NCBI GenBank assembly: GCA_903857795.1 | Contig: CAIOGM010000159.1 | Coordinates: 5,458-69,457 of the forward strand | Reading direction: 5' to 3' | Length of the DNA: 64,000 bases | From: an uncultured Geobacter sp. | GTDB taxonomy: Bacteria > Desulfobacterota > Desulfuromonadia > Geobacterales > CAIOGM01 | Program-made: the position numbers and the translations under genes | Notes under the pieces: model-generated | The model's input: the letters and a program-made list of their open reading frames with translations, nothing else | The model's database searches: none | What the model was told of the DNA's origin: nothing | Shown here: positions 1 through 64,000 of the stretch, piece after piece | How the letters are laid out: every line of letters starts with the position of its first letter | Position numbering within the stretch: the first letter of the stretch is position 1

Positions 1-1050
1 GAGCAGGTCCAGCTCTTCGATGATGGCCCGGGGGCGCATGTCGAAGACCTCCCGGACGATCTCGGCGATGCGGGCCGACGGGATCTTGCCGGTGCCGGCG
101 GTGTCCACCAGGATCGAGACCGGCTGGGCTACGCCGATGGCGTAGGCAACCTGAATCTCGCACTTTTCACAGAGGCCGGCAGCCACCAGGTTCTTGGCCA
201 CGTAGCGCCCCATGTAGGCGGCGGAGCGGTCGACCTTGGAGGGATCCTTGCCGGAGAAGGCGCCGCCGCCGTGGGCGCCATGCCCGCCGTAGCTGTCCAC
301 GATGATCTTGCGGCCGGTGAGGCCGCAGTCTCCCATGGGGCCTCCCACCACGAAGCGGCCGGTGGGGTTGATCAGATAGCGGGTCTTGTCGGTGATCATC
401 CCTGCGGGGATGATCTTCTTGACCACCTCTTCGATGATCCCCTCCTCGATCTGCTTGTGGGTGACGTCGGGGGTGTGCTGGGATGAGATGACCACGGTAT
501 CCACATAGGCGGGCTTACCGTCGATGTACTGGATGGAGACCTGGGACTTGGAGTCGGGGCGGAGGAAGTTGAGCAGGCCGCTCTTGCGGACATCGGCCAG
601 TCTCTTGACCAGCTGGTGGGAAAAGAGGATCGTCATCGGCATCAGTTCCGCCGTCTCGTTGCAGGCGTAGCCGAACATGAGCCCCTGGTCGCCGGCCCCC
701 TGCTCCTTGTACATCCCCTCTCCCTCGGTGACCCCCTGGGAGATGTCCGGGGACTGCTTGTCGATGGAGACCAGTACCGCGCAGGTCTCGCCATCGAAAC
801 CCATCTGGGAGTCGTTATAGCCGATCTCCAGAATGGTCTCGCGGACGACCTTCGGGTAGTCGATGATGGCGTTGGTGGTGATCTCCCCGGCGATGACGGC
901 CATGCCGGTGGTGACGAGGGTCTCGCAGGCGACCCGAGATTTCGGATCCTGGGTCAGGATGGCGTCAAGGATCGAATCGGAGATCTGGTCGGCGACCTTG
1001 TCGGGGTGCCCCTCGGAAACCGATTCAGAGGTGAATATGTAGTTATCCAT
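1..1050 (-). CDS. metK: S-adenosylmethionine synthetase; the C-terminal part runs off the left edge
   Basis: The reverse complement from 1050 reads [18 protein letters not shown]. Further in, the minus frame gives [37 protein letters not shown], the classic MetK signature. It is absent from the ORF track only because no stop lies inside the window. Confidence 0.9.
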
Positions 1051-1121
1051 TTCGAGTGCGCTCACAGTGGTTGTAGCCTCCTTGGAGTGGGTAGCGTCGA
1101 GTTGCTTAAAAAAGACTGCAT

Positions 1122-1151
1122 AATCTATCCGTTCAGCCGAGGCTCTGTCAA
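1122..1151 (-). promoter_or_regulatory. Candidate sigma-70 promoter for metK (TTGACA-N18-TAGATT)
   Basis: The minus strand reads TTGACAgagcctcggctgaacggaTAGATT, about 70 nt upstream of the metK ATG. Confidence 0.35.
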
Positions 1152-1250
1152 GGGAAAAGCTGCCGTGACCCCGCCGGAGAGCCAGTGAGGGGGGATCTCT
1201 TCCCGCCGGATCCGGTGGCGGACAAACTCCGGACTGCTCCGGCATACTGC

Positions 1251-1279
1251 TTGACATTCCACGTGATATGCCCTATTAT
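1251..1279 (+). promoter_or_regulatory. Near-consensus sigma-70 promoter (TTGACA-N17-TATTAT) firing into the 350-nt non-coding gap upstream of the cyclo-ligase gene
   Basis: TTGACA lies at 1251-1256 and TATTAT at 1274-1279, with an exact 17-nt spacer. Confidence 0.5.
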
Positions 1280-1285
1280 TCGGTC

Positions 1286-1480
1286 CTTTACTGTACTGGT
1301 TATCCGTCGTCGGGGTCGAGCCGCAGTTGACCGTTTTGCCCCGTGACTTTTTTTCATAGAACGTCGCTTGTGTCGGGCGGTTACGACCGCGAGAGGTGGA
1401 GGATGAACGACGCCACCCGGGTTTCCTGCTGGTTCAGCAGATAGGTATATATCCTTATTTACCAGGGGTTTCGAGTCTTA
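1286..1480 (+). ncRNA. Candidate structured small RNA, possibly 6S/ssrS-like; the extent is uncertain
   Basis: It lies between a strong promoter and a 5-formyl-THF cyclo-ligase gene, the conserved ssrS-ygfA arrangement. There is long-range pairing of GGTCGAGCCGC (1313-1323) with GCGGTTACGACC (1377-1388), a local hairpin CTGCTG-gtt-CAGCAG (1426-1440), and a T7 run at 1349-1355. I could not fold a convincing 6S closing stem by eye. Confidence 0.25.
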
Positions 1481-1628
1481 TTCGCATAGCTGTCAACGGA
1501 TATACGACTCTTTCATATCAATCTGACCGTCCCTAGAACCATCCTCGCGTTTCCCGCCTGAAACAGCCGCGGGCCGATACCGGCCTGTCATTTCATGTTT
1601 TTCCTTTTATGTCCAAGGCAGGTTCCTC

Positions 1629-2207
1629 ATGCCCAAGAAGAGTCTCCGCCGTACCCTGCGTGAGCGGCGCTCCGCGCTCTCCACCGAAGAGTGGCGTTCG
1701 CTGAGCGGCTCCGTTCAGCAGCGCTTTCTCCGGTCAGGGCTCTTTGCCACTGCCGCGGTCATCGCCCTCTACGCCCCGGTGAACCGTGAGGTCGATACCT
1801 CCATGGTCATGACCGAGGCCCTCTCTGCGGGGAAGACACTCCTCTTCCCCGTGGTGAGCGGGGGGGGGCTGCTGTTCCGGGAGATCAGAGGGGAATCCGA
1901 CCTGGTGACCGGGGCGTTCGGCATCGCCGAACCGGGGAGCGGCTGCCCGGTTCGGTTGCCCGGTGAGGCCGACTGCATCGTCGTGCCGGGGGTCGCCTTC
2001 GACCTGAGCGGGAGACGGATCGGCTATGGCAAGGGGTATTACGACCGGACCCTGCATGCTCTGGAAGGGTCCGGGCGGCTGGTCGGTTTCGGGTTTGATT
2101 TTCAACTGGTCGAAGAGATAGCGGGTGAGCCCCACGACGTGGCTCTCGATCTGATCATAACCGAGCGGCGGTTCCTGCCGGTTCGGTCACCATACAAAAG
2201 GGGGTAG
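1629..2207 (+). CDS. 5-formyltetrahydrofolate cyclo-ligase
   Basis: 192 aa. The N-terminus [16 protein letters not shown], the motif [22 protein letters not shown] and the size are typical of the MTHFS/YgfA family. Confidence 0.85.
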
Positions 2208-2212
2208 GTACA

Positions 2213-3781
2213 GTGAAGCTTGACATCATGGTTGTCGTGTTCCTCATCGCGTTTGCCGGCGGAATCGGCTATTTCATCGGGAACCTGTTGAGAAAAAAGT
2301 ATTCGGATTCACTCACGGCGCGAGCCGAGGAGCTTGCCGAGAAGATCGTTGAGGACGCCAAGCGCCAGGCGGAGACCGTCGCCAAAGAGGCGACCCTGCT
2401 GGCCAAGGATGTGGTCTATCAGGCCAAGGCCGATTTCGAGCGGGAAAGCAAGGAGCTGCGGGCCGACCTGCAGGTCCTGGAGAAGCGGCTCCAGCAGAAG
2501 GACGAGCACCTGGAAAACAAGATGAACCTCTTCGATCAGCGGGATGCAGAGCTGGTGAAGAAGGAGCAGTCGCTCATCGCCCGGGAACAGGGGGTGGTGA
2601 CCAAGGAGCAGAGGGCTGAGGAGCTGGTGGAGCAGGCGCGACTGAAGCTGGAGGAGGTCTCCGGGCTGACCGCTCACGAGGCCAAACAGATCCTCATGGA
2701 CAATATGCTGAACGAGGCCAAGTTCGATGCCGCCAAGCGGATCCGGGTCATAGAAGAGGAGGCACGGGAGACGGCGGACAAGAAATCCAAGGAGATCATG
2801 GCCCTGGCGATTCAGCGGTATGCCGGCGAGTATGTGGCGGAACGGACCGTCTCCGTGGTGGCGCTCCCCTCCGATGAGATGAAGGGGCGGATCATCGGCC
2901 GGGAAGGGCGCAACATCCGGGCGCTGGAGGCAGCCACCGGGATCGACCTCATCATCGACGATACCCCCGAAGCGGTGATCCTCTCGGGCTTCAACCCGGT
3001 GCGGCGCGAGGTGGCGAAACTCTCCCTGGAGAAGCTCATCGCCGACGGCCGGATTCACCCGGGGAGGATCGAGGAGGTGGTGGCCAAGGCCACCGAAGAG
3101 GTGGAGCAGGCGATCAAGGAGGCGGGCGAGCAGGCCGCCTTCGATCTGGGGGTTCACGGCATCCATCCGGAGATTCTCAAGCTCATCGGCCGGCTCCGCT
3201 ACCGGACCTCCTACAGCCAGAACGTCTACCAGCACTCCCTGGAGGTGGCCTTCATCTGCGGGATCATGGCCGCCGAGCTGGGGATCAACGTCAAGCAGGC
3301 CAAGCGGGCCGGCCTGCTCCACGACCTGGGGAAGGCGGTGGACCACGAGGTGGAGGGGTCACACGCGGTCATCGGCGCGGACATCGCCCGCAAGTACGGC
3401 GAATCGCCCAAGATCATCCACGCCATCATGGCTCACCACGAGGACGAGAAGCCGGCCACCGTGCTGGCGGTGTTGGTCCAGGCCGCTGACGCCCTCTCCG
3501 GCGCCCGCCCCGGCGCCCGGCGCGAGATGATGGAGACCTATGTCAAGCGGTTGGAAGATCTGGAGCGGATCGCCACTTCCTTCGGCGGCGTCACCAACTC
3601 CTTCGCCATCCAGGCGGGCCGGGAGATTCGGGTCATGGTCTCCAGCGAAGATGTGAGCGATGAGCGGACCCTGATTCTTGCCAAGGATATCGCCAAGAAG
3701 ATCGAGGCGGAGATGACCTACCCGGGCCAGATCAAGGTCCATGTCATCAGGGAGACCAGGGCAGTGGATTATGCCCGTTAG
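2213..3781 (+). CDS. rny: Ribonuclease Y
   Basis: 522 aa with an N-terminal TM helix and a long Lys/Glu coiled coil. The KH region reads [15 protein letters not shown] and the HD domain reads [12 protein letters not shown]. Confidence 0.93.
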
Positions 3782-4559
3782 ACTCCTCTTTGTCGGGGAT
3801 CTGGTGGGGAAGCCGGGGCGCCAGGCGCTCTCCCGGGAGCTGCACCGCCTGGTGGACCGCTATGCCGCGGATCTGGTCATCGCCAACGGCGAGAACATGG
3901 CCGGCGGGTTCGGCATCACCGAGGAGACCGCCCGGGAGCTGTTCGAGATGGGGGTCCATGTGATCACCAGCGGCAACCACATCTGGGACAAGCGGGAGTC
4001 GTACCCCTACCTCAACCGGGAGGCGCGGATCATCCGTCCGGCCAACTACCCGGAGGGGGCGCCGGCCCGGGGGAGCATCGTGGTCAAGAGCCCCGGAGGG
4101 GTGAAGGTGGGGGTGCTCAACCTGGAGGGGCGGGTCTTCATGAACAACCTGGAGTGCCCCTTCCTGACCGCGGACCGGGAGATCGCCCGCCTCAGGGAGG
4201 AGACCCCCCTCATCTTCGTGGACTTCCATGCGGAGGCCACCTCGGAAAAGGCGTCGCTGGGGTGGTACCTGGATGGCCGGGTGAGCGCGGTGATCGGCAC
4301 CCATACCCATGTCCAGACCGCGGACGAACGGATTCTCACCAACGGCACCGCCTTCATGACTGATGCGGGGATGACCGGCAGCTTCGACTCGGTGATCGGG
4401 GTGAGGAAAGAAGAGCCGATCCAGAAGTTTCTGACCCAGCTCCCGGCCAAGTTCGAGGTGGCCAAGAAGGATCTCCGGCTCAACGGGGTGGTGGTCACCC
4501 TGGAGGAGGGCACGGGGCGGGCGCTGGGGATCGAGCGGATAAATGTGCCTTGCGGGTGA
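3771..4559 (+). CDS. ymdB: YmdB-type metallophosphoesterase (TIGR00282 family)
   Basis: An ATG at 3771 gives [17 protein letters not shown]. It also has [11 protein letters not shown] and [14 protein letters not shown], and the rny-ymdB pairing is conserved. The track start at 3741 overlaps the rny end and is less likely. Confidence 0.88.
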
Positions 4560-4618
4560 ATTAGCTTGATCGGTCGGATCAGTCGGATCGGTCTGATTTG
4601 ACTTTTAGGAGAAGTGCA

Positions 4619-5827
4619 ATGACTGTCGCCGAGCAGATGGAGATCATCAAACGGGGGAGTGTGGAGATCCTGGTGGAGAAGGAGCTCCTGGAGAAGCTGG
4701 AGAAATCCGCCGCCAACGGGGTTCCCCTGGTCATCAAGGCCGGGTTCGATCCCACGGCGCCGGATCTGCACCTGGGGCATACGGTGCTGATCCAGAAGCT
4801 GCGGCAGTTCCAGCAGCTGGGGCACCAGGTCAATTTCCTCATCGGTGATTTCACCGGGATGATCGGCGACCCCACCGGCAAGTCCGAGACCCGCAAGGCA
4901 TTGACCCGTGAGGATGTCTTGAGGAACGCCGAGACCTACAAGGAGCAGGTCTTCAAGATCCTCGACCCGGAGAAGACCAAGGTGGTCTTCAACTCCCAGT
5001 GGCTCCTCCCCCTCACCGCCTCGGAGCTGATCGGGCTTGCCTCCAAGTACACCGTGGCCCGGATGTTGGAGCGGGAGGATTTCAGCAACCGCTTCGCCAA
5101 CCAGCTTCCCATCAGTATCCACGAATTTCTCTATCCGCTCATCCAGGGGTACGACTCGGTGGCCCTGAAGGCCGACGTGGAGTTGGGGGGGACCGACCAG
5201 AAGTTCAACCTCCTGGTAGGGCGGGAGCTCCAGCGGGAGTGGGGGCAGCCCCCCCAGTCGGTCATCACCATGCCGCTTCTGGAGGGGCTCGACGGCGTCA
5301 ACAAGATGTCCAAGTCCCTGGGGAACTATATCGGCATCAACGAGCCGGCAGAGCAGATCTTCGGCAAGATCATGTCCATCTCCGATGACCTGATGCTCCG
5401 TTACTACGAACTCCTGAGCGACCTCTCCCTGGAGCGGTTCGCCGCGCTGAAGAGCGACCTCAAGGAGCGGCGGCTCCACCCCATGGAGGCCAAGAAACAG
5501 CTGGGACGGGAGATGGTGACCCGGTTCCACGGTACTGCCGCGGCCGAGGGGGCGCAAGAGGCGTTTGTCCGGCGATTTCGGGACAATCAGGCCCCCGACG
5601 AGATGCCGGAAGTGGCGGTGACCATGGAGGGGGAGAAGATCCTCCTCAGCCGGCTCCTGGCCCAGGCCGGGCTCGTCTCCTCCAACGGTGAAGGGCGCCG
5701 CTCCATCCAGGGGAACGGGGTGAAGATCGACGGGGAAAAGGTCTCCGACGAGAGCCTCGAACTCGCCGCCGGCGCCTACGTGATCCAGGTGGGGAAGCGG
5801 CGTTTCGCCCGGATCACTGTTTCCTGA
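4619..5827 (+). CDS. tyrS: Tyrosine--tRNA ligase
   Basis: It carries the class I motifs HLGH (PDLHLGHTV) and KMSKS, plus a C-terminal S4-like domain. An AGGAGA RBS at 4606-4611 favours the ATG at 4619 over the track start at 4598. Confidence 0.93.
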
Positions 5828-5842
5828 GGAAACGATCACGAG

Positions 5843-5863
5843 TTACGAATTACGAATTACGAT
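5843..5863. repeat. 7-bp tandem repeat TTACGAA x3 (last copy TTACGAT) between the tyrS stop and the miaA P-loop
   Basis: Read directly: TTACGAATTACGAATTACGAT. Confidence 0.9.
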
Positions 5864-6802
5864 CCCCCGGTCCCTGCTTTACCGAAGATCGTTGTCATCC
5901 AGGGCCCCACCGCCACCGGCAAAAGCGAGCTGGCGGTGCGACTCGCCGAGGAGTTCAACGGCGAGATCGTCGGCGCCGATTCGCTGCAGCTCTACCAGGG
6001 GCTGGTCATCGGCTCGGCCGCTCCGGGAGCGGAACTCCTGGGGCGGGTTCCTCACCACCTCATCGGGATCGTGCCGCCGGACGCAACCTTCACGGCGGCC
6101 GACTATGCGCGAGAGGCAGGGGAAGCCATCGGCGGGATCCTGGCGCGGGGGAGGACCCCCTTCGTCGTCGGCGGGAGCGGCCTCTATATCCGGGCGCTGC
6201 TGGGGGGACTCATCGCGGCGCCGGCCGGGGATCAGCTGCTCCGTCAGGAGCTTAATCTCCGGGCCGAGGGGGAGGGGAGCACGCTGCTCCTGGAAGAGCT
6301 GGCGCGACTCGACCCCGAGAGCGCGGCACGGCTCCACCCCAACGACCGGTTCCGGATCGTCCGGGCCCTGGAGGTCTGCCTGACCACCGGCGCCCCGTTT
6401 TCCCGGCTGGCCGGCGAGCACGGATTCCGGGACGCCCGCTATGATCTGCTCAAGATCGGGCTGACCCGGGAGCGGGCCGAACTCTACCGGCGGGTGGAGG
6501 AGCGGGTGGAGCGGATGCTTGCCGAAGGGCTCGTGGATGAGGTCCGGGGGCTCCTGGCCCGGGGGTTCTCGCCGGAGCTCAAGAGCTTGCGCGCCATCGG
6601 CTACAAGGAGATCTGCCGCTATCTGGCGGGTGAGATTGCGCTGGATGAGGCAAAGCGTTTGATCAAGCGTGATACCCGTCACTACCTCAAACGCCAGCTG
6701 ACCTGGTTTTTTCGGGACTCTGCAACGAAATGGTTTGAATATCCTGAAAATTTTGCTAGTATCGTTCAGTCACTCCAGGGGTTCATCACCCTGCCGCCGT
6801 AG
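5849..6802 (+). CDS. miaA: tRNA dimethylallyltransferase; start codon uncertain
   Basis: It has [20 protein letters not shown] and the conserved miaA-hfq synteny. The P-loop [14 protein letters not shown] is encoded at 5885-5926, upstream of the first canonical start (GTG 5936). There is no in-frame ATG, GTG or TTG between the TGA at 5825 and 5936, so 5849 (ATT) is only a placeholder. Confidence 0.8.
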
Positions 6803-6864
6803 GCGGGGAGGTTCGACCGCTACCGCATTCTATTCGGACCATTCTTTTATTCAAGGAGAGGGCA

Positions 6865-7089
6865 ATGGCGAAAGCACCGTTCAACATCCAGGACCAGTTT
6901 CTCAATCAGTCCCGTAAAGAGCATATACGAGTCACCATGAAGTTGATGTCCGGAGAGAAACTTGAGGGGTTCATCAAGTCCTTCGACAACTTCTCGGTGC
7001 TGATGGAGGTCAGCGGCGACATCCTGATCTACAAACACGCCATCGCCTCCCTCACCTCAGTGGACGGCGCCTTCCGTCTTCATCCGTAA
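6865..7089 (+). CDS. hfq: RNA chaperone Hfq
   Basis: 74 aa. The sequence [40 protein letters not shown] is the Sm1/Sm2 core, preceded by an AAGGAGAGGG RBS. Confidence 0.95.
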
Positions 7090-7103
7090 CCGGATCAACC
7101 GCC

Positions 7104-7150
7104 GACGGCAGGGCGCCGCTCTCTTCCCGCGCGCCCTGTCGTCGTTTTGT
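7104..7150 (+). terminator. Rho-independent terminator after hfq
   Basis: A 13-bp stem pairs GACGGCAGGGCGC with GCGCCCTGTCGTC (one G-U pair) and is followed by GTTTTGT. Confidence 0.7.
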
Positions 7151-7286
7151 CTCATCCGCTGCTCCCTCCTGCCCCGTTACCGCCCAGGCGGCATACTTCA
7201 ACTCCCCTTTGGTATTTCATGACCCTCTCCCCTAGCTGCCGGCCCGAGCCCCGCGTCCCGTTCACCCTTTTGTCCACGGTGCTGCC

Positions 7287-8600
7287 GTGAAGGGGGGGCT
7301 GCTCATCGTCGAGCTCCATCCCGACAGCCTGGCCCAGGAGCTGGAACTGGAGCCGGGGGACCGGCTCATGGCCATCAACGGCGCGCCGCTCCGGGACCTG
7401 ATCGACTACGAGTTCCATCTGGCCGACGATCCCCTCCTCCTGGAGCTCCTGCGGCGCTCCGGTGAGATCTGGGAGATCGAGGTGGAGCGGGACGAAGGGG
7501 AGCCGCTGGGGATCGTCCTGGCTCCGCCCAAGCCCAAGCGGTGCGGCAACAACTGCATCTTCTGCTTCGTTCACCAGCTCCCCAAAGGGCTGCGCCGGCC
7601 GCTCTACGTCAAGGACGAGGATTACCGGCTCTCGTTTCTCTACGGCACCTACATCACCCTCACTAATTTGACCAAGAGGGAGCTGGCGCGGATTATTGAG
7701 CAGCGGCTCTCCCCCCTCTATATCTCGGTCCACGCCACCGATCAGCTGGTGCGGGAACGGCTCCTGGGGAGGGAGGGGATTCCTCCGCTCCTGGAGCTGC
7801 TGCGGCAGTTGACCGGGGCGGGGATCGTTCTCCACACCCAGGTGGTGCTCTGTCCCGGCATCAACGATGGTGAGCTCTTCAGCCGGACGGTGGCCGACCT
7901 GGCCGGACTCTACCCCGGGGTGGCCTCCCTGGCGGTGGTGCCGTTGGGACTGACCAGCCACCGTGAGCGGCTCCCCGAGCTGCAGCCGGTGACTCCCCAC
8001 TATGCCGGCGCCTTTGTCGAGGAGTGGCAGCCCCGGGCCGAGAGTCTGGCCCTGTCTCTGGGAGAGCCGTTCCTCTTTCTGGCTGACGAGCTCTTCATCA
8101 GGGGGGAGCTCCCCTTTCCTCCGGTGGAGAGCTACGGCGATTTCCCGCAGCTGGAGAACGGGGTGGGGATGGTCCCGCTCTTCCTGGAGGAGGCGCTGGA
8201 GGTTCTCGCCGAGGCGCTCCCGCTCCCCCCGTTGCGGGTGACGGTGGTTACTGGTCTCTCCGCCTATCCCTATCTCCTTGATTTTTCATCAAAGCTGGCG
8301 GCGCTCACCGGGGTGGAGATCCGGGTCGCTCCGGTCCCCAACCGGCTCTTCGGTCCACCGGTCACCGTCACCGGACTCGTCGGGGGGAAGGATATCATCG
8401 CCCTGCTTGGGGGTGAGGCGCCGGTAGGGTGTCTGGTGATCCCCGACGTGATGCTCAAGGAGGGGGAGTGGTTCATCGACGATGTGACGGTGGCGGAGCT
8501 GGCCGCGGCCCTGGGGTGCGAACCGCTGGTGGTCCCGGCGACGCCGTGGGGGCTCTACGAAGCGCTCAAGGCGCGCGCCGCGGAGATAAGGCCGATATGA
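7287..8600 (+). CDS. PDZ plus radical-SAM-like DUF512 protein (TIGR03279-type)
   Basis: 437 aa. It has an N-terminal PDZ-like segment (GDRLMAINGAPLRD), a Cys triad CGNNCIFCF, and a DUF512-like C-terminal half. Confidence 0.75.
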   Translation: MKGGLLIVELHPDSLAQELELEPGDRLMAINGAPLRDLIDYEFHLADDPLLLELLRRSGEIWEIEVERDEGEPLGIVLAPPKPKRCGNNCIFCFVHQLPKGLRRPLYVKDEDYRLSFLYGTYITLTNLTKRELARIIEQRLSPLYISVHATDQLVRERLLGREGIPPLLELLRQLTGAGIVLHTQVVLCPGINDGELFSRTVADLAGLYPGVASLAVVPLGLTSHRERLPELQPVTPHYAGAFVEEWQPRAESLALSLGEPFLFLADELFIRGELPFPPVESYGDFPQLENGVGMVPLFLEEALEVLAEALPLPPLRVTVVTGLSAYPYLLDFSSKLAALTGVEIRVAPVPNRLFGPPVTVTGLVGGKDIIALLGGEAPVGCLVIPDVMLKEGEWFIDDVTVAELAAALGCEPLVVPATPWGLYEALKARAAEIRPI

Positions 8601-9631
8601 AGAAGGTGAGGCGTCTTCCCGCCGAATGGGAAGAGCAGGATGGGGTGCTGCTGGCGTGGCCCCACGCCCATAGCGACTGGGCTCCCTGGCTGGAGCTGGT
8701 GGAGCCGCTCTTTTGTGAACTGGTCCGGGAGATCAGCCGGGAGGGGGTGGCGCTGGTGATCGGTCCCGATCCGGAGCGGATCCGGCGGGAGCTGGGAGGC
8801 GCCGGCATCGACCCGAGCCGGCTCCGGATTCAGGAGCTGCCGACCAATGACAGCTGGTCCCGGGATTTCGGCCCGATCACCGTGGAGGAGGGGGGCAAGC
8901 CGCTCCTCCTGGATTTCGGCTTCAACGGCTGGGGGCTCAAGTTCAAGGCCGACCATGACAACCGGATCAACCGCCGGCTCTGGACGTCCGGCGTCTTCGG
9001 TTCCGTCCGGATGGAGACCAGAGGGCTCATCCTGGAAGGGGGGAGCATCGAGAGCGACGGCCGGGGGACCATCCTGACCACCAGCGACTGCCTCCTCAAC
9101 GCCAACCGGAACCCGCACCTCACGAAGAGAGAGCTGGAGCTGCTGCTGGGGGAAGAGTTTGGGGCCGACCGGTTCCTCTGGCTGGAGCACGGCGCACTTG
9201 CCGGTGACGACACCGACTCCCATGTGGATACCCTGGCCCGCCTCTGCCCTGATGACACCATCATCCATGTGGGGTGTGACGACCCGAAAGACGAGCATTT
9301 TGCGGAGCTGGGGCTCATGGCCCGGGAGCTGGAGCGGTTTCGCACCCGGGAGGGGAGGCCGTACCGGCTCCTGGCGCTCCCCTGGCCCGGCGCCCGGTAC
9401 GACGACCAGGGGGAGCGGCTCCCGGCCACCTACGCCAACTTCCTGGTGATCAACAATGCCGTGCTGGTCCCCACCTACCGGGACCGAAATGACGGAGCGG
9501 CCCTGGAGCTGATCTCTTGCGCCTTCCCCGGCCGGCGGATCGTGGGGATCGACTCTCTGCCGCTCATCCTGCAGCACGGGTCACTCCACTGTGTCACCAT
9601 GCAGCTCCTGAAAGGAGTCCTCTTCCCATGA
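8597..9631 (+). CDS. aguA: Agmatine deiminase
   Basis: The ATG at 8597 forms an ATGA overlap with the upstream stop. Motifs are LPAEWEEQDGVLLAWPH, SWSRDFGP and a C-terminal GSLHCVTMQ with the catalytic Cys. Confidence 0.88.
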   Translation: MKKVRRLPAEWEEQDGVLLAWPHAHSDWAPWLELVEPLFCELVREISREGVALVIGPDPERIRRELGGAGIDPSRLRIQELPTNDSWSRDFGPITVEEGGKPLLLDFGFNGWGLKFKADHDNRINRRLWTSGVFGSVRMETRGLILEGGSIESDGRGTILTTSDCLLNANRNPHLTKRELELLLGEEFGADRFLWLEHGALAGDDTDSHVDTLARLCPDDTIIHVGCDDPKDEHFAELGLMARELERFRTREGRPYRLLALPWPGARYDDQGERLPATYANFLVINNAVLVPTYRDRNDGAALELISCAFPGRRIVGIDSLPLILQHGSLHCVTMQLLKGVLFP

Positions 9632-10512
9632 ACAGCCTGACGGTCGCCCTGGTCCAGCACCCCTGCGATGGCAGCCGGGAGAAAAATATTGCCGCCTCCC
9701 TGGCGGGAATCCGTAAGGGAGCGGCCCTGGGGGCGAAGCTGGTGGTGCTCCCGGAGCTCCACACCGGCCACTACTTCCCCCAGAACGAGGAGACCGCCCA
9801 TTTCGACCTGGCCGAGCCGATCCCCGGTCCCTCCACCGAACTTTTCTCCGCGGTGGCCAGGGAGTGCGGGGTGGTGCTGGTCACCTCGCTCTTCGAGCGG
9901 CGGGCTGCGGGGCTCTATCACAACAGCTCGGTGGTCTTCGAGAAGGACGGCGGCGTGGCCGGCGTCTACCGGAAGATGCACATCCCCGATGATCCCGCAT
10001 TTTACGAGAAGTTCTACTTCACCCCCGGCGACCTGGGGTTTAACCCGATCCAGACCTCCGTGGGGCGGCTGGGGGTTCTCGTCTGCTGGGACCAGTGGTT
10101 TCCCGAGGCGGCCCGGCTCATGGCCCTGGCCGGGGCGGAGCTGCTCATCTACCCCACGGCCATCGGCTGGGATCCCCGGGATGACGTCGACGAACAGGAG
10201 CGGCAGCTGGACGCCTGGGTGACGGTGCAGCGGGGGCACGCCGTGGCCAACGCGCTTCCGGTCATCGCCGTCAACCGGGTTGGTCTCGAGGCTGATCCGG
10301 CGGAGATCGGGCCGGGAATCCGGTTCTGGGGGAACAGCTTCGTGGCGGGGTGTCAGGGGGAGTTTCTCGCCCAGGCGGGGCGAGAGCGGGAGGAGCTGCT
10401 GCTGGTGGAGCTGGACCTCCGTCGGGGGGAGGCGGTCCGGCGGGTCTGGCCGTTCCTGCGCGACCGCCGGATCGACGCCTACGGCGATCTCCTCAGGAGG
10501 TACCGGGAGTGA
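9628..10512 (+). CDS. aguB: N-carbamoylputrescine amidase (CN-hydrolase)
   Basis: The ATG at 9628 overlaps the aguA stop (ATGA). Motifs are VALVQ, LPELHTGHYF and VLVCWDQWFPEAAR with the nitrilase-type catalytic Cys. Confidence 0.88.
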   Translation: MNSLTVALVQHPCDGSREKNIAASLAGIRKGAALGAKLVVLPELHTGHYFPQNEETAHFDLAEPIPGPSTELFSAVARECGVVLVTSLFERRAAGLYHNSSVVFEKDGGVAGVYRKMHIPDDPAFYEKFYFTPGDLGFNPIQTSVGRLGVLVCWDQWFPEAARLMALAGAELLIYPTAIGWDPRDDVDEQERQLDAWVTVQRGHAVANALPVIAVNRVGLEADPAEIGPGIRFWGNSFVAGCQGEFLAQAGREREELLLVELDLRRGEAVRRVWPFLRDRRIDAYGDLLRRYRE

Positions 10513-10754
10513 CGGTGATTCCCGGGCGAGACGCTCATCAAATGACCTCATCATCGACCAGAAGAACTTTGGTGATTACTGCGGAGTCGTCCACGGCTCC
10601 TCCTTAGCGCCCGCCACGCCACTCCAGGTGGTTCGGCTTCAGGGCTGCCTCCAGCTCGCCGGCCACGTCCAGGCCGGGGAGTTCCTCGGGAAACGATTCC
10701 TCCTGAAGCCCCGGATAACCTGTCGGTAACTCCCACGGAGGTGGGGCCAGCTCC

Positions 10755-14387
<3,633 letters not shown>

Positions 14388-14439
14388 GGTCTGCTCCTCT
14401 ACCTTCTTTCAGTCCTTTCAATTCCCCCACCCTCGTTTA

Positions 14440-17259
<2,820 letters not shown>

Positions 17260-17346
17260 GGTTCCTCTTGAAAAGTTACCACCGTGGCGGGGGGAAACCC
17301 CTTATATTTCATTAGATTTGGGGTCTGCTTCCAGTTGACGTTGCAG

Positions 17347-17362
17347 CGCAACTAGTGTGCCA
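17347..17362 (-). promoter_or_regulatory. Sigma-54 (-24/-12) promoter upstream of the 939-aa kinase
   Basis: The minus strand reads cTGGCACactagTTGCGct with exact GG-N10-GC spacing, about 88 nt upstream of the start at 17259. Confidence 0.6.
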
Positions 17363-17523
17363 GAGAAGAGTTGCGGCAATAGAAGTGTTAACAGTCCGAT
17401 TGTACAGGTTACGTTGAAAGAATAGCGTGCGGGGCAAAGGGAAAACCGCCAACAATAGCTGCCATATTTGAAATAACTGCTGAATATGACGGGCTGATTT
17501 TGCAGCCATCACGGCCGGTTTAC

Positions 17524-20500
17524 TCAATGCGTCAACTCTGACATGGTTGCCGCCCGGAGTCGCAGATGGGTATTCACCCGAGCGTTCAGTTCAAGAGCGC
17601 GGAAGGGCTTGGTGACGTAATCCACCGCCCCCACATTGAACCCTTTGTCGATGCCTTCGGTCTCGGCCAGAGAGGTCAGGAAGATCACCGGGATGGACGC
17701 CGTAGCCGGATTCTCTTTACAGGCGAGACAGACCTCGTAGCCGTCCATGTCCGGCATCCCGACATCGAGGAGGATCAGGTCCGGCAGGTGTTTCCGGGCC
17801 AGTTCGAGAGCGGTCTGACCGTTGGTGGCGCCCAGGTACTGGTACTGCTTCGGCAGCATCCCTTTCAGCAGGGCAATGCCGGACGGCTCATCGTCTACGA
17901 TGAGGATCTTCCGGGCGCAAGGACCATCGTTACGAAGCTTGGGGGTGAACATCGGGGTGGCGAGATCGGGCGCCTCCGGACGGCATCCGCCGGGAGACGG
18001 GAGCGGCTGCCGCAGGAGCGGCCGAACCCACTGCATGAGGCAGGCATAGAGTCGGTCCGGGTTCACCGGTTTGATCAGGTGGTCGTTCATCCCGACCTTC
18101 AGGCACCGTTCCCGCTCTTCCCGCCGGGCATGAGCCGTCAGGGCGATGATGGGGAGCCGCTCGGCCGGCCACGCTCTTCTCAGCAGCAGGGTTGCTTCGT
18201 AGCCGTCCATCTCCGGCATCTGCAGGTCCATGAGGACGGCGTCGTACCGTCCCTCCGCCCTGGTCACGGCCTCCACCGCTTCCCTGCCGTCAGTGGCGAT
18301 GGTGACGTTCGCCCCCACCTGCTCCAGGAGTTCCTGCAGCACCTGCCGGTTAATGGCGTGATCATCCACCACCAGAACCCGGTGTCCGGTCAGAGTGGCC
18401 GTCATGGTCGCCCGATCGAGCAGCGGTTCCGGTTCGACGGTCGGCGCCGTCCCCCTGCGGAAGCAGGCGGTGACGGTGAAGGTGCTCCCCCGACCCGGCT
18501 CGCTTTCCGCATACAGCTCTCCCCCCATGAGCGCCACCAGTTGACGGCAGATACTGAGCCCCAGGCCGGTGCCGCCGTAGTGGCGGGTGGTGGAGCTGTC
18601 TGCTTGGGTGAACGCCTCGAAGACGTCGCGGAGCTGCTCCGGGGTCAGGCCGATGCCGGTGTCCCGCACGGTGAATTCGAGCGTTACCTGGTCCCCCTCT
18701 TCCTGCAGGGGCCGCACGCTGAGTTCTATTTCCCCCGCCGGGGTAAACTTGACGGCGTTACCCAGCAGATTGAGGAGGACCTGCTCCAGCCGAAGAGGAT
18801 CGCCCACCAGGTACTCCGGTGTCAGTGGATCGTTCGTGAGCATGAGGCGCACCCCCTTGGCGGCAGCCCCGCTATCGACCAGGCCCAGGAGATGTTCCAG
18901 GAGGGGCTGGAGTGTGAAAGAACTCTCGGCCAGCGCCATCATTCCGGCCTCGATCTTGGCGAAGTCAAGGAGGTCGTTGAGCAGCAGCATCAGGCCGTCA
19001 GCCGCGGTGGTCATCTTGAGCAGGTAATCGTGCTGCCGGGCGGTCAGGTTGGTCCGGAGCGCCAGATACCCCAGACCAATGATGGCGTTCATCGGGGTCC
19101 GGAGCTCGTGGCTGATGTTGGCCAGGAACTGGCTCTTGGCCCGATTGGCGGCCTCGGCCGCCCTGGTAGTCAGAGCCAGTTTCTCCTCTGCCTGTCTGCG
19201 TTCGGTCAAATCGACGCCAAACGACCAGGTCTTGCCGCCGATTATCTCAAACCCCCAACTGATCTGTTTTTGCGAACCGTCCTTGCAGGTGACCACGGAC
19301 TCCATCGGCTCCATTTCCGAGCCGGTTTCGAGGGCGACGGCGATCCGCCGTTGCCACTCGGTCATGATGTGCAGACGGTAGGTTGCGTCAGGATAAGCCA
19401 ATGGATACCAATGCTCCGCAGTCGGAACTTCTTCAATCGCATAGCCGAACAAGCGGGTAAACATCGGGTTGATATATTCAGCTCTCCGCCCGATACCCAC
19501 CGAAAGGAAGATGGCAAGCGGGGAGGTATCCGCCAGAGACTTGAATGTCGCCTCGCTCCGCAGCAGCGCCTCTTCACTCCGCTTGTGTTCGGTGATGTCG
19601 TGAGCCACGTGAACACTGCCAATGAGCCGACCCTCTGCGTCGGTGAGTGGAGTCGCGGACATCTGGAACCAACGGCCGAGCCGCTCTTCGAACTGTTCGG
19701 CGCTGTGCCCCATACCATCGGCCAGCAGTTGGCGGTGTGGGCAGCTGTCCGGCGGGGTGTCGGTAGCATGAAGGTGTCGGTAGCAGGTCAGCCCCAGGGC
19801 TTCCAGTGGCGACACTTTCAGGGCGTCCGTCATGGCCCGGTTCGCCCGGATAATCCGGTAATCGGTATCGAGAATGGCGATCAAGTCCGGGATGGTGTCA
19901 AAGGTGCTGCGCCACTCCTTGCTGGCCTGGGCAATTTTTTCTTCAGCGACAATCCGCGCCGTGATGTCCCGGCAGAACGCCAGTATCTCACCGGTTACGG
20001 GAATAAAGCTGACGCTGACCTCCACATCGATCAGCTGCCCGTCCTTGCGGCAGTGCCGGGTCACGAACCGGTCGTAGCTGCTCTCTCTGATCAGTTCGTC
20101 ATGGTTCAGGATCTCATCGTCGCTCTCCAACGCCTCCAGATCCCTGATCCCAAGTTTCAGCCACTCCTCTTGGTCGTAGCCGTACATATGACAGGCGGCG
20201 CTGTTGGCAAAGATGATCCGCCTCTCCGGAGTCATCACCATGAAGGCTTCCAGTGAGGTATTCGCCAGGAGTTCATACTGACGGGCCGCCTGCCGCAGCC
20301 GGTCGTCGATGCGCTTCTTCTCGGCAATGTCCCAGGCCAGATCGGCAAGGAGTGAGACGGTATCGCAATCGGTGTCGGTATACTCCTGCAGCTTGTTTCC
20401 GACCCCCAGGATGGCGACGACCCGCCCCCCTCGCATCACCGGAACCACCAGTTCCCGGAGCACCAGGGCATGGCCGTCCGGCAGCCCCTTGCGGTGAGGG

Positions 20501-21195
20501 AGTACGGCATAGTCGTTGTGGATGACTGCGTGCCCTTCGTAAACGCAATCGGCCCAGATCCCGGCCTGAGCGATGGGGTAGTGGGTTCCCTTCCCTTCGG
20601 CCCGGCAGAAGTCGCGGGCGGTCCGGGTGGACCACGCCTGAAGGTGGAGATTCTGCAGTTCGGTGTCGTAGAAATGATAGAAACCGACGAGGCTGCCGGT
20701 AAGCCGTTCCAGCTCATCCAGCGTCGCCACGAGAATCTCTTCCAGGGTGTGGGTCTCGGCAAATCGGAGCAGGTGGAGGCGGGTGAGGTGGATGTCGTTC
20801 AGCCGCTTTTGCTCGGTGATATCGTGGAGAGTGACGAGCGCCAGATACGGCCGCTCTTCCGCCTCGTGAAACAGGGGGATGGCGTTGACGTTCATCCAGA
20901 CGAAGCCCTGGCGCCGGGGATTATACACTCCCATCACATAATCCTTGACCGGTTCGCCCGTCAGCAGGGCCACCATCGAAGGGAGTTGGTCGGGAGTGAG
21001 GTCGCTCCCGTCCTGATTGATGGTTCGCCATTCGGGATGATACGCTGTCCGTCCCAGGAACTGGTCGCGGTCCAGCCCGAACAGCTCCAGGGCTGCGGGA
21101 TTCACCCCCACCAACGAGCCATCCGCCATCTGGTAGAATGCTCCCTGGGCCATGGTGTCGAACAGGATCTGGTACTGTCGCCGCGCGTCAACCAT
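17524..21195 (-). CDS. Hybrid sensor histidine kinase: PAS-GAF-PAS x3-HisKA-HATPase-REC-REC
   Basis: 1223 aa. The H-box is [11 protein letters not shown] and the G-boxes are DTGIGL and GGTGLGLSI. The two receivers have [11 protein letters not shown] and [11 protein letters not shown]. Confidence 0.9.
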
Positions 21196-21313
21196 AGGTG
21201 CTCCTATCCTATTGAATTTTGCCTTTAAGGTGATTTATCTTATAATCAATAACACGTCTGAATATTTTCAGTGATTTAAATTTACCATTTCAATTAATAC
21301 CTTCAGCCAGATA

Positions 21314-21360
21314 ACTGAAAACGAAAAGAGCCCCGGGACCGCTGCGGCCCCGGGGCTCTT
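21314..21360 (-). terminator. Rho-independent terminator after the cold-shock gene
   Basis: On the minus strand, a perfect 12-bp stem pairs AAGAGCCCCGGG with CCCGGGGCTCTT and is followed by TTCGTTTTC. Confidence 0.75.
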
Positions 21361-21383
21361 ACACATTGAACTATGAACTCACG

Positions 21384-21587
21384 CTACTTGGCTTTTCTGA
21401 CGTTGGCGGCCTGGAGTCCCTTGGGGCCGTTGACCACGTCGAAGATCACCGCTTCACCTTCGGCCAGTGACTTGAAGCCGTCTCCCTGGATGGCTGAGAA
21501 GTGGCAGAAGACATCTTCGCCGTTCTCCTGCTCGATGAAGCCGAACCCCTTTGCATCGTTGAACCATTTTACTTTTCCCTGTGCCAT
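21384..21587 (-). CDS. Cold-shock protein (CspA family)
   Basis: [34 protein letters not shown] carries the RNP1/RNP2 motifs. The internal Met at 21587 follows an AAGGAGAGAGG RBS, and the longer track ORF is a 5' shadow. Confidence 0.93.
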
Positions 21588-21737
21588 GTCCTCTCTCCTT
21601 TGTCTCTCCGGCTGCTCCGGAACTGTGGTTACTATCCCCCGTCTTTCCGGAGTCCATGAGGGAGAAAATGCCAAAACAGAGCTTGCTTCCATTTCGCCTT
21701 CTCGACTGCCTTGAAACTTCCGGATACGCAGCTGCGT

Positions 21738-21766
21738 ACATTAGCCATGAGTAATAAGGTTGTCAA
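21738..21766 (-). promoter_or_regulatory. Sigma-70 promoter for csp (TTGACA-N17-TAATGT), giving a ~140-nt 5' UTR
   Basis: The minus strand reads TTGACAaccttattactcatggcTAATGT. A long leader is typical of cold-shock genes. Confidence 0.55.
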
Positions 21767-21795
21767 GAATTTTTTTACTCCCCGGGCATTATCGA

Positions 21796-22830
21796 TCAGG
21801 GGTGGAAGGAGTTGATCCGCCAGATGCAGGCGATGAGCAGGCCATAGTGATGATGATCGAAGGAGATGAGAAGTCGCGGGAGCTGGAGCAGGTCGGGTTC
21901 GTCCTCCTCTCCCGGCAGGGGGCGGGTGGTGGTGATCCGACTCCCCGGTTCGCGGATCTCGGGGAACTCACTCTCGATGATCCCGATCTCTTCGGGGGAG
22001 AGTTCCCGGTTGAGGCGGATGACCAGCTTTCCCTGGACGAAGCGCAGCGAATGGTAGTTCCGGTAAAAATTCTCGATCACCGCCACCGCCTCGTCCACAT
22101 CGCTGGTGAGGGTGAAGAGGGAGAAGTCCTCTCCGGAGATGAGGCTTAACGCCAGGAGCCGGTTCTTGATGAAGGTCAGCCAGTGATCCCAGAAGCCGCT
22201 GCCGTCATCGATGAGGACCAGCGGCTTGGGCGAGGTCTTGCCGGTCTGGATGAGGGTGAAGACCTCCATCGCCTCGTCCAGGGTGCCGAAGCCGCCGGGG
22301 AAGACGGCGATGGCCTGGGCCTCTCTCACGAAGGCGACCTTCCGGTTGAAGAAGTATTTGTAGGTGATCAGCCGGGTGGTGGCGGACATGATCGGGTTGG
22401 GGGCCTGCTCGAAGGGGAGCCTGATGTTGACGGCAAAGGAGTTCTCGCTCCCGGCCCCCTCGTTGCCGGCCTGCATGATGCCGGGGCCGCCGCCGGTGAT
22501 GATCATGTACCCCCGCCTGGCCAGCTCCCGGCTGAAGCGGACACACGCCTGGTAGGCCGGCTCCTCGGGGGGAATCCGGGCCGAACCGAAGATGGTCACC
22601 TTGCGCCGCTCCCGGTAGGGGGAGAAGACCTTGTTGGTGTAGCGCATCTCCTTCATGGTGGAGAGGAGCAGCTTGAGGTCGGCGGGATAGTCGCTCTCCT
22701 GGCCGGATTTGAGGGCGGTGAGGATCATCTCGCGCACCAGGAGCGGATTCGACACCCCCCCGGCGGCGTCCATGAGGCTGTCGATGAGGCTGTCTACCGC
22801 CCCGTTTTTATGGGAAAAATGGAGCTCCAT
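21796..22830 (-). CDS. LOG/TIGR00730-family protein with N- and C-terminal extensions (PpnN-like nucleotide nucleosidase)
   Basis: 344 aa with the LOG-family signatures TGGGPGIMQAGNEGA and PGGFGTLDEAMEV. Confidence 0.78.
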   Translation of the reverse strand: MELHFSHKNGAVDSLIDSLMDAAGGVSNPLLVREMILTALKSGQESDYPADLKLLLSTMKEMRYTNKVFSPYRERRKVTIFGSARIPPEEPAYQACVRFSRELARRGYMIITGGGPGIMQAGNEGAGSENSFAVNIRLPFEQAPNPIMSATTRLITYKYFFNRKVAFVREAQAIAVFPGGFGTLDEAMEVFTLIQTGKTSPKPLVLIDDGSGFWDHWLTFIKNRLLALSLISGEDFSLFTLTSDVDEAVAVIENFYRNYHSLRFVQGKLVIRLNRELSPEEIGIIESEFPEIREPGSRITTTRPLPGEEDEPDLLQLPRLLISFDHHHYGLLIACIWRINSFHP

Positions 22831-22856
22831 CGGTGGTTGTCCTCTTCCTGCTTACA

Positions 22857-24392
22857 TCACTTCATCTTCCCGTAGAGCGCGTCGGCGTCGCCGGCGTCGA
22901 TCCTGATCCCCTCACGCCGGAGGAGCTCTCCGGTGGCTTTCCAGTACTGGGTCAGGGCGTTGTCATACCCTGTCTTGGCCTGGATCTCCGCCCCCTTGGC
23001 GGTCACCAGGTTGGTCTGCACATCGAAGACATCCTTGGTGGTGGCGAGCCCCACCGCCGCCTTCTTGATGTAGGCGTTCAATACCTCTTCGGCATAGGCG
23101 CTCCCCCGTTTGGTCACGTCCAGCTGTTTGTACCCCGACTGAACCCCCCGGATGGCGCTTCGGACCTCGTTGTCGATGCTCTCCTCCTGACTCCGGATCT
23201 GGGTACGGAGCTGCTCGGACTTGAGCCGGTTCCGGATGTAGTCGTTTTTCGCGGCGTTGTTTCCCAGGGGATAGGCAAAGTTGAAGCCGATCTGCCAGTT
23301 GGGGTAATCGACCCGGCTCAGAGTCTCCCACTGCCTGCCATAGCTGCCATCGATCCCCTGGAGGCCGCCGGTGGCGATTACCGAGAGGTCCGGCAACAGC
23401 TTGTTGCGGGAGACCCGCTCCTGCAGTTCGGAGCTCTTGAGGCTTTCGCCCAGCTGCTTCAACTCCGGCCGGTGGTCACGGGCCTCTTTCAGGGCGCTCT
23501 CTTGCGCAATGGGGTACGGGTCGGTGAACGGGGGATCCACGGGATCGATCTCCCCGGCCTCGCCTCCCTGGATGAGGGTCCGGAGCAGCTCCCGCTCGTC
23601 CTGGAGGCTGCGTTCGGCGGAGATGACCGCGCTTTCCCGGGTGGAGACGTTGAATTCGGCGTTGAGGATCTCCATGGCCGGGAGGACGCCGGCCTTGACC
23701 CGGGCCGTGGTCTCGTCCAGGACCTTTCTCGCCAGGGCAAGAGATGTTTTCTTGACCTCAAGATCTTCCCGGAGGGAGTAGAGCTTGAAGTATTCGGTCC
23801 GGACCTGGGTGATGATGGCGGTCAGCTTGGTCTCGAACTGGTCACGGGAGGCCTCCTTGCCGAACCGCGCCAGGGAGATGTTGAGCTCCGTCGTCTCCTG
23901 CCCGAAGTTCTTCAGCAGGGGCTGACTGACGGTGACGGCGATGCCGTTTTGAAAATATTCGTTGTTATTTATGGTTGATTCGGTCCTCGTCCAGTTGTTG
24001 GTGAACGCAAGCGCAACCGTCCCGCCGTAGGGGAGGAGCCGGTTGACGCCGGCGTTGAGATTGAAGCTCTTCAGGGTGCTGATGATGGCCGAACCGACAC
24101 TCTGGCTGGAAGAGCTGTTTTCCCCATAATTGGTCAAAGCGGTGACGTTCGGATCGTAGATGGCCCTGTTTTTCTGAATATCCGCTTCGGCCACCGCCGG
24201 GTTGTAGAGCTCGGCCTTGACATCCAGGTTTTTCTCGGCGGCCGACCTGATCGCCTCCTTGAGGGTGAGAGCGGTTCTCCCCTCCTGGGCCGCGGCCAGG
24301 CCGCTCAGGGTGAGGGTCAGCAGCAGGGCGATGGCGCCGGATGTCGTCGGTGATCTTTTCATGAAATCATATCCGTTCATAGTTCGTGGCAC
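22857..24392 (-). CDS. TolC-family outer-membrane efflux protein
   Basis: 511 aa with a signal peptide (AIALLLTLTLSGLAAAQE) and two tandem OEP repeats carrying long coiled helices. The Met at 24362 (MKRSPTT) is an equally plausible start. Confidence 0.85.
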   Translation of the reverse strand: MPRTMNGYDFMKRSPTTSGAIALLLTLTLSGLAAAQEGRTALTLKEAIRSAAEKNLDVKAELYNPAVAEADIQKNRAIYDPNVTALTNYGENSSSSQSVGSAIISTLKSFNLNAGVNRLLPYGGTVALAFTNNWTRTESTINNNEYFQNGIAVTVSQPLLKNFGQETTELNISLARFGKEASRDQFETKLTAIITQVRTEYFKLYSLREDLEVKKTSLALARKVLDETTARVKAGVLPAMEILNAEFNVSTRESAVISAERSLQDERELLRTLIQGGEAGEIDPVDPPFTDPYPIAQESALKEARDHRPELKQLGESLKSSELQERVSRNKLLPDLSVIATGGLQGIDGSYGRQWETLSRVDYPNWQIGFNFAYPLGNNAAKNDYIRNRLKSEQLRTQIRSQEESIDNEVRSAIRGVQSGYKQLDVTKRGSAYAEEVLNAYIKKAAVGLATTKDVFDVQTNLVTAKGAEIQAKTGYDNALTQYWKATGELLRREGIRIDAGDADALYGKMK

Positions 24393-24496
24393 CTTGGTAT
24401 CCGTTATCGGGTTTCAGCCGGAGAGGCCGTTGAAAATGAGAAAGACGCTCTCCCCGGTTGAGGAGAGGGGGCGTTTTTGCGCATGTCGGCGGCGCG

Positions 24497-27244
24497 CTAC
24501 GAGGCGGGCTCTCCCGTGCAGGGGAGCCTGACCGTGAAGGTGGTCCCGGTACCCGGTACGCTCTCCACCAGGAGCTCTCCCCCATGTTTCTTGATGATCT
24601 CGTAGGAGATGCTCAAGCCCAGGCCGGTCCCTTTACCCACATCCTTGGTGGTGAAGAAGGGGTCGAAGATCCTCGCCCGGATCTCCTCGGGGATCCCCTG
24701 GCCGCTGTCGCTCACCGAGGCGCAGACGAACCCCTCCTCCTGCCAGCAGCTGAGGACGATCTCTCCCGGCGGGGTGATGGCCTGGCCGGCGTTGACCAGC
24801 AGGTTGAGGAAGACCTGGTTCAGCTGCCCCGGGTGGCAGAGGATCTCCGGCAGCGGTGCGTACTCCTTCCGGATAGTCGCCACATACTTCAGTTCGTTCT
24901 GGACGATGGTCAGGGCGCTCTCCAGGCAGGCGCTGAGCGCCATCGGTTCGACCTCGGGGGCGTCCACCCGGGAAAAACTCTTCAGGTCCTTGACGATCCT
25001 GGTGACCCGCACCGCACCGTCCAGGGTCTCGGTGATCAGATCGGCGCCGTCTCCCAGGATCTGCTCGATCTCCAGCTCCTCCCTGCTTCGCGCCACCGCC
25101 TCACGGGTTGTCACCGACAGCTCCTCTTGGCCGCTCTCCTGGCGAACGTGGTCGAACCGGAGTAACTGGTCGAAGTACTCGGCCAGGGTTCTCAGGTTAC
25201 TGGAGATGTACCCCATGGGGTTGTTGATCTCATGGGCCACCCCGGCCGCCAGCTGGCCGATGGAGGCCATCTTCTCACTCTGGAGGAGCGCCTTGTCCTT
25301 CTGGAGAAGCTCCGCCCGGCTCTTCTTCTCCTGGGTGACATCCTGAATCACCTCCAGGCAGGCCTCCTGGTCGCCAAACCGGGCCGCCGAAGAGCGGACC
25401 AGAACATCCATGACCGAGCCGTCCCGGCCGATGTGCCGACATTCGGCGCTCCCTGCCGGGGAGGGGGGGGAGCTCTCGTCCGGCAGGAGCTCCTCCCGCG
25501 TCATCTCCAGGAACCTCTCCCGGGGCCATCCGTAGTGGGTCACGGCGCGATCATTCACCATGAGGAAGCGCCGGCTCCCGGTTTCAAAGAGCCACATGGG
25601 GAGCGGACTGTCGTTGAACAGCTGCAGGTAGCGCTCCTCGCTGGTTTTCAACGCATCGTTTTGCCGCTGAATCACCGCGGTGCGACCGGTGATGCCGAGC
25701 ATCAGGGTCTGCAGCAGTGTGGCCAGGAGGAGCCCTACTCCCCCCACCGCCGAGGCCAGCCAGGGGCGGTGCTGCTGCAGGTAGCTCTCGGTGGTGGAGA
25801 CCTTCAGCTCCCAGTCACGGTCACCCATCCGGAGCCCTGTTTTCCAGGTGAGCGCCCGGGACGAGGGGGAATTGGGGGAGGGGGAGCGGTAGAGGAGCCC
25901 TTGATCCTTGGGGGAATGACGGTCGTTAAGTTGAAAGATGAGCCCCGCCGGGGTCCGGTCCCGGGTGGCGATGTGGATCAGTTCGTCTACCTTCACCACG
26001 GCCACGGCAAAGCCGAGCAGGCGGGGTCGTGCCGTATCCCCCTCTTCCCGGCTGTTCTCCACCGGCATGAGCTCCAGGACGCCGATCCGCTGTTTCTGCT
26101 CCTGGATCAGCTTGATGGGGGAGGTGACGGCCATGTCTTTGGAGCTCCGGGCCCGCAGGATGGCGTCACGGCGGACCGGTTCCGAGCTGATGTCGAATCC
26201 CACCGCCTTCTGGTTGTCGGCCAGGGGGACGATGTAGCGGACCGTCACGTACTCCGGACGTTCCGTGGCGGGGACCAGCTGCTTCCGGCTGTCGTGCTGG
26301 GTGATCCTGAACGGGCCCAGGGGGGAGAGTCCGCTCATCTTACGTTCGAATACCGACCGTTGGCTCAAGTGGACCAGATCGTTGAAGCTCAAGGCGAAGA
26401 TGTCGCTGTTGTCATGCAGGGTGATCCTGGTGAACTGCTGGAACTGTTTGAAGGTGAATTCCGGCGTGGCCTCGATGAAGTGATGCAGGGAGGCCAGCAC
26501 CTCCCGGTGGATGATGAGACGGTCGGCGATCCGCTTGGCGATGGCTTCGCCGTCACTCTGGAGCCGGTTCTGCTGCTCGCCCCTCTCCCAGCGGGCCGAG
26601 CCGTAGAAGGCCAGCAGCGCCACCCCCAGGGTCATCAGCATGGGGAGGACGATGCGGCGGCGCCGTTCCCGCCAGAGTTGATCTTTGCTGTTGAGAAGGC
26701 AGAGGGTAAGGGGGGCAAACACCAGGACCCCCAGGGTATCCCCCACATACCAGTTCCACCAGGTATAGAGGAGCTCCGGGCGCTCGATGACGCCGGCCAG
26801 ATGGAGCCCGGTCACGCTGATGGTGGCCGACAAGAGGCATGCCAGGACCCCCCCCAGGAGCAGGAAGCGGATGGCCTCCTGCTCACTCTCCAGCTCGCGC
26901 CAGGCGGCGCCCTGCCAGCGGTTCACCAGCTTTGAGCCGGCCCAAGCCTGCAGGGTTGAGGCGGAGCCGATCACCAGGGCCACCACTACCGCCGCCGGAG
27001 TCAACCCCCCCACGAGCCAGCTGTGCGACAGGTTCAACAGGACCGAGCCGAGCCAGATGCCGGGTAACGCCCGGGCCCCGAACCAGAGCAGGGTCGCCAG
27101 CGCCAGGCCGGCGGCCGGAAAGAGCGGACTGGCGTACCCCGGCGGAATGGCCAGGGTGAGCCCAAACGCACCCAGCAGGAGGTAGGCGAGGGCCAGGAGC
27201 GGCAGCAGTAGCAACTGCGGCATGGATTCGGACTTCGTGATCAT
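24497..27244 (-). CDS. Sensor histidine kinase: MASE1-like membrane domain, CHASE-like periplasmic domain, PAS, HisKA and HATPase
   Basis: 915 aa. The polytopic N-terminus starts [26 protein letters not shown]. The H-box is [15 protein letters not shown] and the G-boxes are DSGQGIP and [13 protein letters not shown]. Confidence 0.82.
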
Positions 27245-28896
27245 ATCTCCTCGCCGTTGCGGGGGAGCGCCACCGTGAAAGTTGTCCCCATGCCGACCGT
27301 GCTCTCGACCTGGATCCTGCCGTTATGTTTCTTGATGATCTCGTAGGAGATGCTCAAGCCCAGGCCGGTCCCTTTACCCACATCCTTGGTGGTGAAGAAG
27401 GGGTCGAAGATCCGCTCCCTGATCTCCACGGGGATCCCCTCTCCGCTGTCGCCCACCGAGGCGTAGACGAAGTCGTCATCATGCCAGCTCCTGAGCACGA
27501 TTTCCCCCGGAGGGGTGATGGCCTGGCCGGCGTTGATCAGCAGGTTGAGAAAGACCTGGTTCAACTGGCCGGGGTGGCAGAGGAGCGCCGGCACCGGCTC
27601 AAGCTCCTTCCTGATAGTCGCCACGTACTTCAATTCATTCTGCACGATGGTGAGGGCGCTCTCCACGCAGGAGTTCAGCTCCACCAATGTGTGGTCCGGC
27701 GTATCCACCCGGGAGAAGCTCTTCAAATCTTGGACGATCTTGCTGACCTTCTTCGCTCCCTCCAGGGAGTCGGTGATCAGCTCCACGCCGTCGCTGAGAA
27801 TATCGTCGATATCCAGGCTCTTCCTGCTGGTTGCGATACTCTCCAATGTCCCACGAGAGAACTCTCGCTCCCCCTTCTCCCGGAGGAGCAGGTCGAACTG
27901 GACGATCTGGTCGAAATATTCCGCCAGGGCGCGCAGGTTGCAGGAGATGTACCCCATGGGGTTGTTGATCTCATGGGCCACCCCGGCGGCCAGCTGTCCC
28001 AGGGAGGCCATCTTCTCACTCTGCATGATGGTCTGCTCCTTATCCCGGTTTTTCTTGACCTCGTCGGCCACCCGCTCTTCAAGCTCCCTGTTGAGCGTCT
28101 CCAGCTGCTCCTGCTGGACGAGGAGCAGCTCCTGGGCGTTGCGGCGCCGGGCGACCTCCTCTTTCAGCAGCCCTGCCTGCTCATTCAGATCCCGGACCCG
28201 ATCGCTGATTACCCGGGACATGGTGTTGAAGGCGGCCCCCAGCCGGCCCACGTCGTCACCCCCTTCGGGGACGGGGTTCGGGGGGAACGTCCCCGAAGCG
28301 ACCTGAATGCTCGCCGCGGTCAGGGTGGTAAGGTGCCGGGTGATCCAATGCCCCAGGGAGAAGAGGATGATGGTGGAGAGGACCAGCTCGATGGCCGCGA
28401 TGGAGGCGCCCTGGATGAGGAGCGTCCGCCTCGCTACCAGGATCTGTGTCAGGTTGAGACCGAAGTGAAGCGTCCCCAGGGGTTGCTTGAAATAGACGAT
28501 GGGCGCCACCACGTCATACCGGGCCGTGCTCCCCCGTTCCAGGAGGGGAAAGCCGACACTCCGTGGCGGGAGTGGCCGTCCGTCCGGCCAACCGTTGGAC
28601 GCGACGCGGGTGCCGGAGGCGTCGACCACGGTGATGTAATCCACCCCCCCGGCGCTCCGGCTTTCGTCGATGACCGCCTGCACCGTGGCGTAATCCCGTT
28701 GCGCCATGGGCGCCGTGAGGGCGGCCTGCAGCACCGGGTGCATCTGCTCCGCCTGCAGCCGCGCCTGGGTGGACATGGCGCCGTGCAGCAGTCGCTGACT
28801 GTTGGCCACCAGGATGGTGAGCATCAGCAGTTCGATCACCACCGCCAGGAGGAGCAGTCGACCGCGGACGGTCTGCCTGAGGGCGCTCAGGTTCAT
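27241..28896 (-). CDS. Sensor histidine kinase (periplasmic domain, HAMP, HisKA, HATPase)
   Basis: 551 aa. HAMP ([10 protein letters not shown]) is followed by the H-box [16 protein letters not shown]. The C-terminal ~250 aa are paralogous to the downstream kinase, and the ends overlap by 4 nt. Confidence 0.85.
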
Positions 28897-29723
28897 TTGT
28901 CCCCTCTGGTCAGGAGAGCCTTCCTCGTCTCCGCGGCATAGCGGTCCATGGCCTTCAGCTCCTGGGGTTTCAGCTTCCTGTATCCCCCCAGCTTGTTGCT
29001 CTCGAAATAATGTTTCGCCTCAGGGGTCTCGGCAAAGGCCCAGAGTGCGGCGTCGATCTCCTTCTCCCGCGGGGCGCGGCGGCTGTTCAGCATGTAGACC
29101 CGGCCGGCCATGGCCGGACTCTCGGCGAGAATCCTCAGCTGGCTCTGCAGCTCCGGTGTCAGCTTCTGAAAATTAGCCAGGGAGGTGAAGCCGACGGCGG
29201 CGTCACCTGCCGCCACCAGTTGGGCCACGCTGTCCGAAGCGCTCACATAGCGGACGGGAAGGGCGCCGAGGCCGTTGTCGCCGAGCCAGTGAAGACCCCA
29301 GAGGGTCACCAGGGAGGAGGGGCTCAATCCCAGGGCGCTCTTGCCGCTCAAATCCTTGGGGCCGTGGATCTTCCCCTTCCTGGCGACGATGGCCACCGAC
29401 TTGAACTCAGCCTTGTAGGTCAGGAGCGGCAGGTACCCCGCATCGCTCTGCAGGAGTCGCGCCTGATGTCCGGTGGTGACCGCCAGGTCATACTCGCCGG
29501 CCAGCGCCCGCCGGGCGAAGTTGTTGAAGTCCGGTGCGGTCACGACCTCCACCGGCATGTTCAGACTCTTCTCCAGGAAGAGACGCAGCGGCTGGTACAT
29601 CTCCAGGATGACCCGGGCGCTGGTGTGCGGCGCAATCCCCAGGATGAAGGGGTCACGGCTGAAGCCGCGGGAGGGGACGAGGAGCAGTGTTGCAACAAGC
29701 AGGATCCCGATGATCGTCTTCAT
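28893..29723 (-). CDS. PhnD-like periplasmic substrate-binding protein
   Basis: 276 aa with a signal peptide. The sequence ILGIAPHTSARVILEMYQPLRLFLEKSL...YDLAVTTGHQARL is typical of the phosphonate-binding (PhnD-like) fold. Its stop overlaps the kinase start by 4 nt. Confidence 0.78.
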   Translation of the reverse strand: MKTIIGILLVATLLLVPSRGFSRDPFILGIAPHTSARVILEMYQPLRLFLEKSLNMPVEVVTAPDFNNFARRALAGEYDLAVTTGHQARLLQSDAGYLPLLTYKAEFKSVAIVARKGKIHGPKDLSGKSALGLSPSSLVTLWGLHWLGDNGLGALPVRYVSASDSVAQLVAAGDAAVGFTSLANFQKLTPELQSQLRILAESPAMAGRVYMLNSRRAPREKEIDAALWAFAETPEAKHYFESNKLGGYRKLKPQELKAMDRYAAETRKALLTRGDK

Positions 29724-29753
29724 GTAACACCTCCAGTCTTAGGCTGCCGCGGA

Positions 29754-30170
29754 CTAATGCTGGAGCAGCTCCCGCACGGCCTGGAGCAGCTCCTGGTCGT
29801 TCCATGGTTTGGCGATAATCCGGTAGGCGCCCCCCTGCTTGATGGCGTCTGCGGCGGACTGAACGTCGGCGTAGCCGGTGAGGATCATCCGGGGGACTCC
29901 GGGGGCCAGGGCCTTGGCCTCCTCAAGGAAGACGGAGCCGCTCATCTCCGGCATCCGCTGGTCGCTGAGGATCAGGCCGATATTGCCGGCGTTCCGCAGG
30001 ACCTCCAGCCCCTCCCTTCCTGAGGTGGCCGTGAGTACCTGAAACGGTTCCCGCCGGAAGAGGCGTTTCAGTGACTTGAGGATGTTCTCCTCGTCATCGA
30101 CGCAGAGGACCTTGAGCGATTCGCCCCCCTCCCCCTCCTGCCGGTTCATTTTCGACTCAACTCCGCTCAT
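29754..30170 (-). CDS. Single-domain response regulator (RpfG-type receiver)
   Basis: Motifs are VLCVDDEENILKSLKRLF, ILSDQRMPEMSG and AKPW. The Met at 30149 is an alternative start. Confidence 0.88.
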   Translation of the reverse strand: MSGVESKMNRQEGEGGESLKVLCVDDEENILKSLKRLFRREPFQVLTATSGREGLEVLRNAGNIGLILSDQRMPEMSGSVFLEEAKALAPGVPRMILTGYADVQSAADAIKQGGAYRIIAKPWNDQELLQAVRELLQH

Positions 30171-30643
30171 ACTTCCTCCCCGTTCGTGCGGTGAAACTTC
30201 CGTGCGAAGGGAGGCGTTACCGTCTCCGCCTTCTCATGGGTAGTTAGCACTTTTTTCCATATTTGTACAGCCTGTCGATGCCAGCAGTGCGGTGCAATTG
30301 ACCGTGCCGGTGTCGCCACGCGGCTTAAACGGAGGTATCCCTCCTGCGAACCAATGCGTTCAATTGCGATCCGACCCCTTCGCGGGAAGGATGAATTGTG
30401 GAGAAAAGACAGCATATTGTTTCATAAACGGCATACTGTTTATTTGGGCTCGGCACGAACCGCGAATTTCTTGTGCGAGGTGTAAAAATTCAACAATAAC
30501 ATATAGTTGATGTAATAATTAGTTTTGGTTTACCTGGCAATTATTGGTATGGATCGTGATATGTCGTTGGTACTACACATGCCTGGCGGAGGGCGCCTGC
30601 GGAGAGCGCTGCAGAGTCCCCCGCGGAACTCCAAGGAGAGCAG

Positions 30644-31051
30644 ATGAATTATTGTTTCACGAGACCGGTCGACGCGGTGGAAGAGCCGTTTCATATCCTC
30701 TGTGTCGATGATGAGGAGAACATTCTCAAGTCGCTGAGGCGGCTCTTTCGGCGGGAGTCGTTCCGGGTGCTGACCGCCACCTCGGGTCGGGAGGGGTTGG
30801 AGATCTTGCAAAAGACCAGTGGTATCGCCCTGATTCTCAGTGACCAGAGGATGCCGGAGATGAGCGGTTCCGCTTTTCTCGAGGCGGCCAAGGCCTTTGC
30901 CCCCGGCATCCCCAAGATGATCCTCACCGGCTACGCCGACGTTCAGTCCGCCGCAGACGCCATCGAGCAGGGGGGCGCCTACCGGATTATCGCCAAGCCG
31001 TGGGACGATAAGGAGCTGCTCCAGGCCGTGCGGGAGCTGACCCGTCAGTAA
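30644..31051 (+). CDS. Single-domain response regulator, inverted paralogue of 29754-30170
   Basis: It has ILCVDDEENILKSLRRLF and ILSDQRMPEMSG. Its C-terminus, ILTGYADVQSAADAIEQGGAYRIIAKPWDDKELLQAVREL, is almost identical to that of the neighbour. Confidence 0.88.
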   Translation: MNYCFTRPVDAVEEPFHILCVDDEENILKSLRRLFRRESFRVLTATSGREGLEILQKTSGIALILSDQRMPEMSGSAFLEAAKAFAPGIPKMILTGYADVQSAADAIEQGGAYRIIAKPWDDKELLQAVRELTRQ

Positions 31052-31087
31052 CCGCCGGTTCATCAGAGGGCGCTCCTCTTGTTGGCG

Positions 31088-32620
31088 TCAGCTCTCCCGC
31101 GTCTGCTGGCGTTGTTCGCTGAGCAGGGGGATCCCCAGTTTTTTCATCCGGAAGAAGAGGGTGTTGGGGTTGAGTCCGAGGATGCGGGCGGCCCCTTTTT
31201 CGCCGTGTACCCGCCAGTTGGTTCCCCCCAGTACGGCGGTGATATGCTGCTGTTCCACCTCCTGCAGCGACAGGGTCAACGGATCCTGACGGCGCTGCGG
31301 CCCCTCTGGCAGGATGACCTGGAGGGTGTCGCCGCTGCTGAAAATCAGGGAGTGTTCGATGCAGTTGCGGAGTTCCCGGATGTTGCCGGGCCACGGGTAG
31401 CGTTGCAGCGCCTCCATGTCGCGGGGATTGATCTTGCAGACGGTGCGCCCCATCTTTTCTCCCACGGTTCTGACGAAGAAGCACACCAGTAGGGGGATGT
31501 CTTCACTCCGTTCCCGCAGCAGGGGGAGTTTGATGGGAAAGACGTTGAGCCGATAGAAGAGATCCTCGCGGAACCGCCCCTGACGGACCTCCTGGGCCAG
31601 GTCACGATTGGTGGCGGCGATGACCCGAACATCGGTTTGGTGGGTCTTCGGGCTGCCGAGCCGCTCGAACTGCCCCTCCTGCAGGACGCGCAGCAGCTTT
31701 GCCTGGGCGATGAGGGGGAGCTCCCCCACTTCGTCGAGAAAGAGGGTGGAGCCATCGGCCAGTTCAAAATGACCGATCTGCTGGGCGACCGCACCGGTAA
31801 AGGCCCCCTTCTCCCGACCGAACAGCTCGCTCTCCAGCAGGTTTTCCGGAATGGCCGCACAGTTTATCTTGTGCATCACCCGCTCGCTTCGCCTGCTGTT
31901 CCGGTGGATGCAGTTGGCTATCAACTCCTTGCCGGTGCCGGTCTCCCCCTGGATGAGCACCGTGCTGTCGGTGGGGGCTACCCGCTCGGCCAGCATGAGC
32001 ACCCTGTTGAGCGCCTCGCTGGCGCCGATGATCATCCCCGGGTCCATGTGGGTCAGGACTTCGGCGCGGAGATGGATGTTTTCCGTTTCAAGATTCTGTT
32101 TGAGCCGGGTGATCTCGTCCAGTTGCCGCTGTAGCTGCTCCGTCTGGAGCTGGACCTGTAGCGTAAGGCGGCTGTTCCAGTGGGCCAGCTCATCGTTCTG
32201 CTCTTTGATGGTGGCGGCGAGTCGCCGGTTCTCCCGTGTGAGGCTGTAGCTCTGCAGGGTGTCGCGGACGATGAGGAGGATGTCGTGGTCTTCCCACGGC
32301 TTGCAGATGATCCTGCTCACCCCTCCCTGATTGACGGCGCCCATGGTGCTCTGGAGGTCGGCATAACCGGTCAGGAGGATCCGGGGGGTCTGGGGGGTGA
32401 TGGCCGCCGCCGCTGACAGAAATGCCGTGCCGGTCATTTCCGGCATCCGCTGGTCGCTGAGAATCAGACCGAAGTTCCCCCCGGCCTGGAGGATGGCCAG
32501 CCCCTCCGTACCCGAGGTGGTCGTCACTACCCGGAACGACTCCTTCCTGAAGAGGCGCTTCAACGCCTTGAGAATGTCTTCCTCGTCATCCACGCAGAGG
32601 ACGGTGAGCGGTTCGTCCAT
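31088..32620 (-). CDS. Sigma-54-dependent response regulator (REC, coiled coil, AAA+ with GAFTGA, Fis-type HTH)
   Basis: It has Walker A GETGTGKE, GAFTGA (EKGAFTGA), WPGNIRELRN and a C-terminal HTH. The receiver belongs to the same paralogue family as the two small regulators. A GGAG RBS favours the Met at 32620, although the track ORF starts at 32659. Confidence 0.9.
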   Translation of the reverse strand: MDEPLTVLCVDDEEDILKALKRLFRKESFRVVTTTSGTEGLAILQAGGNFGLILSDQRMPEMTGTAFLSAAAAITPQTPRILLTGYADLQSTMGAVNQGGVSRIICKPWEDHDILLIVRDTLQSYSLTRENRRLAATIKEQNDELAHWNSRLTLQVQLQTEQLQRQLDEITRLKQNLETENIHLRAEVLTHMDPGMIIGASEALNRVLMLAERVAPTDSTVLIQGETGTGKELIANCIHRNSRRSERVMHKINCAAIPENLLESELFGREKGAFTGAVAQQIGHFELADGSTLFLDEVGELPLIAQAKLLRVLQEGQFERLGSPKTHQTDVRVIAATNRDLAQEVRQGRFREDLFYRLNVFPIKLPLLRERSEDIPLLVCFFVRTVGEKMGRTVCKINPRDMEALQRYPWPGNIRELRNCIEHSLIFSSGDTLQVILPEGPQRRQDPLTLSLQEVEQQHITAVLGGTNWRVHGEKGAARILGLNPNTLFFRMKKLGIPLLSEQRQQTRES

Positions 32621-32723
32621 GGGGGAATTCTCCGGCTGGCAGGTGGGGTAGGGTAACATGAGAGATTGGGTACGGGTATTTCACGGATGTATGCAGTACC
32701 CGGAGACGTACTGTAGCACATAG

Positions 32724-32743
32724 GGGCGAATTTTGGTTCGCCC
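32724..32743 (-). terminator. Weak hairpin after protease A (GGGCGAA / TTCGCCC)
   Basis: A 7-bp stem with a 6-nt loop and no convincing T-run on the minus strand. Confidence 0.25.
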
Positions 32744-32783
32744 GATTTGTATTCCTGCCCGGTGGAACGGTTTTTAATGTCAG

Positions 32784-33395
32784 TCAGTCGCTCCAGAGGA
32801 TGGTCTGGGAGGTTACGTCGAGTTGGTGCCTGAACCGTCCGAGGAAGTTCATGCCGAGCCATCCATCGAAGGGGAGTGGCGGTCCGGTCACCGGGAGGAT
32901 GCCGACGTCGATGTCGTGGAGGGTCTTCGGGCCGACGGTGAGGGTCTCCAGGGTCGTCTGTCGGGACGGAACGTTCCTCCCGTCGGCCACTTGGGTCAAT
33001 CCCCGGGTGATCTCCTCCGCCGGTATGCCGAGCCTCTCCGCAAGGCTCTCGGAGATGATCGTGATCGAGGCGCCCGTGTCCAGGAGGAAGCGGCAGTTCA
33101 CGGTTCTGCCGCGATGGCTGGCGGTCACCGCCAGGTAGACCCTGTTGTCGGATACCGTTACGCTGCTGCTCGTGGCTCTCGGCTCACGACCTTCGGCAGT
33201 CGTCCGCACTCGTGTCCGGCTACGGTAGCGGTCGGGAATCTTCCCCGCTTCATCCACGAAGACCAGCGTGCCGTCACTGTCGGTATAGTGAAAACAGTCG
33301 GCGACAGCCGACCCGCCATGGGACAGGTTCGGCAGCGAAAGCATGCTAACCAGCTGTATGGCTGCGGCGTACTGCAGTACCGGTATCATGCTCAT
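32784..33395 (-). CDS. Secreted retropepsin-like (clan AA, TIGR02281-type) aspartic protease, copy A
   Basis: 203 aa with an N-terminal hydrophobic signal or anchor. A DUF4124-like segment (FHYTDSDGTLVFVDEAGKIP) is followed by the single catalytic motif FLLDTGAS and the C-terminal LGMNFL motif. The start overlaps the stop of the upstream giant gene (ATGA). Confidence 0.75.
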   Translation of the reverse strand: MSMIPVLQYAAAIQLVSMLSLPNLSHGGSAVADCFHYTDSDGTLVFVDEAGKIPDRYRSRTRVRTTAEGREPRATSSSVTVSDNRVYLAVTASHRGRTVNCRFLLDTGASITIISESLAERLGIPAEEITRGLTQVADGRNVPSRQTTLETLTVGPKTLHDIDVGILPVTGPPLPFDGWLGMNFLGRFRHQLDVTSQTILWSD

Positions 33396-36300
33396 CTCTC
33401 CTGGACGTGGACGATCTTTTTTACCGGACGGTTACCGCTGCGGGTGATGAGAAGCGGCGAGTCGCCCGGCGGTTTACCCTGCAGGGCCGTACCGATCCGC
33501 CGCTCTTCCTTGTCGGTGAATATGGAGACGTTCTGGCCGGGACTCCCCGAACTGAGATTGATCTGTTCGAACGCTCCGGTGGACATCTGTATCAGGGCTT
33601 TCCCCTGAAGTGACCCGGGGGGGATCTGGTATCCGGTGTTGTAGGCCACTCCCCAGAGATAGGATGTCCCCCCGAAGCCGCAGATGTCGGCGGTGGGTTT
33701 GAACGAGGTAAAAAATACCTGACCATTGGTCAACGCTACCGTGTTGGTGACGATCCGTTCCGCGCCGGTGGTGGATGCCGCCGGATCAAGATTGATATAC
33801 CACCCTTTATCGGTCCCCACCGTCAATGCACTGGTCGCGCCGGTTGACTGATTGGTCAGGTTACTGAACGTAAGGGGGGTATCCTCGCAGGTATCACTGC
33901 TGTTTTTAAGATCATTGGCCGCTGAATAACAGGGTTCCTTGATGCCGAAGATGCCCCTCTGGCCGCTGCTATCATCCACCCCGGTGGCGCCGGAACGGTA
34001 GAAATAACGTCCGGTCCCGAAATAGAGCCAGAGATTTTCATTGTCCTTATTCCGGTTCTGAAGTCGCGCCATGGCCGTGGTCACCGGCCCGATACCGCTG
34101 ATAACCTTGCTGAGCTTCCAGGTGGTTGGATCGATATTTTCATAGGTCATCAGCCGCAGCACCCCGCCGTCGGTCCAACTGTAGGACCCCGAGGAACCGG
34201 CTCTCGCCACGTAACCAAAATAGAGGGCGTCATCCTGGTAATTACCGGGCGAGGAGGAATTCCAGCGGTCCGAGTCGATGGGGCCGCCACTCAACGAACC
34301 CCCGAAACCGTTGGCAATGGTTGAATTGTCTTTCAGAGTGCTGATGGTGGTCACCAGGGTTCCGCTCTCCGCGTCAAGAACAAAAACCTTCAGCGGTTTG
34401 TCTGATTTTCCCATGAACTGGTGATTGGTGGTGTCGATAGGGCCGGTGGGGCCTGAGACGAAGACGGCAAACCACCTGCCGTTCTTGGTTTTGTCGCCGA
34501 CTCTGAGGATCGCCGGACCGTTCATGCTGTAGCCGAGATCAGGGTCGGAGAATTCCCACTTCAACTTAGGGGCTGTCGGATCGGTAACGTCCAGGGCGAA
34601 GTAGGTGGAGTAGCCCAGCCCTTTGGTCCCATCGGCGGGGTCGGTCCGGGGGGTCTTGACGCAATCGGTACAACTGTCACCGGTGATTCGTGTCGCCCCG
34701 CCGAGTCCCATGCCGCCGATGAGGATGCTCTTCCAACTGGCGGCGGTTCTGGTGCAATCCCAGTAGTCGGTGCTCGTGCAGGCGGTAGCCTTGGCGCTGC
34801 TGATGTCGGCGATGACCGGGGTGGCGTCCACGTAATACAGGTGGTTGTACGCCGGGTCGGCGAGGTACTTGAGATAGGGGAGGGCCTGTTTCGGGATGAA
34901 CGCCCACTGCTCCGTCCCCAGGTTGGCGCCACTCAGGGTCGCCTTCACGGCGCCGTGCTGGGTGACATCCATTGTCCCGAGTTTGAAGGCATGGAGCATA
35001 CCGTCATTGGCGCCGGCGAACACCATCCCGCGATTCTTGTAGCTGCTGGTCGAGAAGAACGAGGTATAGGTTGAATCGTTATATCCTGCCGGTTTGAGCA
35101 GATGGTAATTGTTGACCGGCAAACCCGATTCAATTTTGGGCGTCGAGGAGACAATATCTCCCAGTTTCCAGACGTTGGCCTGAGTGCCGATGTAGGCGTT
35201 GCGGCTCCGGTAGCCGGTTTTATCCGTCCCCAGGAGATAATTGATGATGTCCGAGGCCTCGGCGCCGCTGGCGGCCTGCAGATATGACTGGATTTTGGTG
35301 TTATTGGCGGCGGTGAACCCCATGAAGCCGTTGGTGCAGGTCGCGGTGGGGAGACAACTGGTGTACACGGTGCGGTCTGCCGGGGCGGTGGACCAGAGGA
35401 GCGCTCCTGCCCGCCAGAGGGCCTGAACATCCTCAGGGTAGGCGAAACCGTCGGAACTGTCACCGACACCGTCACCGTTGGTGTCCTTGATAAATTCAAC
35501 CTTGGTCTGATTCACACTGGGATTACTGTCAAAAAAGAAGCGGACGATCCGGTCCGTGGCCAGATTCAAGAGATGGCTTCCCGAAGTATATCCCGTGTCT
35601 TCCCGGATGGTGCTGTTGCCGATGAACGGATCGATATAGTACCAGAGGTTCAGCAACTCTCCGCTCCAGGTCACCGTGGAGGTGGTACTGCTGCCGAAGA
35701 TCTTGGAGGGGTAAAAGATTGCCTGGATAAGGTTGGCGCCGGTCCCTTCGCTGTTGCTGAGAATCGAGGCGGCAGTACCCGAGGCGACCCTCTTGAGAAT
35801 GTCGGTTAACGCCTTGTTCAGCTGCTGTTCCATCTGCAAGGGGTTGGAGATCAGATAATAGGTATCCGGGTCACCGCTGTTTTGGGAATCCCATTCATGG
35901 CACCCGCTTGCCGGAGTCGCGGTTCCGCAACTGCTGTCGGTATAAGGAACTCCGTCGCCGTTGATATCGTTGAATGCCCCATACTTGGCGGCGAACCAGA
36001 GGGGATTCTTGGGGAGTGTCCCTCCTGTGCCGTCGGGAGTGAAGATCATGGCGCGGGTTTCAGGGAGTTGCCTGATGGTCGCACTCTGGGAGCAGTAGCC
36101 GTGTTCGGTATAGTGTAAGGGGGTGCAATCAGTCGGATTGTTCCATTTTCTGACAGGGAGATACAGCCCATCGGTTGTCGTCCCCGCCACCACGAAGCCG
36201 ATGGCCGCATCATTGCCGGCGGAAGAGTATTTGGACTCCACTGTTACCCTGACCCTGCCGTTGGGCACATCCGGACAATGTCCCGCTGAGCATTCCGTTG

Positions 36301-38575
36301 ACGTGCAATAGTTGTAATTGTTGGTTCCACAGCTCTTCCGGGGACAACTTGCCCCCTCACAGACCTCATATTCCGCCAGGGTATCCATGTCGTAGTCCCC
36401 CCCGCCGATGTCGTCGGAACTGATCCTGAACCGGACATATTTCATCAATCCCGTCGCGGTATCGTACAGCGGATCGCCGAGGATATAGTAACTCACCATC
36501 TGTAAGCGTGGGCAGGCGCCGGTGGACGTCCCGGACGGAGTAAGAACCAGCCCTTTTGAGGGAGTATTGACCGAGGTATCCGGTTGCGTAGTCGGCGAGA
36601 GAGACTGGGTGTACTGACCGGAGCAGTTCCAGGTGATGCCGTTTACCGTGCCGTTTGCCATGGATTGTCCGGTGGGAATAATCGTCATCGTGCTGGATCC
36701 GGCCTTGATTTTCAGCTCCGGGACGTACGAGGGGAACGGGAGGGAATAGAACGTCACATTGGGCTTGCCGGGAAGTTCCGTCGAGATCTTGGTATGGCCG
36801 TAAAAGGCCATGGCTGCCGGCGAAAAACTCCCCTGCTCGTCCGGTTCGGCAGGGCATAAGCCCCGGCTGCTCCCCAGCTTGCCGGTACTGCTGAAGGTTT
36901 TTTTCGTGCAGAAGGTGTCGGAATTGACCCCCTTGACCTCTCCGATCATGGCGGTTGTCAACGCTTCATTGGTTCCGATGGTGTTGGTGAGGGCCTTGAC
37001 ATTGAGGTGTGGCAGGTCGTTGGTCGTAGTGGCGGCGATTGTGCCGAAATCCGAGCCGGGAATCTGGTCGGAGTCGTAACTGTTGTAAATGTCACTGAAG
37101 AGGAGCACGAACGGCTTTGAACATGAAGGGAAATTTGTCAGAGGAGTATCCCAGGAGGGAGCGGGCAGATTGAGGTCGTTATCGTTGCCCAGCGTGCTGC
37201 TTCCGGTCGACCCATTGGTGATTCCTGTTGAGAAGGCCGTGGTGGCGCTCCCTAACCCGACAATGTAGCGCAGCGACTCGTAGATGATTTCACCCATGGG
37301 GTTCCCCCAGTGAGTCGGCAGGGGGTAGCTCAAGGGGCAGCGGAAGTTTTCCAGAGTTCCGATGATATTCCCCTTGGCATTGAGGGTGTTGTCGAAGAGT
37401 CCGGTGGAGTTGTTGATCTCATCGAGCACGCTGCTGATCTGTTTCCGCAGGACACCGCCTGCCTGCGGGTTTTTGTACGAGCCGGTGAGCAGGCCAAAGT
37501 ACATGCTGGAACGGTCAAGACAGACGCCAATCGCCGTGCCGCCGTTGTTGGCGGCGTTACAGTCGGTATCGGAAGTGCAGCTTTTATTCAACGTCTTTGA
37601 ACAGACTTTTGTCCCGTCGGATGTGCCGAATTTTTGCAGGATCCCCACTGGTTTGTAGTTTGCCCCGTACTGTTGGCATTTACCCGGCACCGGCTCAAGG
37701 TAGCTGCTATCGCATACCTTGACACTGACCTCATAGTCAACGCTGGAAAAAGTTACCGATTCGGCCACCCCGTCGTTGTTATTGTCGATCTTGTTGGTGG
37801 CGCAGATGGTGTCGGCGCCGTCCACTGATGCCCAGTGCCAGGGGCGCAAGGGGAATATCGCGTTACCGTTTGAGACATCGGCAGTGGTTATCGTGCCGGG
37901 ATCGGCGACGACTCTGATCAAGCTCCTGGGGGAAGAGCTGCTGTCGTTGGTGGTCACGCAAAACAGGCTTCGTTTCCCGGAAACGGCACTGGGGAACAGC
38001 TTGCGCTGGTCCGCCGGCGCCGGAGTTTTTGCCATATCCTCATACCGGGGATACTCCTTCCCCCAGCTGTGACCGTCGCGAGGGATCTGTTCCCCGCTGA
38101 GGATGGTGCTGGTAGCCGTATCGGTTGTCCTGCTGCCACCATAGAGAACCCGCCGGACAACGTCCATCCGGGTCATGGAGAGCCAGTTGAGAAAATTGCC
38201 GGCCCACTCGCTGCTGGTGCCGGAACAGTATTTGTCGGTGGTGAGGCTGGTCGGAGAAAACAGTTTGTTGGAACTGCTGTAGGTGTAACATTTGTACGGG
38301 TCGAAATAGCCGTAGTAATCGATGCCGTGCTTGTACCCTACGTCCAGTTGCCCGTCATCGTTCAGATCAGAGGCGTCATTGTATGCGGCATAGTACATTT
38401 TATGGTCCTTGCTCATGCTCAGGAGGACCAGCGGCGGGATTGTCTGGGTAATGAACGGCGGTTGTATGCAGTAGTCGTTCATCACCGCCGCCCATGCCGG
38501 TGTGCAATGCACGGCAGCCAACACCACGGTCAGTCCGCACACTATTCTGAAGATCGTCTGCACTCTCTTGTTCAT
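33392..38575 (-). CDS. Giant secreted PilY1/PilC-like protein, copy A (degenerate vWA-like N-domain plus C-terminal beta-propeller)
   Basis: 1727 aa with a signal peptide ending TPAWA. PilY1 N-terminal block: PPLVLLSMSKDHKMYYAAYNDASDLNDDGQLD...YYGYFDPYKCY and GNFLNWLSMTRMDVVRRVLYGG. C-terminal PilY1 hallmarks: VFAGANDGMLHAFKLG, EQWAFIP, ILIGGMGLGG, YFALDVTDP, LWLYFGTGRYF and GERIVTN. It also has a DTNGDGVGD Ca-loop-like motif. Confidence 0.8.
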   Translation of the reverse strand: MNKRVQTIFRIVCGLTVVLAAVHCTPAWAAVMNDYCIQPPFITQTIPPLVLLSMSKDHKMYYAAYNDASDLNDDGQLDVGYKHGIDYYGYFDPYKCYTYSSSNKLFSPTSLTTDKYCSGTSSEWAGNFLNWLSMTRMDVVRRVLYGGSRTTDTATSTILSGEQIPRDGHSWGKEYPRYEDMAKTPAPADQRKLFPSAVSGKRSLFCVTTNDSSSSPRSLIRVVADPGTITTADVSNGNAIFPLRPWHWASVDGADTICATNKIDNNNDGVAESVTFSSVDYEVSVKVCDSSYLEPVPGKCQQYGANYKPVGILQKFGTSDGTKVCSKTLNKSCTSDTDCNAANNGGTAIGVCLDRSSMYFGLLTGSYKNPQAGGVLRKQISSVLDEINNSTGLFDNTLNAKGNIIGTLENFRCPLSYPLPTHWGNPMGEIIYESLRYIVGLGSATTAFSTGITNGSTGSSTLGNDNDLNLPAPSWDTPLTNFPSCSKPFVLLFSDIYNSYDSDQIPGSDFGTIAATTTNDLPHLNVKALTNTIGTNEALTTAMIGEVKGVNSDTFCTKKTFSSTGKLGSSRGLCPAEPDEQGSFSPAAMAFYGHTKISTELPGKPNVTFYSLPFPSYVPELKIKAGSSTMTIIPTGQSMANGTVNGITWNCSGQYTQSLSPTTQPDTSVNTPSKGLVLTPSGTSTGACPRLQMVSYYILGDPLYDTATGLMKYVRFRISSDDIGGGDYDMDTLAEYEVCEGASCPRKSCGTNNYNYCTSTECSAGHCPDVPNGRVRVTVESKYSSAGNDAAIGFVVAGTTTDGLYLPVRKWNNPTDCTPLHYTEHGYCSQSATIRQLPETRAMIFTPDGTGGTLPKNPLWFAAKYGAFNDINGDGVPYTDSSCGTATPASGCHEWDSQNSGDPDTYYLISNPLQMEQQLNKALTDILKRVASGTAASILSNSEGTGANLIQAIFYPSKIFGSSTTSTVTWSGELLNLWYYIDPFIGNSTIREDTGYTSGSHLLNLATDRIVRFFFDSNPSVNQTKVEFIKDTNGDGVGDSSDGFAYPEDVQALWRAGALLWSTAPADRTVYTSCLPTATCTNGFMGFTAANNTKIQSYLQAASGAEASDIINYLLGTDKTGYRSRNAYIGTQANVWKLGDIVSSTPKIESGLPVNNYHLLKPAGYNDSTYTSFFSTSSYKNRGMVFAGANDGMLHAFKLGTMDVTQHGAVKATLSGANLGTEQWAFIPKQALPYLKYLADPAYNHLYYVDATPVIADISSAKATACTSTDYWDCTRTAASWKSILIGGMGLGGATRITGDSCTDCVKTPRTDPADGTKGLGYSTYFALDVTDPTAPKLKWEFSDPDLGYSMNGPAILRVGDKTKNGRWFAVFVSGPTGPIDTTNHQFMGKSDKPLKVFVLDAESGTLVTTISTLKDNSTIANGFGGSLSGGPIDSDRWNSSSPGNYQDDALYFGYVARAGSSGSYSWTDGGVLRLMTYENIDPTTWKLSKVISGIGPVTTAMARLQNRNKDNENLWLYFGTGRYFYRSGATGVDDSSGQRGIFGIKEPCYSAANDLKNSSDTCEDTPLTFSNLTNQSTGATSALTVGTDKGWYINLDPAASTTGAERIVTNTVALTNGQVFFTSFKPTADICGFGGTSYLWGVAYNTGYQIPPGSLQGKALIQMSTGAFEQINLSSGSPGQNVSIFTDKEERRIGTALQGKPPGDSPLLITRSGNRPVKKIVHVQER

Positions 38576-38640
38576 GGGATACCTCTTGGATGATGATTGT
38601 CTTCATGGTGGCCGATTTTTCACTATGCGTGGATCTGTGT

Positions 38641-38673
38641 AATATTTGAATAATTAAAAATTATTCAAATATT
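38641..38673. promoter_or_regulatory. Perfect 15-3-15 palindrome AATATTTGAATAATT-aaa-AATTATTCAAATATT upstream of PilY1-like gene A
   Basis: Both arms were read and reverse-complemented by hand and match exactly. It lies 66-98 nt upstream of the start codon. The sequence is certain; an operator function is inferred. Confidence 0.6.
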
Positions 38674-38679
38674 ATGCCA
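38664..38679 (-). promoter_or_regulatory. Sigma-54-like promoter with a non-canonical -12 element (TGGCAT-N5-TTGAA)
   Basis: The minus strand reads tTGGCATaatatTTGAAt. The GG-N10 spacing is right but the -12 dinucleotide is GA rather than GC. It overlaps the right arm of the palindrome. Confidence 0.3.
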
Positions 38680-38943
38680 AATGTAATTTTGCTATGAAAA
38701 TAACCACCAAAATTCTGGTAATTCTGGAGAAAATGTATAAAAATCAGCCTGTCAGATCGTGTCACCCCCCCCCGGCCAAAATGAGTCGGTCTCGAGCAGT
38801 CCTGGGACGCTCCGGGGTAAACCGGTCATTTCTTGCAGGGTGACACCGCTCTCTGACTCCATGGCTCAACATTCCTGGCAGGGGAGGCCGGGTGATGGTC
38901 AGGGCGCCGGGAGTTGTTGCAGGGGGAAGGGCGGGGGTCGAAG

Positions 38944-38988
38944 GGAGAAAAGCAACGGCGCGCTCCCGAAAAGGGGAGCGCGCCGTTG
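38944..38988 (-). terminator. Strong terminator after protease B, separating the two cassettes
   Basis: A perfect 15-bp stem pairs CAACGGCGCGCTCCC with GGGAGCGCGCCGTTG around a 6-nt loop. CTTTTCTCC follows on the minus strand. Confidence 0.7.
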
Positions 38989-39086
38989 TTGTGGGCGGTA
39001 GAGGGAGGGAGGCGGAGTCACCGCTCCTGGATATGCAGGACTTTTTTTACCTTAGCGCCGTCATTAGTTTGCAGGATGGTTTTTCG

Positions 39087-39698
39087 TCACTCGCTCCAGA
39101 GGATGGTCTGGGTGTTTACGTCGAGCTGGTGCCTGAACTGTCCGAGAAAGTTCATGCCGAGCCACCCCTCGAAGGGGAGTGGCGGGCCGGTCACCCGGAG
39201 GATGCCGACGTCGATGTCGTGGAGTGTCTTCGGGCCGACCGTGAGCGTATCCAGAGTTGTGCGTCGTGATTGAATATTTCTTCCATCGGCTACCCGGGTC
39301 AACCCCTGCGTGGTCTCCTCTGTTGGTATCCCGAGTTTCTCCGCGAGGCTCTCCGAGATGATCGTGACCGAGGCGCCCGTGTCCAGAAGGAACCGGCAGT
39401 TCACGGTTTTGCCGCGATGTCTGACGGTTACCGTCAGATAGACCTTGTTGTCGGACACTATTACTCCGCTGCGCGTGGCTCTTGACTCCGGAGCTTTGTC
39501 GGCCGGTCTCACTGTTGTCCGGCTACGGTAGTGGACGGGAACCTTGCCGGCTTCATCAACGAAGACCAGCGTGCCGTTACTGTCCGTATATTGAAACACT
39601 TCGGCAAAAGCCGACCCGCTAATCAACAGGTTCAGCAGAGAAAGCATGATAACCAACTGCACCGACCTGGTGTACTGGGGAACCGGTATCATTCTCAT
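39087..39698 (-). CDS. Secreted retropepsin-like aspartic protease, copy B
   Basis: 203 aa, about 75 percent identical to copy A by hand count and higher in the C-terminal protease domain. It has the same FLLDTGAS and LGMNFL motifs and the same ATGA overlap with the upstream giant gene. Confidence 0.75.
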   Translation of the reverse strand: MRMIPVPQYTRSVQLVIMLSLLNLLISGSAFAEVFQYTDSNGTLVFVDEAGKVPVHYRSRTTVRPADKAPESRATRSGVIVSDNKVYLTVTVRHRGKTVNCRFLLDTGASVTIISESLAEKLGIPTEETTQGLTRVADGRNIQSRRTTLDTLTVGPKTLHDIDVGILRVTGPPLPFEGWLGMNFLGQFRHQLDVNTQTILWSE

Positions 39699-42600
39699 CT
39701 TTCCTGGATATGAAGGACCTTCTTCACCGGTTGATTCTGGCTTCGATTAATGATGGTCGGCGGGTCGGCGGGTGGTTTCCCTTGCATCGCGGTCCCTGTC
39801 CGACGGCTTTCTCTCGCAGAGAATGGAGTGCTTGACGGGTTGCTCGGATCATTAAACTGAGTTGACTCGAAACTTCCTGTTGACATTTGAATGATGGCCT
39901 TGCCGTACATCGACGCGCTTGATGGCACAAATCCTGTATCGTATTTCAACGCCCACAGGTAGGAATTACCTCCATACGCGCAGATATCCGATGACGGAAG
40001 AAAGGTGGTGAAAAATACCGCTCCTGTGGATAGCGCAACCGGATTGGTGATTACCCTCTCGGCACAGGAACTGCCAGCGGCCGCATCCAAGGTAATGAAC
40101 CAGCCTTTATCCTTGAGGGTGTCCAAGCTGTTTGTGGAGGCAGTTGTATAGCCTACTCCTGATTGGTTGGTTAGTTTTGTGGAGTCAACCGTGGTGGTGC
40201 AGGTAGTGTCTATAGCATTGGCAGAAGTATAGCACGGCTCCTTGATTCCAAAAATGTTGCGCTGAGTGGCGCAATCGTCAAGGTCCCCGGCAGCGGTCGT
40301 CTTGAAATAATAACGACCGGTCCCGAAATAGAGCCAAAAGTGCTTATTTTTACGGTCTTGCAACCGTGCAATGGATGAGGTTACCGGCCCGATACCATCT
40401 ATAACAATACTTGTCACAAAATCGTTCGAGCTTACATTAAATGTCCCTGTCTGAATAGTGGAAGGATCAGCGGTGCTTGGCTTTATCATTACGCGGAGCA
40501 CCCCGCCATCGGTCCAAGTGTCATCCGAAGTATTCTGTTTAACATACCCAATATAGACCACATCGTCCTGGTAGTTTCCGAGTAAGGACAAATTCCACCG
40601 GTCGGCATCCAGGGCGCCTCCTTGGAGTGAACCGGCGAATGCATTAGGAATCCCCGTATTGATCGTCTGAACCAGTGAACCATCCTTGAGATCGACGATG
40701 AACAGCCGCAGGGGTTGATCCGACTTGGCCAGGAACTGGTGTGTCGTCGTGTCAATGGGGCCTGTGGGACCAGAGGCAAACAAGGCTAACCAGCGGCCGT
40801 TCTTATTCCGAGGCCCCACCCTGATGATTGCCGGTCCCGCGGTAGAATACCCTAGCCGGTTATTGGTGAATTCCCAGAGGAGTGCCGGTTGCCCCGGTTT
40901 GGTTATGTCTAGCGCAAAATATGAAGAATATCCCATGCTTACTGAATTGTTAGCCGGGTCAACAATTGGAGTTCTGACACAATTTGTGCATCCCGCAGAA
41001 CTTCTCCTGCTGGCCCCTCCCAAACCCATTCCGCCGATTAAAACGGTCCGCCAGTTGGTTTCGACTGCGAGATCGTTGGGGTTAACGGGATTTACGGCAC
41101 TGCTGCCTACCACTTGACTGCTGTTTTTGCTGCAGTCCCAGTAATGCGTGCAGGTACCCACGGTACCAATGCTGACATCGGCAATGGTGCTGGTCAGGTC
41201 GACGAAATTAAGATGACCATAAGAAGGGTCGGCGAGGTATTTGAGGTACGGAAGGACATTCCGGGGGATATAGGCCCACTGCTCACTTCCCAGATTACTG
41301 CCGCTAAGAGTCGCCTTCTGGGCGCCGCTGGCCGTGACATCGAGCAGCCCGAGTTTGAACGCGTGGAGCATGCCGTCATTGGCGCCAACGAACACAGAAC
41401 CACGGGCCTTGTACTCATTGGAATTGATAAAAGAGTAATACGAGGAGTCATTGTACCCCGACGGAGGCTGCATATGATAGTTGTTCTGAGGTACAGTCGA
41501 GAGGACCCGAGGTGTCGATGTCACAATGTCGCCAAGTTTCCAGACACCACTAGTGCTGCCGATGGTGACGGTGCGGTTGCGCAGCGTGGCGTCACCAGGA
41601 TAATCAATTCCACTGATGTAATTGATCAACTGCTTGGCGCTGGTCACGTCCGACGCCTGAAGATACCGTCGAAGGTCTGTCGCGGTAGCGTCTGAACTGT
41701 CAGCAGTGTCGGTTGGACTGAAAAAGGTGCGCAGTGTGCCGGATGTATTCGTGTAAATGGTACGTTTTTGGGTGTTATCGGTCTGATCGCGCTTCCAGAG
41801 AAGTGTGCCGGCCTTCCAGAGGCTCTTGACGGTTTCGGGATAATCGGTTCTTATCAGGGTCTCGCCGATGCCGTCTCCGTTGGTGTCCTGGAAGAGTTTT
41901 ACCCTGGTAGCCTTCATGGAGGTATCAAAGAAGAAGTTTACAATATAGTCATTGGTCAGGTTCAAGTTATGGGTGGCCGCCCCGGTGGCGTCAGAATAAT
42001 CCGTGTCCTCGCGAATAGAACTGGTGTTAATGTATGGATCGAGGTAGTACCAGAAATTCAGGAGTTCGCCGGTCCAGTTCGCAACCGTATTGTTGGAAAA
42101 GACTTTTTTGGGATAGAAGATCGCCTGGAGAATGACGGCTCCGCTTCCCTCGGCGTTACTCAGAATGGAGGCGGCAGTTCCGGATGAAAGCTGGTTGAGG
42201 ATATTGTTGAAGATATCGATGAGAGAATTGTTGAGCTGTGTCGGGTTGTCCGCATAATAGGCTTGGCCGTTTCTGTCAGTGCCGCCATGGACAGCCATGG
42301 CATCCACGTTTGTCTTGTCGGCAGCTACCAGTCCCACACCCAGAATATAGGACGTTACATCGTAGTTTATAGAATTAACCGTTACATTGCAATTTCCAGA
42401 TCCCCCGTTGGGCGGGCATCGCAGAGCGTCAAGCTTGGTCAGGACCGTAGGCATAAGGTCGGTTGATGCTCCGGTCGCGCCGCTTTCGGTGACACTGGGC
42501 GCTCCGTCGGTAACGTAGATAATGAAATTCTTTTGGCAGGAATACTGGATGGGTGAGGCGAGGGGGGTGGTGCTTCCCTGAACCATGGCGCCTTTGAAGT

Positions 42601-45112
42601 AGTTGAGGGCGCTCTGAAGTGTCCCGGCGGTGGGGGTCAGGCCGGCATTGATGATGTAGCTGCAGGCGTTCGGGTTCGATGTGTTGGTGCATGACATGTA
42701 CCCGGTTTCATCGTTCTGGAAAGCAACCGGCGTCCGATTCCCCCCCAGGGAGGTCAAGAGTGAAGTCAATTGGGTATTCCCAGGGGAGACGTTATCAGCT
42801 ATCGGCACATTCAAATATCCGCCACCAGGCGAACTGTTGGTAAAAAAGGTCTGACTGGTATAATACCAACTATTCCTAACCCCAAAATCGTAGAATCCAA
42901 GAGCATAGTCATCATCTGTGGGAATAAAGCCCTGCGGACCAGTGCATCCGGCGAATCCGGTGGTCGCGTCGTTTGCGCCGGTCTTGCTGGTACAGGTATA
43001 ATAAGAGTCGGTTTGAGCTGGATATTCAGTAGAACTGTACCCGCTTGAGTAGGTATAACTTATTCCATGGTTCGAGCTGTCATAGTACGTCCCCGGCATG
43101 CCATAGTAGGTCGTAGTTCCGTTGGTATCTGTATTCTTGCGCGTCTTCGGGTAGATAAGCGAGCAGTATGTCTTGCGCTTGGCGCTGTTGACCGCAGTTC
43201 CGTTAGACCCTCCCGTACCGCCCGTCGTGGTTATTGCATCCCGGTAATTGACCTGAAATGCCGGATTCCCGGCAGCCACACCCGAAATTCCGTTTTGACA
43301 TGAATTTCTGCAGGCAATTTCAGCGGCGGAAGGGGAATAGGTTCCGGTCTTTGGATCTTCTTGAACACAGTAGTTGGAGCATGACCCGTCCGATGGGGGA
43401 GTCGGGCAGTATGATTTCAGATCGAACGAGTTGAAATACGCGGAATTGTGCAGGAAGTACTTGGATACCGAAGGAAGTTTGTAGCTCATGATGCCGATGC
43501 GCATGATGTTGCCGTAGGCGTTCACGATGGACGTGAGGGCCTGCCGGGCGATGATCGACCTGCTGCAGGTATTGAGATCGTTAGGATCGGTGCACTTTGG
43601 TGAACCGATGGCGTTGTTTTGGAAATCTTCATCCATGCTGTTGGAATTGTCGAGGATGATGAGCACGTTCGGTTTCACGTTGGTACAGACATAGGGCGGC
43701 ACCACCGTGTAGGTATTCAGTGACGCTACCTGGGTGGTGAAGCTGAAACTGTATTGTCCAAGGGCGTTTCCTGCCAGATCCGTAACTCCACTGGTCAGGG
43801 TGACGGTGTAGGGCATGCTGAAGTCGAGACCGGTAGCCGGAGTAAGCGTTAGTTTTTTTGCCGTTGAATCATAGGAAATGCTTGCAGGTATGTTTTGTGA
43901 TCCGTCGGATATGTATACCGTGGCGCTATTCATGGACGAGGCGAGCATATTGTTCAGTTCGGTGAAGTTTATAGTGATAGGCGATGTTATCGAGATGTCC
44001 GAGGTATTATTTGCAGGCGAGGTGCTTGCCACCACGGGGGCTACAGTGTCCAGAATGAATGACCATGAATGGCTCATATCGAGGGCATTCGGGGTGGGGC
44101 TTGCCGCGTCCTTGATGCCGGTGGTCAGGGTGATGTTGTAGGCGCCGTCAGTGAAGGCCGCTGTTGGTGTAAATGACTCGGTATTGGAACCGGCATCGAA
44201 GCTGTAGGCGCCTGCTACCGCGGTTGTAACTTTTTTGACCGAAAAGGTGCTGCTGGTTATAGTTGTCGTAGTGATGGTATCGCTGAAGGTGGCCGTTATG
44301 GCGTTCGGTATGGTATTTAGATAGGCGGTGTTAGGCGAAAACGACACGAGGGTCACTGGCTGGTTGTCGACATTGAACATCCACGTACAAGAGTAGTTGA
44401 CGCAATCAAGTGCGTTGCTGCTCGTATCGGTCAGACCGGCCGTGAGGGTCACTCGGTATGTTTTCAGGGATGCGAGGGCTGATGACGGTGTCACGGTTAC
44501 CGTTTTGTTCGAATTCGACCAGACAGGGGCATTGAGAGGCACCGGGATATTGCCGTCGGTCACATTGATCAGATTAATTGAAGGATTTGAACCTGATACT
44601 GTGGCTGAGCTTGTATTCATGGCTTCGAAAAAGGTTGGTGCAATATTAGGTGAGGTGCTCGATGTTGTTGTCACTAGTGGGACATACGATACCATGTACG
44701 GTGGCTTATAGTCGCGAATGGTAAAAGTAAACGTTGACGGGCCGGTATAAGTACCTGCGGTAGGTGTTGCTTTATCTTTTATGCTTTTTGCACAGGCCGA
44801 GTACTGGGTGCCGGATGACAAGCTCGCGGTTGGTGTGATGGTTATGGTTTTCGCAACGGAATCACAGCCGATACTTACCGACCCGAAGACCGTCCCTCCG
44901 CTGCAACTGGAACCGCTGGTTATAAAGATATTGGTTCCGCTCGCACTAGTGCAGTCAAGTGCGGTTGCAGAGGTAAAGCTCACTGTATGTGGACCAAGCT
45001 CATTCACTCCAGTGGTTGTATTTGGTGTCCAGACCGGCGAAGATGGCGCCCCTAAAGCTGTACCGGAATGAAAAAAGAACAGACAGCCGACTGCCAGCAG
45101 TATTCGTTTCAT
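39695..45112 (-). CDS. Giant secreted PilY1/PilC-like protein, copy B (about 5 SbsA/Big-type Ig-like repeats, vWA with an intact MIDAS, beta-propeller)
   Basis: 1805 aa with a signal peptide ending TALGAPS. Residues ~25-460 hold repeated Ig-like units (for example TVTPSSALASLKTYRVTLTAGLTDTSSNAL). KPNVLIILDNSNSMDED is a DxSxS MIDAS at residues 488-492. PilY1 hallmarks are VFVGANDGMLHAFKLG, EQWAYIP, LIGGMGLGG, YFALDITKP, FWLYFGTGRYY and AERVITN. Confidence 0.8.
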   Translation of the reverse strand: MKRILLAVGCLFFFHSGTALGAPSSPVWTPNTTTGVNELGPHTVSFTSATALDCTSASGTNIFITSGSSCSGGTVFGSVSIGCDSVAKTITITPTASLSSGTQYSACAKSIKDKATPTAGTYTGPSTFTFTIRDYKPPYMVSYVPLVTTTSSTSPNIAPTFFEAMNTSSATVSGSNPSINLINVTDGNIPVPLNAPVWSNSNKTVTVTPSSALASLKTYRVTLTAGLTDTSSNALDCVNYSCTWMFNVDNQPVTLVSFSPNTAYLNTIPNAITATFSDTITTTTITSSTFSVKKVTTAVAGAYSFDAGSNTESFTPTAAFTDGAYNITLTTGIKDAASPTPNALDMSHSWSFILDTVAPVVASTSPANNTSDISITSPITINFTELNNMLASSMNSATVYISDGSQNIPASISYDSTAKKLTLTPATGLDFSMPYTVTLTSGVTDLAGNALGQYSFSFTTQVASLNTYTVVPPYVCTNVKPNVLIILDNSNSMDEDFQNNAIGSPKCTDPNDLNTCSRSIIARQALTSIVNAYGNIMRIGIMSYKLPSVSKYFLHNSAYFNSFDLKSYCPTPPSDGSCSNYCVQEDPKTGTYSPSAAEIACRNSCQNGISGVAAGNPAFQVNYRDAITTTGGTGGSNGTAVNSAKRKTYCSLIYPKTRKNTDTNGTTTYYGMPGTYYDSSNHGISYTYSSGYSSTEYPAQTDSYYTCTSKTGANDATTGFAGCTGPQGFIPTDDDYALGFYDFGVRNSWYYTSQTFFTNSSPGGGYLNVPIADNVSPGNTQLTSLLTSLGGNRTPVAFQNDETGYMSCTNTSNPNACSYIINAGLTPTAGTLQSALNYFKGAMVQGSTTPLASPIQYSCQKNFIIYVTDGAPSVTESGATGASTDLMPTVLTKLDALRCPPNGGSGNCNVTVNSINYDVTSYILGVGLVAADKTNVDAMAVHGGTDRNGQAYYADNPTQLNNSLIDIFNNILNQLSSGTAASILSNAEGSGAVILQAIFYPKKVFSNNTVANWTGELLNFWYYLDPYINTSSIREDTDYSDATGAATHNLNLTNDYIVNFFFDTSMKATRVKLFQDTNGDGIGETLIRTDYPETVKSLWKAGTLLWKRDQTDNTQKRTIYTNTSGTLRTFFSPTDTADSSDATATDLRRYLQASDVTSAKQLINYISGIDYPGDATLRNRTVTIGSTSGVWKLGDIVTSTPRVLSTVPQNNYHMQPPSGYNDSSYYSFINSNEYKARGSVFVGANDGMLHAFKLGLLDVTASGAQKATLSGSNLGSEQWAYIPRNVLPYLKYLADPSYGHLNFVDLTSTIADVSIGTVGTCTHYWDCSKNSSQVVGSSAVNPVNPNDLAVETNWRTVLIGGMGLGGASRRSSAGCTNCVRTPIVDPANNSVSMGYSSYFALDITKPGQPALLWEFTNNRLGYSTAGPAIIRVGPRNKNGRWLALFASGPTGPIDTTTHQFLAKSDQPLRLFIVDLKDGSLVQTINTGIPNAFAGSLQGGALDADRWNLSLLGNYQDDVVYIGYVKQNTSDDTWTDGGVLRVMIKPSTADPSTIQTGTFNVSSNDFVTSIVIDGIGPVTSSIARLQDRKNKHFWLYFGTGRYYFKTTAAGDLDDCATQRNIFGIKEPCYTSANAIDTTCTTTVDSTKLTNQSGVGYTTASTNSLDTLKDKGWFITLDAAAGSSCAERVITNPVALSTGAVFFTTFLPSSDICAYGGNSYLWALKYDTGFVPSSASMYGKAIIQMSTGSFESTQFNDPSNPSSTPFSARESRRTGTAMQGKPPADPPTIINRSQNQPVKKVLHIQER

Positions 45113-45465
45113 CGCCCTACCTCCAGCACATCAATCTCGACGACCAAGCCCTTGATGGTTGTTATCCTGACTGGTGTCTTTTCGGGGAGCTTTGAGACAT
45201 CGATCCTTTTTCCGTTGTACTCCACGGTAACGGCAGATTGAATCCGATAGAATCTGACTCCGCCCTGTTCTGACAACAACAGAACAAATGTGGCTCCATT
45301 ACGGATTCCTCCAAAAAAACCGTTACTTATTTCCCCCTGGTCTGTATGGCTCAGTGCGCCTGAAGTTGCCGGAGTCATCCCTATGGCAAACATCGGACAG
45401 GCTGCCACCAAGCAAGAGGTAATGATTGCGGCTCTAACGAGTTGAGTTATCGAAATAGATGCCAT
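45109..45465 (-). CDS. Small secreted protein of unknown function, first gene of cassette B
   Basis: 118 aa from the Met at 45465, preceded by an AAAGGAG RBS. A signal-like segment (AAIITSCLVAACPMFAIG) precedes a beta-rich C-terminus. Its stop overlaps the giant gene start (ATGA). The longer track ORF would overlap the kinase gene. Confidence 0.6.
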   Translation of the reverse strand: MASISITQLVRAAIITSCLVAACPMFAIGMTPATSGALSHTDQGEISNGFFGGIRNGATFVLLLSEQGGVRFYRIQSAVTVEYNGKRIDVSKLPEKTPVRITTIKGLVVEIDVLEVGR

Positions 45466-45489
45466 GCCGGATACTCCTTTATTATTGCT

Positions 45490-45505
45490 TGCAAGTGGAC
45501 AGCCT
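45490..45505 (-). promoter_or_regulatory. Candidate sigma-54 promoter (AGGCTG-N5-TTGCA) overlapping the kinase stop codon
   Basis: The minus strand reads tAGGCTGtccacTTGCAag with exact GG-N10-GC spacing. The predicted transcript would begin just upstream of the Shine-Dalgarno of the small ORF. Confidence 0.4.
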
Positions 45506-47750
45506 ATTGATGTTCGCTTACGCTGCGTGCGCCGAGCAGGTTCCCGATTATCTCGGTGAGCTGGCGGAGCCGGATCGGTTTGCTCACAAAAGCGTCGGCG
45601 CCGGCCGCCAGGCAACGCTCCCGCTCCTCCGGCGAAGCCTGGGCGGTGAGGGCGATGAGGGGGATTTCCCCGGCAGGGGAGGGGAGCTCCCTGATCCGCC
45701 GGATCGCCTCGATGCCGCTCATGCCGGGCATCCGGATATCCATGAGGACCAGCGCCGGCAGCTCACGTTCGGTGAGAGCCACGGCTTCATCTCCAGAACC
45801 GGCGCCGATGATCCGGTACCCTTCACCCTGCAGATAGCTCGCCACCATGTCGAAGGCGACCTGGTTGTCTTCGGCCAGGAGGATGAGTCGGGAACGGGAA
45901 ACGGTGACTGCTGACGCGGGAGCGGCGACCGGTGACTGGTTATTGGTGACTGGGGTGCGGCAGGTGGCGGTAGTTCCCTCCGCCTGCAAGGGGATGGTCA
46001 CCGTGAAACAGCTCCCCTCGGCGGGCCGGCTCGCCACGGTCACGCTCCCGTGATGCAGGGCGGTCAGTTGCGCCACCAGGGCGAGCCCCAGGCCGGTCCC
46101 TTCATGGCGGCGGGAGAGGCTGTCATCCACCTGGGTGAAGGGGTGGAAGAGCTCCTGCTGCTGCGCCTCGCCGATCCCGATGCCGCTGTCTCTGACCGCG
46201 AACCGCACCCCGCCTCCGGCAGGGTCACCGGTCACCTCCAGCTGGACACTCCCCCCCCGGGGGGTGAACTTGACGGCATTGTCCAAAAGATTCAGGAGGA
46301 TCTGTTTCATCCGCCGGCGGTCGGCGCGAAACAGTCGGGGCGCCTCCGTGCTCCCGCTGATGAGGGTGATTCCCTTGGCCGCCGCGGGAGCGGTCATGTA
46401 ACCGATGCACTCCTCGCAGAGCTCCTGCAGGGAGATCTCTTCGAGGAAGAGCTCCATCTTGTTCGCTTCGATCTTGGAGATATCCAGGATGTCGTTGATG
46501 AGGGAGAGGAGATGCTCCCCGCTGCCGTGGATGCTCTGCAGCGCCGCCGACTGCTCATCGGTGAGCGGGCCCCTGAGCCGCGCCAGGAGCGATTCTGACA
46601 GGCCGAGGATGGCGTTGAGCGGCGTCCGGAGCTCATGGGTCATGGTGGCGAGAAAGCGGCTCTTGGCACGGGTGGCGCTCTCCGCCTCCTGACGCGCCTG
46701 TTTCAGGAAGCCCATGGCGCCGTTGATGCTCCGGGCCAGGTTGTTCAGCTCTGCTCCGTCCGGTTCGGTCAGCAGGGTGTCGGGTTGGGTGAAGTCCAGG
46801 CAAGAGACCTTGCCGCTCAGGCTCTTCAGGGGGAGGAGCACGGTCCGGTTGAGCAGGAGCAGCATGGTGGTGATGAGCAGGGCGCCTACGCCGAAAAGGG
46901 CCCAGACGAAGTAGCCGGTGACCCGTCGCCCTTCGGCGGTGAAGCTTCTGGCCGCCGTCATCCGGACCGCGAATCTCTCTCCGGTCAGGATATCGGCCGC
47001 CAGGGAATACCCTTCGATCTCCTGCTCGCTGCTGAACCGTTCCAGCTGTCTCTTCCCCGGGGGGAGACGCAGCAGCAGTTCCCTGGTGGCGGCCGGGATC
47101 CGTCGGTCCGTGAGCGGCATGAGCTGAAACGGCTGGGAGACGGTCTTTCCCAGCTCCTGCAGCTCCGCCTCTTCCAGCTCATTGGCGAACACCAGCATCC
47201 CCCGGGACGGACCCTGCGCCTTGGAGGTGAGGACCGGATGGGTCGACGCCACATAGAAGGTCCCCCCCAGCCGGAAGAGTCCCGAGGTCGCCTCAACCGT
47301 CCCCTTCCGGCTGCCCAGTGTCGCCAGCTCTTTCAGCTTCTCCAGGAGGAGAGGAGAGAGCCGCCGCCTGCTCTGATCGGAAAAAGTATAGGAGCAGGCG
47401 TAGCGAGGCCGTCCGTCGGGGAGCATGAACAGGAGGTGCTCGATGTCATAGACCTTGAAATAGCTGGGGCTCAGATCGATGGTGATGAATTTGGAGGCGC
47501 CGGTTTTCATGAAATCGTACGCGTCATCCCAGTCCGCCCAGTCCACGACCCATTTCCCCAGGTCACGCTGTTTCTGCTCCAGGAGATAGGTGACGATCTT
47601 GAGCCGGTCGGAGAGTTGCCGGCTCTCCAGGGGGGAGACCTCGGAGATGATGATGCTGCGGGTGATGAGGAAGACCAGCAGGAGCGATCCCGCCAGGATC
47701 AGGATGGTGAGAAGCAGGGTCTTCTGTCTGATAGTCATTTTCGAACTCAT
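45504..47750 (-). CDS. Hybrid sensor histidine kinase: TM, CHASE4-like domain, TM, HisKA, HATPase, REC, without HPt
   Basis: 748 aa. The periplasmic part contains VVDWADWDDAYDFM, which is CHASE4-like. The H-box is THELRTPLNAI, the G-boxes are DSGIGI and GTGLGLAL, and the C-terminal receiver has LVLMDIRMPGMSG. The protein ends right after the receiver. Confidence 0.85.
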   Translation of the reverse strand: MSSKMTIRQKTLLLTILILAGSLLLVFLITRSIIISEVSPLESRQLSDRLKIVTYLLEQKQRDLGKWVVDWADWDDAYDFMKTGASKFITIDLSPSYFKVYDIEHLLFMLPDGRPRYACSYTFSDQSRRRLSPLLLEKLKELATLGSRKGTVEATSGLFRLGGTFYVASTHPVLTSKAQGPSRGMLVFANELEEAELQELGKTVSQPFQLMPLTDRRIPAATRELLLRLPPGKRQLERFSSEQEIEGYSLAADILTGERFAVRMTAARSFTAEGRRVTGYFVWALFGVGALLITTMLLLLNRTVLLPLKSLSGKVSCLDFTQPDTLLTEPDGAELNNLARSINGAMGFLKQARQEAESATRAKSRFLATMTHELRTPLNAILGLSESLLARLRGPLTDEQSAALQSIHGSGEHLLSLINDILDISKIEANKMELFLEEISLQELCEECIGYMTAPAAAKGITLISGSTEAPRLFRADRRRMKQILLNLLDNAVKFTPRGGSVQLEVTGDPAGGGVRFAVRDSGIGIGEAQQQELFHPFTQVDDSLSRRHEGTGLGLALVAQLTALHHGSVTVASRPAEGSCFTVTIPLQAEGTTATCRTPVTNNQSPVAAPASAVTVSRSRLILLAEDNQVAFDMVASYLQGEGYRIIGAGSGDEAVALTERELPALVLMDIRMPGMSGIEAIRRIRELPSPAGEIPLIALTAQASPEERERCLAAGADAFVSKPIRLRQLTEIIGNLLGARSVSEHQ

Positions 47751-47776
47751 GAAGGTACATCTCCTTGCTGGGTGGT

Positions 47777-47792
47777 ATTCAATATCCGTGCC
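47777..47792 (-). promoter_or_regulatory. Sigma-54-like element (GGCAC-N-TTGAAT) upstream of the CHASE4 kinase gene
   Basis: The minus strand reads cGGCACggataTTGAATac. It has GG-N10-GA, the same deviant TTGAAT -12 element as at 38664-38679. Confidence 0.3.
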
Positions 47793-47897
47793 GATTCGCA
47801 GCCGTTGCGAATTATTTCGAATTTAGTGCTACTCGCCGGTAATTGCAGGTGATAATGACGGACTCGGCGTAGATGAATCTTGGGCAGTTCTTTCTGT

Positions 47898-47927
47898 TTG
47901 TAACATTCTGTCGATTTATCGTATGAT
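47898..47927 (+). promoter_or_regulatory. Candidate sigma-70 promoter for the divergent activator gene (TTGTAA-N18-TATGAT)
   Basis: Read directly, about 50 nt upstream of the ATG at 47979. Confidence 0.35.
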
Positions 47928-47978
47928 ATGGTCACTTTTTGCGGGGCGGAAGTTACTCAAGAAACAGGAGGTGATCTC

Positions 47979-49397
47979 ATGACCGGCGTCAGGGTGCTCA
48001 TCTGCGACGACGAAGAGGAGTCTCTGGCCCTCTTCTCCCGGATGCTCGGTAACGAGGGGATGGCGGTGGAGTGCTTCGCCTCCGGGGAAAAGCTGATACA
48101 GCGGCTCAGGGATGGGGGGGATGCTGCGCTTCTTCTGCTGGATGTCCGGATGCCGGAGGTGAGCGGCCTGCAGCTGCTGGAACAGCTCCGGCAGCTGCGA
48201 CCGGAGCTGCAGATCATCATGATGACGGCGTTCGGCACCATCGATGACGCGGTGAAGGCGATCCGGCTGGGCGCCTATGACTTTATCACCAAGCCGTGCC
48301 CGCGGGCCAAGCTCCTGGTGAGCATCAGGCACGCCCTGGAGAACGATTTTCTGAGACGGGAAAACCGGGAACTTCGCAGTCAGCTGAAGAGTCCGGACGC
48401 TGCGGGGGCCATCGTCTTCCGGAGTGAGCGGTTTCGCGAGATTCATGACCTGGCCCTCAAGGTTGCCGGCAGCAGCGCCAATATCGTCATCCTGGGTGAG
48501 TCGGGGACCGGCAAGGAGCTCATCGCCCGGGTCATCCATCGGCAGAGTCCCCGCAGCAACCGTCCCTTCTTATCCATCAACTGCGCCGCCTTTTCCGAAT
48601 CGCTCCTGGAGAGCCAGCTCTTCGGCCATCTCCGGGGGGCGTTTACCGGCGCCGTCGCCAGCCACAAGGGGTTTCTGGAGGAGGCCGATGGCGGGACGCT
48701 CTTTCTCGACGAGATCGCCGACATGGCCCCGGCGATCCAGGCCAAGGTCCTGAGGGCCATTCAGGAGGGGGAGTTCTTTCCGGTGGGGGCCGGCAACTCC
48801 CGGCGGGTGGATGTCCGCTTCGTCGCGGCCACCAACCGGGAGCTGGAGCGGGAGGTCGCCGCCGGGCGGTTCCGTGAAGATCTCTTCTTCCGGCTCAGTG
48901 TCATAACTCTGAAGCTCCCCCCCTTGAGGGAACGGCGGGACGACATCGAACCGCTGACCGACTATTACCTTGCCCTGTTCAACAGCCAGATGAAGAAGAG
49001 GGTCACTGGAATCTCCACCGAGGCGCGGCGGCTGCTCATCGCCTACTCCTGGCCAGGCAATGTCCGGGAGCTGAGGAATATCATGGAGCGGGCGATCATC
49101 CTGGCGGAGGGGTGCGAGATAACGCCGGAGAGCCTGCCCCTCACCCTGAGCGACGGTGTGTCGGGGCCCCGGGCCGTCGTGGGGAGCCTGGAGAGCTCCC
49201 TGGAACAGCTGGAGAGGGAGCATATCGCCTGTATCCTGGAGGCCACGGGAGGGCACAAGAGCCGCAGCGCCGCGATCCTCGGCGTCTGCCGCAGAACCCT
49301 GGACCGCAAGATGGAAGCGTACGGCCTGGGAGAGCCGGCGCCGCGCGGCCGGCCGCCGAATCAGAAACGGCAGGGGGGTAACCGACATGATCCATGA
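47979..49397 (+). CDS. Sigma-54-dependent response regulator (NtrC family)
   Basis: A strong RBS (ACAGGAGGTG) precedes the ATG at 47979 (MTGVRVLICDDEEE). It has the receiver motif LLLDVRMPEVSG, Walker A GESGTGKE, GAFTGA, WPGNVRELRN and a C-terminal Fis-type HTH. Confidence 0.9.
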   Translation: MTGVRVLICDDEEESLALFSRMLGNEGMAVECFASGEKLIQRLRDGGDAALLLLDVRMPEVSGLQLLEQLRQLRPELQIIMMTAFGTIDDAVKAIRLGAYDFITKPCPRAKLLVSIRHALENDFLRRENRELRSQLKSPDAAGAIVFRSERFREIHDLALKVAGSSANIVILGESGTGKELIARVIHRQSPRSNRPFLSINCAAFSESLLESQLFGHLRGAFTGAVASHKGFLEEADGGTLFLDEIADMAPAIQAKVLRAIQEGEFFPVGAGNSRRVDVRFVAATNRELEREVAAGRFREDLFFRLSVITLKLPPLRERRDDIEPLTDYYLALFNSQMKKRVTGISTEARRLLIAYSWPGNVRELRNIMERAIILAEGCEITPESLPLTLSDGVSGPRAVVGSLESSLEQLEREHIACILEATGGHKSRSAAILGVCRRTLDRKMEAYGLGEPAPRGRPPNQKRQGGNRHDP

Positions 49398-49572
49398 ACT
49401 GAATACGCCGCTCTTCATCATCATCGGGAGGGCGGAACTCCTCCAGAACGAGCGTCCGGACGACCCGGTGGTGCAGGAGCACCTGACCATTATCCTGGCG
49501 CAGGCGGAGAGGCTGCAGGAGATCATCGAGGGGCTGCGGGATGAGGAGCGGGGGGGTGCAGGGAATTCTTGA
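49387..49572 (+). CDS. 61-aa DHp (HisKA)-only mini-protein, or the remnant of a degraded kinase gene
   Basis: MIHELNTPLFIIIGRAELL is a canonical H-box helix, and a second helix follows (LTIILAQAERLQEIIEGL). No ATPase domain follows. The start overlaps the activator stop by 11 nt, and GC3-rich codon usage is consistent with coding. Confidence 0.45.
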   Translation: MIHELNTPLFIIIGRAELLQNERPDDPVVQEHLTIILAQAERLQEIIEGLRDEERGGAGNS

Positions 49573-49640
49573 CAAACCACGGCGATTGTCTCATAAAGGT
49601 GCAGTATCGTAGGATTCCGTTCTGAGAGGAGCCGCTCCAT

Positions 49641-50810
49641 ATGCGCTGTCGTAGCCATCTCTGTCTGGTGCATGACGTCTCCATCGACGCTGCCCTTCCT
49701 GCCCTCGATCCCCTGTTGCGCCCCTCTGATATGTATCTGCTGGTGAGCCCTGATCGTGAACCCCAGGCCCGCTGGCTGGAGTCGATCCTCCGGCCGGAAG
49801 GGATCACCGTGCATCTGAAGTTCCTCCGGGACCCCTGGAGCGTCTCCGCGGTCCGGAATCAGGTCTTGAGCATCCTCATGGGGCGTGGCCCCCATGATGT
49901 GGCGCTCAATCTCTCCGGGGCCTTCGGTCCGGCGGCCATCGGCGCCTATGAGGCGTTTCGCGGCGCCGAGCGGCCGATCTTCTATGTCCATCCGGAGCGC
50001 AACTGCCTGGTCTGGCTTCACCCGGAGGAGGGGCGGCTCTCCCCGCTGACAGGACAGATGAGCCTCACCGACTTTCTCCGGGCCCACGGCGCGGCCATCG
50101 GGGAGAACCCGGCCGACACCTCCATGCCGCGGGGGCTGCGCGCCCTGACCCGGGAGCTGATCGGCGGGGTGGAGCGGCTGGCGAAACCGATGGCCAGCCT
50201 CAACTGGTTCGCCTACCATGTGGATGGCGACCGCTGCACCCTCCCCCTGGACAGCGGCTATCTGAAATGGGGCGAGCTGCAGAACCTCATCGATCGCTTC
50301 GCCGAGTTCAACCTGGTGGAGCGGCAGGGGGACCGGCTTTGTTTCCCCGACGAGGGGGCCCGCCGTTACGTGAATGGCGGCTGGCTGGAGGACCATGTCT
50401 CAACCCACCTGGAGCAGCTCCGGACCGAAGACTCCTCCATCCAGGAAGTGGCGCGGGGGCTGGAATATGTCCGGCTGAATGACGCGGCGGCGATCAAAAA
50501 TGAGCTGGACGTGGCGTTTCTGGCGGGGAACCGGCTTCACATCATCGAATGCAAGACCAAGCGGTTTCAGTGCACCCTCAATCCGGACGCCCCCGGCGCG
50601 GACGCTCTCTACAAGCTGGACGGCGTGCGGCAGCAGTTGGGGGGGCGTCAGGCCCGGGTTCTCCTGGTCAGTTACCAGCCGCTCCTCGACTCTCACCGGC
50701 AGCGGGCCGCGGACATGGGGATCAGGCTCTGCGTCGGCCGGGAGATTCACTACATCACCGAACTACTCCGGGAGTGGGTTCAGCCTGAGGCGCTGGCCCC
50801 GCAGGAGTAA
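49641..50810 (+). CDS. Card1/Can2-like (DUF1887) protein: CARF-like N-domain plus PD-(D/E)xK nuclease
   Basis: 389 aa. The C-terminal half has GGWLEDHV...NELDVAFLAGNRLHIIECKTK...LGGRQARVLLVS, the Card1-type restriction-endonuclease-fold signature. The N-terminus is Rossmann-like (HLCLVHDVSIDAALPAL...YLLVSPD). A GAGAGGAG RBS precedes it. Confidence 0.68.
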   Translation: MRCRSHLCLVHDVSIDAALPALDPLLRPSDMYLLVSPDREPQARWLESILRPEGITVHLKFLRDPWSVSAVRNQVLSILMGRGPHDVALNLSGAFGPAAIGAYEAFRGAERPIFYVHPERNCLVWLHPEEGRLSPLTGQMSLTDFLRAHGAAIGENPADTSMPRGLRALTRELIGGVERLAKPMASLNWFAYHVDGDRCTLPLDSGYLKWGELQNLIDRFAEFNLVERQGDRLCFPDEGARRYVNGGWLEDHVSTHLEQLRTEDSSIQEVARGLEYVRLNDAAAIKNELDVAFLAGNRLHIIECKTKRFQCTLNPDAPGADALYKLDGVRQQLGGRQARVLLVSYQPLLDSHRQRAADMGIRLCVGREIHYITELLREWVQPEALAPQE

Positions 50811-50827
50811 TGATCCTAAAAACACAG

Positions 50828-50978
50828 TTCGAATAACACGGAGCAACGGAGCAACCGAGAAATCAAGACGTTGCACCAAGAGAGGGTTTCTCCAAAAAGG
50901 TGAGTCTTTGAAATGATTTTCTCAATGAATTTTGCCCGGATTTCAATCCGTTGCTCAGTCGCTCCGTGTTTCAAATGC
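50828..50978. repeat. ~150-bp element bounded by ~35-40 bp imperfect inverted repeats (MITE- or REP-like)
   Basis: The left arm contains AACACGGAGCAACGGAGCAAC (50835-50855). The right arm, GTTGCTCAGTCGCTCCGTGTT (50950-50970), is its reverse complement with 2 mismatches, and similarity extends into the flanks (GAA..AAATC). Confidence 0.4.
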
Positions 50979-51118
50979 TTTTTTCAGGATGATCGGCACT
51001 GAGCTGAATTGCCGTTAAACTTCACGTCCATGACACCTCCCTCTTCCCTCTCTACTATCTGATGCTGTGAAAAAAATCGCCTCACGCGGAGACGCTCATC
51101 CCTTGTTGTTTGAACCGA

Positions 51119-51140
51119 TATGTACTATGTTACGTACATA
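51119..51140. promoter_or_regulatory. Candidate YefM-YoeB operator: inverted repeat TATGTAC-N8-GTACATA
   Basis: A 7-bp perfect inverted repeat with GTAC cores lies 23 nt upstream of the yefM ATG. Confidence 0.4.
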
Positions 51141-51162
51141 ACTCGCCGAGGAGACACCAGCT

Positions 51163-51414
51163 ATGAATGCCTTGACCTATACCTTTACGCGACAGCATCT
51201 GGCAGATGTCATGCGCTCAGTCAATGAAGATCACGTTCCTGTTGTTGTGACCAGCCAGCGTGGTAAACCGGTTGTCATCCTTTCACTTGACGATTATCAC
51301 GCATTTGAAGAAACAGCGTACCTGCTCCGGAATCCGGATGGAGCCAGACGATTGCTTGATTCGGTGGAGGAGCTACGCGCAGGAGGCGGACAAGTTCGAG
51401 AGTTGTCGGAATGA
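51163..51414 (+). CDS. yefM: Type II antitoxin, Phd/YefM family
   Basis: 83 aa. The sequence VVTSQRGKPVVILSLDDYHAFEETAYLLRNPDGARRLLDS is characteristic of YefM. Confidence 0.9.
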   Translation: MNALTYTFTRQHLADVMRSVNEDHVPVVVTSQRGKPVVILSLDDYHAFEETAYLLRNPDGARRLLDSVEELRAGGGQVRELSE

Positions 51415-51665
51415 TGAGCAAATTCTCAACCGCTGCGTGGGAGGACTACCTTTACTGGCAGAAGAGCGACAGGGCCATACTCAAACGCATCAATCAACTG
51501 ATCCGGGAAATTCAGCGCGAACCGTTTACCGGTATCGGTAAGCCCGAACCACTCAAGCATCAGTTAGCCGGTTTCTGGTCTCGCAGAATAGACAGCTGTC
51601 ACCGCTTAGTGTATGCAGTCGAGGATGGAACACTCCTGATTGCACAGTGTCGTGATCATTATTGA
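51411..51665 (+). CDS. yoeB: Type II toxin, Txe/YoeB family mRNA interferase
   Basis: 84 aa with AWEDYLYWQKSDRAILKRINQLIREIQREPF.GIGKPEPLK and FWSRRIDSCHRLVY. It shares an ATGA overlap with yefM. Confidence 0.9.
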   Translation: MMSKFSTAAWEDYLYWQKSDRAILKRINQLIREIQREPFTGIGKPEPLKHQLAGFWSRRIDSCHRLVYAVEDGTLLIAQCRDHY

Positions 51666-51692
51666 GTCGTTTGTAAGGGAGAGGAGTCTGTC

Positions 51693-52394
51693 ATGAGTAT
51701 TTCCGATAATCTCTGTCATATCAGGGGCCGGATCACCGCCGCCGCCTTGGCTGCAGGCCGCGATCCGTCTGAAATCCGGCTGGTGGCGGTCTCCAAGACA
51801 CAGGCAGCCGCAGCGGTGAGCGAGGCTGCCCGGGCCGGCCAGGGGCTCTTCGGGGAGAACTACGTTCAGGAGTTCACCGCCAAGGCGGCGCACGTGACGG
51901 AACCGGTGGAGTGGCACTTCATCGGTTCTCTCCAGAGCAACAAGGTCCGGCAGCTGGTCGGTCTGGTCACCCTGATCCACTCGGTGGACCGGCTCTCCCT
52001 GGCCCAAGAGATCAGCCGGCAGTGGGGAAAAGCGGGGAAGAGCTGCGATATCCTCCTGGAGGTGAACATCGCCGGGGAGACGTCCAAGGGGGGAACCACC
52101 GCGGAGGCTCTCCTCTCCCTGACCCGGGAGGTGGCCACGTTGCCCCATCTGCGGATCAGGGGGCTCATGACCATGCCCCCCTTTTATGATGACCCGGATG
52201 CGGCTCGTCCCTATTTCCGCAGGCTCCGGGAGCTGGCCGGGGTCATCGGCACCTCTAAGATCCCCGGCGTCGCCATGACTGAACTTTCCATGGGGATGTC
52301 CGGCGATTTTGAGGCGGCCATCGAGGAGGGGGCGACCCTCGTCAGGGTCGGTACGGCGCTCTTTGGCCGGCGGGAGCATCCCCCTATCTCCTGA
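51693..52394 (+). CDS. yggS: YggS-family PLP-binding (PLP homeostasis) protein
   Basis: 233 aa with LVAVSKTQ (the PLP lysine), FGENYVQE, WHFIGSLQSNK and ELSMGMSGDFE. Confidence 0.88.
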   Translation: MSISDNLCHIRGRITAAALAAGRDPSEIRLVAVSKTQAAAAVSEAARAGQGLFGENYVQEFTAKAAHVTEPVEWHFIGSLQSNKVRQLVGLVTLIHSVDRLSLAQEISRQWGKAGKSCDILLEVNIAGETSKGGTTAEALLSLTREVATLPHLRIRGLMTMPPFYDDPDAARPYFRRLRELAGVIGTSKIPGVAMTELSMGMSGDFEAAIEEGATLVRVGTALFGRREHPPIS

Positions 52395-52428
52395 CCATCC
52401 ATGTGAAGTGCCGCGGATCTCTCATTTC

Positions 52429-52444
52429 TGGCACGGGAAATGCT
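52429..52444 (+). promoter_or_regulatory. Sigma-54 promoter (TGGCAC-N5-ATGCT)
   Basis: It reads cTGGCACgggaaATGCTg with exact GG-N10-GC spacing, 47 nt upstream of the ATG at 52491. Confidence 0.55.
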
Positions 52445-52490
52445 GTACAACCTGCTGTTCCCTACACAACGAGGCTCACAAGGAGGGGGT

Positions 52491-52946
52491 ATGAAGACTC
52501 TGTATCAGACTCTGCCGACCGCGCTCGCCATTTCCCTGCTCCTGGTTGGTGCGCTGGAAGCCCGCACCGTCTACCTGAAGGACGGCGCTACGCTGAAGGC
52601 CGAGGCTGCCTGGCGGGCCAACGGCAAGGTTATCGTGGTGCTGAATCCGGAGTCGGAACTCACGTTCCCGGAGGGGGAGGTCAACTTGCTGCTGTCCTTT
52701 CCTCAGCACGCCGTCCAGAAGAAGGGGCCGCCCCGGGAGACAGCGCCCGGTCAGATCCCGGCATCGCAACCGGTCGACTCCGCAAAAAAAGTCAGAGTAG
52801 TCCCGGCGACCGCAGCACCCCCTGCCGTGCCGCTCCCTGCGGCGACCCCTCCTCCGGCTGCGGCTCCCCGACCGACACCACCTGCGGCCACATCTTCACC
52901 GGCCAAACATCCTCTGCCGCCGAGGGGTGAGACCCCTCATGATTGA
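52491..52946 (+). CDS. Secreted hypothetical protein with a Pro/Ala-rich tail
   Basis: The Met at 52491 follows a CAAGGAGGGGG RBS. A signal peptide (LAISLLLVGALEA) and a small beta-rich domain are followed by a low-complexity PAxP tail. Confidence 0.55.
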   Translation: MKTLYQTLPTALAISLLLVGALEARTVYLKDGATLKAEAAWRANGKVIVVLNPESELTFPEGEVNLLLSFPQHAVQKKGPPRETAPGQIPASQPVDSAKKVRVVPATAAPPAVPLPAATPPPAAAPRPTPPAATSSPAKHPLPPRGETPHD

Positions 52947-53133
52947 GCAGGGGCAGAAACGCCCCTGCGCCGACTGCCGCTGCTGCCAGTGGTGCAGCGA
53001 TGACCGCTGTCGTCTCTGCCTCGGGAGCGGGGTGAACCGGCAGAAACTCTCCATCCGGCAACAGATCGAGCTGTTCGAGCGGCTCACCGCAGATGAAGAA
53101 AAGGGGGCCGACGAGGGAGGGGGGAGAGAGTAA
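52939..53133 (+). CDS. Small Cys-rich protein (CADCRCCQWCSDDRCRLC)
   Basis: 64 aa from the ATG at 52939, which overlaps the upstream stop by 8 nt. Eight Cys fall within 20 residues. I recognise no family. Confidence 0.4.
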   Translation: MIEQGQKRPCADCRCCQWCSDDRCRLCLGSGVNRQKLSIRQQIELFERLTADEEKGADEGGGRE

Positions 53134-53390
53134 GCGAGCCGCGCCTTGCCGTTATCCACACGGTTGCCCCCGATTACTCCGCGTAACACCCCGCAATAAA
53201 ACGTCTAATTTGCAGAAACAGGCGGTTATGGTCCCTCCGTCCACAGCTCCTGTTGAAAACTTCTTGATAACTGCTGGAAAAGTTTTTTAAGTTACCGTGA
53301 GATGGCGACGGAGAGCGCTTTGCCTAATTAAAAGGCAAGGCGCTCTCCGTGTTTCTGCTGCCCGGTTTCATGACGAGCTGATTTATTGGC

Positions 53391-53419
53391 TTGACGTCCG
53401 CGGTTGGCTAATCTATAGT
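53391..53419 (+). promoter_or_regulatory. Sigma-70 promoter for fur-feoB (TTGACG-N17-TATAGT)
   Basis: Read directly, with an exact 17-nt spacer. Confidence 0.55.
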
Positions 53420-53433
53420 GAAAATCATTTTCA
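53419..53433. promoter_or_regulatory. Fur box (7-1-7 palindrome TGAAAATcATTTTCA)
   Basis: It matches the TGATAATnATTATCA core at 6 of 7 positions per half-site. It abuts the -10 element, which implies autoregulation. Confidence 0.6.
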
Positions 53434-53447
53434 ATAACGGGGGCGGC

Positions 53448-53879
53448 ATGGAGCTGGTCAAGAAAAAGATCTTCGAGAAGTTCATTGCCGAGAAGGGGCT
53501 CAAATCTACCCGGCAGAGGGAGATCATCCTGGAGGCGTTTCTCGCCACGGACCGCCATATGAGTATCGAAGAGCTCTACTTGCAGCTCCGGGATGCTCAT
53601 CCTACCATCGGCTACGCCACGGTCTACCGGACCCTGAAGCTGTTCGCCGAGTCGGGGATTGCCCGGGAGTTCCAGTTCGGAGACGGGCAGACCCGTTACG
53701 AGCATGTGACCCAGGGGGAACACCACGACCATCTCGTCTGTGTTGGCTGTGGCGCTATTTCGGAGTTCACCAATGACGCCGTGGAGCGGATGCAGGATGA
53801 GATCGCGGCCTCTCACGGCTTCGCCATCCGCTACCACAAGATGGAGCTCTACGGACTCTGCGCGGCCTGTCAGAAATAG
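53448..53879 (+). CDS. fur: Fur-family ferric uptake regulator
   Basis: It has GLKSTRQREIIL, ISIEELY, ATVYRTLKLF, HHDHLVCVGCG and a C-terminal CAAC. The ATG at 53448 is preferred because the track start sits inside the Fur box. Confidence 0.9.
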   Translation: MELVKKKIFEKFIAEKGLKSTRQREIILEAFLATDRHMSIEELYLQLRDAHPTIGYATVYRTLKLFAESGIAREFQFGDGQTRYEHVTQGEHHDHLVCVGCGAISEFTNDAVERMQDEIAASHGFAIRYHKMELYGLCAACQK

Positions 53880-53905
53880 TCTTTAAACCGTTTGAAGGGA
53901 GTTAC

Positions 53906-55897
53906 ATGTCCTGGTTCAATACGCGACGCAGTGGTGAGAAGGGTTTAGAGAAGGGCGTTGTTCACCGAAAAGTGGCGCTGGTGGGAAACCCCAATGTGGG
54001 GAAGAGTGTCCTCTTCAATGCCCTCACCGGCGCCTATGTCACCGTCTCCAACTACCCAGGAACCTCCGTGGAGGTCTCCCGGGGGACGGCCCGGCTGGGG
54101 GACGAGACCTTCGAGATCTGCGACACTCCGGGAATGTACGCCTTGCTCCCCATCACCGAAGAGGAGCGGGTGGCCCGGGAGATCCTCCTCACCGAGGCGC
54201 CGGAGTTGGTGATCCATGTCCTGGACGCCCGGAACCTGGAGCGGATGCTCGCCATGACCCTCCAGCTCATTGAGGCGGAGCTGCCGGTCATCCTGGTGGT
54301 TAACATCATGGATGAGGCCGAGCGGATGGGACTCGGTATCGACATCGAACTGCTGGGGGAGAGGTTGGGGATCCCGGTCATCGGCGCCGCCACCGCCCGG
54401 AAGCGGGGGGTGCCCGAGATCAGGGAGGCGATCCGGAGCTATGACGGGAGGCGCCACGCTGTCTTCGGCTATGGCCGCCGGATGGAGCAGGACATCGCCT
54501 CAGTGGCGGAAAAACTCAAGGGGAGCTACCGCCTCTCTCATAAGGCCTTGGCGCTCCTCCTTCTCCAGCGCGACGAAGAGGTCGCCGCACTGGTGCGGGA
54601 GCGCGAAGGGGCGGGGTATCCGGCCATCGAGGCGGTGGTGAAGGAGAAGATCTTCCAGCGGCGGGAGTCGTTTCACCTGGATCTCTCCCTGGAGCGCAAG
54701 GCCATCGTCCTGGGACTCCTGGAGGGGGTCATCACCCTTCCCGACAAGCGGAAAGAGACCTTTGGCTCGCGCCTCTCCCGCCTTACCGTGCGCCCCCTCA
54801 CCGGAGTCCCGATCCTCTTCGTGGTCCTCTACTTCGGTCTCTACCAGTTTGTCGGGATATTCGGCGCAGGAACCCTGGTCGATCTGATTGAGAAAAAGCT
54901 CTTCGAGGAGCTGCTCAACCCCTGGATCATCGACCTCTCCCAGCGGGTTATCCCCTGGGAGGTGATCCGGGAGCTCTTCGTGGGCGAGTACGGGATCATC
55001 ACCCTGGGGTTTCGTTACGCCGTGGGGATCATCCTCCCCATCGTCGCCACCTTCTTCATCTTCTTCTCCCTCCTGGAGGACAGCGGCTACTTCCCCCGCC
55101 TGGCTCTCCTGGTGGACCGACTCTTCAAAAAAATCGGTCTCACCGGTCGGGCGGTGATCCCCATCGTCCTCGGTTTCGGCTGCGACACCATGGCCACCAT
55201 GGTGACCCGGACCCTGGAGACGGTGCGGGAGCGGATCATCGCTACGCTCCTTTTGGCGCTGGCCATCCCCTGCTCGGCCCAGTTGGGGGTGATCCTGGCG
55301 CTCCTCTCCAAGACGCCGGGGGCGCTCCTGGTCTGGTCCCTCTGCCTCCTCCTGATCTTCATTCTCATCGGCTTCCTGGCGGCGAAGGTGATTCCCGGTG
55401 AGACGCCGCTCTTCTACATGGAACTCCCCCCCATGCGGCTCCCCCAGTTCCGCAATGTCCTGACCAAGACCTATACCAGGATGCAGTGGTACTTCATGGA
55501 GATCCTTCCCCTCTTTATCCTGGCGTCGGTGCTCCTCTGGCTGGGAAAGATCACCCACTTCTTCGAGAAGCTCATCTCCTGGATGACCCCGGTCATGGGC
55601 TCCATCGGTCTCCCCAAGGAGACGGCGGTGGCCTTCATCTTCGGCTTCTTCCGGCGGGACTATGGCGCCGCCGGGCTCTATGACCTGCAGAGCAAGGGGC
55701 TCATGTCCCCCCGCCAGCTCACCGTGGCTGCGGTGACCCTGACCCTCTTCGTGCCGTGTATCGCCCAGTTCCTCATCATGAAGAAGGAGCGGGGGGCCGC
55801 GGTGGCCATGGCTATCGGCCTCTTCGTCTCCCTCTTCGCCTATGGTAGCGGCTGGCTCTTGAACGAGTTCCTTCTCGCCACCGGAATCCTGGCATGA
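53906..55897 (+). CDS. feoB: Ferrous iron transporter FeoB
   Basis: 663 aa. The N-terminal G-domain has VALVGNPNVGKSVLFNALTG, DTPG and NIMD, and a polytopic membrane domain follows. Confidence 0.93.
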   Translation: MSWFNTRRSGEKGLEKGVVHRKVALVGNPNVGKSVLFNALTGAYVTVSNYPGTSVEVSRGTARLGDETFEICDTPGMYALLPITEEERVAREILLTEAPELVIHVLDARNLERMLAMTLQLIEAELPVILVVNIMDEAERMGLGIDIELLGERLGIPVIGAATARKRGVPEIREAIRSYDGRRHAVFGYGRRMEQDIASVAEKLKGSYRLSHKALALLLLQRDEEVAALVREREGAGYPAIEAVVKEKIFQRRESFHLDLSLERKAIVLGLLEGVITLPDKRKETFGSRLSRLTVRPLTGVPILFVVLYFGLYQFVGIFGAGTLVDLIEKKLFEELLNPWIIDLSQRVIPWEVIRELFVGEYGIITLGFRYAVGIILPIVATFFIFFSLLEDSGYFPRLALLVDRLFKKIGLTGRAVIPIVLGFGCDTMATMVTRTLETVRERIIATLLLALAIPCSAQLGVILALLSKTPGALLVWSLCLLLIFILIGFLAAKVIPGETPLFYMELPPMRLPQFRNVLTKTYTRMQWYFMEILPLFILASVLLWLGKITHFFEKLISWMTPVMGSIGLPKETAVAFIFGFFRRDYGAAGLYDLQSKGLMSPRQLTVAAVTLTLFVPCIAQFLIMKKERGAAVAMAIGLFVSLFAYGSGWLLNEFLLATGILA

Positions 55898-56079
55898 CCT
55901 GCGGCTTCTGCTGCTACACGTTTTCCGAGGATGAGGGGATTCGAGGATGCGCGAATTGTCCGGTATCCTGCGGCAAGAATATGATAAAGTGTCCCCGCTG
56001 CAATTACGAGAATCCGCCGGAGCCGGAACTGTTCAAGAAGATCCGGCGAATAGTAACCCGTAAGTTGCCATCATGGTGA
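55894..56079 (+). CDS. Cys-rich zinc-ribbon-like mini-protein translationally coupled to feoB
   Basis: 61 aa, MTCGFCCYTF...CANCPVSCG...CPRCNY, with 9 Cys. It shares an ATGA overlap with the feoB stop. Confidence 0.5.
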   Translation: MTCGFCCYTFSEDEGIRGCANCPVSCGKNMIKCPRCNYENPPEPELFKKIRRIVTRKLPSW

Positions 56080-56106
56080 TTTGTGGCGGATTCCCCCACC
56101 CCCTGA

Positions 56107-56129
56107 CCCCCTCCCGCAAGGGGAGGGGG
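56107..56129. repeat. GC-rich REP-like hairpin CCCCCTCCC-gcaag-GGGAGGGGG
   Basis: A 9-bp perfect stem with no T-run. The neighbouring sequence (ctctgtgtctctgtggtgaaa) looks like a dispersed repeat. Confidence 0.4.
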
Positions 56130-56263
56130 AACGTAAGGGTAGGTTCTTTGCTGGGAATTACCCAAGTGAGTCATGCTGAATAGTTAATGTTTGTAAAGGG
56201 TTTCTCAGTGTACTCTGTGTCTCTGTGGTGAAAATGCCGTGTTCAGGTTAAAGGGGTGAAATC

Positions 56264-56908
56264 ATGAAACTCTCGGAAAAGGCGGAAGAGATCCTCGAAG
56301 CGCTCTGGATTGCAGTGGAGGAGAAGGGGCGGGGGTATCTGGAGCTTGACCGGGTGGGGGTGGAGCCCGATGATCCGGCCTATGCCGAGCTGGCTGCTCT
56401 GGCGTTTATCGAGGTGAAAAACGGCTCGGTCTACTTCCGTCAGGAGGGGAAGGCCGAAGGACGGCAGACCGTCCGTCGCCACCGGCTCGCCGAGCGACTC
56501 ATGATGGATGTTCTCAACATCAGGGGAGAAGACGGCGACCGGAAGGCGTGCCAGTTCGAGCACCTGCTCAATGAAGGGGTCGACACCAAGATCTGCACCA
56601 TGCTGAACCATCCGTCTACCTGTCCCCACGGCAAGCAGATCCCCCGGGGAGAGTGCTGCATCGAGGCGGAGCGGCAGGGGGATATCGGGGTGGTCCCGCT
56701 CACGGAGCTAAAGAGCAACCAGGAGGGGGAGATCGCCTACATCCAGACCGGGGACAGCAAGAAGATGCAGAAGCTGATGGCTATGGGGGTGTTACCGGGG
56801 AACCGGATTCTCCTCATGCAGAGTTTCCCGACGTATATCTTCAGGGTCGGTTTTTCCGAATTCGCCATCGACACCCAGATGGCGCGGGAGATCTTCGTGC
56901 GGCGGTAA
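56264..56908 (+). CDS. DtxR/MntR-family metal-dependent regulator fused to a C-terminal FeoA domain
   Basis: 214 aa. An N-terminal winged helix leads into RRHRLAERLM...CQFEHL...HPSTCPHG metal-site residues. The C-terminus (EGEIAYIQTGDSKKMQKLMAMGVLPGNRILL) is a FeoA/SH3-like domain. Confidence 0.85.
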   Translation: MKLSEKAEEILEALWIAVEEKGRGYLELDRVGVEPDDPAYAELAALAFIEVKNGSVYFRQEGKAEGRQTVRRHRLAERLMMDVLNIRGEDGDRKACQFEHLLNEGVDTKICTMLNHPSTCPHGKQIPRGECCIEAERQGDIGVVPLTELKSNQEGEIAYIQTGDSKKMQKLMAMGVLPGNRILLMQSFPTYIFRVGFSEFAIDTQMAREIFVRR

Positions 56909-57127
56909 CTACTCAGCACCATCCATCCATGGCAAGCTATAAAAATAAAGCCCTGAGTCGTTACCCTCGCTCTTAGGGGGTGGGAATCGCCGGATCGAGC
57001 GCGATTATTGGGCACGAGACGCCGAAGCTGCCTTTTTTTTGTGCGGTAGGTCCGGCCGATTCTCCCCCCACTCGCGGCGCTCCGTGCTAACCTCCTGTTT
57101 TTTAAGCGGCAAATTAACCGTATGGTT

Positions 57128-57143
57128 TGGCAATGAAATTGCT
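57128..57143 (+). promoter_or_regulatory. Sigma-54 promoter of glnB-glnA (TGGCAA-N5-TTGCT)
   Basis: It reads tTGGCAatgaaaTTGCTt with exact GG-N10-GC spacing, about 110 nt upstream of glnB. Confidence 0.65.
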
Positions 57144-57249
57144 TATCGGTATGGTAACCGTGGCCGAGAGTAACCCAGTTTAAACCTTGCAATTTCTCCG
57201 ACATATATCTATACTCCAACGGTTTTTTCGAGAATTTACGAGGAGGTAA

Positions 57250-57594
<345 letters not shown>

Positions 57595-57639
57595 TCCCCT
57601 ATTTAACCGGCAGCAACTATAAACCACAAAGGAGAGATT

Positions 57640-59055
<1,416 letters not shown>

Positions 59056-59081
59056 GCCGCAGAGACATATTGGTAACACGA

Positions 59082-59110
59082 AGAGCGACGGGTCAATCCC
59101 GTCGCTCTTT
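59082..59110 (+). terminator. Terminator after glnA
   Basis: A perfect 11-bp stem pairs AGAGCGACGGG with CCCGTCGCTCT around a 5-nt loop. The T tail is short. Confidence 0.6.
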
Positions 59111-59183
59111 AGGGGAGAAGGTGAGTGGTTAGGGAGTATTTTCCTCCGTTACCTGAGATATTTTTACAAACGCCTAAAATCAC

Positions 59184-59212
59184 TTGACACAGACGGAAGG
59201 CTTTGGTATAAA
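59184..59212 (+). promoter_or_regulatory. Sigma-70 promoter of the tRNA pair (TTGACA-N17-TATAAA)
   Basis: Read directly. It ends 11 nt before tRNA-Gln. Confidence 0.55.
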
Positions 59213-59222
59213 CACTCGCCAT

Positions 59223-59297
59223 TGGGGTGTAGCCAAGCGGTAAGGCAACGGACTCTGACTCCGTCATCCCTAGGTTCAAATCCTAGCACCCCAGCCA
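59223..59297 (+). tRNA. tRNA-Gln (anticodon CTG), CCA encoded
   Basis: The acceptor stem pairs TGGGGTG with CACCCCA. The anticodon arm is ACGGA-CTCTGAC-TCCGT, the T-arm is GGTTCAAATCC, and the 3' end is GCCA. Confidence 0.9.
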
Positions 59298-59346
59298 AAT
59301 GTTTCATACGGCGCTCATACTGAGCGTCAGCACGTATAACTTGTAC

Positions 59347-59421
59347 GGTCCCATCGTCTAGCGGTTAGGACACTGGCCTTTCACGTCGGTAACAGGGGTT
59401 CAAATCCCCTTGGGATCACCA
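59347..59421 (+). tRNA. tRNA-Glu (anticodon TTC), CCA encoded
   Basis: The acceptor stem pairs GGTCCCA with TGGGATC. The anticodon arm is CTGGC-CTTTCAC-GTCGG, the T-arm is AGGGGTTCAAATCCCCT, and the 3' end is ACCA. Confidence 0.9.
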
Positions 59422-59427
59422 TCTAAG

Positions 59428-59468
59428 AGACAGTAATCGATTCCTGGTTACTGTCTTTTTTCGTTTTT
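59428..59468 (+). terminator. Rho-independent terminator after the tRNAs
   Basis: A 9-bp stem pairs AGACAGTAA with TTACTGTCT and is followed by TTTTTTCGTTTTT. Confidence 0.8.
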
Positions 59469-59484
59469 GCTGCGGGGTGAGGTG

Positions 59485-59865
59485 ATGTCCCTAGTCTGGA
59501 AATGTGCGTTCTTCGGCTGGCTTGCCACCATCACGGTGCTCTCGCTGATTCCTCATCCCCCGGTGCCCCACCAGGGGTTCCTGGGGTGGGACAAATTCCA
59601 GCACGCCGCCGCCTACGGGACTCTGACGTTTCTCGGGGCCATGGCGTTCCCGAGGCCCCGTTGGTCTCGTGGCGGGAGTTACTCCGCCGCGGCACTCCTG
59701 GCTGTTGTCGTCGGGGGGATGATGGAGTTGGCCCAGTGGGGCTTCACCACCAGCAGGAGCGCCGAGTGGAGCGATCTGCTGGCCGATGGGGTGGGCTCGG
59801 CCGCGGTTGCCGGCCTGGGCTGCCTGGTGGCGGTTTTTCGTGGGAATGATGGCGGGAAAGGGTAG
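59485..59865 (+). CDS. VanZ-family membrane protein
   Basis: About 126 aa with four hydrophobic segments and the motif WDKFQHAAAYGTLTFL. The ATG at 59485 follows a GAGGTG RBS. Confidence 0.7.
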   Translation: MSLVWKCAFFGWLATITVLSLIPHPPVPHQGFLGWDKFQHAAAYGTLTFLGAMAFPRPRWSRGGSYSAAALLAVVVGGMMELAQWGFTTSRSAEWSDLLADGVGSAAVAGLGCLVAVFRGNDGGKG

Positions 59866-59880
59866 AGGAGGAGAAACGGG

Positions 59881-60558
59881 ATGCTTGCCGCAGTTATTTT
59901 TGATTTTGACGGGGTCATCGTCGATTCGGAGCCGCTCCACTACCGGGCGTTTCAGAAGGTTCTGGAACCGCTGGGGCTGGGATACGGGTGGGAACTCTAT
60001 GTTGCGGAGTATCTCGGATTTGATGATCGGGACGCCTTCCGCGAGGCGTTCAAGAGCAAACGGCGCCTGTTGTCTGACTCGGAGCTGGAGCGGCTCATCG
60101 GATTGAAGGCAGAGGCTTTTCTGGAGATCATCGGCTCCGGGGTGGTTCCCTATCCCGGCGTCATCGAGCTGATCAGGGAGATCTCGGGAGCGCTCCCCCT
60201 GGCCATTTGCAGCGGCGCCCTCCGCTCCGATATCGTGCCGATTCTTCGGCAGTTCGGCCTGGAAGGGCTCTTCGACGTCATCGTCACCGCCGACGACGTG
60301 ACCGCCAGCAAGCCCGATCCCGCCTGTTACCGCCTCACCGTGGAAAAACTCGCCGACCGATTTCCTCACGGCGGGATCGCCCCTGAACGTTGCCTCGTCA
60401 TCGAGGATACTCCCGGCGGCATCGCCGCCGCCCGTGCCGCCAGCTTGGCGGTGATCGGTGTCACCAACAGCTATCCTGCCGGGCGTCTCACCGGAACGCT
60501 CCGGATCGTCACATCCCTGGAAGAGCTCTCCCTGCACGACCTTCACCTTCTCCGCTGA
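59881..60558 (+). CDS. HAD-IA family hydrolase (beta-phosphoglucomutase-like phosphatase)
   Basis: Motif I is VIFDFDGVIVDSE, followed by ICSGA, DDVTASKPDP and VIEDTPGGIAAA. Confidence 0.85.
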   Translation: MLAAVIFDFDGVIVDSEPLHYRAFQKVLEPLGLGYGWELYVAEYLGFDDRDAFREAFKSKRRLLSDSELERLIGLKAEAFLEIIGSGVVPYPGVIELIREISGALPLAICSGALRSDIVPILRQFGLEGLFDVIVTADDVTASKPDPACYRLTVEKLADRFPHGGIAPERCLVIEDTPGGIAAARAASLAVIGVTNSYPAGRLTGTLRIVTSLEELSLHDLHLLR

Positions 60559-60562
60559 TCTC

Positions 60563-63073
60563 ATGACCCCTCTTCCGGTTGACGCCGTCATCCCCGAGCT
60601 GCTGGAGGCGCTTCGCCTGCATCAGGGGGCGGTACTCCAGGCGCCCCCCGGCGCGGGGAAGACCACCCGGGTTCCCCTGGCGCTGCTGAAGCTCCCGTGG
60701 CTGACCGGCACCATCCTCATGCTGGAGCCGCGCCGTCTCGCCGCGGTGAATGCGGCCCGCTGGATGGCGTCGCTCCTGGGGGAGGAGGTGGGGCGGACGG
60801 TGGGGTATGCCATCCGGTACGACCGGAAGGTCTCTCCTGCCACCAGGGTCGAGGTGGTCACCGAGGGGATCCTGACTCGGCGTCTCCAGGGAGATCCGCT
60901 CCTCACCGGGGTCGCCCTGGTCATCTTCGACGAATTCCACGAGCGCAACCTGAACAGCGACCTGGCCCTGGCCCTCTGCCGGGACGCCCAGACGGGGTTG
61001 CGGGACGACTTGAAGCTCCTGGTCATGTCCGCAACCCTGGAGTGCGAGCCGGTGGCCCGTCTCTTGGGGGGGGTCCCGGTGATCGCCTCACAGGGACGGA
61101 GCTTTCCGGTGGAGCTCCGCTACCTGGCGCAGGAGCCCGAGGGGCGACTTCCCGAGATCGCGGCCGGGGCGGTGCAGCGGGCCCTGGCCGAGTGCTCTGG
61201 CGATCTGCTGCTCTTCCTCCCCGGATACGGCGAGATCAGTCGCTGCCAGTCGCTCCTGCAGGAGCGACTGGGGGACAACGCTCCCCTCATCTGTCCCCTC
61301 TATGCGGATCTCCCTTTTAAAGAGCAGGAGCGGGCCATCATGCCGGCCTCACGGCGCAAGGTGGTGCTGGCCACCACCATCGCCGAGACGAGCCTCACCA
61401 TCGAGGGGGTCACCGTGGTCATCGACGGGGGATGGAGCCGCCAACCCCGCTTCGATTCGTCGGTGGGGCTCCCCCGGCTGGCGACGGTGAGGGTCTCCCG
61501 GGCGGCGGCAGAGCAGCGGGCCGGTCGCGCCGGCCGGCTCGGTCCCGGCATCTGTTACCGGCTCTGGAGTGCGCATACCCAGCGGCATCTGGTCCCCTTC
61601 TCCCCCCCTGAAATCACCGTGACCGATCTGGCGGGGGTGGCCCTGGAGCTGGCCCTCTGGGGGGTCAATGATCCCCTGCTCCTTCCCTGGCTGGATCCTC
61701 CCCCCGCCGCCGCTTACGGCGAGGCCCAGCGGCTGCTCCGGCAGCTGGGGGCCGTCACCGGCCAGTCGGCCATCACCCCCCGGGGGCGGCGGATGGGGAG
61801 CCTGGGGCTCCACCCGCGTCTCTCCCGGCTGCTGCTGGCCGGTGAAGAGCTCGGCTGCGTCCAGGCCGCCGCGCTCTGCTGTGCGCTCCTGGCGGAACGG
61901 GAGCTGCTCCGTCGCGGGGGAGAGCGGCGGCGCAAGGTCAGGAGCGATAACGACCTCTTCGACCGGTACGAGGCGTTTGTCCGGTGGCGGGACGGGAGAG
62001 GTGAGAGTGAGGTCGACCCGGCTGCCGCCGCAGCGGTTGAGCGGCTGGCCCGGCAGCTCCTCAAGGGGGCGCGGCCGCAGCAGGAGCGCTCTGCCTTCGA
62101 CGCCGCCCTGGCCGGCCGCCTCCTCCTGGCCGCCTATCCGGATCGCCTGGCCATGCAGCGGGAGCCGGGGAGCCCCCTGTATCTCCTGGCAAACGGCCGG
62201 GGATGCCGGCTGACTGAGCGGAGCTCCCTCCATGACGAACCGTTTCTCGTGGCGGTGGAGGTGGAGGGGGGGGAGAAGGCCGAGGGGCAGATTCATCTGG
62301 CCGCTGCCGTCACCTCCGAGCTGATCCGGGAGGAGCTGGCGGAGGCCCTGATCCGGGAACGCCGGGTGGCCTGGGGAGAGCGGGAAGGGCGGGTTATCGT
62401 CCGGGAGGAGGAGCGGCTGGGAGCGCTCCTCCTCTGGAGCCGGCAGGTGACCGCCCACGAGGGGGAAACGGCGACGGCGCTCCTTGAAGGGGTGGTGCGG
62501 CGGGGGATAGAGCGGCTCCCCTGGTCTCCGGCGGCGCTCCAGTTCCGGGACCGGGTCGGTTTCACGGGGCGGCTCTTTCCCGAGGCAGGACTCCCTGACT
62601 TGACCGACACCGCCCTGGCTTTGTGCGCCGGTGAGTGGCTGCTGCCGTGGCTCGGCAGCGCCCGATCGCTGGCCGATGTCGCCCGGGTCGATCTGACCGC
62701 TGCCGTCAAGGGGCTCCTGAACCGGGAGCAGCTCCGGTTTCTGGACGAGGTGGCGCCGACCCACCTGACGGTCCCCAGCGGATCGCGCATCGCGCTGCAG
62801 TATGACGGAGAAGGGCCGGTGCTGGCGGTCAAGCTCCAGGAGCTCTTCGGCCTGGGGGAGAGCCCGGCCGTGGCCAGGGGGCGGGCGCCGGTGCTGCTCC
62901 ACCTGCTTTCTCCGGCAGGTCGGCCGATCCAGGTGACCCGAGACCTGAAGGGGTTCTGGAACGGGGCCTACCGGGAGGTAAAGAAGGAGCTCAAGGGGCG
63001 TTACCCACGGCATCCCTGGCCCGATGACCCCTGGAGCGCCTCCCCGACCAAGCGGACGAAGCGCCGGGAGTAG
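60563..63073 (+). CDS. hrpB: ATP-dependent RNA helicase HrpB (DEAH/RHA family)
   Basis: The ATG at 60563 gives MTPLPVDAVIPEL. It has Walker A APPGAGKTT, DEFHERN, SATL, TTIAETSLTIEGV, QRAGRAGR and an HrpB-type C-terminal domain. Confidence 0.9.
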   Translation: MTPLPVDAVIPELLEALRLHQGAVLQAPPGAGKTTRVPLALLKLPWLTGTILMLEPRRLAAVNAARWMASLLGEEVGRTVGYAIRYDRKVSPATRVEVVTEGILTRRLQGDPLLTGVALVIFDEFHERNLNSDLALALCRDAQTGLRDDLKLLVMSATLECEPVARLLGGVPVIASQGRSFPVELRYLAQEPEGRLPEIAAGAVQRALAECSGDLLLFLPGYGEISRCQSLLQERLGDNAPLICPLYADLPFKEQERAIMPASRRKVVLATTIAETSLTIEGVTVVIDGGWSRQPRFDSSVGLPRLATVRVSRAAAEQRAGRAGRLGPGICYRLWSAHTQRHLVPFSPPEITVTDLAGVALELALWGVNDPLLLPWLDPPPAAAYGEAQRLLRQLGAVTGQSAITPRGRRMGSLGLHPRLSRLLLAGEELGCVQAAALCCALLAERELLRRGGERRRKVRSDNDLFDRYEAFVRWRDGRGESEVDPAAAAAVERLARQLLKGARPQQERSAFDAALAGRLLLAAYPDRLAMQREPGSPLYLLANGRGCRLTERSSLHDEPFLVAVEVEGGEKAEGQIHLAAAVTSELIREELAEALIRERRVAWGEREGRVIVREEERLGALLLWSRQVTAHEGETATALLEGVVRRGIERLPWSPAALQFRDRVGFTGRLFPEAGLPDLTDTALALCAGEWLLPWLGSARSLADVARVDLTAAVKGLLNREQLRFLDEVAPTHLTVPSGSRIALQYDGEGPVLAVKLQELFGLGESPAVARGRAPVLLHLLSPAGRPIQVTRDLKGFWNGAYREVKKELKGRYPRHPWPDDPWSASPTKRTKRRE

Positions 63074-63299
63074 AAGCCCATCTCTTCCTACTCACCAGTT
63101 GACAGAAAACTCCGGAACGGGGTACTTTGTCACTGCCTGCCGGTTCACCGGGAGAGCGGAGTCCGGATGACTCCCGACCCGGCGCCGTGCAGATGAAATC
63201 CCCTCTGGAGGCCCTTCTGAAAATCCTCAATCCAGACTCTTTCCCCTCCGCTCTGCAGCCGCGGCGTTCCCACGCCGTAGCCTCCCGGTCGTAGCCCCC

Positions 63300-64000
63300 A
63301 TGGCGAAGCTACTCAAGAGCAGGAGTCTCAAGCGGGGGGTCTCCCCGGGGACCCTCGTCCATATCGGGGAGCGCCGGAGCGCCGACACCGTCGTCTCCCT
63401 CATGACTTACGATTCCTCCTTCTGCAATGAGGAGACGCCGACCTTCGACACTGTCTGCGCGCCGCTCAAGGGGGTTAAGGGGATCAGCTGGCTTAATCTG
63501 GAGGGGGTCACCCAGTTGGAGATCCTCAGGCGGATCGGCGACTGCTACGGGCTCCATCCCCTGGTGATGGAAGACATCGTCAATACCGACCAGCGCCCCA
63601 AGAAGGAGGAGTATGGCGACTACCTCTTCATCGTGGCGAAGATGCTCGATATCTCCGCTGACGGAAGAGTTGTCGCCGAACAGGTGAGCATGATCCTGGG
63701 GGACGGCTGGCTCCTCACCTTCCAGGAGGGGCTCGACGGCGATCCCTTTCAGCCGGTGCGGGAACGGCTGCGCGCCGGTAAGGGGCGGATCCGGGGGGAG
63801 GGGGCCGACTACCTGGCCTACGCCCTCCTGGACGCCATGGTTGACCACTATTTTGTCGTCCTGGAGCGGCTGGCCGAGCGGATCGAGCTCGTCGAAGAGG
63901 AGGTCGTGGCCGCGCCGAACCGGGGCTCCATCCGGACCATCCATGACCTGAAGCAGGAGATGATCCTCATCCGCAGGTCCGTCTGGCCCCTGCGGGAGCT
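63300..64000 (+). CDS. corA: Magnesium/cobalt transporter CorA; the 3' end runs off the right edge
   Basis: The ATG at 63300 gives MAKLLKSRSLKRG...WLNLEGV...GLHPLVMEDIVNTDQRPKKEEYGDYLFIVAKML, a typical CorA N-domain. It is missing from the track because no stop lies in the window, and the track ORF 63309-63944(-) is its antisense shadow. Confidence 0.9.
   Translation, partial: MAKLLKSRSLKRGVSPGTLVHIGERRSADTVVSLMTYDSSFCNEETPTFDTVCAPLKGVKGISWLNLEGVTQLEILRRIGDCYGLHPLVMEDIVNTDQRPKKEEYGDYLFIVAKMLDISADGRVVAEQVSMILGDGWLLTFQEGLDGDPFQPVRERLRAGKGRIRGEGADYLAYALLDAMVDHYFVVLERLAERIELVEEEVVAAPNRGSIRTIHDLKQEMILIRRSVWPLRE

Follow-up and report, generated by a model that had tools for sequence, protein, structure and literature searches.

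What a type IV pilus adheres to, and what it senses, is decided by its PilY1 proteins, and how alternative PilY1s are swapped, matured, and disposed of in cells is poorly understood. Orphan genes of this family are a known situation, namely, Neisseria pilC1 and pilC2, which code for two paralogous tip adhesins, are located away from the minor-pilin operon, and still serve pili. PilC and PilY1 are the same protein (PMC10191384). In Myxococcus xanthus the HsfBA phosphorelay governs alternative PilY1s (PMC9109919) and PilY1.1 has an accessory periplasmic protein, TfcP (PMC8833165). In Neisseria gonorrhoeae the periplasmic DUF4124 protein TfpC is required for type IV pili (PMC7593972).

DUF4124 and the bacterial single-lobe retropepsins are both poorly understood families. 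In Caulobacter, PodJ is tied to pilus biogenesis and the perP gene does not adjoin the gene of its substrate, PodJ. PerP acts in the periplasm and is, in the account cited in PMC4140852, a protease of the retropepsin type dedicated to a single substrate in the envelope, the polarity factor PodJ. Rickettsia APRc (RC1339) reportedly cleaves giant surface adhesins in vitro (PMC4140852), and whether it matures adhesins in vivo is disputed (PMC10414592). The signal-peptide-bearing retropepsin-like RloA peptidases of Pseudomonas aeruginosa have envelope and biofilm phenotypes (PMC12239564). We searched the literature and found no account of a PilY1-retropepsin pair, which agrees with the original prediction that such a pairing is undescribed.

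The locus analysed here is in a 64-kb stretch of DNA (the window) from an uncultured Geobacter-like bacterium. The best explanation of the region is that it consists of two separate transcription units on the minus strand, each with an orphan PilY1 paralog followed by a secreted DUF4124-retropepsin. Unit A has PilY1-A (33392-38575; 1727 aa) and protease A (32784-33395; 203 aa). Unit B begins with a hybrid histidine kinase gene (45504..47750; Pfam CHASE4-HisKA-HATPase-receiver), followed by genes for a small secreted protein (45109-45465; 118 aa; RBS AAAGGAG), PilY1-B (39695-45112; 1805 aa), and protease B (39087-39698; 203 aa). Apart from the kinase, these are the five ORFs that had been predicted, and all were recovered at these coordinates, including the small secreted ORF in front of PilY1-B whose stop overlaps the PilY1-B start (ATGA). 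The two units are set apart by a strong intrinsic terminator at the end of unit B (38953..38988, minus strand; a 15-bp stem with 12 GC pairs and a T-run) and a promoter region of about 370 nt. Just downstream of protease B is a 34-nt relic of a PilY1 3' end (39018..39051, minus strand), which reads ..AKVKKVLHIQER and then stop; it and the 3' ends of both giant genes belong to one direct-repeat family, D4. A second sigma-54-dependent response regulator gene (31088..32659, minus strand; Pfam) is 125 nt downstream of protease A, and a minus-strand terminator search found no clear terminator in this gap. Rfam gave no riboswitch or other family in the intergenic region or the remaining window except for two tRNAs. 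Pfam scans of the larger ORFs and a scan for the prepilin N-terminus motif agreed that the 64 kb has no pilus gene, as had been claimed.

Both giant proteins proved to be PilY1 proteins as predicted. They score above the T4P_PilY1 Pfam cutoff of 28.1 bits (38.3 for PilY1-A and 32.3 for PilY1-B), their family profile matches the C-terminal domain of P. aeruginosa PilY1 (PDB 3HX6) with an E of 8.5e-31, and the motifs GANDGMLHAFKLG, EQWA.IP, IGGMGLGG, YFALD, LYFGTGRY, and AERI/VxTN were all found in them. Matches to PF28373 and PF05567 are precomputed on P0115, a protein identical to PilY1-A. Searching the PDB with the single sequences of PilY1-A and the protease gave nothing informative; profile and fold searches were required. 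By inspection, both giants have signal peptides, with cleavage at AWA|AV in PilY1-A and ALG|AP in PilY1-B. Candidate EF-hand-like calcium loops that may correspond to the P. aeruginosa sites are DTNGDGVGD in PilY1-A and DTNGDGIGE in PilY1-B.

PilY1-A has the PF28373 N-domain and the propeller, and it has 1791 homologs, the best named ones being from Geobacter, Oryzomonas, and Desulfuromonadaceae; operon-encoded PilY1 proteins are 44-47% identical to it over 100% of the length. PilY1-A is a full-length copy of the PilY1 whose gene is normally part of the pilSR-pilY1-minor-pilin-pilMNOPQ clusters of Geobacter-like bacteria. PilY1-B has four Big_5 domains (Pfam E 3e-41), in keeping with the Big Ig domains that had been expected, then a vWA-type N-domain and a propeller. 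The vWA domain that had also been expected is supported only indirectly, through homologs, the match of PilY1-B itself (E 0.27) not being significant; its middle region has 285 homologs, mostly PilY1 N-termini, some of which have weak VWA matches. PilY1-B is a mosaic in which four Ig-like Big_5 domains precede an ordinary PilY1 of the ~1150-aa class, with its vWA-type domain and propeller. The common part of the two giants is limited to the C-terminal ~870 aa, which are 50% identical, and their N-terminal halves are unrelated. Like Neisseria PilC1/PilC2 they are paired PilY1-family paralogs apart from a minor-pilin operon, whereas PilC1 and PilC2 are much smaller, have no downstream protease, and are regulated by phase variation.

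The two 203-aa proteins are single-lobe Asp_protease_2 retropepsins of clan AA, as the original prediction had it. Protease A and protease B score 69.5 and 70.5 bits with Asp_protease_2 (PF13650; cutoff 24.3; E ~1e-19), both have FLLDTGAS and LGMNFL, and D106-T-G-A-S is invariant across 30 protease homologs. The AF2 model of protease B (pLDDT 89.3) has a single-lobe fold for which the best Foldseek match was APRc (5c9f; E 9e-7; TM(target) 0.71), and Ddi1 RVP and HIV-1 protease were matched as well. The two proteases have the same architecture, signal peptides by inspection, and 75% aa identity. The TIGR02281 membership that had been expected did not hold because the scores of 37.9 and 44.5 bits are below the cutoff of 57.95, and the proteases are only related to this subfamily. 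APRc, the closest solved fold, is also a single-lobe bacterial envelope retropepsin, but it is about 20% identical, is membrane-embedded, and has no DUF4124. PerP is likewise a periplasmic retropepsin-type protease of clan AA and the DTGA type; it differs in being TIGR02281-like and in not being encoded beside its substrate. RloA resembles them as a secreted bacterial retropepsin-like enzyme with a signal peptide.

The DUF4124-like N-terminus of the proteases was borne out in part. With Pfam (PF13511; cutoff 22 bits) protease B is borderline at 21.3 bits (E 3e-4) and protease A has no DUF4124 match at an E of 0.01 or better, but at another locus, L172, a TfpC-like DUF4124 protein encoded directly upstream of a canonical PilY1 matches the protease N-terminus with an E of 3e-8. 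More distant members of the protease family have a precomputed PF13511 match, and in an Oceanospirillum MAG a DUF4124-retropepsin gene is divergent from fimU-pilVWXY1. TfpC, like the window proteases, has a signal peptide and then the DUF4124 motif; it ends in a coiled coil while they end in a protease, and the two resemble each other over only about 50 residues. DUF4124 beside PilY1 was also considered as a general theme and was rejected, since a DUF4124-only HMM found genes adjoining PilY1 at only 2-3 of about 85 loci.

The ATGA overlap that had been noted between the PilY1 stop and the protease start is present in the window. The start that is conserved, however, is the next ATG, codon 3 of the protease ORF, which follows the stop by 2 nt: L001, a related locus, lacks the first ATG, and the spacing of the AGGAAAG Shine-Dalgarno sequence suits the second. 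The probable true starts are thus 33389 for protease A and 39692 for protease B. Since this Shine-Dalgarno sequence is within the last PilY1 codons, the protease is probably translationally coupled. The tight coupling that had been proposed is upheld. Four such junctions are known, namely, the two in the window and those in L174 and L001, and in these the start is 2-5 nt from the PilY1 stop. They span two types of PilY1, with 50% identity between them, and two groups of protease alleles, with about 60%.

The term duplicated cassette was misleading. Between PilY1-A and PilY1-B the synonymous sites are saturated, whereas between proteases A and B dS is 0.42 (dN/dS 0.33), and these values rule out an ancient duplication of the cassette as one piece. 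The giants separated long ago, and the proteases are recent copies or gene-converted. Protease B and the L174 protease differ with a dS of 0.99, while the 3' part of the adjoining PilY1-B differs from its L174 counterpart with a dS of only 0.13-0.25. By this comparison the junction has outlasted a replacement of the protease allele.

We took a census of 80 PilY1 loci from species-representative genomes and of 80 metagenomic protease loci. A downstream co-oriented protease was found at none of the former (0/80) and a PilY1 gene beside the protease at none of the latter (0/80). Conserved co-occurrence, on which the original prediction itself had staked the idea, was therefore absent outside one narrow lineage. 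Among close relatives the arrangement recurs in L174 as an intact pair, with a PilY1-B ortholog that is 86% identical, and in L001 as a deletion remnant, in which PilY1 is deleted and the protease is intact. In L005 the PilY1-A ortholog (81% identical) has a toxin-antitoxin pair in place of the protease. L088-L090, with 99.96-100% identity, come from the very organism of the window and were therefore left out as independent evidence. A weak retropepsin match of 30 bits was seen at L060. Pilin-like or minor pilin genes are at 66/80 of the PilY1 homolog loci, the canonical homologs being located in pilus clusters, which substantiates for this family the view that PilY1 is normally encoded with minor pilins; such company is the rule but not a requirement. 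Since a single small lineage of uncultured Geobacter-like bacteria is the only place where we found the pairing, it is a local variant rather than a new system of wide occurrence.

The pattern GGCAY-N5-TTGAA, which was chosen post hoc, occurs only twice in the window where 0.18 sites are expected, and both sites are at expected promoter positions, with GA in place of the usual GC in the -12 element. One, GGCACGGATATTGAA (47778..47792, minus strand), is ~30 nt upstream of the kinase start and the other, TGGCATAATATTTGAA (38664..38679, minus strand), is ~90 nt upstream of PilY1-A. A similar sigma-54-like site is at the same place before the kinase in L173. In L005 and L173/L174, too, this kinase comes before the PilY1 gene, and in L001 it does so in truncated form. 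Two enhancer-binding-protein genes flank the locus, namely, the second response regulator gene (31088..32659) and, divergent from the kinase operon, a gene for a PilR-like sigma-54-dependent response regulator (47928..49397, plus strand; Pfam Response_reg, Sigma54_activat, and HTH_8), which shares 42-45% identity with the PilR proteins at canonical PilY1 loci and 78% with its L173 equivalent. These features suggest that both units are under sigma-54 control from putative promoters. The locus resembles that of Myxococcus PilY1.1/1.2/1.3 in having several PilY1 paralogs with differing N-terminal adhesin modules, a hybrid kinase with an NtrC-type activator, and a paralog-specific periplasmic accessory protein (PMC9109919, PMC8833165). 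It differs in that each Myxococcus PilY1 has its own minor-pilin set whereas here there are no pilins, and in that the accessory protein there, a cytochrome c, promotes calcium binding whereas here it is a protease.

The reading that we favor, with a probability of about one half, is that the locus codes for alternative PilY1 tip adhesins under sigma-54 control, each with a co-expressed DUF4124-retropepsin that acts on a pilus component. PilY1-A and PilY1-B would most likely be alternative pilus-tip adhesins that load onto a minor-pilin priming complex, which is assumed to be encoded elsewhere in the genome, outside the 64 kb. The CHASE4 hybrid kinase next to them and the PilR-like activators would turn on their expression from the sigma-54-type promoters, a proposal that we liken to the action of the HsfBA phosphorelay on PilY1.1 and PilY1.3 in Myxococcus. 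The protease, co-transcribed with PilY1 and exported to the periplasm, would act, presumably as a homodimer, on a pilus component, and its DUF4124 module could dock it at the pilus machine. It may process PilY1, by trimming or maturing the copies made along with it, or turn PilY1 over, by removing copies that are resident or unassembled and thereby allowing tips to be re-equipped. The more specific proposal that DUF4124-retropepsins are pilus-associated, docked through DUF4124, and here dedicated to PilY1 processing or turnover is rather unlikely in our estimate. If true, no earlier protease is known to act on PilY1, and cells would have in this one a means to re-equip their pilus tips. A protease placed behind two different PilY1 genes, with a DUF4124 module as in TfpC, is a concrete candidate, open to test, for controlling the pilus tip after translation, and it suggests a function for bacterial single-lobe retropepsins and for DUF4124. 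Pili are important for attachment and biofilms in Geobacter-like bacteria. The finding carries limited weight because a single uncultured lineage is the only one in which the arrangement was seen.

The alternative that survives best, and that we regard as possible though somewhat doubtful, is that a general periplasmic DUF4124-retropepsin with substrates unrelated to PilY1 has recombined behind PilY1 and spread by gene conversion. Protease homologs that are 45-49% identical are stand-alone genes in unrelated contexts with no conserved neighbours, other secreted bacterial retropepsin-like enzymes such as RloA have general envelope roles (PMC12239564), and the locus is plastic, with deletions, a 3'-end relic, and mosaic divergence. 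The L005 PilY1-A ortholog does without a protease, and the intact protease of L001, which has outlived its PilY1, suggests that the protease may act independently of the adjoining adhesin. A chance neighbour, however, would not readily account for a junction kept at four sites, with its start 2-5 nt from the stop and its Shine-Dalgarno sequence within PilY1 codons, or kept through an allele replacement, nor for the tie of DUF4124 to pili. It is far less likely that the giants are displayed without a pilus, as the original prediction had suggested, and are released or matured by the protease in a manner analogous to LapG-LapA or autotransporter processing. The absence of pilus genes from the 64 kb and the extra Ig-like adhesin domains of PilY1-B would fit such a system, but the units have no secretion or anchoring gene, the regulators are PilR-like, the propeller and the C-terminal tail PVKK[IV][LV]H[IV]QE[RK] match those of canonical operon-encoded homologs, and the Neisseria orphans serve pili. 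That the units are decaying, non-functional duplicates in a recombination hot spot is hardly tenable because, despite the L001 deletion derivative, the 34-nt relic after protease B, and the low GC content, the 1727- and 1805-aa ORFs and the catalytic and structural motifs are intact and purifying selection is evident in the giants compared with their own orthologs (dN/dS 0.12-0.18) and in the proteases (0.26-0.36).

The small 118-aa protein of unit B has no Pfam match and its AF2 model (pLDDT 45) is too poor for use. In L008, L022, and L042 small ORFs ahead of PilY1 seemed similar to it, but this likeness was dropped when jackhmmer against all PilY1-locus ORFs found nothing. Its only three homologs are all from the same lineage (86% and 72% identity), and its dN/dS is 0.21.

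The two giant PilY1-like proteins and the 203-aa retropepsins encoded directly downstream of them lie on the minus strand of the window. Unit B starts with a CHASE4 hybrid histidine kinase gene (45504-47750), followed by the genes for a 118-aa secreted protein (45109-45465), PilY1-B (1805 aa; 39695-45112) and protease B (39087-39698). Beyond these are a 34-nt PilY1 3'-end relic (39018-39051, minus strand, encoding AKVKKVLHIQER and a stop), a strong terminator (38953-38988) and an AT-rich promoter region of ~370 nt, and then unit A with PilY1-A (1727 aa; 33392-38575) and protease A (32784-33395). Since the terminator and the promoter region separate protease B from PilY1-A, these are two transcription units and not a single array. 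A second sigma-54 response regulator gene (31088-32659) is on the same strand, and a PilR-like one (47928-49397, plus strand) is divergent from the kinase operon. GC content is 0.52-0.54 across unit B (40000-46000) and 0.60-0.65 in the flanks, and GC skew is strongly positive over 32-46 kb; horizontal acquisition and adhesin-specific composition are both compatible with this.

Both giants exceed the cutoff of Pfam T4P_PilY1, and a profile of 22 family members matched 3HX6, the solved C-terminal domain of P. aeruginosa PilY1, at E 8.5e-31, which bears out the original prediction that they are PilY1-type proteins. PilY1-A has 1791 homologs, and the best named ones (Geobacter, Oryzomonas, Desulfuromonadaceae, Nitrospirota, Deferribacteres; 44-47% identity over the whole length) contain PF28373, the recent Pfam family 'PilY1_homolog_dom'. 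PilY1-A and PilY1-B are 50% identical, but this is confined to the C-terminal ~870 residues. The N-terminus of PilY1-B carries four Big_5 Ig-like domains (Pfam), as predicted, and for the middle of the protein (aa 441-960) there are 285 homologs, mostly the N-termini of ordinary ~1150-aa PilY1 proteins. The predicted VWA domain was not significant in PilY1-B itself in a profile search, although borderline matches were obtained in a few homologs of this middle part.

The proteases are Asp_protease_2 retropepsins (Pfam, E ~1e-19) with an invariant DTGAS and an LGMNFL motif, and Rickettsia APRc, followed by Ddi1 and HIV-1 protease, was the top fold match of an AF2 model (pLDDT 89.3). The clan-AA assignment is thus confirmed, but TIGR02281, which had been named as an alternative to Asp_protease_2, is not because both proteases score under its cutoff. 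At the N-terminus a signal peptide precedes the DUF4124 motif FQYTDxxGTxVFVD..KVP, which Pfam finds borderline in protease B (21.3 bits, cutoff 22) and does not match in protease A.

It had been proposed that each protease is translationally coupled to PilY1 through ATGA. In the window an ATG does overlap each PilY1 stop, but the start conserved among relatives is the next ATG, 2-5 nt past the stop. L001, a locus of a close relative, has a TAG stop and lacks the first ATG, and an AGGA(A/G)AG Shine-Dalgarno sequence inside the last PilY1 codons has the right spacing for the second. Gene callers also picked the resulting 201-aa product. The ATGA overlap is incidental; the coupling remains tight and is probably translational.

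Among the best 80 of >585 PilY1 loci in species-representative genomes, taken with 10-kb flanks, prepilin-like ORFs adjoined PilY1 at 66, as expected of genes usually encoded with minor pilins, and a downstream co-oriented retropepsin was found at none. The order in canonical loci was PilD-PilS-PilR-(pilin)-PilY1-three minor pilins-PilMNOPQ. The window, as predicted, has no prepilin-like ORF within its 64 kb. PilY1 was likewise absent from the best 80 metagenomic loci with protease homologs, and homologs with 45-49% identity are solitary genes in unrelated surroundings. Conserved co-occurrence is thus not upheld, and the pairing recurs only in close relatives of the window organism (L088-L090 are that same organism). 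In L173/L174 the order is kinase, small ORF, PilY1-B (86% aa identity), protease and a convergent gene. L001, in which a truncated kinase runs into the final 159 codons of PilY1-B ahead of an intact protease, is a deletion derivative of this arrangement. In L005 an 81% ortholog of PilY1-A straight after the kinase has a TAG stop, and a Phd/PIN toxin-antitoxin pair, not a protease, comes next. The closest JGI metagenome protease fragment (L092, 1-360) lacks its N-terminal part and is 66% identical over aa 79-203; the sequence upstream has no PilY1 homology and by eye resembles a transposase fragment. In Geomonas sp. Red32 (L024, 14625-22562) an orphan PilY1 homolog is followed by a 2645-aa ORF in place of minor pilins; therefore, Geobacteraceae have orphan PilY1 genes that are paired with large partners of other kinds.

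The cassette had been described as duplicated, which is misleading: synonymous divergence of the giants is saturated, and the proteases (dS 0.42) have been copied recently or gene-converted. Between PilY1-B and its L174 counterpart (1636-7074), dS is 0.13-0.25 over the C-terminal 1200 codons and >1 over the first ~580 codons, the Big_5 part (52-70% aa identity), which suggests adhesin-module swapping there. The dS of protease B and the L174 protease is 0.99 although the adjoining PilY1-B 3' part is at 0.13-0.25. Because dS is so uneven the locus is a mosaic, in which the N-terminal adhesin modules and the protease gene each seem to have been swapped through recombination, with one breakpoint exactly at the PilY1 stop. 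The 34-nt relic, a direct repeat with the true 3' ends of both PilY1 genes, has the look of a scar left by recombination and fits a protease gene that was inserted or replaced via the conserved 3' end of PilY1. Purifying selection acts on all genes, with an omega of 0.12-0.18 in the giants, 0.26-0.36 in the proteases and 0.21 in the small ORF. What mainly speaks for a functional link is the PilY1-protease junction, which was kept or rebuilt at four sites that involve two types of PilY1 and two allele groups of the protease; the main arguments against it are L005 without a protease and L001 with an intact protease beside a deleted PilY1.

We propose that PilY1-A and PilY1-B would be alternative pilus-tip adhesins, produced on demand and loaded onto a minor-pilin complex encoded elsewhere in the genome, because their propeller and extreme C-terminal tail are conserved with operon-encoded homologs. 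The co-expressed periplasmic protease may mature or turn over PilY1, its putative substrate. Hints, not a pattern, of a connection between DUF4124 and pili come from three sources. Pili of N. gonorrhoeae need the DUF4124 protein TfpC (PMC7593972). In L172 a 179-aa TfpC-like protein (4244-4783; DUF4124 and a coiled-coil tail; E 3e-8 to the protease N-terminus) is encoded just upstream of a canonical PilY1, with a DsbC-like gene on its other side, in a pilSR-pilY1-minor-pilin operon. In an Oceanospirillum MAG (L059, 1214-1942, minus strand) a DUF4124-retropepsin gene, matched by the family HMM at E 2e-45, is next to and divergent from fimU-pilV-pilW-pilX-pilY1. In Geobacter sp. FeAm09 (L006), too, PilY1 is preceded by DsbC/thioredoxin genes, and a weak match in Parazoarcus (L060) is positioned similarly to the Oceanospirillum gene.

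The pattern GGCAY-N5-TTGAA, derived post hoc, occurs twice in the window against 0.18 expected, at the predicted promoter positions of unit A (38664-38678) and unit B (47778-47792), both on the minus strand. Even as GGCAY-N5-TTGA(A/G) it is found in the window only ahead of the two PilY1 units, and L173 has GGCATGCTTTTTGAG in the equivalent position (about 6567-6581). Since the -12 element is GA and not the usual GC and the pattern is post hoc, sigma-54-type promoters are only suggested; the sites may be a variant. The upstream regulator is closer to PilR of canonical loci (42-45% identity) than to an unrelated NtrC-type regulator (33%).

Orphan and multiple PilY1/PilC paralogs and their two-component control are known elsewhere; in Myxococcus the choice of PilY1 paralog is controlled by HsfBA, a hybrid kinase paired with an NtrC-type regulator (PMC9109919), and TfcP (PMC8833165) is a precedent for a paralog-specific periplasmic PilY1 helper. 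Secreted or envelope retropepsins are also known in bacteria, namely, APRc (PMC4140852), whose role is disputed (PMC10414592), PerP, and RloA (PMC12239564). No description of a retropepsin encoded behind PilY1 was found in the literature searched, in line with the original prediction. The parts are ordinary and their combination is unusual yet lineage-restricted, with a putative function.

Adjoining the PilR-like regulator is a Card1-like endonuclease gene (49641-50810, plus strand), which the relative L173 also has; no CRISPR or cas genes were noticed near it. Card1-family nucleases are effectors of type III CRISPR systems activated by cyclic oligoadenylate. At 10755-29723 (minus strand) sensor kinases are densely packed, with three giant PAS/GAF hybrid kinases as well as MASE1-CHASE and HAMP kinases; single-domain receivers and a periplasmic protein of the phosphonate-binding type are also encoded downstream of the PilY1 units, all of which is typical of Geobacter-like genomes.

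Follow-up and report, generated by a model that had tools for sequence, protein, structure and literature searches.

An AT-rich perfect palindrome over a probable sigma-54-type promoter of a PilY1-like gene in an uncultured Geobacter-like bacterium

What could be the role of a long, perfect palindrome of almost pure A/T that lies directly in front of a gene for a PilY1-like surface protein? We followed this question, which was raised by an earlier sequence-only reading of the locus, in the complete 64-kb stretch of DNA (referred to as the window) and in 108 fetched loci (L numbers). The relevant genes of the window are located on the minus strand. In the order of transcription they encode a CHASE4 hybrid histidine kinase (45504-47750), a 118-aa ORF, the PilY1-like protein B with Big_5 repeats (39695-45112), and the retropepsin-like protease B (39087-39698), followed by a terminator, the PilY1-like protein A (1727 aa, 33392-38575), the retropepsin-like aspartyl protease A (32784-33395), and the NtrC-type sigma-54 activator EBP1 (31088-32659). 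The gene of protease A overlaps the stop codon of gene A, and its product is 75% identical to protease B. EBP1, with a receiver domain, an AAA+ domain carrying the GAFTGA loop, and a Fis-type HTH, is encoded directly downstream of cassette A. A second sigma-54 activator with a GAFTGA loop, EBP2 (47928-49397), is encoded on the plus strand, divergent from the kinase operon, and has orthologs in L100 (78% identical) and L107 (64% identical). The GAFTGA or GSFTGA loop, which contacts sigma-54, is kept in EBP1, EBP2, and both EBP2 orthologs. Judged by this loop, the local activators are sigma-54 activators, and GAFTGA activators are thus encoded in the vicinity of the palindrome.

The palindrome exists and is non-random. 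It was found at 38640-38674, 65-99 bp upstream of the gene A ATG, as the inverted repeat TAATATTTGAATAATT-aaa-AATTATTCAAATATTA with a perfect 16-3-16 geometry (35 bp). The sequence-only reading had described an AT-only palindrome of 33 bp with 15-3-15 geometry. The exact inverted repeat is real, but its arms are one base longer and it is not strictly AT-only, as 33 of the 35 bases are A/T, with a single G or C per arm. No other perfect inverted repeat of the window (loop ≤10, 64 kb) is as long, and the four other inverted repeats with arms of at least 11 bp are all GC-rich and terminator-like. In 20,000 dinucleotide-preserving shuffles of the surrounding 161-bp AT island (30% GC), the longest arm obtained was 14 bp and none reached 16 bp, which agrees with the earlier statement that the repeat is very unlikely by chance. 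The AT island of about 160 bp and a direct repeat present twice within it were both found as described before; the latter is a tandem repeat with a period of 9, AATTCTGG-t-AATTCTGG, at 38711-38718 and 38720-38727. An identical palindrome is present in L002, an independent ENA contig from another sample, and the palindrome is therefore not an assembly artifact. L002 represents the same strain as the window, and since it holds the sole other copy, it gives no evidence of purifying selection on the palindrome. An intrinsic terminator was rejected as an explanation (A/T make up 94% of the stem, and neither strand shows a T-run after it), as was a tRNA, and Rfam covariance models returned nothing at gathering score (best E-value 2.2).

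The palindrome lies in a 377-bp intergenic region before gene A, of which the promoter-proximal 160 bp form the AT island. At the far side of this region, a strong intrinsic terminator with a 15-bp GC-rich stem followed by CTTTTCTCCC (38953-38988, minus strand) ends cassette B. Since this terminator closes cassette B, cassette A needs its own promoter. The sequence-only reading had pointed to a -24/-12-like element with correct spacing and GA in place of GC, and we could see this element as described on the minus strand. It reads TGGCATAATATTTGAATA (38662-38679), that is TGGCAT-N5-TTGAATA (38679-38662), with TGGCAT at 38679-38674 and TGGCAT AATAT TTGAA at 38679-38664. GG is found at -25/-24 (38678-38677) and GA at -13/-12 (38666-38665), so that the 10-nt spacing and the G at -13 are as in sigma-54 promoters and the -12 position is occupied by A instead of C. 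A C at -12, found in 96% of sigma-54 promoters, holds back the basal transcription that occurs independently of an activator (PMC4551910). With a crude weighted -24/-12 score, values of at least 15 were reached about once per 550 positions, which is uninformative alone, and a pattern derived from orthologs was used instead.

This pattern comes from the second operon of the locus. The string GGCA-N6-TTGAAT occurs exactly twice in the window, compared to 0.04 occurrences expected. These minus-strand copies directly precede the two operons of the locus, one lying before cassette A and one before the kinase operon (47792-47777). The sister promoter cGGCACGGATATTGAATA (47776-47793, minus strand) lies 27-43 nt before the start codon (ATG, 47750) of the CHASE4 hybrid kinase gene and is kept at the orthologous sites in L100 (CGGCATGCTTTTTGAGTA, kinase 66% identical) and L107 (AGGAACGATTCTTGACTA, kinase 47% identical). 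A three-way alignment of the orthologous activator/kinase intergenic regions showed only two conserved blocks, the promoter element GG.A.G..T.TTGA.TA and a block about 130-150 bp upstream of it. The pattern GGnAnnnnnnTTGAnTA was built solely from the three orthologous kinase promoters, excluding cassette A. It matched the window twice (0.18 matches expected), at the kinase source site and at cassette A, and the match on the coding strand of the cassette A intergenic region had a P-value of 0.002 under dinucleotide shuffling.

In all three kinase promoters, TTGA is positioned merely 29-34 nt from the start codon and for this reason cannot be a sigma-70 -35 box. The arrangement fits a -12 element with a leader of 17-22 nt, and no geometry other than that of sigma-54 suits the kinase promoters. 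The A at -12 is kept in the sister promoter across three lineages. Given the recurrence and conservation of GG-N10-GA, we consider the A at -12 a conserved trait of the class and not a defect. By its pattern, the predicted cassette A promoter belongs to a locus-specific subclass with GG at -25/-24, TTGAnTA at -15 to -9, and A at -12. About 15 -24/-12-like elements before operons of PilY1 homologs in other relatives all have GC at -12, and promoters with GA may therefore be weak.

Beyond the element, no significant homology was found between the region upstream of gene A and the kinase intergenic regions or L100. Another sigma-54-like candidate of canonical appearance, AGGCTGTCCACTTGCA, which lies just past the kinase stop codon and before cassette B, was rejected; it is not conserved in L100 and L101, where homology begins just past it. 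Probably this site is a chance occurrence and cassette B is cotranscribed with the kinase gene. Elsewhere in the window, the glnB-glnA operon has a canonical sigma-54 site (57128-57143).

The earlier promoter reading thereby gains in strength, as the GG-N10-GA class recurs at the kinase operon and is kept in two orthologous loci. The element that overlaps the palindrome is probably a genuine promoter, and we consider it reasonably likely, by about two chances to one in our own judgment, that this is a sigma-54 promoter. We infer both the sigma-54 dependence of cassette A and its transcription start, which is predicted from the -12 position at 38653 (±2 nt, minus strand) and would give a leader of about 77 nt.

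The same DNA could also be read as a sigma-70 extended -10 promoter (TTCATA, 16 nt, TGgCATAAT; 38698-38671) with an ordinary operator at about -3 to +30, in which case the likeness to a -24/-12 element would be coincidental. A consensus scan yielded four sigma-70-like sites in 1 kb compared to 0.8 expected, one of which uses the very same TGGCAT bases for its TG extension, and the A at -12 is a departure from the 96%-conserved C (PMC4551910). The -35 match of this candidate is just 4/6, however, and the element fits a conserved pattern that was derived independently of it, from sister sites that cannot be sigma-70 promoters. Furthermore, the cassettes are flanked by two sigma-54 activators. 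We regard the sigma-70 reading as very unlikely.

If the sigma-54 start is correct, the palindrome would extend from about -21 to +14 with its dyad center at about -4. The upstream arm (38674-38659) would correspond to -21 to -6, the loop to -5 to -3, and the downstream arm (38655-38640) to -2 to +14. The dyad center would fall in the middle of the DNA that has to open, and positions -11 to +14 are all A/T except for a single G at about +6. The upstream arm is made up of the spacer and the -12 part of the element (TTGAATA), so that the promoter itself accounts for one of the two arms.

This placement also bears on a possible function in the transcript, where a 16-bp A-U hairpin in the 5' leader would act on mRNA stability, processing, or translation. 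RNA of 38700-38576 indeed folds with the hairpin intact (-22.8 kcal/mol, z = -3.3). All predicted promoters, sigma-54 or sigma-70, start inside the palindrome, however, and the RNA has no Rfam match. A U-tract is missing after the hairpin, which is therefore not a terminator or attenuator, and the hairpin is 65 nt away from the start codon, clear of the predicted ribosome-binding site (AAGAGG, 38582-38587, minus strand, 6 nt upstream of the ATG at 38575). An RNA element is accordingly so improbable that we hardly consider it.

The DNA that precedes the promoter contains six A/T tracts at intervals of 9.5-13 bp (about 10.5-bp phasing), which extend over 38685-38743, about -33 to -91, and include the tandem direct repeat. 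Phased in this way, they likely represent intrinsically curved DNA. The IHF consensus (up to one mismatch) was not found anywhere in the cassette A intergenic region, and the absence of an IHF site fits intrinsic curvature in place of IHF. The dyad motif GGTGWCACC is present at 38758-38766 (one mismatch, about -105) and 38839-38847 (exact, about -190), with a third copy at 39014-39022. The window holds 32 matches to this motif, three of which are these, gathered within a stretch of 265 bp, and we mention them as weak candidates for enhancer sites that were chosen post hoc. The conserved block of the EBP2 side is absent upstream of gene A, and the PilR-like enhancer of canonical pilus loci is absent from the window. 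A C9 tract considered as a phase-variation element is not special, as G/C runs of at least 7 are common in the window (27 runs).

Sigma-54 promoters are normally silent without an activator, partly through the C at -12. As the -12 C that normally checks basal transcription is missing, the cassette A promoter would be expected to leak. We tentatively propose, with somewhat less than even confidence, that the palindrome is an operator centered at about -4, at which a symmetric protein gates this leak-prone sigma-54 promoter. A symmetric DNA-binding protein, as a dimer or a pair of dimers, would sit on the palindrome, and EBP1 with its Fis-type HTH could be one candidate. The bound protein would exclude the sigma-54 holoenzyme or lock it in place, and its binding would gate the promoter expected to leak. 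To activate transcription, an NtrC-type activator would act across the curved region of phased A/T tracts upstream. We infer here both that a protein binds the palindrome and in which direction the regulation goes.

The earlier proposal of a site for a repressor or an architectural protein is plausible by position, since a dyad centered at about -4 and spanning about -21 to +14 covers the core promoter and the start site. None of the searches gave it further support, however. When up to three mismatches were allowed for the half-site, only the two arms of the palindrome itself matched across the 64-kb window. The palindrome is not present at the kinase promoters of the same class, and both the palindrome and the AT island are absent from the locus of the closest gene A ortholog (L001, protein 81% identical). 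In blastn searches of the AT island against all fetched loci, L002 alone matched, and a search of the island against plasmids gave no match. The palindrome core TTTGAATAATT-N3-AATTATTCAAA had no match in viral contigs. JGI metagenomes gave 10 matches to the core, all in contigs of unrelated organisms with 18-39% GC and none in high-GC contigs. Examined as a dispersed repeat (REP or MITE) in the window and the 108 fetched loci, the palindrome had no copy besides that of the same-strain L002, the ten low-GC metagenome matches being unrelated.

Candidates for a binding protein were similarly scarce. Pfam scans of the neighborhood found kinases, receivers, and the two activators, and no stand-alone repressor gene adjoining cassette A. 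Genes for Fur and a DtxR-like protein are located 15-18 kb from cassette A, and their motifs do not fit the palindrome. It likewise matches neither the 7-1-7 Fur box (TGAnAAT-n-ATTnTCA) nor the 19-bp form GATAATGATnATCATTATC: TGAAT and ATTCA are 11 nt apart in the palindrome, compared to 5 nt between TGAAA and TTTCA in the window's own Fur box. Published delta-proteobacterial motifs of Fur, Zur, PerR, NikR, and ModE also gave no match (PMC545781). The single half-site pair in 64 kb, the lack of an adjacent repressor gene, and the lack of conservation in orthologs count against reading the palindrome as an operator. Indirect support comes from the related loci (1.22 Mb), which contain only three perfect palindromes with arms of at least 12 bp and less than 25% G+C. 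Two of these are putative activator enhancers, and the third is located directly upstream of the fur-feoB operon (L020). In these genomes, perfect AT-rich palindromes thus tend toward positions where binding of proteins is expected. We also note that perfect arms of 16 bp exceed what a typical HTH dimer needs, and a recent origin at the DNA level or a structural role would fit such arms equally.

A structural role would require no dedicated protein. The palindrome could ease melting, so that a sigma-54 promoter defective at -12 would fire with little or no activator, or it could form a cruciform under negative supercoiling and shut the promoter. All 16 arm positions are paired, which counts for a hairpin or cruciform and not for a typical operator, and as single-stranded DNA the hairpin has a predicted stability of -11.4 kcal/mol (z = -6.6). 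It has been argued that activator bypass in vivo needs a non-consensus -12 position plus local DNA that favors opening (PMC4551910). The cassette A promoter has both, with the A at -12 and the nearly uninterrupted A/T from -11 to +14, and neither a regulator gene nor a second site was found. On the other hand, easy melting requires AT-richness and not symmetry, and the extrusion of a cruciform from a 35-bp repeat is usually rare in vivo. The sister kinase promoters are GC-rich downstream of -12 and manage without a palindrome, and the comparison of loci lends this role no support. We consider a purely structural element decidedly unlikely.

The history of the locus suggests still another origin. 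In L001, the gene A ortholog follows 22 bp after a paralogous CHASE4 kinase gene, and the same direct order of kinase and gene A is seen in L108. L100 and L101 contain the divergent activator, the kinase, the small ORF, a B-type PilY1 gene, and the protease, followed by a convergent arginine decarboxylase gene, and are devoid of cassette A. Proteases A and B are closer to each other (75% identity) than to the protease of L100 (58-62%). From these mosaic relatives and the closeness of the two proteases we conclude that a grafting event in this lineage placed gene A behind cassette B. DNA homology to the L001 ortholog spans only the region from the ribosome-binding site (window 38595) to 33399, and the AT island begins where this homology of the orthologous module stops. 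Compared with all fetched loci, the island appears as lineage-specific junction DNA that is unlike anything else.

The palindrome could therefore be a neutral by-product of the grafting, a young inverted duplication of the promoter's own -12 region that arose by template switching or hairpin-templated repair and whose sole role is to supply AT-rich promoter DNA. Besides the mosaic structure of the locus, this is favored by the fact that the promoter element accounts for one arm, of which the other may be a copy, by the perfect symmetry, which suggests youth, and by the absence of both conservation and a second copy. The rarity of such palindromes in the related loci and their regulatory positions speak against it, and the exact placement over -21 to +14 would have to be a coincidence. 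Moreover, a palindrome at the start site is unlikely to be without effect on expression. Overall, we judge a neutral origin unlikely, yet worth keeping in mind.

More distant relatives show a habitual layout around PilY1 genes. In a scan of GTDB species representatives, the best PilY1 match was 50% among the matches listed. The distant homologs belong to canonical loci for type IV pili, in the order prepilin peptidase, kinase, activator, pilin-like gene, PilY1 homolog, minor pilins, and PilMNOPQ, and these loci have activator enhancers as well as -24/-12 promoters of the canonical kind. In relatives, the operons of the PilY1 homologs thus come after the gene of an activator, a palindromic enhancer, and a -24/-12 promoter, a family habit that counts in favor of our reading of cassette A.

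In its widest form, our interpretation would be that the locus represents a natural sigma-54 subclass with A at -12, long kept before an operon of a CHASE4 kinase and a PilY1-like adhesin. At cassette A, this subclass would be fused to a palindrome in the melting bubble, either as a supercoiling-sensitive or bypass switch or as a rare case of direct repressor control that compensates for the lost -12 lock. Taken as a whole, we think this improbable. To our knowledge, repressor sites directly over sigma-54 core promoters are rare. With a conserved natural class that lacks the -12 C, one could study the in vivo control of basal leakage and ask whether enhancer-dependent promoters can carry direct repression or DNA structure as an additional layer. 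It would also bear on the separate regulation of two alternative PilY1-like surface proteins in one bacterium. If the palindrome is a neutral scar, what remains is the annotation of an ordinary promoter in an uncultured Geobacter-like organism.

Among known systems, a promoter driven by a supercoiling-dependent cruciform was reportedly engineered in E. coli by Horwitz and Loeb in 1988. As in our locus, a perfect palindrome extends over the DNA to be melted, whereas their construct was artificial and sigma-70 dependent, and extrusion at cassette A is only hypothetical. Operators of the Fur family are likewise AT-rich perfect dyads at promoters, with TGAA/TTCA cores. The window has its own Fur box, TGAAAATCATTTTCA (7-1-7), just upstream of fur, and its cores are 6 bp closer to each other than those of the palindrome. 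The 15-7-15 palindrome before fur-feoB in L020 has the geometry TTGAA-N13-TTCAA in common with the palindrome of the window, an agreement that could be due to chance (about 1-3%). The palindrome differs from the classic 19-bp Fur box and from the published Zur, PerR, and NikR motifs (PMC545781).

The activator enhancer palindromes upstream of the PilY1-homolog operons in relatives, GCTATGCAAAaTTTGCATAGC (L093, L094, and L096) and TATGTAATnnATTACATA (L004, L007, L016, L023, L036, and L055), resemble that of cassette A in being long, often perfect, partly AT-rich, and located in regulatory DNA before genes of the same family. In contrast to it, they are located 60-90 bp upstream of -24 and not over it, their sequences are unrelated, and enhancer sites of either type were not found in the window.

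Closer in layout are the NtrC sites over glnAp1 and glnL and the FlbD ftr sites over fliF, which are promoter-overlapping dyad operators in enhancer-dependent circuits. These examples repress sigma-70-type promoters. In common with them, the dyad covers the core promoter, and the locus encodes NtrC-family proteins with a Fis-type HTH. The predicted promoter of cassette A differs in being of the sigma-54 type and in having perfect arms of 16 bp.

The general sigma-54 consensus is mrNrYTGGCACG-N4-TTGCWNNw, and that of Geobacter sulfurreducens is TTGGCACGGTTTTTGCT (PMC2725144). Compared to the latter, the cassette A element agrees in TTGGCA and TTTG, at 11/17 positions. With sigma-54 promoters in general it shares GG and G spaced as -24 and -13, GAFTGA activators encoded alongside, and likely curved or AT-rich DNA upstream. 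It differs from them in the A at -12 and in its position within a perfect palindrome, and no verified enhancer was found. A conserved A at -12 within a sigma-54 promoter class is uncommon, as about 4% of known promoters are without the C, and is not unprecedented. Similarly, a palindrome placed on a promoter is a variant of a known promoter/operator architecture.

The PilY1-like cassettes are modular and reshuffled, as seen across the window (33392-45465) and the related loci L001, L100, L101, L104, L105 and L108. PilY1-like gene A and its ribosome-binding site form a discrete unit that is found behind differing kinases, and the retropepsin-like proteases A and B seem to have arisen by duplication within the genome. 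Deletion variants occur in L104 and L105, where a CHASE4 stub is combined with a 159-aa ORF and a protease; this ORF is possibly a PilY1 remnant. Among the matches listed from roughly 80 GTDB species-representative loci, the pair of a PilY1-like protein and a retropepsin-like protease was detected only in L053, with a weak protease match (about 30% identical) on the opposite strand. PilY1-like gene B (39695-45112) has an atypically low GC content in comparison to its neighbours (51-53%), and its third-position GC is low as well, which suggests either a foreign origin or unusual constraints.

A second conserved block, AAATCGACAGAATGTTACAAA (47896-47917, minus strand; core GACArrATGTwrCAAAC), was identified in the intergenic region between the sigma-54 activator EBP2 and the divergent CHASE4 hybrid kinase. 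It is shared by three lineages, with counterparts at about 1843-1863 in L100 and about 1773-1792 in L107, and precedes the kinase promoter by about 130-150 bp. Because the three EBP2 orthologues hardly differ in their HTH regions, we propose this conserved block as a good candidate enhancer for EBP2. The block is absent upstream of cassette A. Additionally, a single base separates the -24 GG of the kinase promoter from a perfect 7-5-7 inverted repeat (ATTCGCA-acggc-TGCGAAT, 47794-47812) on its upstream side; this repeat is conserved in neither L100 nor L107.

Upstream of cassette A, a C9 homopolymer (38765-38773) separates the candidate enhancer motifs from the AT island. Its counterpart on the same-strain contig L002 measures 7 nt (GGAGGGG, minus strand). 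Since the window contains many G/C runs of at least 7 (27 in all), phase variation at this tract is not indicated. For cassette B, the element AGGCTGTCCACTTGCA (45487-45502, minus strand), just past the stop codon of the kinase, resembles a canonical sigma-54 promoter; as it lacks conservation in L100 and L101, the resemblance is probably due to chance. Another canonical sigma-54-like element, TGGCACACTAGTTGCG (17347-17362, minus strand), precedes a PAS/GAF hybrid kinase (14440-17259) by 88 bp and falls inside a series of three very large hybrid kinases (10755-21195).

The genes at 53418-59055 form a regulatory cluster for iron and nitrogen. It contains fur, which has a perfect 7-1-7 Fur box (TGAAAATCATTTTCA) immediately in front of it, together with feoB, a DtxR-like regulator carrying a FeoA domain, and glnB-glnA, the last preceded by the canonical sigma-54 site TGGCAATGAAATTGCT (57128-57143). 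The interval between EBP2 and this cluster encodes a solitary protein with a Card1-like endonuclease domain (389 aa, 49641-50810) and a YoeB-family toxin (51411-51665).

PilY1-homologue operons in canonical type IV pilus loci have canonical -24/-12 promoters, and putative lineage-specific enhancer palindromes are found 60-90 bp upstream of these. Geobacter-like contigs carry GCTATGCAAAaTTTGCATAGC (L093, 7804-7824; L094, 7812-7834; L096, about 6970), and Nitrospirota/Thermodesulfovibrionia carry TATGTAATnnATTACATA (L004, L007 at 5501-5526, L016, L023, L036 and L055). A perfect AT-rich 15-7-15 palindrome, AGTTTAATTGAAATT-N7-AATTTCAATTAAACT (13065-13101), was also found in L020, 8 bp in front of a fur-feoB operon that is divergent from argG. 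The TTGAA-N13-TTCAA geometry is common to this palindrome and to the perfect inverted repeat in front of cassette A, which could reflect a shared regulator family or chance.

Follow-up and report, generated by a model that had tools for sequence, protein, structure and literature searches.

A stand-alone DHp mini-protein kept beside a sigma-54 activator gene in eight uncultured lineages, and its possible role as a receiver-docking phosphatase

Two-component signalling is usually assembled from kinases, receivers and HPt modules, and the DHp of a HisKA kinase dimerises as a four-helix bundle and docks receiver domains. Proteins with a HisKA domain and no ATPase domain are regarded as "incomplete kinases", and we know of none that has been assayed so far. 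The closest described cases of a DHp acting outside a complete kinase fall into four kinds. First, the DHp fragments ("domain A") of NtrB and EnvZ are isolated HisKA hairpins with the His and a Thr/Asn at H+4; as related in a paper on HisKA kinases, domain A alone reportedly suffices for phosphatase activity and produces, in vivo, the phenotype of a constitutive phosphatase (PMC3510030, citing Zhu et al. 2000 and Kramer & Weiss 1999). The cognate receiver on which NtrB domain A acts is that of a sigma-54 activator, NtrC. Second, Spo0B, ChpT and PhyT are derived from kinase DHps, carry their His on helix 1 of the hairpin, are not autokinases and sit between receiver domains (PMC3433190, PMC5898713). 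Third, RedE of the Myxococcus xanthus RedCDEF system has no sensor domain and does not autophosphorylate; with His24 near its N-terminus, it receives phosphate from the receiver RedD and dephosphorylates the response regulator RedF (PMC2755868). Fourth, a census of archaeal proteins describes HK-like "HisKA, no HATPase" proteins ("possible incomplete histidine kinase" in P2CS), which have a HisKA domain with the conserved His and no catalytic domain, and proposes for them a phosphoacceptor, phosphotransfer or phosphatase role (PMC5847659).

Here we describe a gene for a bare hairpin of this sort, the mini-DHp, in a 64,000-nucleotide stretch of DNA from an uncultured Geobacter sp. (the window; table 1). 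Its ORF runs from the ATG at 49387 to the TGA at 49570-49572, and the product, MIHELNTPLFIIIGRAELLQNERPDDPVVQEHLTIILAQAERLQEIIEGLRDEERGGAGNS, matches the Pfam family HisKA (PF00512) with E=2.4e-13 and 50.4 bits (gathering threshold 26.9 bits). Profile positions 11-66 of 66 are aligned, and the first ten, which precede the H-box (HELNTP), have no counterpart in the protein. The phospho-acceptor position is residue 3 (His3), Thr7 is the H+4 residue, and the input/linker region and a complete helix 1 are absent; the in-frame DNA 5' of the start codon is activator coding sequence in a different frame. The AF2 monomer (mean pLDDT 88) has a helix at residues 2-22, a loop and a second helix at residues 27-57, and it places His3 at the start of helix 1, which gives a helical hairpin as in Spo0B/ChpT-type phosphotransferases. 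Residues past about 52 form a tail without constraint, and in the family as a whole helix 2 is followed by just 4-40 unconserved residues, with no C-terminal alpha/beta (CA-like) domain. Pfam detected no domain besides HisKA in the protein: HATPase_c was not found, the protein stopping at residue 61 with Card1 as the next gene; PAS/GAF or another N-terminal sensor is absent; and the Hpt profile (PF01627) gave no match at E<=1, while a different hybrid kinase in the window (10755-14387) does give one with the same library. The one feature that points to a homodimeric four-helix bundle is a heptad-like hydrophobic spacing, seen by eye. GC content by codon position is 0.70/0.33/0.82 in the mini-DHp and 0.66/0.44/0.84 in the activator, and gene callers predicted the exact protein on at least 11 metagenome contigs. 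The first-pass annotation had reported a HisKA hairpin with nothing else, GC3-rich codon usage and an 11-nt overlap with the end of the activator gene; all three are borne out, and the observation of a DHp-only mini-protein coupled to the activator is confirmed.

Table 1. Features of the mini-DHp locus in the window
Feature	Position	Strand	Remarks
PilY1/Big_5-like giant surface protein, 1805 aa	39695..45112	-	last gene of the conserved divergent cluster
118-aa protein, N-terminal segment hydrophobic; follows the hybrid kinase gene	45109..45465	-	syntenic in L100 and L099
CHASE4-HisKA-HATPase_c-REC hybrid histidine kinase, no Hpt	45504..47750	-	Pfam
Sigma-54-like -24/-12 element CGGCACGGATATTGAA	47778..47793	-	some 28 nt 5' of where the hybrid kinase gene starts; four lineages conserve it
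Sigma-70-like promoter TTGTAA-N18-TATGAT	47898..47927	+	5' of the activator and mini-DHp genes; conservation seen in four lineages
NtrC/AtoC-type sigma-54 activator: REC, AAA+ sigma-54 interaction domain, HTH_8	47979..49397	+	Pfam
Shine-Dalgarno-like purine run AGGGGGG	49372..49378	+	8 nt 5' of the mini-DHp ATG
Mini-DHp gene	49387..49572	+	61 aa, HisKA hairpin only; sequence, Pfam, AF2, dN/dS
Conserved Card1 upstream region GAATTCTTGACAAA...TTGTCTCA...GAGAGGAG	49563..49640	+	starts within the last mini-DHp codons
Card1-type CARF endonuclease gene	49641..50810	+	neighbour, outside the module

Compared with the systems above, the mini-DHp is an isolated hairpin as are the NtrB/EnvZ fragments, and its partner gene likewise encodes a sigma-54 activator; those fragments are engineered and have a full helix 1, whereas the mini-DHp is a natural conserved gene, known from sequence, with helix 1 clipped in six of eight lineages. 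Spo0B, ChpT and PhyT are much larger and keep the C-terminal alpha/beta domain that the mini-DHp lacks, and no sequence relationship to them was detected beyond that of generic DHps. RedE differs in keeping HATPase_c, in needing ADP for its phosphatase activity and in not adjoining a sigma-54 activator. The "HisKA, no HATPase" proteins share with the mini-DHp a HisKA domain with His and no catalytic domain; they have N-terminal PAS/GAF sensors and are mainly archaeal, whereas the mini-DHp is a bare hairpin, bacterial, and has a fixed gene partner. Among database resources, NCBIfam has no model for the family and none of the sources names a member; our literature searches brought up no relevant work on naturally occurring proteins that consist of a DHp or HisKA domain only. 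A PDB sequence search with the mini-DHp gave one 60-aa kinase fragment (7n0e_A, E=1e-4), and Foldseek, run against the PDB with the AF2 hairpin, found nothing significant (best E=0.67), a two-helix hairpin being too generic. The DHps of ZraS and other kinases appeared in the Foldseek output only among the noise.

The gene is not peculiar to the window. When one genome for each GTDB species was scanned with the activator, only paralogues turned up (at most 47% identity), none with a mini-ORF; the orthologues of activator and mini-DHp were located through metagenome proteins. Seven other lineages, all from metagenomes as is the window itself, carry an intact orthologue of 57-91 aa (57-61 residues in six of the eight lineages, 81-91 in two), with activator identity down to 64% where measured. 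In an exhaustive HMMER search of 1.84e9 representatives the best four matches were all proteins of 58-91 aa scoring 63-130 bits, followed after a clear gap by full-length kinases at no more than 55 bits; scanning metagenome DNA with the alignment of the mini-proteins brought in just one further contig, from a lineage already known, and two full-length kinases. In all eight lineages the mini-DHp lies directly 3' of the activator gene and is preceded, 4-12 nt 5' of its start, by an SD-like purine-rich motif, although the genes further downstream differ (Card1, a Cas6-like gene, a GlmU-like gene or a TraG-like insertion). The comparison with orthologues that the first-pass annotation had proposed shows that both the ORF and the His are kept in every one of them.

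The sequence itself is closely constrained. Invariant in all eight lineages are H3, T7 (H+4), the stretch G14-Q20 (GRAELLQ), E31 and H32, whereas H+1 is relaxed to E, D or Q and H+5 to P, S, A or C. The His is residue 3 in six lineages, with helix 1 beginning two residues before it; the N-terminal extensions in L099 and L104 share no relationship, and neither the length nor the sequence of the C-terminal tail is kept. Core dN/dS of the mini-DHp, with dS saturated, is 0.055-0.13; the activator has 0.08-0.16 and the hybrid kinase 0.24-0.30. Substitutions in the mini-DHp favour the third position of codons (binomial p between about 1e-3 and 1e-5). Purifying selection on the mini-DHp is as strong as on the activator. 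A dN/dS near 1, frameshifts or stops, and loss in relatives, by which a pseudogene is recognised, were not found; no frameshift or stop occurs in any of the eight lineages, although the neighbouring Card1 gene has decayed in L008. Because this strong selection holds across eight uncultured lineages, the mini-DHp is probably a working mini-regulator and not gene debris.

As to its origin, the mini-DHp probably descends from the former downstream cognate kinase of the activator. In a Geobacteraceae homologue, a 58%-identical activator is followed by a full-length kinase in the place of the mini-DHp, and in GMIHELNTPL kinases the residue that matches the mini-DHp start Met is an internal Met at H-2. 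No gap is needed to align the hairpin with the DHp of the kinase downstream of that activator (40% identity), whereas its alignment with the DHp of the hybrid kinase needs gaps. At H+7, +8, +11, +12 and +15, which we take to be the positions of partner specificity, the mini-DHp has F-I-G-R-L, the downstream kinase A-I-G-N-L and the hybrid kinase N-A-G-L-S. This is suggestive of a surface like that of the DHps of NtrC-cognate kinases and unlike that of the hybrid kinase; the comparisons of specificity residues and of receiver helix 1 are too few to separate a phosphatase from a relay.

The activator (Pfam REC, Sigma54_activat and HTH_8, encoded on the same strand) has a receiver with all of its DD, D, T and K residues intact and a variable C-terminal tail. 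Its junction with the mini-DHp differs between lineages, from overlaps of 11 and 4 nt to gaps of 6, 8, 15-16 and 26 nt. Fusion of the two products by ribosomal frameshifting at the G-run was considered and rejected, since frame relation and spacing vary by lineage and L008 has an in-frame stop 24 nt 5' of the mini-ORF start; a known RNA element over the ORF was likewise rejected, with no Rfam match nearby, and between the activator gene and Card1 there is no terminator. The Card1 upstream region marks the 3' boundary of the module, and Card1 is placed outside the module because L100 has it displaced, L008 keeps just a frameshifted remnant and L011 lacks it. On the other side, the divergent hybrid kinase is syntenic in all three lineages with readable upstream DNA, namely the window, L100 (66% identical) and L099 (47% identical); in L011 the adjacent hybrid kinase gene is interrupted and the mini-DHp intact. 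As had been noted earlier, this kinase ends in a receiver and has no Hpt match. The 118-aa protein was considered as a hidden HPt and rejected, because its N-terminal segment is hydrophobic and Hpt did not match; nor did any other Pfam family. The sigma-54-like element, whose -12 part is GA and not GC, is a putative target of the activator, and the 1805-aa protein, for whose orthologue the PilY1/Big_5 Pfam matches were recorded, is a probable output of the module.

The best explanation, which we put forward tentatively, is that the mini-DHp is a stand-alone clipped DHp that serves as a phosphatase or phosphoryl drain on the activator. The activator's cognate kinase would have lost its sensor and ATP-binding domain, leaving an N-terminally clipped DHp hairpin as a real, translated gene. 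The retained part, which includes His3, Thr7 (H+4) and the GRAELLQ specificity stretch, would be the one that dimerises as a four-helix bundle and docks receivers. Co-transcribed and probably translationally coupled with the activator, it would bind the activator's receiver and strip its phosphoryl group. The activator, whose present driver would be the CHASE4 hybrid kinase, would carry its own phosphatase or phosphoryl drain in roughly stoichiometric amount, which would reset and insulate it. What the sequences establish is that the gene exists, together with its domain content, conservation, synteny, conserved residues and purifying selection; we infer that the protein dimerises, docks a receiver and acts on it as a phosphatase, and also which protein is the phosphodonor. 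The favoured function of a receiver-docking phosphatase or drain is reached by analogy. In four HisKA kinases, the two activities reportedly depend on different residues: kinase activity alone requires the acidic residue at H+1, and phosphatase activity alone requires the Thr/Asn at H+4 (PMC3510030). With Thr7 invariant in all eight lineages, the hairpin is predicted to be phosphatase-competent, and the combination of an invariant Thr with a relaxed H+1 and H+5 would fit a phosphatase, a role that the first-pass annotation had also named, at least as well as a relay. On the other hand, the same paper reports that the P376A change lowers the phosphatase activity of CrdS, so that the varying Pro at H+5 would count against the proposal, and that an isolated DHp is a weaker phosphatase than DHp plus CA (PMC3510030). 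Helix 1 is short as well, with the His already at residue 3 in six lineages, which makes a stable dimer less certain. Moreover, a constitutive phosphatase would not explain how the activator comes to be phosphorylated, and the invariant His and the HPt-less hybrid kinase nearby suit a phosphotransferase equally well.

A serious rival, put forward in the first-pass annotation and in our view possible though somewhat unlikely, is a minimal Spo0B/ChpT-like phosphotransferase: phosphate would pass from the hybrid kinase to its own receiver, to His3 of the mini-DHp and to the activator's receiver (His-Asp-His-Asp), with reverse flow along the same path resetting the system. The His is invariant, the hybrid kinase without Hpt keeps company with activator and mini-DHp in the window, L100 and L099, and the 118-aa neighbour is not an HPt. 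There are also precedents, both for DHp-type phosphotransferases (ChpT, PMC3433190; PhyT, PMC5898713) and for an HK-like protein that takes phosphate from a receiver on a near-N-terminal His (RedE, PMC2755868). However, the surface of the mini-DHp resembles NtrC-cognate kinase DHps and the hybrid and activator receivers differ in helix 1; classical Hpt domains in this genome could serve the hybrid kinase; the alpha/beta domain of Spo0B and ChpT is missing; a pure shuttle needs no conserved Thr at H+4; and the mini-DHp stays intact in L011, where the interruption of the hybrid kinase gene is of unknown date. The wider proposition that the mini-DHp is the smallest known histidine phosphotransferase, a bare hairpin dimer completing a phosphorelay from a CHASE4 hybrid kinase to a sigma-54 activator without HPt, and one of an unrecognised class of DHp mini-proteins beside response-regulator genes, seems to us doubtful.

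We consider it improbable that the mini-DHp is a binder without phosphoryl chemistry, either a decoy or anti-activator occupying the activator's receiver or a poison of full-length kinases through DHp heterodimers. The most conserved block is indeed the partner-contact stretch (GRAELLQ, the loop and the start of helix 2), co-transcription with the activator is likely, and H+1 and the Pro at H+5 are relaxed; but a pure binder would not need the invariant His3 and Thr7, and the window contains no closely related full-length DHp as heterodimer partner (best other match 36% identical). That the gene is a non-functional remnant of a truncated kinase, still open by chance, is very hard to credit and is already contradicted by the selection analysis: the start at an internal kinase Met, the uneven tails, the Card1 promoter abutting the stop codon and the full-length kinase behind a related activator would suit such a remnant, but the ORF is intact in eight lineages despite saturated synonymous sites, its dN/dS (0.06-0.13 at two decimals) does not exceed the activator's, changes pile up at third codon positions, and SD-like motifs are kept without frameshifts or stops even where Card1 has decayed. 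Of the first-pass suggestion that the ORF is the stump of a kinase gene truncated when Card1 arrived, the kinase origin stands, given the H-2 Met start and the full-length kinase behind the 58%-identical activator; truncation by Card1 does not, as the ORF persists with varied downstream genes under activator-level purifying selection.

As a natural, selected protein that consists of the receiver-docking hairpin alone and has a fixed partner gene, the mini-DHp narrows the question to a testable pair of roles, phosphatase or shuttle. It would serve as a minimal system for what a lone DHp can do, and would help to explain how some hybrid kinases without HPt reach their regulators or stay insulated from them. 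It would also argue for keeping ORFs of 60-90 aa beside regulator genes in annotation. Two unrelated DHp-only ORFs were seen beside regulator genes, and these suggest that stand-alone DHp mini-proteins may recur in such positions.

The 61-aa mini-DHp is a real, conserved stand-alone DHp mini-protein. Its Pfam HisKA match (50.4 bits, E=2.4e-13, gathering cut-off 26.9) covers only profile positions 11-66, so that the protein starts two residues N-terminal to the phospho-acceptor His, and Pfam found no domain apart from HisKA. In the AlphaFold2 model (pLDDT 88) two helices, residues 2-22 and 27-57, form a simple hairpin. In the window the ORF overlaps the activator stop by 11 nt, and its GC per codon position (0.70/0.33/0.82) is the same as that of neighbouring genes. 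The CHASE4 hybrid kinase has no Hpt domain according to Pfam. The first-pass annotation had described the mini-ORF, the overlap and the hybrid kinase in these terms, and sequence and Pfam bear out all of its descriptive statements. Some contigs of strain variants (L005-L007, compared with window positions 49373-49378) have one additional A at the G-run's 3' end; the activator is then 467 instead of 472 aa long, and a 6-nt gap takes the place of the 11-nt overlap, leaving the mini-ORF unaffected.

Features of the window that are discussed in the text
Feature	Position	Strand or direction	Description
mini-DHp ORF	49387-49572	+	ATG to TGA, 61 codons, MIHELNTPLFIIIGRAELLQNERPDDPVVQEHLTIILAQAERLQEIIEGLRDEERGGAGNS
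sigma-54 activator	47979-49397	+	REC / sigma-54-interaction / HTH_8
hybrid kinase	45504-47750	-	CHASE4-HisKA-HATPase_c-REC
sigma-70-like promoter	47898-47927	towards activator	conserved in four lineages
sigma-54-like GG-N10-GA element	47778-47793	-, towards hybrid kinase	conserved in four lineages (window, L100, L099, L011)
PAS-GAF hybrid kinase	10755-14387	-	REC-REC-Hpt
PAS-GAF hybrid kinase	14440-17259	-	
PAS-GAF hybrid kinase	17524-21195	-	
MASE1-CHASE kinase	24497-27244	-	
HAMP kinase	27241-28896	-	
second activator	31088-32659	-	REC/sigma-54
second PilY1-like giant protein	33392-38575	-	1727 aa
aspartyl-protease-like gene	39087-39698		
YefM/YoeB toxin-antitoxin pair	51163-51665	+	

Only four proteins came up in a protein search with the 61-aa query; all are small (58-82 aa) and about 80% identical, and each begins at or includes MIHELNT. 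The contigs of these proteins, together with those reached via activator homologues and an exhaustive HMMER scan, make up eight lineages: the window (61 aa) and the metagenome contigs L100 (62 aa), L008 (81 aa), L015 (57 aa, counted from the MIHEL start), L011 (58 aa), L105 (66 aa), L104 (81 aa) and L099 (91 aa). When the family profile was compared with 1.84 billion representative proteins, the top four matches were all small (58, 81, 66 and 91 aa), and these four scored 63-130 bits versus at most 55 bits for full-length kinases. The mini-DHp lies directly 3' of the activator's C-terminal HTH_8 region in all eight lineages, and the junction varies from an overlap of 11 or 4 nt to a gap of 6-26 nt. 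The following genes differ: the window has the CARF endonuclease gene Card1, L100 an inserted TraG-like gene and then Card1, L008 a Cas6-like gene and FtsH, and L011 a GlmU-like gene. Therefore, it is the activator, not Card1, that the mini-DHp accompanies. So far it is limited to a narrow uncultured clade, the closest named relatives of which are Geobacteraceae.

Pairwise dN/dS, taken over the common 50-codon core wherever dS was estimable, is 0.055-0.13 for the mini-DHp (dS 0.5 to >2, the deeper pairs being saturated); the very close pair L100-L015 gave a dS of 0.20 and a dN/dS of 0.22. A typical pair differs by 21-35 third-position substitutions versus 4-18 at each other codon position (binomial p ~1e-3 to 1e-5). 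By the same measure the activator is at 0.08-0.16 and the hybrid kinase at 0.24-0.30. An SD-like purine-rich motif precedes the start by 4-12 nt in 8/8 lineages, and no frameshifts or stops were seen in any of them; Card1, by contrast, has decayed in L008 to a frameshifted 5' remnant. From the selection, the SD motifs, the intact ORFs and the profile-search gap we conclude that the mini-DHp is a maintained protein-coding gene, and it is probably translated. The alternative raised in the first-pass annotation, the stump of a truncated kinase, does not fit the present state of a gene with such low dN/dS, intact in every lineage and followed by varied genes.

The motif GMIHELNTPL was found by DNA scan in two full-length cytoplasmic kinases, so the start Met of the mini-DHp equals the internal H-2 residue (two before the His) of that H-box type. 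L099 and L104 have 22-23 additional N-terminal residues that are mutually unrelated, so the conserved unit begins at H-2. Directly downstream of a 58%-identical Geobacteraceae activator, and overlapping it by ATGA, lies the gene of a full-length dCache-HAMP-HisKA-HATPase kinase; the DHp of that kinase aligns with the mini-DHp gap-free at 40% identity, and the hybrid kinase's own DHp is alignable only with gaps. The most economical history would start from a regulator-then-kinase operon whose kinase shed its sensor and CA domains and kept the hairpin. Card1 was an ancestral neighbour of the mini-DHp in the window/L100/L008 subclade, and its conserved upstream region starts within the last codons of the window mini-DHp; therefore, Card1 may mark the 3' break, an event that is older than the divergence of these three lineages. 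This upstream region is conserved together with the first ~60 nt of Card1 (window 49563-49700, L100 ~11080-11200, L008 1153-1300). In L008 the Cas6-like gene comes after the Card1 remnant, and no CRISPR-like tandem array was detected within the window. The low GC3 of the YefM/YoeB pair (0.47-0.57 versus 0.82-0.84 in all neighbouring genes) suggests recent acquisition.

The lineages with upstream DNA (window, L100 and L099) have a divergent cluster in common, consisting of a PilY1/Big_5-like giant protein, a protein of ~95-119 aa and the Hpt-less CHASE4 hybrid kinase. The sigma-54-like element, in which the -12 reads TTGA (canonical TTGC), may be an atypical sigma-54 promoter. The two conserved intergenic elements suggest that the activator could drive the hybrid-kinase/PilY1-like operon. 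L011 seems to have an interrupted hybrid kinase gene: the contig begins (1-200) in an IS-like fragment with an apparent transposase C-terminal end, recognized by eye only, and has only ~13 codons beyond the conserved divergent promoter, with activator and mini-DHp intact. The window also holds a second activator (no HTH_8 match at E<=1e-5), adjoined by a second PilY1-like gene and then an aspartyl-protease-like gene; together they resemble a parallel copy of the module that lacks a mini-DHp. Five sensor kinase genes are densely packed at 10755-28896.

The invariant residues of the mini-DHp are H3, L5, T7, L9, G14-R-A-E-L-L-Q20, E22, V29, E31, H32 and Q39. Position H+1 is Glu in six of the eight lineages, Asp in one and Gln in one, and at H+5, where Pro is canonical, P, S, A or C occurs. 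In four HisKA kinases, among them CrdS, which pairs with an NtrC-like activator, Willett and Kirby showed that an acidic H+1 is required for kinase activity only and Thr/Asn at H+4 for phosphatase activity only (PMC3510030). At these residues, the mini-DHp retains what phosphatase activity requires and is relaxed in what kinase activity requires. The most rigid block runs from lower helix 1 through the loop into the start of helix 2, a region that carries the partner-specificity residues established for HK853-RR468 and by the EnvZ rewiring work. At the specificity positions the mini-DHp (F-I-G-R-L) resembles the NtrC-cognate kinase (A-I-G-N-L) more closely than the hybrid kinase (N-A-G-L-S).

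The explanation tentatively favoured here is a receiver-docking phosphatase or phosphoryl drain: the mini-DHp would dock to the receiver of the co-expressed activator and remove or drain its phosphoryl group. A strong if rather doubtful rival is the relay proposed in the first-pass annotation, in which His3 would take phosphate from the hybrid receiver and hand it to the activator receiver. The invariant His3, the syntenic Hpt-less hybrid kinase and the precedents of the DHp-type transferases ChpT and PhyT (PMC3433190, PMC5898713) and of HK-like RedE (PMC2755868) agree with such a relay, but Spo0B and ChpT carry an additional domain, classical Hpt domains are present in the same genome (hybrid kinase 10755-14387) and docking of the mini-DHp to the hybrid receiver is without support. 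A non-catalytic decoy is unlikely, as it leaves the invariant His and Thr unexplained. That the mini-DHp is a dead remnant is very improbable, being contradicted by the selection analysis.

By its profile match, the mini-DHp is assigned to the Pfam HisKA domain family. It differs from a histidine kinase in having no CA domain and from the Spo0B/ChpT family in having no alpha/beta domain, and it does not belong to HPt. The closest described category is that of "HisKA, no HATPase" HK-like proteins, which have been described from archaea, where they carry sensor domains, and have had phosphotransfer or phosphatase roles suggested only (PMC5847659). Functionally, the closest analogues are RedE and the DHp fragments engineered from NtrB and EnvZ. 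In the open-access literature no paper on a natural bare-DHp protein was found, which is weak evidence, nor was there any NCBIfam model or source annotation for one. The finding itself is solid and open to experiment.

DHp-only mini-ORFs with regulator genes are also present in the sequences L106 (204-461 and 472-855) and L107 (1-363 and 372-632). These two unrelated mini-ORFs encode 85 and 86 aa (HisKA E=2.7e-16 and 4.7e-12); one lies 10 nt upstream of a gene for a REC-only protein, the other 8 nt downstream of a gene with a terminal GerE/LuxR HTH. A second small HisKA-only family of 68-131 aa (proteins P0150, P0202, P0243, P0192, P0235, P0135 and P0217, alignment A4) has invariant H, T at H+4, P at H+5 and G..ELL; each member stands for a separate 50%-identity cluster, which makes this family conserved as well. 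Together, the two mini-ORFs and the second family hint that the bare-DHp architecture recurs.
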